34,554 nt of DNA from Planctomycetota bacterium (GTDB taxonomy: Bacteria; Planctomycetota; UBA11346): contig JBBQSO010000058.1 of the NCBI GenBank assembly GCA_038213805.1, positions 1-34,554 on the forward strand, given 5' to 3'. Positions 1 through 34,554 of the stretch are shown in pieces. Within the stretch, counting starts at the first letter, position 1. Each line of letters starts with the position of its first letter. A program made the translations under genes and the position numbers. Below the pieces are notes generated by a model. The model saw only the letters and a program-made list of their open reading frames with translations. It was not told the DNA's origin and did not search any database.

Positions 1-1
1 C

Positions 2-1009
2 GCCCGCCACGGCAGCGGTTTGGGCTGCGAGATCTGCAAACCGGCGGTGGGATCGATCCTCGCCGCCTGCTGGAACGACCACGTGCTCGACAAGGCGCAC
101 GCACCGCTCCAGGACACCAACGACCGCTTCCTCGCCAACCTCCAGCGCGACGGCAGCTACTCGGTGGTGCCGCGCGTGCCGGCCGGCGAGATCACGCCCG
201 ACCAGCTGATCGTCCTCGGTCGGGTCGCGAAGAGCTACGGGCTGTACAGCAAGATCACCGGCGGCCAGCGCGTCGACCTGTTCGGCGCGCGCGTCGAACA
301 GCTGCCCGCGATCTGGGGCGAACTGATCGCCGCGGGCTTCGAGTCCGGGCATGCTTACGGCAAGGCGCTGCGCACGGTCAAGTCGTGCGTCGGCTCGACC
401 TGGTGCCGCTATGGGGTGCAGGACTCGGTCGGTCTGGCCATCCAGGTCGAGAACCGCTACAAGGGCCTGCGTTCGCCGCACAAGCTGAAGAGCGCGGTCA
501 GCGGCTGCGCGCGCGAATGCGCCGAGGCGCAGAGCAAGGACTTCGGCATCATCGCCACCGAGAACGGCTACAACCTCTACGTGTGCGGCAACGGCGGGAT
601 GAAGCCGCAGCACGCGCTGCTGTTCGCCGCCGACCTCACCCCGGCGCGCCTGCTGCAGATCCTCGACCGCTTCCTGATGTTCTACATCCGCACCGCCGAT
701 CGCCTGGAGCGCACCGCGTCGTGGTTCAACAAGCTCGAGGGCGGCCTGGACTACCTCAAGGCGGTGATCCTGGACGACAGCCTGGGCATCTGCGCCGAAC
801 TCGAAGCCGAGATGGAACACGTCGTCGCAACCTACCAGGACGAGTGGAAGACCGCGATCAGCCAGCCCGACAAGCTCAAGCAGTTCCGCGCCTTCGTGAA
901 TAGCGACCTGCCCGACCCGAGCATTGTCATGGTCGCCGAGCGCGGCCAGCCGCGGCCGGCGTTCTGGGACGAGAAGCGCGAGCACATGGCAGCGCTGCTC
1001 GGCTCGTGA
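2..1009 (+). CDS. nirB: NAD(P)H nitrite reductase large subunit, C-terminal part (5' end outside the window)
   Basis: GCEICKP end of a BFD domain; LQDTNDRFLANLQRDGSYSVVPR; siroheme/4Fe-4S ligands KSCVGSTWCRYG and SGCARECAEA; followed by nirD. Frame is open to the window edge. Confidence 0.95.
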   Translation, partial: ARHGSGLGCEICKPAVGSILAACWNDHVLDKAHAPLQDTNDRFLANLQRDGSYSVVPRVPAGEITPDQLIVLGRVAKSYGLYSKITGGQRVDLFGARVEQLPAIWGELIAAGFESGHAYGKALRTVKSCVGSTWCRYGVQDSVGLAIQVENRYKGLRSPHKLKSAVSGCARECAEAQSKDFGIIATENGYNLYVCGNGGMKPQHALLFAADLTPARLLQILDRFLMFYIRTADRLERTASWFNKLEGGLDYLKAVILDDSLGICAELEAEMEHVVATYQDEWKTAISQPDKLKQFRAFVNSDLPDPSIVMVAERGQPRPAFWDEKREHMAALLGS

Positions 1010-1043
1010 AGCCCGCCAACCACCCCCAGCCCGCGAGAACCCG

Positions 1044-1424
1044 ATGACCACCGACGCCGCCAGCGCCATGAGCACGAATACCGCACTCGCCGAAGGCATC
1101 TGGACGCCGGTGTGCGCGCTGGAGGACATCATGCCCGACACCGGGGTGTGCGCGCTGGTCGGCGGCCGCCAGATCGCCATCGTGCGCGTCGGCCAGGGCG
1201 ACATGCTCTACGCGATCAGCAATTTCGATCCGTTCAGCCGGGCGATGGTGCTGGCGCGCGGCATCGTCGGCGATCGCGGCGGCATGCCCAAGATCACCTC
1301 GCCGATCTACAAGCAGGGCTTCGATCTGCGCAGCGGCCAGTGCCTGGACGAACCAAGCATCGTCATTCCGGTCTACGCGGTACGCGTGCAGGGCGGCGTG
1401 GTTGAGGTGCTGGCGGGCGGCTGA
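1044..1424 (+). CDS. nirD: Nitrite reductase small subunit (Rieske-like fold)
   Basis: WTPVCALEDI..GVCALVGGRQIA, NFDPFSRAMVLARGIVGD, SPIYKQGFDLRSGQCLDE; directly downstream of nirB. Start could be 1044 or 1068. Confidence 0.93.
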   Translation: MTTDAASAMSTNTALAEGIWTPVCALEDIMPDTGVCALVGGRQIAIVRVGQGDMLYAISNFDPFSRAMVLARGIVGDRGGMPKITSPIYKQGFDLRSGQCLDEPSIVIPVYAVRVQGGVVEVLAGG

Positions 1425-1446
1425 GGGACGGTGCCGGCACCATCCC
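1425..1446 (+). terminator. GC-rich inverted repeat right after the nirD stop; possible terminator
   Basis: gggacggtgcc/ggcaccatccc, one mismatch; no U-tract. Confidence 0.35.
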
Positions 1447-1622
1447 AGGCTGCGTCCGGATCTCGTCCGCGAAGGTGGACAGAACCGCGCCTGATGGTGC
1501 AGGCCATGCAACGACTGCGGGCGCGCTGAAACGGCAGACGGTGGCGCAACAATCGCCACAGCTGGCGCGACTTGGCGCGCGCAAAGAACACCGGCGGTGG
1601 TGATGCTGCGGTTATTCCCTGA

Positions 1623-1640
1623 TTTGGAAGCGCTTCCAAA
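1623..1640. promoter_or_regulatory. Perfect 18-bp palindrome, LacI/GalR-family operator-like
   Basis: TTTGGAAGCGCTTCCAAA is its own reverse complement and matches the TGNAANCGNTTNCA pattern with a central CG; lies 300 bp upstream of the prepilin cassette. Confidence 0.65.
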
Positions 1641-1939
1641 GGTACGGGTGCCGAAAACGATCAGCTTTTTGTCTGAGTTTTTCGTGTCAAACGTAGCGCC
1701 GAATCGCTAGGCTGGGCGGAGCGGCGCCCTCACACCACGCACGCGAATTCCCGTTCGATGATATCGCGCATGGATGCACGATGGCCAGGATGTCAAACGT
1801 CCGGCCTCCTGCCATTTCTGTACTATATCCCATTTTTTTCCCGGATTTTATGCGGAATTAAGACGCAAATGGGGAATGCGGTCGCCACCCCCCTCGCGCA
1901 TCCACAAGACATGGCCACCAGCGCCACCGAGCAACGCCC

Positions 1940-3769
1940 ATGAGTCCCACCGCCCCCGACCAGCTGAAGTCTAGGCCCGCCCCCGGGCGCGGCGGCTTCA
2001 CCCTCTTCGAAGTCGCGCTCGCACTCGGGCTGGTGACCTTCGGCGTGGTCAGCACGCTCATGCTGTTTCCCGCCGGCCTCAAGGCACAGCAGCTCGCGCG
2101 CTTCAAGATCTACGCCAGCGCCAAGGCGCTGGAGATGGTCGACGCCTACAACAGCTTCCATAATCAGAACCCGGCGAGCGATATCGAGGCGCCGAACGCC
2201 TGGGACGTGCACACCACCTACAAGGGTCAGGCGCCCGACCTGGAATCGCGGCTGGCGTCGTACCGCAACGGCCTGCTGCCGCTGCCGCTGACCATCGCCC
2301 GCCGACTCGACTCCGATGGCGATGAGATCCAGAACCTGCTCGCCCAGGGCGGCTACCTCTACTACTCGCAGCCACTCGCCACCACCGGCTTGAACGAGAC
2401 CGCCTTCGGCACCTCGATACCTCCGAACGAGGCGCAGCGCCTGGTCATCGGCGTGATCGGCTTCCCGCAGAACAATGCGATCCCGGCGCTGCCGCAGAAG
2501 GCCTGGCCCTACTACACGCCCTACCCATCGCCGCCCGTGCACCTGCAGCACGTCAACACCGACCTTGGCGGCGCGGACTACTGGAGCGGGCCGAACTGCT
2601 ACGCGTGGGAGCCGCTCGACCGCGCCGACACCGCGATGAAGACGGTGTACGACACGTACAAGGACTACTTCAGCGACCAGACGCGGGAGAAGGCCGTGAT
2701 CTACGCCAAGGAGGCGCTTAACTGGAACTTGGCGAAGGGCATTCCGCTCACCTACCTGAACGGCACCGACAAGATCACGGTCTTCGCCGCGAGCCCCAAC
2801 GGTGACAACCTCTGGCAACAGGTCACCGGCCTGCGCATGTGGGCGCACGCCGCGACCACCGCTTTCCACTGGGCGAGCAGCCAGCCGGTGCCCACCGGCC
2901 AGGCGGCCCCCACCACCATAGACATCGCGGGCAACGCGACGGTCACGCTGAGCGAGCAGACCGTGCGCACCATCCACGACGCGTGCCTGGCCCTGGGCAT
3001 GCGTTTCCAGGCGACGCATCCCTTCGACTTCGGCTGCCCGCGCCCGCTGCAGCGCGCGTTGATGATGGACTTCCCGCTCATCGAATACGATCTCGGCTCG
3101 GCGCCGCTTGAAGGCACCATCTTCGCCAACGGGGCACGCGCCCAGCAGTGGCACCCGGTGGCGACCTCACGACTCACCAGCCTGGGGGTCAGCGCGATGT
3201 ATCCCAACCCCGCATCCTCCTCCGTCGGCGCGATGGGCGAAGCCGCGCTGGGCACGGCAAGCAGCGGCGCCGGCGCAGGCAGCCTGTGGGGAAGCGACCC
3301 CAGCCACGCCACCCTCACCGCGTCCTTCACCGCCGCCGAGCGCTGCCGCCAGATCGTCTTCTGGACCGCCGACTGGCAGTCCTACGACGATTTCGAAACC
3401 GCGCCCAGCGCACCGGTCGACGCCAGCAAGTACCTGAAGGGTGCGCCGCGCAGCAACGCCACCTTCGATTGGTGCATGACCCATCCGCCCTTCATGGACT
3501 GGCAGCAGTACACCTACCGCAATCCGGAAAAGGTCCTGGCCTTCATCGCCAGCAATCGCGCCGCCACCGGCAGCAACGACAGCAACGGCACCGGCGTCCA
3601 CGACCAGGGCAGCAGCCGCGCCGCGGTGTTCTCCGGCCTCTATGGCGCCGATCGCAACGGCAACGGCAAGGCCGATCAGGGCACGGTGCCGCCGTCGGTG
3701 CGCTTGCGCGCCCAGGTTGTCGCCCGCTTCAACTACTATGATCTCCGCGTGCCCGCGGTGATCCGCTGA
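1940..3769 (+). CDS. Large prepilin-type N-terminal cleavage/methylation protein (PilV-like position in cassette)
   Basis: Class III signal RGG|FTLFEVALALGLVTFGVVSTLMLFPAGL with Glu+5; 609 aa; C-terminal DRNGNGKAD Ca-binding-like motif. Confidence 0.85.
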   Translation: MSPTAPDQLKSRPAPGRGGFTLFEVALALGLVTFGVVSTLMLFPAGLKAQQLARFKIYASAKALEMVDAYNSFHNQNPASDIEAPNAWDVHTTYKGQAPDLESRLASYRNGLLPLPLTIARRLDSDGDEIQNLLAQGGYLYYSQPLATTGLNETAFGTSIPPNEAQRLVIGVIGFPQNNAIPALPQKAWPYYTPYPSPPVHLQHVNTDLGGADYWSGPNCYAWEPLDRADTAMKTVYDTYKDYFSDQTREKAVIYAKEALNWNLAKGIPLTYLNGTDKITVFAASPNGDNLWQQVTGLRMWAHAATTAFHWASSQPVPTGQAAPTTIDIAGNATVTLSEQTVRTIHDACLALGMRFQATHPFDFGCPRPLQRALMMDFPLIEYDLGSAPLEGTIFANGARAQQWHPVATSRLTSLGVSAMYPNPASSSVGAMGEAALGTASSGAGAGSLWGSDPSHATLTASFTAAERCRQIVFWTADWQSYDDFETAPSAPVDASKYLKGAPRSNATFDWCMTHPPFMDWQQYTYRNPEKVLAFIASNRAATGSNDSNGTGVHDQGSSRAAVFSGLYGADRNGNGKADQGTVPPSVRLRAQVVARFNYYDLRVPAVIR

Positions 3770-3776
3770 GGTGCCC

Positions 3777-4928
3777 ATGAACAGCAACCGCCGCGCCTTC
3801 ACCCTGATCGAGATGCTGATCGCCATCGCCCTCGGGCTGGTGCTGATCTACACCGCGGCCGCCGGCCTGCGCGTGGCGGCGCAGACCGTGACCGTCGCCA
3901 ACCGCTTGGCGCTCGAGAACGAGATCATGCGCAACGGCTTCGAGATCGCCCTCGACGAGGTCGACCTGTGGCGCGCCTACGACGAGCCCGTCGACACCAT
4001 GCGTCAGCAGCAGCGCGCCCCGGGCGGGATCTTCCGCCCGTTCAAGTCCTCGACCGTCGGGGTGTCAACCACGGCCCCGGCGACCAGCGCGATGATCATC
4101 ATCGACCTGAACAACATCCCCGCTCCCAACGACAGCGAGCGCGGCTGGAATTCAGACTACGCGTGGCCGGTGGCCGACCCGCGCACCTGGTTCCGCAACA
4201 ACATGGCGGAACGTTCCGGGACCGGGCTGCACTTCGGCGGCTACAAGCGCTTCTCCACCGTCGGACCGGCCGACGCCACCGGCCGCACCCACACCTGGCT
4301 GGCCAATCAGCTGGACCGCCTGGTCTCCGCATTCGGCTACTACGGCATGGCCGACTACCTGCCGGCGGGCACCATCTACGACTACGCCGGGGGCTCGTTC
4401 CCGGTCACCGGGGGCGGCATGTGCAGCCTGTTCGCCAACACCGGCGCCATGAACTTCCAGAACGGCGATGGCGGCGCGGACTTCGCCCAGAGTCTGTACC
4501 GGGCGACCAAGAACACCGCCTTCGCGGTCTACCCGCTGACGGCGGCCACGCCGATCGACGCCACCAGCGCGGCCTACACGCGCTGGAACGTGGGGCAGAA
4601 CGCGAACCAGGACAGCACGCGCACCTTCCAGCTCGTGACCAGCAGCCACGATCCGGTCCTAGAGATCCGGCCCACGACCTGGCCGACGCTGACGGTGTCG
4701 ACCGCGCGCACCCTGGCCTACAACCGCTTCGCCTGCGTCGCCCGCGTGCACTGGACGAGCCCCCTGACCGGCAACGCCTCCGAACTGAGCTTCACCTGCT
4801 TCGGCACCAGCCTGCGCGGCGCCCGCCAGCAGCGGCGTGCGGACGCCGGCTGGGCGGTCTGGCACAACGCCGACGCCGGCGCCAGTTCAACGAATCCGAA
4901 CGATGCCACCCTCGACAATGCGAATTGA
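3777..4928 (+). CDS. Prepilin-type N-terminal cleavage/methylation protein (PilW/PulJ-like)
   Basis: NRRA|FTLIEMLIAIALGLVLIY class III signal; starts a few bases after the upstream stop (alternative GTG start at 3771). Confidence 0.85.
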   Translation: MNSNRRAFTLIEMLIAIALGLVLIYTAAAGLRVAAQTVTVANRLALENEIMRNGFEIALDEVDLWRAYDEPVDTMRQQQRAPGGIFRPFKSSTVGVSTTAPATSAMIIIDLNNIPAPNDSERGWNSDYAWPVADPRTWFRNNMAERSGTGLHFGGYKRFSTVGPADATGRTHTWLANQLDRLVSAFGYYGMADYLPAGTIYDYAGGSFPVTGGGMCSLFANTGAMNFQNGDGGADFAQSLYRATKNTAFAVYPLTAATPIDATSAAYTRWNVGQNANQDSTRTFQLVTSSHDPVLEIRPTTWPTLTVSTARTLAYNRFACVARVHWTSPLTGNASELSFTCFGTSLRGARQQRRADAGWAVWHNADAGASSTNPNDATLDNAN

Positions 4929-4929
4929 G

Positions 4930-5973
4930 ATGCCCGCCAACCGCTGCGCTGCGCCCCGGCGCGGCACCGTCCTCATCCTGGTCGCGGGCATCTCCGCATT
5001 GCTCGCGTCGCTCGCCGTATCGTTCCTGGTGCGCATGCGCACAGACGCCGAGGAGAGCGACCGTTCGGTGAGGCTCGCCCAGGCCCACCTGATGCTGGTC
5101 GCATCCTGCAACTTCATCCAGGAACGCTCGCGCATGGGCTGGGACGACCCCAACCCACCCGCCGGGACGCCGGCAACCCACGTCGAATGCTTCGGCTGGG
5201 TCGACATCCGCGATGGCGTCAGCGGGCCGCGCGACCAGACCCAGGGACCCGGCGACTTCGCCGTTCCGGCCGTTCCCGACGAGACCCCGACGCAAATGGC
5301 GGTAGGCACCTGGGCGGATCTGCGCACCCCCCTTGCCACCCGGCCGATCTCGCGGCAGCCGATGTACGTGATGCGCCGTCCACCGTTCGCGGTGCTGCCC
5401 AAGGCCGCGCCCAATGCCATCTCGACCATCCCGGGCGACGTGAATTTCGGCAAGCCGCTGGCCACGCACTGCGACCCGGAACCGGCCGTCAAGCCGCTGC
5501 CCGCCGCGGATACCCCGGCCACCTGGTCCGATTACGCCACCGGCGACAAGACTCCCCTGCCGAGCGGACAGGTGGGCGCCTGGTTCCGCGTCCTGCGCGA
5601 TGGGCCTGCGACCTTCGTCGTCACCTGCGGTTGCGGCGGGACCATGGGCTTCCGCATGCGCGACTGGGACGCCGTCAGCGGCACGGGCGCCATGACCGCC
5701 GAGGACAAGGCGCTGTTCGGCAACGACCGCGACCTGTTCAGCCAGCTTGAGGCCAATGAGGTGCGCCTGTGGTATCGCATCGAATGGTCGGCGAACGTCG
5801 CCGCCGCCGACTATCAATGCCTGCAGAACGAGATCGGTGGCGACCATTGGGTGCAATGGCCGCTGAATGCCAGCGCCGCGCCGAACAACGTGCGCTCGCA
5901 GCCACACCCTACCAATATGGTCGGCACCATCCGCTGGGTGCAGCGCCTGACCAACGAGCCGACCTACTGGTAG
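4930..5973 (+). CDS. PilX/GspK-like pseudopilin
   Basis: PRRG|TVLILVAGISALLASLAVSF: prepilin-like signal lacking Glu+5, as in PilX/GspK; ATG 1 bp after the upstream stop; clear paralogue at 33349-34395. Confidence 0.8.
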   Translation: MPANRCAAPRRGTVLILVAGISALLASLAVSFLVRMRTDAEESDRSVRLAQAHLMLVASCNFIQERSRMGWDDPNPPAGTPATHVECFGWVDIRDGVSGPRDQTQGPGDFAVPAVPDETPTQMAVGTWADLRTPLATRPISRQPMYVMRRPPFAVLPKAAPNAISTIPGDVNFGKPLATHCDPEPAVKPLPAADTPATWSDYATGDKTPLPSGQVGAWFRVLRDGPATFVVTCGCGGTMGFRMRDWDAVSGTGAMTAEDKALFGNDRDLFSQLEANEVRLWYRIEWSANVAAADYQCLQNEIGGDHWVQWPLNASAAPNNVRSQPHPTNMVGTIRWVQRLTNEPTYW

Positions 5974-5998
5974 TCGGCCCGTTGGCGGCGCGCACCGC

Positions 5999-7405
5999 TC
6001 AGAACACCAGTTGCAGGCGCGATTCGATCATATTCTCGGCCTCGCGGTCGCCGGTCCCGGCAACGCCGCTGTCGAAGGTGGTATGCTCGAAGTTGAGCAT
6101 CAGCTTCACATTGCGGTTGAACAGCCAGTTGACGCCAGCGCCGAAACCGGTGGCGAAGCGCTGCGACGCCACGGTGCCGGGGGCGCCATTGGTCAGGAAG
6201 GGGATCGCGCGGCTGTCGAGCGCGGTATGCTCGATGCGCCCCACCACCTCGAACCCGCCCCAGCTGCTGAAGTCGGGGCTGAACGAGGCGTTGGGGCTCC
6301 AGCCCTTGTACGACGCGCTCTCGCCGGTGAGGATGTACCCGGCCTCGACCACGTAGGCGCGGTTGCTGACGTTGACGCTCGGTGCGGCGGCGCCCGCGGA
6401 GATGCGGTTGTTGGTGCCGGCGTATTCCGCGAGCACCTCGGCCGATCCCCAGGACCAGTAGGCCTGCGGCACGACGTGGGTGTGACGGCCGTTGGCGGTG
6501 GTGGCCGCGGCATAGGTCGCGTAGGCATTCTGACCCGCGGTGATGAAGCCGGTCGGCAGGCCGGTACCAGCACCGGGAATGCCGTCGGCGGAGCCATAGC
6601 TGGCAGCGATGCCCACCGTGAGGTTGGCGAGCGGTGCGGCGCCGCCCTTGAACGGCGTGGCCATGAGCCGCGCCACGGCGTCCTTGTCGTCGGCGTTGTC
6701 GGTGTCGCGGTTGGCGTTGTCGACGCCACCGTTGAAGACACCGAGATTGTAGCTGAGCCTGCCGCCGAAGAGATCACCGAAGATCTGCGCACCCTCGTCA
6801 CGCGCGGGCACCAGGTTGGAGGTATAGCCACGCTCGATGAACATCGTGACGGTGTCGTTCTGGGTGAATTCCAGGCCGATCGGCGTCTTGAAGCGGCCGA
6901 CCTGGATCTTGAACGACGGGTCGAAGTTGCCGATCACGTAGGCGTCGGTCAGGCTCACCACCGCCGGGGCGCTGCCGGCGACGTTGCCGAACTCGGACAT
7001 GATGCGGAAGTCCCAGTACTTGGCGACCGTGCCTTCCATGACCAGGCGTGCGCGGCGCAGCAGGAACTGGTCAGTCAAGCGCGTCTGGTCGTCGTCGAAG
7101 AAGAAGCGGCCGTCGGCGTGGATGTAGCCCCAGAACTTGATCTTGGTGTTGCCATCCGCGGAGACGATGCCGAAGCCGTCCTTCTCGCTGGCCACGGCGT
7201 GGGTGCCACCGTCGGCGGGCTTGGCGCCCTGCTCGCTGGCGAGCTCAAGCTTGCGGGTCAGCGCCTTGACCTGCTGGTCGAGTGCCTCGAGCCGCTCGTT
7301 GAGCTCGGCGGGCGTCGGGTCGGCGGCGCGGGCCAGCGGCGCGGCGCCGATGGCGAGGCCGAGGAGGGCGAGCGAAGCGAGGGTGGGAGAGCGGAGGATG
7401 GGCAT
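5999..7405 (-). CDS. OprO/OprP-family anion-selective outer-membrane porin
   Basis: Signal peptide (MPILRSP..ARAADP), short coiled coil, FLLRRARL, GRFKTPIGLE, GVNWLFNRNVKLMLNF, and C-terminal Phe (SRLQLVF). Confidence 0.85.
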   Translation of the reverse strand: MPILRSPTLASLALLGLAIGAAPLARAADPTPAELNERLEALDQQVKALTRKLELASEQGAKPADGGTHAVASEKDGFGIVSADGNTKIKFWGYIHADGRFFFDDDQTRLTDQFLLRRARLVMEGTVAKYWDFRIMSEFGNVAGSAPAVVSLTDAYVIGNFDPSFKIQVGRFKTPIGLEFTQNDTVTMFIERGYTSNLVPARDEGAQIFGDLFGGRLSYNLGVFNGGVDNANRDTDNADDKDAVARLMATPFKGGAAPLANLTVGIAASYGSADGIPGAGTGLPTGFITAGQNAYATYAAATTANGRHTHVVPQAYWSWGSAEVLAEYAGTNNRISAGAAAPSVNVSNRAYVVEAGYILTGESASYKGWSPNASFSPDFSSWGGFEVVGRIEHTALDSRAIPFLTNGAPGTVASQRFATGFGAGVNWLFNRNVKLMLNFEHTTFDSGVAGTGDREAENMIESRLQLVF

Positions 7406-7478
7406 GAGGAGGACCTCTGATGGGAATGCCACCAGGATGGTGGCGGTGGACGGAAGATGATGGATGGGAGCGGCGCTG

Positions 7479-8260
7479 TCAGGCCGGCGCGGGCACGCCC
7501 GGGATAGCCTGGGCCGCCGCCAGCGCACCGTGTCGGCGCGTGGATAGGAAGCGCATGCCTGCATTGCGGTGGTGGGCAAAGAGCACTGATTCGCAGACCT
7601 TGAGGCGTTCGCGCCGACGCTGGAAGTCGATGGTGATGCTGCAGCCGATGGTGGCGTCGGGGCCGGAGTTCAGCATTACCATGCGGTCCGCCATGTAAAT
7701 CGCCTCATCCACCTGGTGCGCAACGATGAGTACCGAGAGGCGCTCGTCACCATGCAGGCGCAGAGGCCCGTCGTGGCTGGCTGCGCGTCACATCGCGGCG
7801 GGGCCGGGCACGCCCTTGCCGGTGAACGGAATGTTGAACGGGCTGAAGATCCATGCCTGGCCGAAGAGGCCGATGCGCGTGCCGCTCGGAAGTCCGTAGT
7901 GCATGGGCGAGCCGTCGCGCTCCATGCTGACCAGGCCCTGCGACCTTCCGGTGCTGCTGGATCTCGATCGCGACGTTGAGGACCGCCGCCGCGAAGAAGC
8001 CCGGTTGGAGGAAGAATACCACCAGCGCGCGCGGTGATCTTGCCCATGCCGGTCGTCGGCACCGGAAGCCCGATCCCGGCCACCTGGATCCGCGCGCAGA
8101 CCGACCCGGGTTTCATGCGTTGGACCGCGACGCTCACCGGGGACGCGATGCTGGCGGCCACGCCGACGTCCGCGCTGGCATCCGCAACCTCGGCGCTGGC
8201 GCGGGCCAGGACCAGGAATCCAGCGAGGTCGCGGGTGCGACGGCGCACGATCACGGGCAT
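7479..8260 (-). pseudogene. Decayed nitrate ABC transporter remnant (NrtC/D-type ATPase C-terminus, probable NrtB-like permease fragments upstream)
   Basis: Minus strand about 7760-7479 reads RLHGDERLSVLIVAHQVDEAIYMADRMVMLNSGPDATIG..IDFQRRRERL, like NrtC/D (THDVDEA..SDRIVMMTNGPAATIG). An in-frame stop lies just upstream and there is no Walker A or signature motif. Weaker permease-like pieces in three frames: DVGV..VQR, VLNVAIEIQQHRKVA, GTRIGLFGQAW. Confidence 0.65.
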
Positions 8261-8319
8261 GGTAAAGGGGTCTCCGGACGGAGCGGGTGGTGAAAACCGG
8301 GTCAAGAGCCTCGCGATCG

Positions 8320-8350
8320 ACCGACTCAGCGCACCGGGCGCTGCGTCGGT
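8320..8350 (-). promoter_or_regulatory. Leader stem-loop between the putative sigma54 promoter and the transporter remnant
   Basis: accgactcagcgc-accgg-gcgctgcgtcggt: 13-bp stem with one mismatch. Confidence 0.35.
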
Positions 8351-8377
8351 AAGCGTATTCGGGACGGATTGCCCCGG

Positions 8378-8394
8378 AGCAGCGCCTATGCCAA
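8378..8394 (-). promoter_or_regulatory. Putative sigma54 (-24/-12) promoter for the transporter-remnant/porin unit
   Basis: Minus strand TTGGCATAGGCGCTGCT: GG-N10-GC, close to the TGGCAC-N5-TTGCW consensus. Confidence 0.6.
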
Positions 8395-8967
8395 TGCACC
8401 TGCCGCGCATGTCCGCCCCGGATTTCCCCGGGCCTGTGCCTGGTGTCCGACCAATCGAGGGGGCCATCATCCGCCTGGTAAGCGCTGGATTCTACCGCGC
8501 GTCACGCGCACTCGGACACTTCTGACCAGGATGCAGAAACTGGTCTGCGGCCCGCGGGAAAGCAGCCGGGTCATCGTGTTTCCAAGAATCCACATGTCTA
8601 TCAAACGTACACACTCATGGCTTCATGGCGCGTCACAAGATCGAAATTCGAGCACACATGCGCACAAGGCCACTGGTGGAGCGAGGACGAGCTGTACCGA
8701 ATGATGCCCGACTGTTCATCGCGAAGATCCATTTTTGCACAAAAATCAACTTTTGATCGCCCTGCTTCCAGCCCCGCCGTGGTTCCACACGACGCCCCGG
8801 CGAGCAGCTGCAGCGGAGCTGCACCGTCCCGCTTGTGGGGCGCTCCTGCAAATATCCATTTTCAGCGGCAGAGTCCACCTGTTGCGGTCACTCCGCTGGC
8901 CTCTGGACAGGATCGGCGTGCGGAGGGGGGACCGCGTAGCGCCCCGCACGGCCCGTCCAGGCAGCCT

Positions 8968-8984
8968 TTGGCACACACTGCGCA
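8968..8984 (+). promoter_or_regulatory. Putative sigma54 (-24/-12) promoter for nitrate reductase
   Basis: TTGGCACACACTGCGCA: perfect -24 box and GG-N10-GC spacing, about 36 bp before the ATG at 9020. Confidence 0.55.
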
Positions 8985-9019
8985 AAGGGGATGGTCAGCC
9001 ACACCGCGCGGTCCCGTCC

Positions 9020-12000
9020 ATGCCAAACCCAACCTCGATCAAGACGATCTGCTGCTACTGCGGCGTCGGCTGCGGCATCGAGGTCAGCCGCGACGTGCGC
9101 GGCAAGCTCAGCCTGCGCGGCGACCCCGACCACCCCACCAACCGCGGCATGCTCTGCTCGAAGGGGCGCACCCTGCTGCACGTGGTCGCAGCGCGTGATG
9201 AGCGGCTGCGCACGCCCCAGGTACGCCTGGACCGCGACCAGCCGCTTGGGCGCACCGGCTGGGACCAAGCGCTCGGGCACATCGCCGCGACCTTCAAACG
9301 CATCATCGCCGAGCACGGGCCGGATGCGGTCGGATTCTACTGCTCAGGGCAGATGCTGACCGAGGAGTACTACATCGTCAACAAGCTGGTGAAGGGTTTC
9401 CTCGGCACCAACAACATGGATACCAATTCGCGACTCTGCATGTCGTCGGCCGTGGCCGGCTACAAGCAGACCCTGGGCGCGGACGGGCCGCCGATCGCCT
9501 ACGAAGACATCGAGAGCTGCGACACCTTCCTGGTCACCGGCGCCAACCCGGCGTGGTGCCACCCGATCCTGTGGCGGCGCGTCGAGGCGCGCAAGGCCGT
9601 CGACCCCGCGGTGCGCATCATCATCGTCGACCCGCGCGAGACCGCTTCGTGCGCCGGGGCCGATCTCCATCTCAAGTTGCGCCCCGGCACCGACGTGGCC
9701 CTGCACCACGGCCTGGCGCGGCGGCTGTGGGAGACCGGCGCGATCGACGAGGCGTTCATCGCCGACCACACCGAAGGCTGGGCCGAGCTGCAGGCCGCCT
9801 TCGCGCCGTGGACGCTCGAGCGCACCGCCGCGGAGTGCGGGCTGGCGGCCGCGGACATCGCCCAGGCCGCGGCGTGGCTGGCGGGCGACCGGCGCTTCCT
9901 GTCGCTATGGACGATGGGCCTCAACCAGAGCTCGGTCGGCGTCGACAAGAACGCCACGCTCATCAACCTCTCGCTGATCACCGGCAAGATCGGCAAGCCG
10001 GGCTGCGGGCCATTCAGCCTCACCGGCCAGCCCAACGCCATGGGCGGGCGCGAGGTGGGCGGCCTGGCCAATCTCGCCTCGGCGCACCGCGACCTTGCCA
10101 ACCCCGCGCACCGCGCCGAGATCGCCGCGCACTGGGGCGTGGCCTCGGTCCCCGAGCAGCTCGGGCTGTCGGCGCTGGAGATGTTCGCCGCGCTGCGCGA
10201 GGGTCGCATGAAGGCGGTGTGGATCATCGCCACCAACCCCATCGAATCGCTGCCCGACGCGTGGGACGCCGAGGCCGCGCTGCGCGCCGCCGAGCTGGTC
10301 GTGGTCCAGGACTGCTACCCGACCGCCACCACGGCCTTCGCTGATGTTGTGCTGCCCGCGGCGACTTGGCTGGAAAAGACCGGCACGATGACCAATTCGG
10401 AGCGCCGCATCGGCCTGCTCCAGCCGCTCGTCGCTCCGCCCGGCGATGCCCTGCCGGACGTCGCCATCATCGCGCGCTTCGCCGCCCTGATGGGTTGGGA
10501 ACGCTCCTTCGCCTACGCGGACGCGGCCGCGATCTTCGCCGAGCACGCAGCGCTGACGCGCGGCCGCGACTGCGACATCAGCGGCCTGTCGCACGAGAGC
10601 CTGCGCATCGACGGCACGCGCCAGTGGCCGGCCCCGGCGCTGGACGCGCCGGCGGTACCGCGGCTCTACACTGATCACCGCTTCCAGACCCCATCGGGCC
10701 GCGCCCGCCTGCGCGCCCCGGCGATGCTGTCGCGCAGCGAGCCGCTGAGCGCCGCGCACCCGCTGATCCTGACCACCGGGCGCCTGCGCGACCAGTGGCA
10801 CACCATGACCAAGACCGGGCGCGTGACCAAGCTGCGCGACCACGTCGACACCCCCTTCTGCGAGATCCACCCGGACGACGCCGGCCCGCGCGGCGTCCGC
10901 AGCGGCGACATCGTGATCGTCAGTGGCGCGCGCGGCGACGTCCAGGTGCGCGCCGAGGTCACCACCACGATCCGCGCGGGGGTGGTATTCCTGCCCATGC
11001 ACTGGGGCCGCCAGCGCGGCGGCGAGCGCGGACGCGCCAACAACCTCACCAGCCCGATCTACGACCCGATCTCGAAGGAGCCGGACCTCAAGTTCAGCGC
11101 CGTCGAGGTGCGTCGCCACACCCCGCCGGCGCGCGAGATCCTGATCGTCGGCGGCGGCGCCGCGGCGTGGGCCTTCATCGCCGCGCACCGCCGCCACAAC
11201 CGTGACGACCGCATCACGGTGTTCGGCGAAGAGCCGCTGCCGATCTACAACCGCGTGCTGCTGCCGCACTATGTCAGCGGGCACAGCTCGTGGGCGAGCA
11301 TGGTCAAGGGCGGGGAGGCCGAGCTCGCCGCCCAGGGCGTGGCCTTCCGGCCCGGTGTGCGCATCGTGCGCATCGAACGCAAGGCCCAGGAGATCGTCGA
11401 CGCCGGTGGCGGCCACCACCGCTACGACGTGCTGATCCTCGCCACCGGCAGCCGGCCCGCGCGCCAATATCAGGGCCCGCTACCGGCGCACGGCGTCTTC
11501 GGCCTGCGCAAGCGCAGCGACGCCGAGGCCATCCGCGCCCTGGCCGGCCCGGGCCGCAGAGCGGTGATCATCGGCGGCGGCGTGCTCGGCATCGAGCTCG
11601 CCGACGCTCTGCACAGCCTGGGCACGCACGTCACCGTGGTGCAGCGCAGCGACCGCCTGATGGGCCGCTCGCTCGATGCACGCGCCGCGGCGCTGTTGGC
11701 CGAGCACCTCAGTGGGCGCGGGATCGCCCTGCGCTTCCGCGCCGAAGTCGACGAGCTGCAGGGCGGCGACCGGATCACCAGCGTCACGCTCAAGGACGGC
11801 AGCGTACTGCCCTGCCACCTGGCGGTGTTCGCCACCGGCACCGCCCCCAACGCCGAGCTGGCGCGCGCGGCGGTGCTCGATTGCTCGACCGGCATCAAGG
11901 TGGACGCACACCTGCAGACCTCGGACCCGGTGATCTTCGCCATCGGCGAGGTCGCCGACTTCGACAGCCAGTCAGCCGGCACCACCGCCGCCGCAGAGGA

Positions 12001-12541
12001 ACAGGCGCAGGCGCTCGCCGAATTCCTGCGCGGCAACCTGCACGCCGGCTACCGCGGACCGGTCAACGCCAACATCCTCAAGGTCGAGGGCGTGCAGCTC
12101 GCCGCGATCGGCACGGTCGACGCCGACGGGCCCGGTACCAGCGCGGTGGTCTTCGACGACCCCGACGGCGGCATCTATCAGAAATGCGTGATCCGCGACG
12201 ACCGCCTGATCGGCGTCATCATGCTCGGCGACACCGCCCTGTTCCCCGACTACCGCGACCTGGTCGCAAGCGGCTGCGAGCTGGAGGAGCGCCGCGCCAC
12301 CCTGCTGCGCCCCAGCGGCGAGATCCGCCGGGTCGAGGGGCCGCTGGTGTGCAGCTGCAACCAGGTCGGGGCGGACACCATCGCGCGCGCGGTGCGCGAG
12401 CAGTCGGCCGCCGGCCCCTGTGAGCTGCAGGCAGTGTGCGCGGCGACGCGCGCGGGGACCTCGTGCGGCAGCTGCCGGCCCGAGGTGCAGAAGCTCATGC
12501 AGACCCACGCCGCGCCGCCCGCGGCCGCGGCCCTGGTCTGA
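9020..12541 (+). CDS. nasA: Assimilatory nitrate reductase: Mo-bisPGD catalytic domain fused to FAD/NAD(P)H oxidoreductase and BFD [2Fe-2S] domains
   Basis: TICCYCGVGCG..MLCSKG 4Fe-4S motif, NMDTNSRLCMSSA, SLTGQPNAMGGRE, LTTGRLRDQWHTMTKTG; then ILIVGGGAA, LATGS, IIGGGVLGIE, and VCSCNQVG..GTSCGSCRPEV. Real start is MPNPTSIKT, not 8735. Confidence 0.92.
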   Translation: MPNPTSIKTICCYCGVGCGIEVSRDVRGKLSLRGDPDHPTNRGMLCSKGRTLLHVVAARDERLRTPQVRLDRDQPLGRTGWDQALGHIAATFKRIIAEHGPDAVGFYCSGQMLTEEYYIVNKLVKGFLGTNNMDTNSRLCMSSAVAGYKQTLGADGPPIAYEDIESCDTFLVTGANPAWCHPILWRRVEARKAVDPAVRIIIVDPRETASCAGADLHLKLRPGTDVALHHGLARRLWETGAIDEAFIADHTEGWAELQAAFAPWTLERTAAECGLAAADIAQAAAWLAGDRRFLSLWTMGLNQSSVGVDKNATLINLSLITGKIGKPGCGPFSLTGQPNAMGGREVGGLANLASAHRDLANPAHRAEIAAHWGVASVPEQLGLSALEMFAALREGRMKAVWIIATNPIESLPDAWDAEAALRAAELVVVQDCYPTATTAFADVVLPAATWLEKTGTMTNSERRIGLLQPLVAPPGDALPDVAIIARFAALMGWERSFAYADAAAIFAEHAALTRGRDCDISGLSHESLRIDGTRQWPAPALDAPAVPRLYTDHRFQTPSGRARLRAPAMLSRSEPLSAAHPLILTTGRLRDQWHTMTKTGRVTKLRDHVDTPFCEIHPDDAGPRGVRSGDIVIVSGARGDVQVRAEVTTTIRAGVVFLPMHWGRQRGGERGRANNLTSPIYDPISKEPDLKFSAVEVRRHTPPAREILIVGGGAAAWAFIAAHRRHNRDDRITVFGEEPLPIYNRVLLPHYVSGHSSWASMVKGGEAELAAQGVAFRPGVRIVRIERKAQEIVDAGGGHHRYDVLILATGSRPARQYQGPLPAHGVFGLRKRSDAEAIRALAGPGRRAVIIGGGVLGIELADALHSLGTHVTVVQRSDRLMGRSLDARAAALLAEHLSGRGIALRFRAEVDELQGGDRITSVTLKDGSVLPCHLAVFATGTAPNAELARAAVLDCSTGIKVDAHLQTSDPVIFAIGEVADFDSQSAGTTAAAEEQAQALAEFLRGNLHAGYRGPVNANILKVEGVQLAAIGTVDADGPGTSAVVFDDPDGGIYQKCVIRDDRLIGVIMLGDTALFPDYRDLVASGCELEERRATLLRPSGEIRRVEGPLVCSCNQVGADTIARAVREQSAAGPCELQAVCAATRAGTSCGSCRPEVQKLMQTHAAPPAAAALV

Positions 12542-12556
12542 CCGCGGCTGGTGCGC

Positions 12557-14310
<1,754 letters not shown>

Positions 14311-14314
<4 letters not shown>

Positions 14315-14748
14315 AGCCGCACCCGACCGGTGAACGCCCGCCCCTCGATCTGCTGCTGGTCGAGGACGACGAGGTCGACGTGCTGGCCATGCGCCGTGCC
14401 CTCGTGCAGTGCGCGCTGCCGCACCGTCTGCACGTGGCCAGTGACGGCCAGACGGCGCTGGCCGTCCTGCGCCGGCGCCCGGTCGCAGCCGGGTCGCGCT
14501 GGCTGGTACTGCTCGACCTCAACCTGCCGCGCATGGGTGGGCTGCAGCTGCTCGCGGCGCTGCGCGCCGACGGCGCGCTGGCGGCCGTGCCGGTGGTGGT
14601 GATGACCACCTCCAGCGACAGCAACGACGTCCGCGCCGCCTTCCGCCACCAGGTGGCCGGATTCTTCAGCAAGCCGCTCGACCCGCTGCAGGCGGCCGCC
14701 ACCATGTCCACCATCACCGCCTATTGGATGCTGAGCGAACTGCCATGA
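14311..14748 (+). CDS. Single-domain response regulator (Rcp1-like)
   Basis: LLLVEDD, LLDLNLPRMGG, VVVMTTS, SKP, and a YW C-terminus; ATGA overlap with the kinase stop. Confidence 0.9.
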
Positions 14749-16196
14749 CCACGGACGCCCCCATGCCGCAGGCCGCCGAGCGCCTGCGCCTGCTGCTCAT
14801 CGACGACGACACCGTCGATCGCATGGCGATCCGCCGCAAGCTCGCCGAGGCCGGGGTCGACGCGGATTTCCACGAGTGCGCCGATGCCGAGCACGGCAGC
14901 GCCACGCTCGACCGGGGCGGCTTCGACGCGGTGCTGCTCGACTACCACCTGCCGGGCGCGAACGGCAGCGCGGTGCTGGCGCGCGCGCGCGGTGGGCGCA
15001 CGCCGATCGTGGTGCTGTCAGGGCAGACCTCGCCGCAGATCGTCGCCGAGCTGATGAAGGAGGGCGCCAGCGATTACCTGGTCAAGGACGGCCTGACCAG
15101 CGAACGCCTCGCCACCACTGTGCGCAACGCCATCTCGGGCAGCCGCGCGCGCCTGCTCGCCGTCGAGCGCGCCGCCGCGCTGCGCGTGCTGGTCGAGGCG
15201 ACCGCGCCGGTGGTCGGCAGCGATTTCTTCAGCGTCCTGGTCCGCCACCTCGCCCTGGCGGCGCACGCGCGCCACGTGGCGGTCGCCGAACTGATCGACG
15301 ATGGCGGCACCTGCCGCAGCCTGGCGCTGTGGTCGGACGGGGCGCTCCAGCCGCCGCGCGAATGGGCGGTGGCCACCGCGCCCTGCCGCGAGGTGCTCGC
15401 GGGCGGGGCGGCGGTCGAACGTGCGGACGCGCACCTCGACTTCGCCGCGCGCCAGGGACAGCTCGCGGCGACGGCCTACCTCGGCCTCGCGCTGCGCGAC
15501 GATCACGGCCGTCCGCTCGGCACGCTCAGCCTGTGGAGCGATGCGCCGCCGCAGGGCAGCGCGCGCGCCAGCCTTGATGCCATCCTTGCGGTGGTGGTCG
15601 AGCGCGCCGCCGCCGAACTGCTGCGCCTGCGCACGCAGACTGCCCTGACCAGCAGCCTGCGCCTGGAAAAGGGCCTGACCGGCTGCGCGCGCGCGCTGCT
15701 CGCCGACGTCCAACCGCCGCGCACCCTCGATCTCGCCCTGCGCCACCTGGTCGAGACCACCAACGCCAGCGCCATCACCCTGTTCGAAAACGAGGAGGAC
15801 GGCGCCGGCGACCGCTGCCTGCGGCGCACCGCCAGCGCCACGATCGGCGAGGCCACCCTCCCCGCACCGGAGGTCCTGCCGTACCGCAGCGGCCTGCGCC
15901 GCTGGGAGAACGACCTGTCCTCAGGCCTGGCGGTGGGCGGACTGGTACGGCACCTGCCGGGCGACGAGCAGAGCCTGCTCGCCGGGGTGCGCACGGTGCT
16001 CGCCCTGCCAGTGAATGTTCGCGGCGAGTGGGTGGGCTTCCTGCGCATCGACGACTGCCGCACCGACTACCGCTGGCTCAAGGAAGAGGTGCGCCTGCTG
16101 CGTAGCGGCGCGGACCTGGTGGGCGCTTACCTGGAACGGCGCGGGCCGCTCCATGGCCTGCGCCGGCAAGGACTTCCAGCCTCAGTCGAGCGCTAG
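14745..16196 (+). CDS. Response regulator receiver with two GAF-like domains and no recognisable output domain
   Basis: LLLIDDD, LLDYHLPG, ASDYLVK; GAF-like GSDFFSVLVRHLA..APCREV..AYLGLAL and VLALPVNVRGEWVGFLRIDDC..RWLKEEVRLL; ATGA overlap with the upstream gene. Confidence 0.85.
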   Translation: MTTDAPMPQAAERLRLLLIDDDTVDRMAIRRKLAEAGVDADFHECADAEHGSATLDRGGFDAVLLDYHLPGANGSAVLARARGGRTPIVVLSGQTSPQIVAELMKEGASDYLVKDGLTSERLATTVRNAISGSRARLLAVERAAALRVLVEATAPVVGSDFFSVLVRHLALAAHARHVAVAELIDDGGTCRSLALWSDGALQPPREWAVATAPCREVLAGGAAVERADAHLDFAARQGQLAATAYLGLALRDDHGRPLGTLSLWSDAPPQGSARASLDAILAVVVERAAAELLRLRTQTALTSSLRLEKGLTGCARALLADVQPPRTLDLALRHLVETTNASAITLFENEEDGAGDRCLRRTASATIGEATLPAPEVLPYRSGLRRWENDLSSGLAVGGLVRHLPGDEQSLLAGVRTVLALPVNVRGEWVGFLRIDDCRTDYRWLKEEVRLLRSGADLVGAYLERRGPLHGLRRQGLPASVER

Positions 16197-16385
16197 TGGG
16201 CGAGCCCGCACCGACGTCGCGGGCAACCGGGCCCAGTGGGATCGACAGCGGACATTCTCCTGCCAGTTGCTCATTCTTGATGCAGCATCCAGGATGGTTT
16301 CCTGCGCCGATCCGGCCTAACCTGCCGGTATTGTAAACAATTGAAGCATTTCCGCTTCGGCGCGTCCTGTGCATCACGACGAAGC

Positions 16386-17957
16386 ATGCATACTTGGCCC
16401 ACCCGTGTCGGTTCCGTTCTTCAGATGCTCGACCCCGCCGTTGGACCGCGCCTGATCCTGGAGCGTCTGTGGCATGAGGTGAAGACCTGGAACACCATCG
16501 GCGGCATCTGGCTGCAGTGCCGGCCCGGCCACCTGACCCCCTCGGGCACCTTCATGGTCGGCGCCGCGCTCGAGGACGCCGAGGAGATCGCCGCGCTGGC
16601 GACCCCCGCCACCGCGCCCATCCAGACCGACAGCCTGCCGGTGGTCGCGCGCCAGCTGCGCGACGGCAACGTACCGATCGCCACGCTGATGGTCAGCCAC
16701 ACCACCTCTGAGGACGCCGCCTCGTTCCTGGTCGACGTGCTGTCCCGCTACTGCATGGACCGCCTGCGCGTGCAGCTCGAGGTCAGCGAGCTGGCGGAAG
16801 AGAACCAGGTGCTGCGCGGCGCGCTCTCCTACGACGTCAAGCAGCACGACATCCTCAGCAACAGCGGGGTGATGAACTCGCTGATCCAGAGCGGCGTGCG
16901 CGCCGCCGCCTCGACCGCGACGGTGCTGATCCAGGGCGAGACCGGCACCGGCAAGGAGCTGCTTGCCAAGCTCATCCATTCGCACAGCCACCGCGCGCAC
17001 AAGCCGATGGTGGCGATCAACGCCGGCGCGCTGTCACCGAGCCTGCTTGAGAGCGAGCTGTTCGGCCACACGCGCGGGGCCTTCACCGGTGCCGACCACG
17101 ACCGCAAGGGCCTCTTCGAAGTCGCCAACGGCGGCACGCTATTCCTCGACGAGGTCGGCGAGATCGGCCCCGAGGCGCAGGTGCGGCTGCTGCGCGTGCT
17201 GCAGGAGAAGACCATCACCCGCGTCGGCGACCACACGCCGCTGACCGTCGACGTGCGCATCATCGCCGCCACCCACCGCGACCTAGCCAAGGACGTCGCC
17301 GCCGGGCGCTTCCGCGAGGACCTCTTCTACCGCCTGAACGTCGTCAACCTGCTGGTCCCGCCGCTGCGCTCGCGGCGCGAAGACATCCCGCTGCTGATCA
17401 ACCATTTCCTGCAGAAGTACAACCGCGCCAACTTCAAGAACGTCGACGAGGTGCCGCGCGGCGTGCTCGAGATGCTGATCAACTACCCGTGGCCGGGCAA
17501 CATCCGCGAACTCGAGAACTGCGTGCAGAAGGCGGTGGTGCTGGCGCCGAGCACGGTCTTCATCGACGAACTGATCCCGCCGACCATCCGCACCTACACC
17601 GAGAACCTGCCGCGCGAGAAGCGCCAGCAGCTCGCCGACAGCGGCCCCGCGCCGGTCATCGACCCGGTCGCCAACCTCGGCCAGGCGCTTGAGCGCTACG
17701 CCGACAACGCCGGACCTGATGTCGGCAAGTTCTTCACTCAGGCCGAGAAGATCCTGATCATCTACGCCCTGACCAAGGAGCGCGGCGTGAAACTGCGCGC
17801 GGCCAAGGCGCTGGGCATCAACCGCGTCACCCTTGACCGCAAATTGCTCGAGTACCACATCAACGTCAAGCGCGGCCAGGGCGTGGTCACCGGCGCCGAG
17901 AGCGAAGCCGCCGAGGCCGAGGCCGAGGACGGGCCCGCGCATCTGACGGCGGTGTGA
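16386..17957 (+). CDS. Sigma54-dependent enhancer-binding protein (AAA+ and Fis-type HTH) without a receiver domain
   Basis: [66 protein letters not shown]. Start uncertain (16386 or 16425). Confidence 0.93.
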
Positions 17958-18013
17958 ACCGCGCAGCGCGCCGCACGAGCGACGCGTCACACCGCCGCCA
18001 GACTGCCGTCCTT

Positions 18014-18059
18014 GGAGTCCGGGAGTCCGGGAGTCCGGGAGTCCGGGAGTCCGGGAGTC
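18014..18059 (+). repeat. Tandem octamer (GGAGTCCG) x5 plus a partial copy
   Basis: Copies start at 18014, 18022, 18030, 18038 and 18046; partial copy at 18054. Confidence 0.95.
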
Positions 18060-18087
18060 GCTACGGAGCGGTAGCCGCTCCGTAGCG
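18059..18087. terminator. Perfect 13-bp hairpin between convergent genes; possible bidirectional terminator
   Basis: cgctacggagcgg-tag-ccgctccgtagcg. Confidence 0.55.
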
Positions 18088-18123
18088 GCACGTTGCGGAT
18101 CCGCTGGCGACCTGGTGCCCACA

Positions 18124-18160
18124 AGACTTCCGGACCCCGGACTTCCGGACTTCCGGACCT
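18124..18160 (-). repeat. Degenerate octamer tandem array (reads GGAAGTCC on the minus strand)
   Basis: agacttccggaccccggacttccggacttccggacct, immediately after the HAD stop codon. Confidence 0.85.
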
Positions 18161-18165
18161 CGCCG

Positions 18166-18831
18166 CTACAAAAGCTCCTCGATCTCCCCCGGGCGCTCCA
18201 CTACCCAGTCGAAGCCCATCGCGCGCACCTGCTCCGGCGTGTGGATTCCCCAGGTCACGCCTACCGAGCGCATGCCGGCGGCGTGCGCGGCTGCGGCGTC
18301 GCTGCCGCTGTCGCCGACGAAGATGCAGTCGCTGGGCGGACGCGCCATGAGCCCGGCGGCGAGCAGCAGGCCGGCCGGATCGGGCTTGGGCGCGGGCATG
18401 TCCTGCTCACCGATCAACGCGGCGAAATGGTGGTCAAGGCCGAAGCCGGTCAGCACCGCGCGCACAAAGCCGCCATCGTTATTACTGACCACGCCCTGCG
18501 GCAGGCCCCGGACCGCGGCAGCGGTGAGCAGCTCCGGGACACCGGGGTAGAGCGTGGCTAGGCCCGCGAGCTCGCGAGCGATGCGGTAAAAGGCGTGGGC
18601 GAGCCGCCACTGCCCAGCGCTGTCGGTCACGCCGCTGTGGTGGCCCATGCGCGGCGCGGTGGGCAGAACCATGGCGGCGATGATCGCCGTGCCGGCGTCC
18701 TCGGCGTGGCCGTGTTCGCGCAGCGCGCGGTTGGTCGCCGCCACCACCACCGGCAGCGAGTTGACCAGCGTGCCGTCGTGGTCATAGAGCACGCCATGGA
18801 TGGGAGCCGAGCGCGGCGGACGGCTGGTCAC
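18166..18831 (-). CDS. HAD-superfamily hydrolase (phosphoglycolate phosphatase-like)
   Basis: YDHDGTLVNS, GVVSN, KPDP, FVGDSGSD, GVTWG. Confidence 0.9.
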   Translation of the reverse strand: MTSRPPRSAPIHGVLYDHDGTLVNSLPVVVAATNRALREHGHAEDAGTAIIAAMVLPTAPRMGHHSGVTDSAGQWRLAHAFYRIARELAGLATLYPGVPELLTAAAVRGLPQGVVSNNDGGFVRAVLTGFGLDHHFAALIGEQDMPAPKPDPAGLLLAAGLMARPPSDCIFVGDSGSDAAAAHAAGMRSVGVTWGIHTPEQVRAMGFDWVVERPGEIEELL

Positions 18832-18901
18832 GGTGATCCGACGCTCCTGGTGTCCGCATCCCTGCCACGGCCTGGTCGCAGCGCGCCGCCCTCATCCCAC
18901 G

Positions 18902-18946
18902 AGACTTCCGGACTTCCGGACTCCCGGACTTCCGGACCTCCGGACT
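18902..18946 (-). repeat. Degenerate octamer tandem array, same family as 18014 and 18124
   Basis: agacttccggacttccggactcccggacttccggacctccggact, immediately after the ppnP stop. Confidence 0.9.
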
Positions 18947-18953
18947 GTCCCCT

Positions 18954-19235
18954 CTAGATGAATTCGCAGAGGTACGCCGCCGGCGTCACCGCCTTGACGT
19001 CGAAGCCGCTCTTGCCGGCGATCTCGAAGCTGGTGCCGGCCGGATAGGTCAGCCACTGCGACGAACCGTCGAACTTCGCCTGCAGCTCGCCGCTGATCAC
19101 GGTCATGCGCTCGGGGGCGTCGGTGCCGAAATGAAACTCGCCGGGCGCGATCACGCCAGCGGTCTGACGGCGGCCATGGCGCTCGAAGCCGATGCTCTGA
19201 ACCTTGCCGTCGAAATAGGAATTGTGCTTCAGCAT
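18954..19235 (-). CDS. ppnP: Pyrimidine/purine nucleoside phosphorylase (DUF1255 cupin)
   Basis: MLKHNSYFDGKVQSIGF..GEFHFGTDAPERMTVISG..AYLCEF; 93 aa, matching PpnP/YaiE. Confidence 0.92.
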   Translation of the reverse strand: MLKHNSYFDGKVQSIGFERHGRRQTAGVIAPGEFHFGTDAPERMTVISGELQAKFDGSSQWLTYPAGTSFEIAGKSGFDVKAVTPAAYLCEFI

Positions 19236-19347
19236 AGGGCTGCGGATCGTGGGTCGCTGGACGCGCGCGCCAGCGATTTCTGCGGCCACGATCGGAAGTG
19301 CGACGGAGCCCCACCTTCGCCGGCTCCAGCGCCCCCTACGACCACGC

Positions 19348-20568
19348 TCACGGCCCCGCTGGCGACGCGCGCAGGCGCTCGACCGCCTCCCTCAGCGCCC
19401 GCGCCGTCGGCAGATCGCTGAACAGGAAGCCGTGCCGCGCGAAGGCCGGGGATGCCAGCAGGGGTGCGACGGCCGCGGTCTTGGACAGCGCGCGGTCCAC
19501 CCCAATGACCAGGCGCGGCGCGACCCCCTGTTCAAGGAGCGCGAGGCGCCGGCCGAGCGCACTGCCGTGCCAGCGGTGGAAGAGCTCGACCGGGAAGAGC
19601 GCACCGTCCACCCCCACCTGCAGATCAGGCACCACCAGCTCGCCCGAGGGCAGCGGCAGCAGTTGGCCGTCCTCGACGCTCCACCCCGGCAGCTTGGCGG
19701 CGAGCTGGTCGGCGATGCCGCGCAGCTCGTCCGGCAGGTGCCCGAGGAAATGGCTGTCGCCGACCAGCCCGGTGTCCTGGTCGAGTTCGAGCAGGACGGT
19801 CCCGCGCCCGGGTCCCTCGTGCCGCGGCGGGGGCAGCTCGGCGCGCACCGACCAGCGCCGCGCGCAGGCCACCGCGGGCAGGAACAGCGCGAGCTGCACG
19901 CCGTAGCGGGTGGCCTGGTCGAGCACGTTGCCGGGCCCGGATACCACCAGGTCCAGCACTGCGGCGTTGTCGCAGCGCACCGTGGCGAGCAGGCGGCGGA
20001 AGCGCAGCGCCTTGAGGATGCGCCGGCGCAGGCCGGTGTCGGCGTCATCGATGGTGACGCGCAGCTCGCGCGCCTGCAGCAGCAGCCCCTGGCAGAGCGC
20101 AAGATTGTAGTGGTCGATGAGCTGGCGCGCGCTCTGCGCGGGCGCCTCCTCCAGCACGGCGGCGTCGGGCAGGTCGCCATAGAGGCGCTCCACCAGCTCG
20201 TCGGGGTGCAGGCCAAGCTCGGCGGCGACGGCTTCGCGATGGGCGGTCACGGTGGCGGCCGGCGCCGCCATGCGCGCGGCCGACGCGGCGAGTGCCGCCC
20301 CGCGCAGGATCTCGGACGAGGCCGCATCGCGGAAGCGGCAGCCGTCGAGGATGAGCTTCTGCAGGCCACGCCCGACCAGCAGCGCGCGGCTCTGGTGGAG
20401 CAGCGGCATGGCGCCGTCCTCGAGATCGCCGCGGCGCTGCCCGACCCCGCCGCGCCAGTAGGCGATCAGCCGCTCTGCCTGCTCGACCGTGCCCGGCGTC
20501 ACGCGCAGCAGGGACGGCAGCATCCGCCCATCGACGATCTTGCAGCGCAGGAGTTCGCGGTTCAGCAT
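19348..20568 (-). CDS. DUF790 family protein (Bax1-like predicted nuclease)
   Basis: MLNRELLR, RGLQKLILD, LYGDLPD, YNLALCQGLL, KFRRL-like LRFRRL, VSGPGNVL..TRYGVQLALFLP, VPDL..PVE; follows an XPB-like helicase. Confidence 0.85.
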   Translation of the reverse strand: MLNRELLRCKIVDGRMLPSLLRVTPGTVEQAERLIAYWRGGVGQRRGDLEDGAMPLLHQSRALLVGRGLQKLILDGCRFRDAASSEILRGAALAASAARMAAPAATVTAHREAVAAELGLHPDELVERLYGDLPDAAVLEEAPAQSARQLIDHYNLALCQGLLLQARELRVTIDDADTGLRRRILKALRFRRLLATVRCDNAAVLDLVVSGPGNVLDQATRYGVQLALFLPAVACARRWSVRAELPPPRHEGPGRGTVLLELDQDTGLVGDSHFLGHLPDELRGIADQLAAKLPGWSVEDGQLLPLPSGELVVPDLQVGVDGALFPVELFHRWHGSALGRRLALLEQGVAPRLVIGVDRALSKTAAVAPLLASPAFARHGFLFSDLPTARALREAVERLRASPAGP

Positions 20569-20605
20569 CGCGGCCACCCCGCTCCGCGCTGCATACGGTA
20601 AGAAG

Positions 20606-21994
20606 TCACGCGAAGTCCTCGCGCTGCTGCTCACCATCAAAGGCGACGTGGCTGCGCCGCCGTTCCGAGGTGTAGGCCTCGGCGGTGTTGGCCGAGAGGA
20701 TCTCGTAGAGCATCGCGACCTTGCCCGCGCCGGGGCGCAGCAGGCGGCCGAGGCGCTGGACGTGCTCGCGCACGCTGCCCGAGCCGCTGACGATGATGCC
20801 GACGCTGGCCTCGGGCACGTCGACGCCCTCGTTGAGCACCTTGCTGGTCACCAGCACCGGGTAGGTGCCGGTGCGGAAGGCGGCGAGCATCGCCTTGCGC
20901 TCGGGCCCCTTCGTGTGGTGGGTCATCACCGGCAGCACGAAGGTGCGGCCGATCTCGTAGGCGGTGTGGTTGTCCTCGGTGAAGACCAGGGCGCGCTCGC
21001 CGGGGTGCTCGCGCAGCAGTTCCCACACCGCGCGCAGCTTGGCCCGGCTGGCGCGCGAGAGGCGCTTCTGCTCGCGATAGCAGCGCATCGCCGCGCGCCC
21101 CTGCGGATCGCGCGCGGCCGCGGCGATGAAGCGCTGCCAGCCGTCGGGGGCGCCGAAGTCGACGCCGGCGCGGCGCGCGAAGGCGAGGTACTCCTTGCGG
21201 TTCGCGGTGTAGGATTCCTGCTCGTCGGGGTCGAGCGCGACCTCGACGACCTCGGCCTGGTAGTTGGCGAGAAAGCTGCCCTCGAGCTCGCTGATGTGCG
21301 AGCGGTGGACTTCGGGGCCGAGCAGCTCATCAAGGCGCGCGTGCATGCCGTCAGCGCGCTCCGGGGTGGCGGTCAGGCCGAGGCGGAAGGGCGCCAGGCA
21401 GCCCTCGGCCACGCTCGCGGTCACCCCGGCGGGCAGGTGGTGGCACTCGTCGCAGACCAGCAGGCCGAAGCGGTTGCCGTGCCACGGCATCAGCAGCACG
21501 CCGGAATCGTAGGTCGCGACCGTCACCGGCAGCAGGTTCTTCTCGCCCCCGCCGTACTGGCCGACGGCGCGACCGAGGCGGGTCTGCAGGTCGTGCACCC
21601 ACTGCTGCACCAGGTCGATGGTCGGCGCCAGCACCAGGGTCGAACGGTTGCAAGCGAGCATGCAGCGCAGCGCCACGTAGCTCTTGCCGGCGCCGGTGGG
21701 CAGCACCACCACGCCGCGGCGCTGCGCCGCCAGCCAGGCGGCGATCGCCTGCTCCTGATACGCGCGTAGGGCGCGCGGGCGCTCCTCGGCCAGTTCCAGG
21801 ATCTCATAAGCCTTGGCCTGGTCGTCGTAGGGCGCCTTGCCGTGCAGGCGGCGCACCAGTTCGGCGTAGGCGCTGGCCTTGGCGCGGTGGCGCGAGACGC
21901 GCGAGTCCCACACGCACAGGCCCTCGACCAGGGCGGCGTGCTCGCCGAGCTGGTCGAGGGTGAGGGTGCCATCGTCGAAGCGCAGGGTGATCAC
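20606..21994 (-). CDS. XPB/Ssl2-like superfamily 2 DNA helicase
   Basis: LRAYQEQA, LPTGAGKS, DECHH, LGLTATPER, VLNEGVDVP, QRLGRLLR; probable GTG start at 21994. Confidence 0.92.
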   Translation of the reverse strand: MITLRFDDGTLTLDQLGEHAALVEGLCVWDSRVSRHRAKASAYAELVRRLHGKAPYDDQAKAYEILELAEERPRALRAYQEQAIAAWLAAQRRGVVVLPTGAGKSYVALRCMLACNRSTLVLAPTIDLVQQWVHDLQTRLGRAVGQYGGGEKNLLPVTVATYDSGVLLMPWHGNRFGLLVCDECHHLPAGVTASVAEGCLAPFRLGLTATPERADGMHARLDELLGPEVHRSHISELEGSFLANYQAEVVEVALDPDEQESYTANRKEYLAFARRAGVDFGAPDGWQRFIAAAARDPQGRAAMRCYREQKRLSRASRAKLRAVWELLREHPGERALVFTEDNHTAYEIGRTFVLPVMTHHTKGPERKAMLAAFRTGTYPVLVTSKVLNEGVDVPEASVGIIVSGSGSVREHVQRLGRLLRPGAGKVAMLYEILSANTAEAYTSERRRSHVAFDGEQQREDFA

Positions 21995-22125
21995 GCGGCC
22001 GGCATGCTGGCGGCGGATGAGGCCCAGGGAATGGTGAAGGCCGGTGGTCCGGGGCGGCCCGCGCATTGCCTTTGCCGGGAGAGGAGCACGCTCCGCTGCT
22101 CCCGTCGCCGACCTTCGGACCGCCC

Positions 22126-23334
22126 ATGCCCCCAGCCCCCGCCGACCTCGTCGCCCGCTTCGGCTCGCCCCTGTATGTCTACGACCTGGCGGTGGTGCGC
22201 GCCCGCGCCCGCGCCCTGGCCGGCTGCATCTCGTACCAGCCCTTCCAGCCGCTTTACGCGATCAAGGCCAACCCCTGCCCGGCGGTGGTGCGGGCGATCG
22301 TCGCCGAGGGCTATGGCATCGACGCGGTCAGCCCCGGCGAGGTGGCGCTGGCGCTGCGCTGCGGCGTGGCCGCGGACAAGATCCTGTTCACCGAAAACAA
22401 CATGACCGACGCCGAGCAGGCGGAGGCCCTCGCCCAGGGCGTGCTGGTCAACTGCGGCAGCCTCGACCGCCTCGAACGCCTGGCCAAGGCCGGCGCGCGC
22501 ACCGCCTCGGTGCGCTTCAATCCCGACGTCGGCGCGGGCGCACACGAGAAGATCTGCACCGCCGGGCCGATGACCAAGTTCGGCGTGCACTACTCGCAGG
22601 TCGACCAGGTCGCGGCCATCGAGCGCGCCACCGGCATCCAGGTCATCGGCTGCCACATGCACATCGGCAGCGGCATCCTAGACGCCGGGGTCTACGCGCG
22701 CGCCATGGCGGTGATCCTGCAGGTCGCCGCGCGCCTGCCCAACCTGCGCTTCATCGACTTCGGCGGCGGCATCGGCATCCCCTACCGGGCCGACCAGCAG
22801 CCCATGGATCTGGCTGCGCTCGGCGCCAAGGCCAGCGAGCTGATGGCCGCCTTCGCCGCATCCTACGGCCGGCCGCTGGAGCTGCGCCTCGAGCCCGGCC
22901 GCTTCCTGGTCGCCGAGGCCGGCACGCTGCTGACCACGGTCACCAGCGTGAAGACCAATCCCGATACCGCCGCCGCCACAGGCCGCACCTACGTCGGCTG
23001 CGACACCGGCTTCAACCACCTGGTGCGGGTCGCGATGTACGAGGCTTTTCACCGCATCGACAATCTTACCCGCCCGGATGCGGCGCCCGCCGAGGTCGAT
23101 GTGGTCGGCAACATCTGCGAGAGCGGCGACGTCTTCGCGCGCGCCCGCAGCCTGCCCGCCCCGCACCTCGGCGACCTGCTCGCCCTGCGCGACGCCGGCG
23201 CCTACGGCACCGCCATGGCCAGCACCTACAACACCCGCCCGCTGCCCGCCGAGGTCGTCATCGACGGCGACCAGGTGCGCCTCGCCCGCCGCCGCCAGAC
23301 GGTGGATGAGCTGCTCGATGCGTGGGCATGGTGA
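22126..23334 (+). CDS. lysA: Diaminopimelate decarboxylase
   Basis: GSPLYVYD, YAIKAN (PLP lysine), TKFG, HMHIGS, DFGGG, EPGRFLV, GNICESGD, GAYGTAMASTYN. Confidence 0.93.
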   Translation: MPPAPADLVARFGSPLYVYDLAVVRARARALAGCISYQPFQPLYAIKANPCPAVVRAIVAEGYGIDAVSPGEVALALRCGVAADKILFTENNMTDAEQAEALAQGVLVNCGSLDRLERLAKAGARTASVRFNPDVGAGAHEKICTAGPMTKFGVHYSQVDQVAAIERATGIQVIGCHMHIGSGILDAGVYARAMAVILQVAARLPNLRFIDFGGGIGIPYRADQQPMDLAALGAKASELMAAFAASYGRPLELRLEPGRFLVAEAGTLLTTVTSVKTNPDTAAATGRTYVGCDTGFNHLVRVAMYEAFHRIDNLTRPDAAPAEVDVVGNICESGDVFARARSLPAPHLGDLLALRDAGAYGTAMASTYNTRPLPAEVVIDGDQVRLARRRQTVDELLDAWAW

Positions 23335-23433
23335 GTCTGATAACACCACGTCCGGAACGGCGTATGCACTGAACCACGCCACCGGGCCAGACTCCAATGC
23401 CGCCCGCTGGTGACCGTGGTTTCCGGCTTCTGT

Positions 23434-23483
23434 CGCTTCTCGCTTCTCGCTTCTCGCTTCTCGCTTCTCGCTTCTCGCAACGG
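23434..23483 (+). repeat. Tandem heptamer (CGCTTCT) x6 followed by CGCAACGG
   Basis: Six exact copies at 23434-23475. Confidence 0.95.
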
Positions 23484-23576
23484 ATCTCGCTCCGCAACGT
23501 TGACATGCATCCACACGAGGTTTTCCTCGTGCCCCGCATCCCGCGTCTGCCCACCCCAACCCCCCTCCCGCACCTT

Positions 23577-24659
23577 ATGGCCACCATCGGCATCGCGCTC
23601 ATCGGCACCGGCGGCATCGCCCTGGCCAACCACCTCCCCGGCATCGCCCTCTGCCCCGAGGCGCGGGTCGTCGCGTTGTGCGATGCACATCCCGGCGCGC
23701 TCGAGCGCGCCAAGGCCGCGACCGGCGTCAGCGTGGCCACCACCGACTACCGCGAAATCCTCACGCGCGACGACGTCCACGCGGTGATCATCTGCACGCC
23801 CAACGACGTGCACGCGCCGCTGTCGATCGCCGCGGCCAAGGCCGGCAAGCACGTGCTGTGCGAGAAGCCGCTGGCCATGGATCTCGCCGAGTCGCGGGCG
23901 ATGCTCGCCGCCGCCGAGGCCGCCAAGGTCCGGCACATGACCGCCTTCACCTACCGCTTCGTGCCGGCGATGGTCTACATGACCCATCTGGTGCGCAGCG
24001 GCGCGCTCGGCACGCCCTGGCACTTCCGCGCCCAGCGCTTCCAGGACTGGGGCCGGCGCAATCTTGGCTGGCGGCAGATCAAGGCGCATGCCGCGACCGG
24101 CGAGCTCGGCGACATGCTCTCGCACCGCATCGATTTCGGCTTCCTGCTCGCGGGCCGGCTGGCGCGCGTGGTCGCGCAGACGCGCAAGCTGGTCAGCCAC
24201 CGCGAGGGTGTGCCGTCCGAGCTCGACGACTGGGTCGGCATGCTCGGCGAGTTTGCCAGCGGCACCACCGGCGTGTGGGAGAGCACCAAGCTCGCCACCG
24301 GCCGCGGCGAAGGCGGGCGCAGCCACGACGTCTGCGAGGTCAACGGCAGCGAGGGCACCGCGGTCTACGAGCAGGGCCGCCCACACGAGATCCTCATCGG
24401 CCGCGCTGGCGGCCGCGAGCTGCGCCGCGAGCCGGTGCCACGCGAGTTCCAGACCTGGCCGGGCAGCAGCCGCGATCCCGCGGTCGGCGACCCCATCACC
24501 ACCTTCCGCTACGATCAGGACGTCGAGTTCATCCACGCCATCCGCGACGGCCGTCCGTGCTTCTCGTCCTTCGTCGACGGCGTCCGCACCCAGGCCGCGA
24601 TGGAGGCCGTGCTGCTGTCGGAGCGCACGGGACGCTGGGAGGATGTTCCCGAGGTTTGA
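23577..24659 (+). CDS. Gfo/Idh/MocA family oxidoreductase
   Basis: IALIGTGGIA, ICTPNDVH, HVLCEKPLA, GELGDMLSHRID. Confidence 0.92.
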   Translation: MATIGIALIGTGGIALANHLPGIALCPEARVVALCDAHPGALERAKAATGVSVATTDYREILTRDDVHAVIICTPNDVHAPLSIAAAKAGKHVLCEKPLAMDLAESRAMLAAAEAAKVRHMTAFTYRFVPAMVYMTHLVRSGALGTPWHFRAQRFQDWGRRNLGWRQIKAHAATGELGDMLSHRIDFGFLLAGRLARVVAQTRKLVSHREGVPSELDDWVGMLGEFASGTTGVWESTKLATGRGEGGRSHDVCEVNGSEGTAVYEQGRPHEILIGRAGGRELRREPVPREFQTWPGSSRDPAVGDPITTFRYDQDVEFIHAIRDGRPCFSSFVDGVRTQAAMEAVLLSERTGRWEDVPEV

Positions 24660-24662
24660 CCG

Positions 24663-24684
24663 CGCTTCTCGCTTCTCGCAACGG
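24663..24684 (+). repeat. (CGCTTCT) x2 followed by CGCAACGG; identical to 23462-23483
   Basis: 22-bp exact direct repeat starting 4 bp after the Gfo stop. Confidence 0.85.
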
Positions 24685-24757
24685 CCCACACCGCAATCCG
24701 TTGATCTGTCTGTGCACGTGATGTGCCACACAACTCGCGCTTCCCGAGGAACTCCGC

Positions 24758-25474
24758 ATGTCCCAAGACCAGATCGCCATCGTCACCGGAGCCGGCACCG
24801 GCGTGGGCCGGGCCACCGCCATCGCGCTGGCCAAGCGCGGCTGGAAGGTCGCCATCCTGGGTCGCACCCAGGCGACGCTGGATGAGACCGCGGCGCTCTG
24901 CGCAGCGGGCGAGCACGTGGTCGCGCACGTCGTCGACGTCGGCCGCAACGACCAGGTCGAGCGCGCGGTGGCGGCGGTGAGCGCGCAGTGGGGGCGGGTC
25001 GACGTGCTGGTCTGCGCGGCGGGCACCAACACCCCGCAGCGCAGCATCGCGGCGGTCAGCCTGGAGAAATACCACGAACTGGTCGACGCCAACCTGCACG
25101 GCAGCTTCTACGCGGCGCGCGCGGTGCTGCCCGGCATGCGCAACCGCCGCCGCGGTCTGATCGTCACCGTGGTTTCGATCGCCGGCAAGAAGGCCAGCGC
25201 GCTTTCGGGCGTGGGCTACGTGGTCTCGAAGTTCGGTCAGGGCGGCCTGACCCAGGCGATCAACGCCGAGGAGAACGCCAACGGCATCCGCGCCTGCGCG
25301 GTCTACCCCGGCGACATCGACACGCCCATCCTGCTCAAGCGCCCGAACATGCCCCCGCCCGAGGCACGCGCCAACATGCTCACCGCCGACGACGTCGCCG
25401 CCTGCGTGATGCTCGCGGTCGACCTGCCTGAGCGCGCGGTCATCGACGAGATCGTCGTCAGGCCGCGGATATGA
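24758..25474 (+). CDS. Short-chain dehydrogenase/reductase
   Basis: TGAGTGVG, YVVSK (YxxxK), YPGDIDTP. Confidence 0.93.
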   Translation: MSQDQIAIVTGAGTGVGRATAIALAKRGWKVAILGRTQATLDETAALCAAGEHVVAHVVDVGRNDQVERAVAAVSAQWGRVDVLVCAAGTNTPQRSIAAVSLEKYHELVDANLHGSFYAARAVLPGMRNRRRGLIVTVVSIAGKKASALSGVGYVVSKFGQGGLTQAINAEENANGIRACAVYPGDIDTPILLKRPNMPPPEARANMLTADDVAACVMLAVDLPERAVIDEIVVRPRI

Positions 25475-26790
25475 AGGGGCCGGGGGCGGCGTCTGAAACG
25501 GTGGCGGCGGTACCGGTACCACCGGGCGTGGACCCCGCGGCCGTCTACCGCAAGGCGACGTGGCGCATCATCCCGCTGCTGTTCGTCCTGTACATTGCCT
25601 CCTTCCTCGATCGCGTGAACCTCAACCACGCGGAAACGCCGTTCTGCGCCGCCCTCGGTCTCGACAAGGCGACCTACGGCGTCGGCGCCGGGCTGTTCTT
25701 CATCGGCTACCTGCTCTCGCAGGTGCCCAGCAACATGATCATGGTCCGCCTGGGCCCGCGCCGCTGGATCGCCTGCATCATGGTCGCTTGGGGGCTGATC
25801 TCCGGCGCTATGGCCTTCGCGACCGGCACGTACTCCTTCTTCGGGTTGCGCTTCCTGCTCGGATTCGCCGAAGCCGGGTTCTTCCCGGGCATGCTGCTCT
25901 ACCTGACCTATTGGTTCCCCTCGACCATGCGCGCGCAGATGGTGGGGCGCTTCATGACCGCGATCGCGGTCGCTCAGGTCGTCGGCTCGTCGCTGTCGAG
26001 CCAGTTGATGAAGCTCGACGGAACCGCCGGCCTGCACGGTTGGCAGTGGCTCTTCCTGCTCGAAGCGCTGCCCTCGGTCCTGCTCGTCGCGGTGGTGCTG
26101 AAGTCCATGCTCAATGCGCCAGTCGAAGCGCGCTGGCTGAGTCGGGACGAGTCGACGTGGCTCGACGCGGAGTTGAGCGCCGATCGCGCGCGCGTGGCAG
26201 CCGTCGGGCGCTACGATCTGCGCGCCGCTTTCACTGAGCCGCGCGTCTACGTGCTGATGATCATCTACTTCGCCGACTGCCTCGCCAACTACGGCACGAC
26301 CTTCTCGATGACCAGCCTGATCGAGGAGAGCGGCAAGATCGACCACATCACCGCCATCTGGCTGACCGCCATCCCCTACACCTGCGCAACGATCGCGATG
26401 ATCGTGGTCGGCTGGAACAGCGACCGCACGCGCAGCCCGCGCGCGCACGTCATCGCCCCCTACCTGATCGGCGCTGCGGCCTTTATGACCGCCACGCTCT
26501 TCATGACCCAGCCGGTGCCATTCATCATTTGCGCCAGCATCGGCACGGCCGCGGTCTACAGCGCCCTCGGTCCCTTCTGGGCCCTGCCCTCGACCTTCCT
26601 CGCCGGCCCCGCTGCCGTCGCCGGCATCGCGCTTATCAACTCCGTCGGCAACCTCGGCGGTTTCGTCGGCCCTCTGCTCAAGGGGCGGTTCACACCGACG
26701 ATCTGGTTCTTCATCGCCGCAGGCTTCCTGATCGTCGGCGCCCTGGTGACCATGCGCCTGCGCCTGCCCCGGCAGGGTGGCGACCGCTGA
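25471..26790 (+). CDS. MFS transporter (anion:cation symporter type, tartrate/sugar-acid transporter-like)
   Basis: WRIIPLL..FLDRVN, QVPSN, RFLLGFAEAGFFPG, GWQWLFLLEALP, INSVGNLGGFVGP; ATGA overlap with the SDR gene. Confidence 0.92.
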   Translation: MKGPGAASETVAAVPVPPGVDPAAVYRKATWRIIPLLFVLYIASFLDRVNLNHAETPFCAALGLDKATYGVGAGLFFIGYLLSQVPSNMIMVRLGPRRWIACIMVAWGLISGAMAFATGTYSFFGLRFLLGFAEAGFFPGMLLYLTYWFPSTMRAQMVGRFMTAIAVAQVVGSSLSSQLMKLDGTAGLHGWQWLFLLEALPSVLLVAVVLKSMLNAPVEARWLSRDESTWLDAELSADRARVAAVGRYDLRAAFTEPRVYVLMIIYFADCLANYGTTFSMTSLIEESGKIDHITAIWLTAIPYTCATIAMIVVGWNSDRTRSPRAHVIAPYLIGAAAFMTATLFMTQPVPFIICASIGTAAVYSALGPFWALPSTFLAGPAAVAGIALINSVGNLGGFVGPLLKGRFTPTIWFFIAAGFLIVGALVTMRLRLPRQGGDR

Positions 26791-26870
26791 GCGCTCTGCC
26801 GATCCCGACCTGTGCATCCCGGGTCGCAGGCGCGCCTTCAGAACAGATCCGTGGAGAGGCGTGAAGTCGT

Positions 26871-26942
26871 CCTGGGAGCGCCGAGCCCCAGCTCGGCCGG
26901 CTGCGTGTCTTTCGAGCCGAGCTGGGGCTCGGCGCACCCAGG
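26871..26942. repeat. REPIN-like inverted doublet of REP-type palindromes
   Basis: 27-bp inverted arms with one mismatch; each arm contains GG(A/T)G-C-GCCGAGC-CCCA-GCTCGGC with its own internal hairpin. Confidence 0.75.
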
Positions 26943-27065
26943 TGGGGTGCCGCCCTGCGGGAGGGCAGATAGTTGGTAATACCCCCCTCTTCCCGAGGAA
27001 TACTCCCCGCACCGCCAGCGCCCCGGACACCCCGTCCGCCGCCCTGCCCCGTGTGAGGATCGCCC

Positions 27066-27665
27066 GTGCCCCCACCCAGCGCCGATCGCGACCTGCCCGA
27101 GGGCGGCGACACCGCCCTGCTCGATGGGCTGGCGCGGCGTATCCAGAGTGGCGACCACGATGCCTTCATGGCCCTGGTCGAGGCCACCGAACGGGACCTG
27201 CGCATTTTCGCAACCATATATGCGACAAGTCTTTCGATGGTCGATGAGGTAGTCCAGGCAACCTACGTCACGTGCTTTGAGAGCATCGCCAACTACCAGC
27301 CGCGCGGTACCCTGCGCGCCTGGCTGAAGGGCATCGCCCGGCACAAGCTGCTGAAGGACCTGCGCGAGCGCTCGCGCCAGTGCACCCTCGACGGCGAGGT
27401 CCTGGAACAGCTTCTGGCCCAGGCCGGGACGCGCGATCTCGAACAGCCCGACGACGGCACCGAAGAGCGCGTGGCACGCCTGCAGGCCTGCCTGGAGGAA
27501 CTCGCTCCTGAGGCCCGCCGCCTGATCCGCGAGCGTTACTACGAGGACCGTGCGGTGAATGACATCGCGCGCCTGCTCGAGCGTTCGGCGAGCTGGGTGG
27601 CGGTGACGCTGTTCCGCATCCGCAAGACCCTGCTGGTCTGCATCCGCCAGGGCGGTGCCACATGA
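27066..27665 (+). CDS. ECF-type sigma-70 factor
   Basis: Region 2 (DEVVQATYV..AWLKGIAR) and region 4 (LQACLEEL..IARLL..VTLFRIRKTL). Confidence 0.9.
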   Translation: MPPPSADRDLPEGGDTALLDGLARRIQSGDHDAFMALVEATERDLRIFATIYATSLSMVDEVVQATYVTCFESIANYQPRGTLRAWLKGIARHKLLKDLRERSRQCTLDGEVLEQLLAQAGTRDLEQPDDGTEERVARLQACLEELAPEARRLIRERYYEDRAVNDIARLLERSASWVAVTLFRIRKTLLVCIRQGGAT

Positions 27666-28987
27666 GCGATCCCGGGGATGGCGATGATGTCAGCGAGTCG
27701 ATTGCCGGACTGATCGCTGCATACATCGAGGGCACCCTCGGCGAGGCCGCGCGCCAGCGCCTGATCACGTGGGTGCAGGCCGATCCGGACCATGCTGCGA
27801 CATTCTCCGCTCAGGTGCGCCTGCACCTCACCCTCACCGGGCTGCTGCGGCCCGACCTCTCCGAAAATGTGCTGCGCCGGGCGCGTCTGATCCCTGGTTC
27901 GTTCGCCGCGGCGCGCGTGCGCCGGGTGGTGGACTCGACACGGTCGCTCACCGGCCAGCGCGCGCGCCGGCGGCCAGCGTCGCGCCGCTGGCTGGTGGCG
28001 GCGCTGGTCCTGATCCTTGTCGGAGCAGGGGCAGGCGCACTGCTGATCGACGCCCGAAACGACGCCGGCCTGCCCAGCAGCGCGGTGCTCGCCGCCACCA
28101 CCCTCGAGACACGCGTCGAGCGCGGCGGCAAGACGTTGACCATCGCCGAGGGCGGCGCGCTGCGCCAGGGCGACGTGCTGGTGACCGGCGAGCACGGCCC
28201 GGCGGCGCTGGCGTTCAGCGGCGAGAGCACGCGCATCGACACCGAGGCGAACACCCGCCTGACCGTGCTCGCTGGACCGGGCAAGCGCCTGCGCTTGGAC
28301 AGCGGTACGGTGCACGTGCAGGCCGCCCCGCAGCCGGCCGGCCGGCCGCTGGTGATCTCCACCCCGCGCACCGACGTGACCGTGGTCGGCACCGTCTTCG
28401 ACGTGGTCGCCTCACCGGTCGCAACCTGGCTCGACGTACGCAGCGGCACGGTGCAGCTCGGACGCGCCGGCGATGGCACCCCGTTCGCGGTCGGCGCCGG
28501 CCAGCGCGCGCTCGCCGGGGACGTGCTCAGCGTGGTGCCCGCCGACCACGGCAGCGGGCTGCTCGGCGCGTACTACAGCGGCAGCTCGTTCGAGACCCTG
28601 GTGCTGGAGCGCATCGACCCGCGCATCGACTTCGACTGGCGGGACCGCGGCCCGGCCGCCGGCGTCGAGATCGCGCACTTCTCGGTGCGCTGGACCGGCG
28701 AGATCGAGGCGCCGCGCGACGGCACCTACACCTTCTACCTGCCCTCCGACGACGGCGTGCGGCTGTGGCTCGACGGCGAACTGGTGTTCGACAACTGGCG
28801 CATCCAGAGCTTCGTGCGCAGCGCCTCGCACCACGCCGCACACGCGCTGAAGGCCGGGCACCGCGCGCGCATCCGCCTCGACTACTTCGAGTACGAGCAC
28901 CTCGCCGCCGTGCAGCTGGAGTGGGCCGGCCCAGGCCTGCCGCGCCAGGTCATCGACTCCGCCGCGCTTTATCCGCTGCCGCGCTGA
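27662..28987 (+). CDS. Anti-sigma-like membrane protein with FecR and PA14 domains
   Basis: ATGA-coupled to the ECF sigma; one TM; FecR-like LRLDSGTV..STPRTDVTVVGTVF; PA14 GLLGAYY..RIDPRIDFDW..FSVRWTG..SDDGVRLWLDG. Confidence 0.88.
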   Translation: MSDPGDGDDVSESIAGLIAAYIEGTLGEAARQRLITWVQADPDHAATFSAQVRLHLTLTGLLRPDLSENVLRRARLIPGSFAAARVRRVVDSTRSLTGQRARRRPASRRWLVAALVLILVGAGAGALLIDARNDAGLPSSAVLAATTLETRVERGGKTLTIAEGGALRQGDVLVTGEHGPAALAFSGESTRIDTEANTRLTVLAGPGKRLRLDSGTVHVQAAPQPAGRPLVISTPRTDVTVVGTVFDVVASPVATWLDVRSGTVQLGRAGDGTPFAVGAGQRALAGDVLSVVPADHGSGLLGAYYSGSSFETLVLERIDPRIDFDWRDRGPAAGVEIAHFSVRWTGEIEAPRDGTYTFYLPSDDGVRLWLDGELVFDNWRIQSFVRSASHHAAHALKAGHRARIRLDYFEYEHLAAVQLEWAGPGLPRQVIDSAALYPLPR

Positions 28988-29028
28988 TCAGCCCTGCCCA
29001 TCCAGACCCCGCCGCGAAAGGCCCCGCC

Positions 29029-32000
29029 GTGAAATCGTCTTCCCTGGTCCCCGCCCTCGCCCTGCTCTGCTCCGCCGCCATCGCCAATGCCGCCGAAGCT
29101 GGCGGCCACCAGGTGAACGGCGACGCCACCCTCGTCGAGGTCACCACCACCGACGAGAAGGATTTCCTCAAGCCGCTGAAGCTCGACGAGGGCTTCAGCG
29201 CGCGGGTATGGGCGGCGGGCGCGGCGGTCGCCAACATTGTGGCCATGGACGTGGACGCGCACAACCGGCTCTACACCGCGCAGACCTTCCGTTTCCGCAT
29301 CAAGGGCGTGCTCGACGTGCGCGAGGCGATGTTCCTGTACCGCGACGATCTGCGCAGCCGCACCACCGCGGACCGCTTGGCGATGATGAAGAAGTGGACC
29401 GATCAGGGCATGTTCAAGCCCGGCTTCTTCACCAAGGATTCGGAGCGCGTCTCGCTGCTGCAAGACACCAAGGGCGGCGGCGCGGCCGACCGCATCCAGA
29501 TCTTCGCCGACGGTTTCAATGATCCGCTCGACGGCACCGCGTCGGGGATCCTGGTCGGCGACAGCGTCGCCGGCAAGACCACCGTCTACCTGGCCGCGAT
29601 CCCCAAGGTGTGGGCGCTGACCGACAGCACCGGCACGGGCGTCGCCGACCGGCGTGGCGCGATCAGCGAGGGCTACGGTCCGCGCTTCAGCATCAGCGGC
29701 CACGATCTGCACGGCCTGGTGCGCGGTCCCGATGGCCGCGTCTACTGGTCGGTGGGCGATCGCGGCTATGACGTCACCACCAAGGAGGGCGCGCACTTCG
29801 GCGATCCCACCAGTGGCGCGGTGTTCAGGGCCGAGCCCGACGGCAGCGGCGTGGAGCTGTACTACACCGGCCTGCGCAACCCCGAGGAGCTCGCCTTCAA
29901 CGCCTACGGCGACCTCTTCACCTGCGACAACAACGCCGACATCGGCGACAAATCCCGCGTGGTCTACATCCTCGAGGGCGGCAGCAATGGCTGGAGCCAC
30001 GGCTGGCAGATGTTGACGAGTGCCGCTTTCTCAAAGGCTGGCCTGCTCGACGGGCCGCAGCCCGAGTCGTGGCTGGACGAAGGCCTGTGGAAGACGCGCT
30101 TCCCCGGGCAGCCGGCCTGGATCCTGCCGCCCATCGGCTACGCCACCGCCGGCCCGTGCGGATTGGCCACGGTGCCCGGCACCGGCTGGCCCGCCGCCAT
30201 GCAGGGCCAGTTCCTGGTCTGCGACTACCGTGGCGGCACCGGCTCGGCCGTGCTGTCGTTCACACCGACGGTGGAAGGCGCCGGCTACGGCATGGCCGAG
30301 GCGCAGACCTTCCTGGCCAACACCGGCGCCACCGACGTGACCTTCGACTACGCCGGCAACCTCTTCGTCAGCGACTACCTAGGCGGCTGGGCGCAGGCCG
30401 ACAAGGGCGCGATCCTGGCCGTGGTGCCAAAACGCGACGCGGCGCAGACCGCCGCCGTCGAGGCCGAACGCAAGCTCGTTGCCGAGGGCTTCGACAAGCG
30501 CCCGGTGGCGGAGCTGGCCAAGCTGCTCGCGCACGCCGACCAGCGCGTGCGCCAGTTTGCGCAGTTCGAGCTCGCGCGCCGCGGCAAGGACGGCTTGGCC
30601 GCGCTCAGCGCGGTGGCCAAGGCACCGGCCAGCGGCGAACCCTTGGCGCGCCTGCACGCCATCTGGGGCATCGGTCAAATCGCCCGCGCCGACGCCAGCG
30701 CGGCGGCTGCGCTGATGCCGCTGCTCGCCGACCAGGACAGCCACGTGCGCGAACAGGCCGCGAAGATGCTCGGCGACTGCCGTTACCCGGCCGCGGGCAG
30801 CGCCCTGGTGCCGCTGCTCGCCGACTCCGACCTGCGCGTGCGCGCCTTCTCCGCCATCGCCCTCGGACGTCTGAAGTTCGCACCTGCGGTGCCCGCCCTG
30901 CTGCAGCTGCTTGCGACGAACAACGACCAGGACGCATGCCTGCGCCATGCCGCCGTCATGGGTCTGGCCGGCGCCGCCGACGGCGCCACCCTCGCGCGCT
31001 ACAGTGGCGAATCCGCCAAGGCCACGCGCCTGGGCGTGCTGCTGGCCATGCGTCGGCAGTCCGACGCGCACATTGCGGCATTCCTGAAGGACGCCGACAA
31101 TGGCATCCGCGCCGAGGCGATGCGCGCGATCTACGATCTGCCGATCGTCGCCGCGATGCCCGCCCTCATCGCCGAGCTCGGCAAGCCGCTGCCAGCAGAA
31201 CAGCCCGAGGGTGCGGAGAAACTGCTCGCACTGCGCCTGATCAACGCCGCGCAGCGCTACGGTGACGATCGCGCGCCGGCAGCACTCGCGGCTTTCGCCG
31301 CCGGCGACACCGCCCCCGCGGCGATCCGCGCGCAAGCGCTGGCGCTGCTCGGCAAGTGGGCGCATCCCACCACTGTCGACCCGGTCATCGGCCTCTATCG
31401 CCCGGCGCCGGTGCACGAGCACGCGCTCGACGCGGCCGCGCTCAAGGCGCCGATCATGAAGATCATCGCGGGCGGCGACAAGGAGATGCTCACCAACGCG
31501 GTGACGCTCGCCGCGCAGCTCGGCTACGGACTGGACGAAAAGACCCTACTCGGCCTGCTCGCGGACGGCAAGATGCCCGCGTCGGTGCGTGCCGAGGCAC
31601 TACGCCAGCTGTCCGCGCACCCGCCGGCGGATTTCGCCAAACGCCTCGACGGACTGCTCGACGATCCGTCCGCCGAGATGCGCATCGCCGCCTTCGACGC
31701 CAAGGTGGCGGCCGACCCGGCGCAGCTGGTGGCGACGGTCAGACGCGTCCTCGACGACGCAGCACCCGCCGCGCCCAAGGAGGGTATCACGGTGGTGGTC
31801 GACCACACCAGCGACGACTGGGATGATCTCGCGATGCGCGGGCCGGCCGCGAAGGGCGAGGCCGACAGCGACCCCGCCGCCGGCGCGTCGCCCGCAACCT
31901 GGGTCGACGGTTTCGCCAAGCCGCACAAAGACGCAGGCGCGATCGGTGCCACCCTTCCGCGCCTGACCAGCGGCCAGGTCGCGCGCACCGACGACGACGT

Positions 32001-33060
32001 CGAGCGCAACACCTGGTGCGACGGTGGCGAGAGCCGCTTCGTCCTCGACCTCGGCAAGGCCCAGCCGGTCGCGCGCGTCAGCACCTACTCGTGGCACAAG
32101 GCCAACCGCGCCCAGCAGCTGTTCGTGCTGTGGGGCGCTGGCGGCGCCAGCCAGCCGGCGACCACGGGGGACCCCGCCAAGGCCGGCTGGACGCAGATCG
32201 CCAAGGTCGACTCCACCCCGCTCGGCGACGGCGGTAAGCACGGCAGCGCCGTACAAGGCGGCGGCAAGGACGGCCTCGGCCGCTACCGCTGGCTGATGTG
32301 GCAGAATCTCGCCCACGGCGGCATCGGCACGTTCTACTCGCAGCTCGACGTGTTCACCACCAGCCGCACCCTGCCCGCGCTGGCTGCCGGCGGCGACCGC
32401 GCCGTGATCCAGCTGCGCCAGCACGCGCTGCTCGCGCTCGGCACCGCCAAGGATGCGCAGGCCGCGACCCTGCTCGGGCAGTGGCTCGACCGCATCATCG
32501 CCGGCAACGCGCCGGCCCAACTCGCCCTGGAGGTGACTGAGGCGGCCAAGGTGCGCAGCGAACCCACCCTCGCCGCCAAGCTGGCGCAGTGGCAGGCCGC
32601 GCTGTCGGCCAAGGACCCGCTGGCGCCCTTCCGCCTCACCCAGGCCGGCGGCGACGTCGAGCGCGGGCGCACGGTCTTCCGCCAGCACGCGGTGCAGTGC
32701 ATCCGCTGCCACGCCGTCGACGGCGAGGGCGGCAACGTCGGCCCCGACCTGCGCGGCGTGCCGACGCGGCTGGTGCGCGACAAGCTGCTTGAGTCGCTGA
32801 TCGTACCGAGCGCCGAGATCGCGCCTGGCTACGGCATCGCCACGGTCACGCTGAAGGACGGCTCGACCATCGCTGGCGGCGTGCTCACGCAGTCCGCCAC
32901 CACGCTGGTGCTGCGCCTGCCCGATGGCAAGGAGCGCACCGTGCCGATGACCACCGTCACCAACGTCAGCGCGCCGATCTCCCCGATGCCGCCGATGGGA
33001 CAGGCGCTGACGCGCTTCGAATTACGGGATGTGCTGGCGTACCTGTACACCTTGAAGTGA
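29029..33060 (+). CDS. PVC-type membrane-bound dehydrogenase-domain / HEAT-repeat / heme-binding CxxCH protein
   Basis: Signal peptide from GTG at 29029; propeller region (GHDLHGL..GPDGRVYWSVGDRG, GLRNPEELAF..DNNAD); HEAT repeats; C-terminal GGDVERGRTVF..CIRCH..GPDL..LLESLIVPSAEIAPGY..SPMP. Confidence 0.9.
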   Translation: MKSSSLVPALALLCSAAIANAAEAGGHQVNGDATLVEVTTTDEKDFLKPLKLDEGFSARVWAAGAAVANIVAMDVDAHNRLYTAQTFRFRIKGVLDVREAMFLYRDDLRSRTTADRLAMMKKWTDQGMFKPGFFTKDSERVSLLQDTKGGGAADRIQIFADGFNDPLDGTASGILVGDSVAGKTTVYLAAIPKVWALTDSTGTGVADRRGAISEGYGPRFSISGHDLHGLVRGPDGRVYWSVGDRGYDVTTKEGAHFGDPTSGAVFRAEPDGSGVELYYTGLRNPEELAFNAYGDLFTCDNNADIGDKSRVVYILEGGSNGWSHGWQMLTSAAFSKAGLLDGPQPESWLDEGLWKTRFPGQPAWILPPIGYATAGPCGLATVPGTGWPAAMQGQFLVCDYRGGTGSAVLSFTPTVEGAGYGMAEAQTFLANTGATDVTFDYAGNLFVSDYLGGWAQADKGAILAVVPKRDAAQTAAVEAERKLVAEGFDKRPVAELAKLLAHADQRVRQFAQFELARRGKDGLAALSAVAKAPASGEPLARLHAIWGIGQIARADASAAAALMPLLADQDSHVREQAAKMLGDCRYPAAGSALVPLLADSDLRVRAFSAIALGRLKFAPAVPALLQLLATNNDQDACLRHAAVMGLAGAADGATLARYSGESAKATRLGVLLAMRRQSDAHIAAFLKDADNGIRAEAMRAIYDLPIVAAMPALIAELGKPLPAEQPEGAEKLLALRLINAAQRYGDDRAPAALAAFAAGDTAPAAIRAQALALLGKWAHPTTVDPVIGLYRPAPVHEHALDAAALKAPIMKIIAGGDKEMLTNAVTLAAQLGYGLDEKTLLGLLADGKMPASVRAEALRQLSAHPPADFAKRLDGLLDDPSAEMRIAAFDAKVAADPAQLVATVRRVLDDAAPAAPKEGITVVVDHTSDDWDDLAMRGPAAKGEADSDPAAGASPATWVDGFAKPHKDAGAIGATLPRLTSGQVARTDDDVERNTWCDGGESRFVLDLGKAQPVARVSTYSWHKANRAQQLFVLWGAGGASQPATTGDPAKAGWTQIAKVDSTPLGDGGKHGSAVQGGGKDGLGRYRWLMWQNLAHGGIGTFYSQLDVFTTSRTLPALAAGGDRAVIQLRQHALLALGTAKDAQAATLLGQWLDRIIAGNAPAQLALEVTEAAKVRSEPTLAAKLAQWQAALSAKDPLAPFRLTQAGGDVERGRTVFRQHAVQCIRCHAVDGEGGNVGPDLRGVPTRLVRDKLLESLIVPSAEIAPGYGIATVTLKDGSTIAGGVLTQSATTLVLRLPDGKERTVPMTTVTNVSAPISPMPPMGQALTRFELRDVLAYLYTLK

Positions 33061-33348
33061 CGGCGCGCCGAACCCGCGCATCGCCACCGCGGCGGGGTCG
33101 GGCGCCAGTTCGATCACGCGCACCGTCTACTGTGGTCGCGCTGGCGCCCGCCCCCCAGCCGCTCGGCGCGTGAGTCGATGTGGCGCGTGCGCCGAGCACC
33201 TCCGTCGCGCCGAGAAAAAAACGGCTCTCGGACGCGTAGCGTAAAGTGCATCTCCGCTTCCATTGCCAACCAGCGGCAGCAGGCCTGGGTGGGGCGTTGG
33301 GGCGCGCATGGCGTGAGGCGGCAGCTTGCGTGCTTGGACGCTGCCGTC

Positions 33349-34395
33349 TCACCAGACCGCCGGCTCCGTCCGCAGCCGCTGGATCCACTGGATCGTGCCG
33401 CCCATGTTGGGGGCCATCATGGTGCCGGAGTAGGCGACGTGGACCCCGGACCCGCCGCCAGTGTAGGTGGGCGAGGCCACGATGAAGTGCTCCTCGGTGT
33501 GCTCGCGCAGGTAGTTCATGTCGGTGGCGGTGGTAGCAGCGTTCCATTCGACGCGGTACCACATGCGGATCTCGCTGGCATCGAACGCGCGGAAGGACTC
33601 ATAGTCGTTGGCGAAGCGCGCCTTGTCGTTGGCGGTCATGGCGGTGGCCGGGTCGCTGCCGTTCCATTCCTGCAGCCGGAAGCCCTGGGTGCCGCCGCAG
33701 CCGCAGGTCACGGTGAAGACTGCGCCGGTGCGTTCGCGAACCAGGCGGAACCACGACATGCCGTAGGAATTCATGCGCGGCGTGGGATCGCCGGCCGCCC
33801 AGGCGGCGAAATTCGCGCCAGTGACACTGCCTTCGGGATGCGCCAAGTCGCGCAGCCAGCCGTTGGCCGTGACCGGTTGGGGATCGGGATAGCGTAGGTA
33901 CGATTTCCCGCTGTCGGGAGCGGTCATCTGCACCGGGTTGTAGCCGGTGGCCAGTTGGATCGCATAGGGTGGCTGCACCAAAACGTGCATCGGGAAGCGC
34001 TGCGGCACGCCGATGGGGAAGTTGGTCTTCCCCACATCACCGGGATCGACCGGGTACGGGGTGAGCGCGCGCTCCGCAGAGGTGATCGCGGCAGTGTTGG
34101 GGCGGGGTCCCAGACTGCCGTCGCGCACGTCGATCCAGCCGTGGCCCTCGATGTGCTCGCCGCTGGTCAGCGCGGCGGAATCGAGGCCGAGCCGCGCACG
34201 TTCCTGGATGAAGTCGCACGCGGCCGTGAGCATCAGCCGCGCCTGCGCCTCGTGGACGAGGATGGTCATCTCCTGCAGGTCGTTGCGGCCCTCAAGCAGG
34301 AAGACCAGCGCCAGCGACGAGAGCAGGGCGGAGATGCCGGCGACGATGATCAGTACCGTCCCCGAGCGGGGTCCACTGCGCGCGGTGGACCTCAT
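33349..34395 (-). CDS. PilX/GspK-like pseudopilin, paralogue of 4930-5973
   Basis: PRSG|TVLIIVAGISALLSSLA, CDFIQERARLG, GWIDVRDG, TCGCGGTQGFR, WYRVEW, GTIQWIQRL..EP..W. Confidence 0.82.
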   Translation of the reverse strand: MRSTARSGPRSGTVLIIVAGISALLSSLALVFLLEGRNDLQEMTILVHEAQARLMLTAACDFIQERARLGLDSAALTSGEHIEGHGWIDVRDGSLGPRPNTAAITSAERALTPYPVDPGDVGKTNFPIGVPQRFPMHVLVQPPYAIQLATGYNPVQMTAPDSGKSYLRYPDPQPVTANGWLRDLAHPEGSVTGANFAAWAAGDPTPRMNSYGMSWFRLVRERTGAVFTVTCGCGGTQGFRLQEWNGSDPATAMTANDKARFANDYESFRAFDASEIRMWYRVEWNAATTATDMNYLREHTEEHFIVASPTYTGGGSGVHVAYSGTMMAPNMGGTIQWIQRLRTEPAVW

Positions 34396-34553
34396 GGCGC
34401 GGCTGCGTAGTCGAGGGTGGGTTCGCTGGTGGCGTCGACCACCCAGCCGCCGGCCGGCAGGCGCTGCTGCCGGGCGCCGCGCAGGGTCGTACCGACGCAC
34501 GCGAAGGGGATGGTGATCGCGGCGCCGGTCAGCGGCGACCGGCAGGTGACTTC
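34392..34553 (-). CDS. C-terminus of a PilW-like prepilin, paralogue of 3777-4928 (5' end outside the window; absent from the ORF track)
   Basis: Manual translation: EVTCRSPLTGAAITIPFACVGTTLRGARQQRLPAGGW..EPTLDYAAAP*, versus WTSPLTG..FTCFGTSLRGARQQR..GW..TLD in the first cassette; ATGA overlap with the downstream gene. Confidence 0.8.
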   Translation of the reverse strand, partial: EVTCRSPLTGAAITIPFACVGTTLRGARQQRLPAGGWVVDATSEPTLDYAAAP

Positions 34554-34554
34554 G

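Follow-up and report, generated by a model that had tools for sequence, protein, structure and literature searches.

Eleven unlinked prepilin-like gene trios in a Planctomycetota genome: candidate tip complexes of a type IV filament

Introduction

Minor-pilin tip complexes set the timing of type IV filament building and what the filament binds or secretes. In type II secretion systems (T2SS) the corresponding proteins are GspI, GspJ and GspK, of which GspI has about 120 residues and GspK lacks glutamate at position 5 (Glu5). The Verru_Chthon cassette proteins A to D (TIGR02596, TIGR02598-TIGR02600) belong to multi-copy prepilin cassettes of the Verrucomicrobia. In the GspI-GspJ-GspK set (XcpV-XcpW-XcpX; PDB 3CI0) nucleation falls to the I subunit, which is bound by K, whereas J is not (PMC6211770). 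Several alternative PilV/PilW/PilX sets with PilY1 prime the type IVa pili of Myxococcus xanthus (PMC7541494; PMC8833165). The Tad pili carry large minor-pilin-like tip proteins of about 600 residues, CpaL and TadG (PMC13533445), and PilB of S. sanguinis is a modular pilin (PMC8179133).

The DNA analysed here, called the window, is a stretch of 34,554 nucleotides from a Planctomycetota bacterium (GCA_038213805.1) and is one whole contig, JBBQSO010000058.1. It carries a trio of genes, g1, g2 and g3, near its left end, and the end of a second trio, whose members are denoted by a prime, at its right end (Table 1). A description of such trios was not found in the literature searched on Planctomycetes minor pilins, Planctomycetota pseudopilins and the Verru_Chthon cassette.

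The two trios of the window

Table 1. Features of the left-hand and right-hand trios; coordinates are window positions unless a contig is named.
Feature	Position	Strand	Description
g1	1940..3769	+	I-position; giant prepilin-like protein of 609 aa; RG closes the leader, followed by GFTLFEVALAL
g2	3771..4928	+	J-position; 385-aa prepilin (AFTLIEM); PF07963 and TIGR02532
g3	4930..5973	+	347 aa if the start is ATG 4930; in-frame starts 4903 and 4918 also possible
g3'	33349..34395	-	K-position minor pilin-like protein; 348-aa precursor; stop 33349-33351; from ORF and sequence
g3' N-terminus			12-aa basic leader MRSTARSGPRSG, then TVLIIVAGISALL
ATGA overlap	34392..34395	-	g2' stop TGA 34394-34392 and g3' start ATG 34395-34393; read from sequence
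g2' 3' end	34392..34554	-	final 53 codons and stop, right-hand trio
g2' remainder	C24:64033-65059		on contig C24

The genes g2' and g3' adjoin with an ATGA overlap, in the manner of operon genes that are translationally coupled. The length of g3' is that of the database gene call P0001, and the left-hand g3 is called at 347 residues on the window contig (P0100). Consensus scans of positions 32900-34554 found neither a sigma-70-type promoter nor an intrinsic terminator.

The right-hand trio continues on another contig of the assembly, C24. The end of C24 overlaps the reverse complement of the window end by 23 exact bases, with a continuous reading frame, and carries the missing g1' and the start of g2'. 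A colinear, unbroken orthologous trio in a congeneric genome (G003) confirms the join, and a contig of 5,649 bases from run X1 covers positions 33090-34554 with zero differences and extends 4,184 bases past the window end. The gene-1 paralogue that the initial annotation had sought beyond the window end is thus found, and the window contig and C24 are shown to belong together in this assembly.

The initial annotation had described the right-hand genes as a second, paralogous cassette in inverted orientation, and the paralogy is real. When g3' (33349-34500, minus strand) is aligned by BLASTP with the left-hand g3 (4837-5973, plus strand), 138 of 354 positions are identical (39%, E 4e-72), and all of the conserved blocks that had been named lie in this alignment. 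The g2' fragment (34392-34553, minus strand) matches the C-terminus of the left-hand g2 with 22/39 identities (E 1e-12). The two copies have the same gene order on opposite strands, 27.4 kb apart. However, they are not a special pair, but two of eleven trios, and among these they are not the closest relatives of one another.

It is very improbable that the two copies are an inverted pair that provides a ligand scaffold with variable loops, perhaps subject to switching by inversion, and carries a Cys-Gly-Cys metal or disulfide site. Their opposite orientation and spacing agree with such an arrangement, as does the concentration of variable positions in loops described below, but it is contradicted on most points. 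Inversion between the copies would be without a substrate, the longest common exact word being 16 nt; the patches of similar DNA are at most 178 nt long and 73-80% identical, the 178-nt patch being identical at 73%. A scan of 19 ORFs in the interval between them gave no match to a recombinase family, and the interval carries housekeeping genes. Neither the long near-identical repeats nor the site-specific recombinase of invertible or recombining pilin cassettes was found for the window copies in these comparisons. Such cassettes also include silent partial copies, but here each of the two forms a complete operon that has a start and leader of its own, and no joint linking them occurs in the contigs of runs X1 and X2, which cannot reveal rare forms. 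The proposed CGC site fails as stated. The g3' protein has three cysteines. C49 and C220 each occur in 82 of the 84 members of the family, whereas the second cysteine of the motif, C222, occurs in 5/84 members and in 2/11 paralogues.

The alternation of conserved blocks with variable segments, also proposed from the sequence, can be measured across the 11 paralogues. Predicted helices and strands have a column entropy of 1.21 and coil one of 1.48 (p 0.006), and 108 of the 128 inserted columns fall in coil. Variability is clustered and not uniform, the lag-1 autocorrelation being 0.33 where shuffling gives at most 0.20. The idea of a fixed scaffold whose variable loops create ligand diversity holds as far as the place of the variability is concerned, but purifying selection acts throughout the ortholog pair that was tested. 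Fast loops are usual in any protein family and, given this selection, diversifying selection on the loops is unsupported. The conserved g3 blocks are better explained as assembly elements, namely the pilin helix, the predicted g1 interface and the C-terminal strand.

Number and evolution of the trios

A tblastn search and an HMM search of six-frame ORFs found exactly 11 copies each of g1, g2 and g3 in the genome, with the trio split between the window and C24 counted once, distributed over 11 contigs in the constant order g1-g2-g3, a distribution that also speaks against an inverted pair. All 11 trios resemble GspI-GspJ-GspK in having three adjacent genes in I-J-K order. They differ from it in that eleven unlinked trios are present per genome, compared with one set in the gsp operon, and in that no GspG or GspH gene stands beside them. 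Among the genomes searched, g3 is confined to one Planctomycetota family. Multiple alternative minor-pilin sets that prime and cap one filament type are likewise found in single genomes of M. xanthus, but the copy number is far higher here, with 11 trios in this genome and, in relatives, as many as 24 and 42 matches to g3.

When pairwise identities among the 11 trios are compared gene by gene, the matrices for g1, g2 and g3 correlate with one another (r 0.89, 0.79 and 0.80; Mantel p ~2e-4), indicating that the three genes of each trio diverged together. For a single ortholog pair, with G003, dN/dS is 0.29 for g1, 0.36 for the N-terminal part of g2 and 0.22 for g3, and no 30-codon window of g3 exceeds 0.71. 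These values, well under 1, are a further point against the inverted-pair arrangement and indicate that the trios are under purifying selection. The orthologous trio of G003 is embedded among quite different genes. All eleven sets stem from old en-bloc duplications and have been conserved separately; they are not a flip-switch pair.

No 8-10-mer upstream of g1 is shared by more than 5 of the 11 cassettes, and those that are common are GC-rich. An ECF-like AAC-N15-18-CGT/GTC pattern is found upstream of g1 in 3/11 cassettes, at scattered positions. Glycan-linked Pfam domains occur in the neighbouring genes of 5/11 cassettes, as counted without a background control.

Prepilin signals and family membership

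Prepilin signals in g1 and g2 bear out the label "prepilin cassette" given to the locus. The window g2 reaches 29.6 bits with PF07963 (cut-off 21.2) and 23.1 bits with TIGR02532 (cut-off 16.3). Over the genome PF07963 matches all 11 copies of g2 and 2 of the 11 copies of g1, one of the latter below the cut-off; a further 21 N_methyl matches lie outside the cassettes. The g1 signal is G or A followed by FTLFE. In the window copy it has no Pfam match and was read directly, as G followed by FTLFE. In g3 the leader ends in G, or in A in one of the 11 copies, and is followed by T-[VI]-L-I-[LIV]; G1, T2, L4 and I5 are present in at least 90% of 84 sequences. The first two genes thus carry Glu5 signals and the third does not, as in GspI-GspJ-GspK. 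The class III signal of g3, together with its hydrophobic N-terminal helix and the lack of Glu at +5, matches a feature of GspK/PilK-type minor pilins.

Beyond these signals the three proteins stand apart from the known families. The sole library match of g3 is the GspK model NF037980, of which positions 2-57 are matched at 12.3 and 12.6 bits (E 0.07-0.09) against a cut-off of 130, and neither window copy of g3 matches a Pfam family, T2SSK included, at E <= 1. By sequence, g3 is in this respect different from GspK. The g1 protein, of 590-840 residues in different trios, has no GspI-like match, and g2 is about twice the size of GspJ. With the PilV model TIGR02523, g1 scores 17.3 bits (cut-off 52.2), at the N-terminus only, and its inserted domains match no Pfam family. 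For g1 and g2 no curated family cut-off is reached beyond the N-terminal signal. In the ESM Atlas these two proteins matched nothing but the unnamed Planctomycetota clusters to which they themselves belong.

The Verru_Chthon proteins are similar in forming a multi-copy prepilin-like cassette in the PVC superphylum, and g1 and g2 weakly match proteins B and C, in that order. However, the scores are far below the cut-offs (17.5 against 51.4 bits for g1 with TIGR02598; 11.3 against 256.5 for g2 with TIGR02599) and reflect the N-terminal signal only, and the unit has three genes and not four.

Predicted structures

The AlphaFold2 model of g3' (pLDDT 82.2) has an N-terminal helix, residues 2-58, and a beta domain. 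Its best match among 48,161 PDB chains is GspK (3ci0_K; Z 8.3, rmsd 2.7 Å, 103 aligned residues between positions 30 and 332), although a Z of 8.3 is about the usual best for unmatched models. No other chain reaches Z 8, the next having 5.8. As in T2SS K-type pilins, the C-terminal strand of g3 is in cis. A GspK-like fold is tentatively predicted for g3.

The model of g1 from the left-hand trio (pLDDT 84.1, pTM 0.79) was most similar in VIA-align to generic helical bundles, with a best Z of 6.4 and no GspI- or PilV-type structure among the matches listed. A Foldseek search of the PDB gave no match at E <= 0.001 for the g1 or the g3 model. The C-terminus of g1 contains a predicted strand, residues 574-582, and R570, Y582, D583 and R585 are invariant in 91 sequences. 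In g1, as in CpaL/TadG and the modular pilins, the N-terminus is of the pilin type, the middle is large and inserted or grafted, and the strand at the extreme C-terminus is highly conserved. The differences are that no sequence or fold match of g1 to either group was found and that the strand of g1, falling within the predicted g3 interface, is predicted to touch g3 and is not shown completing its own sheet.

The complex of g1 (residues 26-591) and g3 (26-336) of the left-hand trio was predicted from alignments built for this analysis. The median ipSAE is 0.86 (runs 0.86, 0.87 and 0.84), compared with 0.00 for the best of three controls; the runs share at least 68% of their contacts, with a partner pLDDT of at least 69. 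Of 157 solved complexes 116 reached the ipSAE pass mark, as did 2 of 215 mismatched pairs; with alignments built for this analysis, these counts apply only roughly. A pass that reflects memorised structures is unlikely, since the profiles of g1, g2 and g3 found no credible relative among PDB sequences. Conservation is higher at the predicted interface than elsewhere, both in g1 (entropy 1.14 against 1.52, p 4.6e-5) and in g3 (1.26 against 1.54, p 0.0096), and 11 of the 14 residues of the g3 block C.FIQER.R.G.D contact g1 in the predicted complex. Binding of g3 to g1 is thus predicted. It would place a K-type subunit on the I-position protein, in the way that XcpX binds XcpV (PMC6211770).

Filament machinery and function of the trios

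Assembly machinery is encoded elsewhere in the genome. There are nine T2SSE ATPase frames, four long and five short (372-414 aa), of which the short ones may be retraction-type ATPases, together with four T2SSF two-domain genes, six secretin matches and one prepilin peptidase, on contig C91. Prepilin clusters, for example on C5, C23, C38 and C55, are candidates for the H-type and major pilins. Only one cassette, C26, shares its contig with ATPase and platform genes, which lie about 13 kb away. No H-type minor pilin or major pilin was found within any of the 11 cassettes, and none of them shows linkage to an operon for a secretion system.

Each trio probably encodes one complete alternative complex of the I-J-K type, with a giant first subunit, for the tip or initiation of a type IV filament, either a type IV pilus or a T2SS pseudopilus. 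Each would correspond to GspI-GspJ-GspK or PilV-PilW-PilX. The single prepilin peptidase would process all three proteins, which would be inserted through their N-terminal hydrophobic helices. The K-type g3, without Glu5 and with its conserved C-terminal strand, would then dock onto g1 by way of the most conserved motifs of both proteins. With inserted domains and five to seven times the size of a normal I-type pilin, g1 is probably the subunit that is exposed and bears the function. As a trimer the proteins would prime and cap the filament, a tip role that we infer. A large tip protein with an adhesive function is also found in the M. xanthus sets, which differ in that the trios have no gene for a PilY1 beta-propeller and no H-type pilin, the large protein here being itself a prepilin.

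The absence of major pilin, H-type pilin and machinery from the cassettes and their vicinity would also agree with a pilin-type signal that serves only as a membrane anchor or export route, for a periplasmic or surface complex outside any filament. The lack of a known pilin-like fold match for g1 is consistent with this, as are the numerous N_methyl matches outside the cassettes, by which pilin-type signals appear to be widely used in the genome. However, the strict I-J-K-like order and the distribution of Glu5 fit a filament-tip trimer, as do the top match of g3 to GspK and the predicted docking of g1 and g3 via their alpha-1 helices, and a mere anchor is distinctly improbable.

A somewhat less remote alternative, unlikely but not separated from the main reading by the present evidence, is that every trio forms the tip of a type II secretion pseudopilus and of nothing else, adapting the piston to a different group of secreted enzymes, with no surface display. 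The structure most similar to g3 is GspK of the T2SS and not any PilX of type IV pili. Its C-terminal strand in cis is as in T2SS K-type pilins, and the cassette is without a PilY1-like gene (PMC13533445). Glycoside hydrolase and esterase genes adjoin several cassettes, and a verrucomicrobial relative within the superphylum has a pulG-like pseudopilin in an alginate cluster, with 67 homologues in its genome (PMC13274419). On the other hand, an I-position subunit of 590-840 residues would be hard to fit into a periplasmic piston under a secretin. The possible retraction-type ATPases and the absence of a linked secretion-system operon also argue against a role confined to secretion.

If the trios are alternative tip complexes, each set probably gives the filament a different specificity, since the sets are old en-bloc duplicates, each under purifying selection. 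The neighbouring genes suggest glycan capture, although those of the G003 ortholog are quite different, and different polysaccharides are the best guess for the specificity. A fuller version of this proposal seems doubtful: the trio would be the substrate-specific tip of a polysaccharide-capturing fibre, with g1 as the glycan-binding head and g3 as the K-type clamp, and its expression would be switched by its own pair of a glycan-sensing ECF sigma factor and a FecR-PA14 anti-sigma factor, or by another local regulator. If true, it would explain why genomes of one family carry from 11 to over 40 sets each. It would also offer a genetic handle on the dextran that has been seen bound to fibres on Planctomycetes (PMC5394234).

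Significance

An uncultured Planctomycetota family has a three-gene set, here tentatively assigned to the filament tip, in 11 or more unlinked copies and with a first subunit far larger than usual. The proteins g1, g2 and g3 have no Pfam family beyond the signal peptide and no solved relative. For annotation, three unnamed protein families gain a testable role. Should specificity differ from set to set, a single machine could present an entire repertoire of tips. Bacteria that are known to use polysaccharides would thereby have a simple way of gaining substrate range.

The right-hand trio and its missing part

The right-hand end of the window carries part of a three-gene set, g1-g2-g3, encoding pilin-like proteins in the probable I, J and K positions. 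The initial annotation held that genes 2 and 3 recur here on the opposite strand, and this is borne out. The right-hand g3 (g3') is 39% identical to the left-hand g3 (138 of 354 positions, E 4e-72), and the fragment of the right-hand g2 (g2') is 56% identical to the end of the left-hand g2 over 39 residues (E 1e-12). Since these alignments contain every one of the sequence blocks that had been quoted as shared, the paralogy is real and far beyond chance. As read from the sequence, the g2' stop and the g3' start overlap within the four bases ATGA.

The most conserved part of g2 is the block SPLTG...G(T/S)(T/S)LRGARQQR, situated immediately upstream of the g3 start. Its residues L340, R341, G342, A343, R344 and R347 are invariant among 78 sequences. 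This block may form the groove receiving the C-terminal strand of g3; alternatively, the overlapping translation signals may limit its variation.

The assembly (5.5 Mb) consists of 180 contigs, one of which, C58, is identical with the window. It breaks off within g2', in the conserved "...CEVTCRSPLTG" region. The last 23 bases of contig C24 are identical to the first 23 of reverse-complemented C58, and the g2' reading frame is continuous across this overlap. C24 holds the first ~340 codons of g2' together with a g1 paralogue, so that the refuting condition named earlier, a missing gene-1 paralogue upstream, does not apply. In a congener (G003) a single contig spans the junction: at 82% DNA identity it matches first the end of C24 and next, after the same overlap of about 22 bases, the beginning of C58 in reverse complement; its g1, g2 and g3 proteins are 82%, 75% and 81% identical to those of the right-hand trio. 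A 5,649-base contig from sequencing run X1 matches the window end with zero differences and extends 4,184 bases beyond it, but is not independent support because X1 may be the source sample. C24 and the reverse complement of C58, in this order, belong together.

Positions of the trios and associated features (window coordinates unless a contig is named)
Feature	Position	Strand	Remarks
Surroundings of left-hand trio, left side	1-1421		
Left-hand trio	1940-5973	+	g3 is the third gene
g1 GADRN motif	~3644-3682		g1 residues 551-563
g2 C-terminus with conserved block	~4743-4860 and 34437-34553		
Surroundings of left-hand trio, right side	8918-16193		
ECF sigma	27237-27662	+	convergent on right-hand trio
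FecR-PA14 anti-sigma	27773-28984	+	convergent on right-hand trio
DUF7133/HEAT/cytochrome c protein	29029-33057	+	1,343 residues; convergent on right-hand trio
Unit of the preceding three genes	27237-33060	+	co-directional; converges on g3'
X1 contig match	33090-34554		
g3'	ATG 34395 to stop 33349-33351	-	complete ORF
g2', 3' part	TGA 34394-34392	-	only the ORF end in window
Contig overlap	34532-34554 = C24:65037-65059		exact
g1'	C24:61666-64017		ORF call
Short g1-like frame	C2:6443-6823	+	127 residues, open
Congener ortholog trio (L033)	G003:C19 9819-14124		
Tandem trios of relatives	G004:C78 73142-80992; G007:C2 17219-23368		
Trio loci	C58 (left), C24+C58 (right), C7, C72, C86, C1, C3, C33, C81, C37, C26		

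Eleven copies

A search of the whole assembly by tblastn, and of all six-frame ORFs by HMMs built from the paralogues, found exactly 11 copies each of g1, g2 and g3, always adjacent and in the order g1-g2-g3. The other copies are 38-48% (g3), 33-41% (g2) and 39-52% (g1) identical to the window copy. Pairwise identities across the 11 trios show that each window copy has a closer relative than the other window copy, so the idea of a special pair of cassettes falls. A short frame on contig C2 aligns with the g1 profile (E 2.5e-9) at profile positions 59-135 alone and is possibly a g1 remnant or a distant small relative.

The trios were duplicated as units, without exchange of parts: when the 11 cassettes are compared pair by pair, the identities of g1, g2 and g3 correlate strongly (r 0.89, 0.79 and 0.80; Mantel p ~2e-4). 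Comparison with the G003 ortholog gives dN/dS values of 0.29 for g1, 0.36 for g2 (N-terminal part) and 0.22 for g3; the genes are functional and constrained. There was no sign of diversifying selection in this one ortholog pair, which has little power, and in g3 the ratio stays at or below 0.71 in every 30-codon window. Among the paralogues, variable positions and insertions do concentrate in predicted loops, as is expected of any protein family.

An inversion switch between the window copies, hinted at earlier, is rejected. Their longest common exact word is 16 bases and similar patches reach at most 178 bases at 73-80% identity. Between them lie genes for nitrate assimilation, two-component systems, a sigma-54 activator, a helicase and other housekeeping functions; a scan of 19 ORFs of this interval gave no match to a recombinase family. 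Both copies are full operons. Of the supposedly conserved "CGC" cysteines of g3, C220 is retained in 82 of 84 sequences, whereas C222 occurs in five of 84, and among the 11 paralogues only the two window copies have the complete motif. C49 is likewise present in 82 of 84 sequences; one paralogue lacking it keeps C220.

Protein signals and predicted structures

The g2 protein scores above cut-off on both models of the prepilin N-terminal methylation signal (PF07963, 29.6 bits; TIGR02532, 23.1 bits). All 11 g1 copies have [GA]|FTLFEVA, and g1 has weak N-terminal library matches to PilV and Verru_Chthon protein B. In g3, a short basic leader ending in Gly is followed by T-V-L-I-L-V-A-G-I, and hence there is no Glu at +5; its sole library match, far below cut-off, is with GspK and covers just the initial ~55 model positions. 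Pfam gave no domain beyond the signal in any of the three proteins, and profile searches of the PDB gave no sequence relative.

In the AF2 model of g3' (84-sequence alignment, pLDDT 82.2, pTM 0.71), an N-terminal helix of 57 residues is accompanied by a beta-rich domain, which closes with a conserved strand at residues 323-330. Foldseek found no PDB match for it. In an exhaustive alignment to 48,161 PDB representatives, the top structure was GspK of the ETEC GspK-GspI-GspJ complex (Z 8.3, rmsd 2.7 Å, 103 residues aligned within model residues 30-332), the only one above Z 8; the second (Z 5.8) matched the helix only. This score is modest by itself, and the match gains weight because it agrees with the independent sequence hint and with the gene order. 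For g1, a model from 91 sequences (pLDDT 84.1, pTM 0.79) shows a pilin-type helix, a helical bundle at about residues 205-341 and a long C-terminal strand; neither method found a convincing PDB match.

Complex prediction for left-hand g1 and g3, with the first 25 hydrophobic residues removed, supports their binding. The median score was 0.86 (runs 0.86, 0.87 and 0.84), against 0.00 for the best of three controls, with contact agreement of at least 68% and partner pLDDT of at least 69. Of 157 solved complexes 116 attain the pass mark, as do two of 215 mismatched pairs; these figures apply only approximately here, custom alignments having been used. A pass through memory of the model is unlikely because g1 and g3 have no detectable sequence similarity to the solved GspI-GspK complex. 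The lowest-error contacts involve, in g3, the invariant PMYV...PPYA...YNP (left-copy residues 132-153) and the alpha-1 helix, and in g1, residues 154-162, the ERCRQ motif (447-453) and the C-terminal RFNYYD strand (577-582), three segments among the most conserved of g1. In both proteins the predicted interface is more conserved than the remainder.

The predicted contact matches the known K-to-I architecture: according to PMC6211770, GspI/XcpV acts as nucleator and is contacted by XcpX, which makes "no significant interaction" with XcpW. A further parallel is the beta-strand addition described for tip initiation complexes in PMC13533445.

Outside the predicted interface, near the g1 C-terminus, all 11 copies have a nearly invariant G-A-D-R-N-x-N-x-x-x-D-R-G motif. 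It resembles an EF-hand-type calcium loop of the kind found in PilY1.

Genomic surroundings

Filament machinery lies elsewhere in the assembly: four long and five short T2SSE ATPase frames, four T2SSF genes, six secretin matches and one prepilin peptidase. Only the C26 trio shares a contig with such genes, about 13 kb apart.

Carbohydrate-related neighbours occur at five of the 11 loci, a figure without a background control. On C24 the right-hand trio is preceded by a 1,229-residue fn3/CHB_HEX_C/GDSL esterase protein. A sigma/FecR-PA14 pair paralogous to that of the window lies directly upstream of the C72 trio on the same strand (anti-sigmas 33% identical), with an alpha-galactosidase downstream. 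FecR and CHB_HEX_C proteins precede the C1 trio, beta-helix-PA14 and PA14-DUF6797 proteins flank that of C7, and a fucosidase, a LacI regulator and a GH2 protein follow that of C26. The left-hand trio lies between nitrite and nitrate reductase genes, and the G003 ortholog is surrounded by unrelated genes. A glycan link is thus a lead rather than a finding. It fits reports of dextran bound to pili-like fibres in Planctomycetes (PMC5394234) and of expanded, alginate-induced pseudopilin genes in a verrucomicrobium (PMC13274419).

The left-hand trio is inserted between nirB/nirD-type nitrite reductase genes and a phosphate-type porin. Further on come a fused assimilatory nitrate reductase (1,207 aa; molybdopterin and pyridine-nucleotide oxidoreductase domains), a sensor kinase whose N-terminal sensor domain is of the PilJ type, and response regulators.

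None of the proteins flanking the right-hand trio or its G003 ortholog lies within 6-9 kb in the other congener, so that close relatives differ in the setting of the trio, a hint at relocation of the unit. At the DNA level the G003 locus and C24/C58 resemble each other from ~23 bases ahead of the mature g1 N-terminus as far as the g3 stop.

Distribution of the family

Among 1.84 billion sequences, the g3 profile matches 337 cluster representatives (E <= 0.001). Relatives of the three proteins in public databases, all from Planctomycetes/Planctomycetota metagenome bins, are called "hypothetical protein", "prepilin-type ... domain-containing protein" or "pseudopilin PulG". Within the genus, all ten other genomes sampled have g3, and within the GTDB family 19 of 24 have it; 16 genomes representing as many other families of the phylum gave no match. 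A wider draw, scoring only eight candidates per genome, found it in six of 13 family members and seven of 251 genomes overall, including the source genome, and in no genome sampled from other families of the phylum. Matches number 2-11 per genome within the genus, and 24 and 42 in two other genera (the latter in G022), so that parts of the family have expanded the set far more strongly. Some trios of relatives are in tandem on the same strand, 5-7 kb apart.

The element first flagged is a true paralogue; the pair, the inversion and the CGC site dissolve as special features. The analysis adds the contig join, the count of 11 copies, the predicted g1-g3 interface, the co-divergence, the purifying selection and the phylogenetic limits. 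The trio most likely belongs to a family of I-J-K-type filament-tip gene sets that is confined to one lineage, is highly multiplied there and has an unusually large first subunit.
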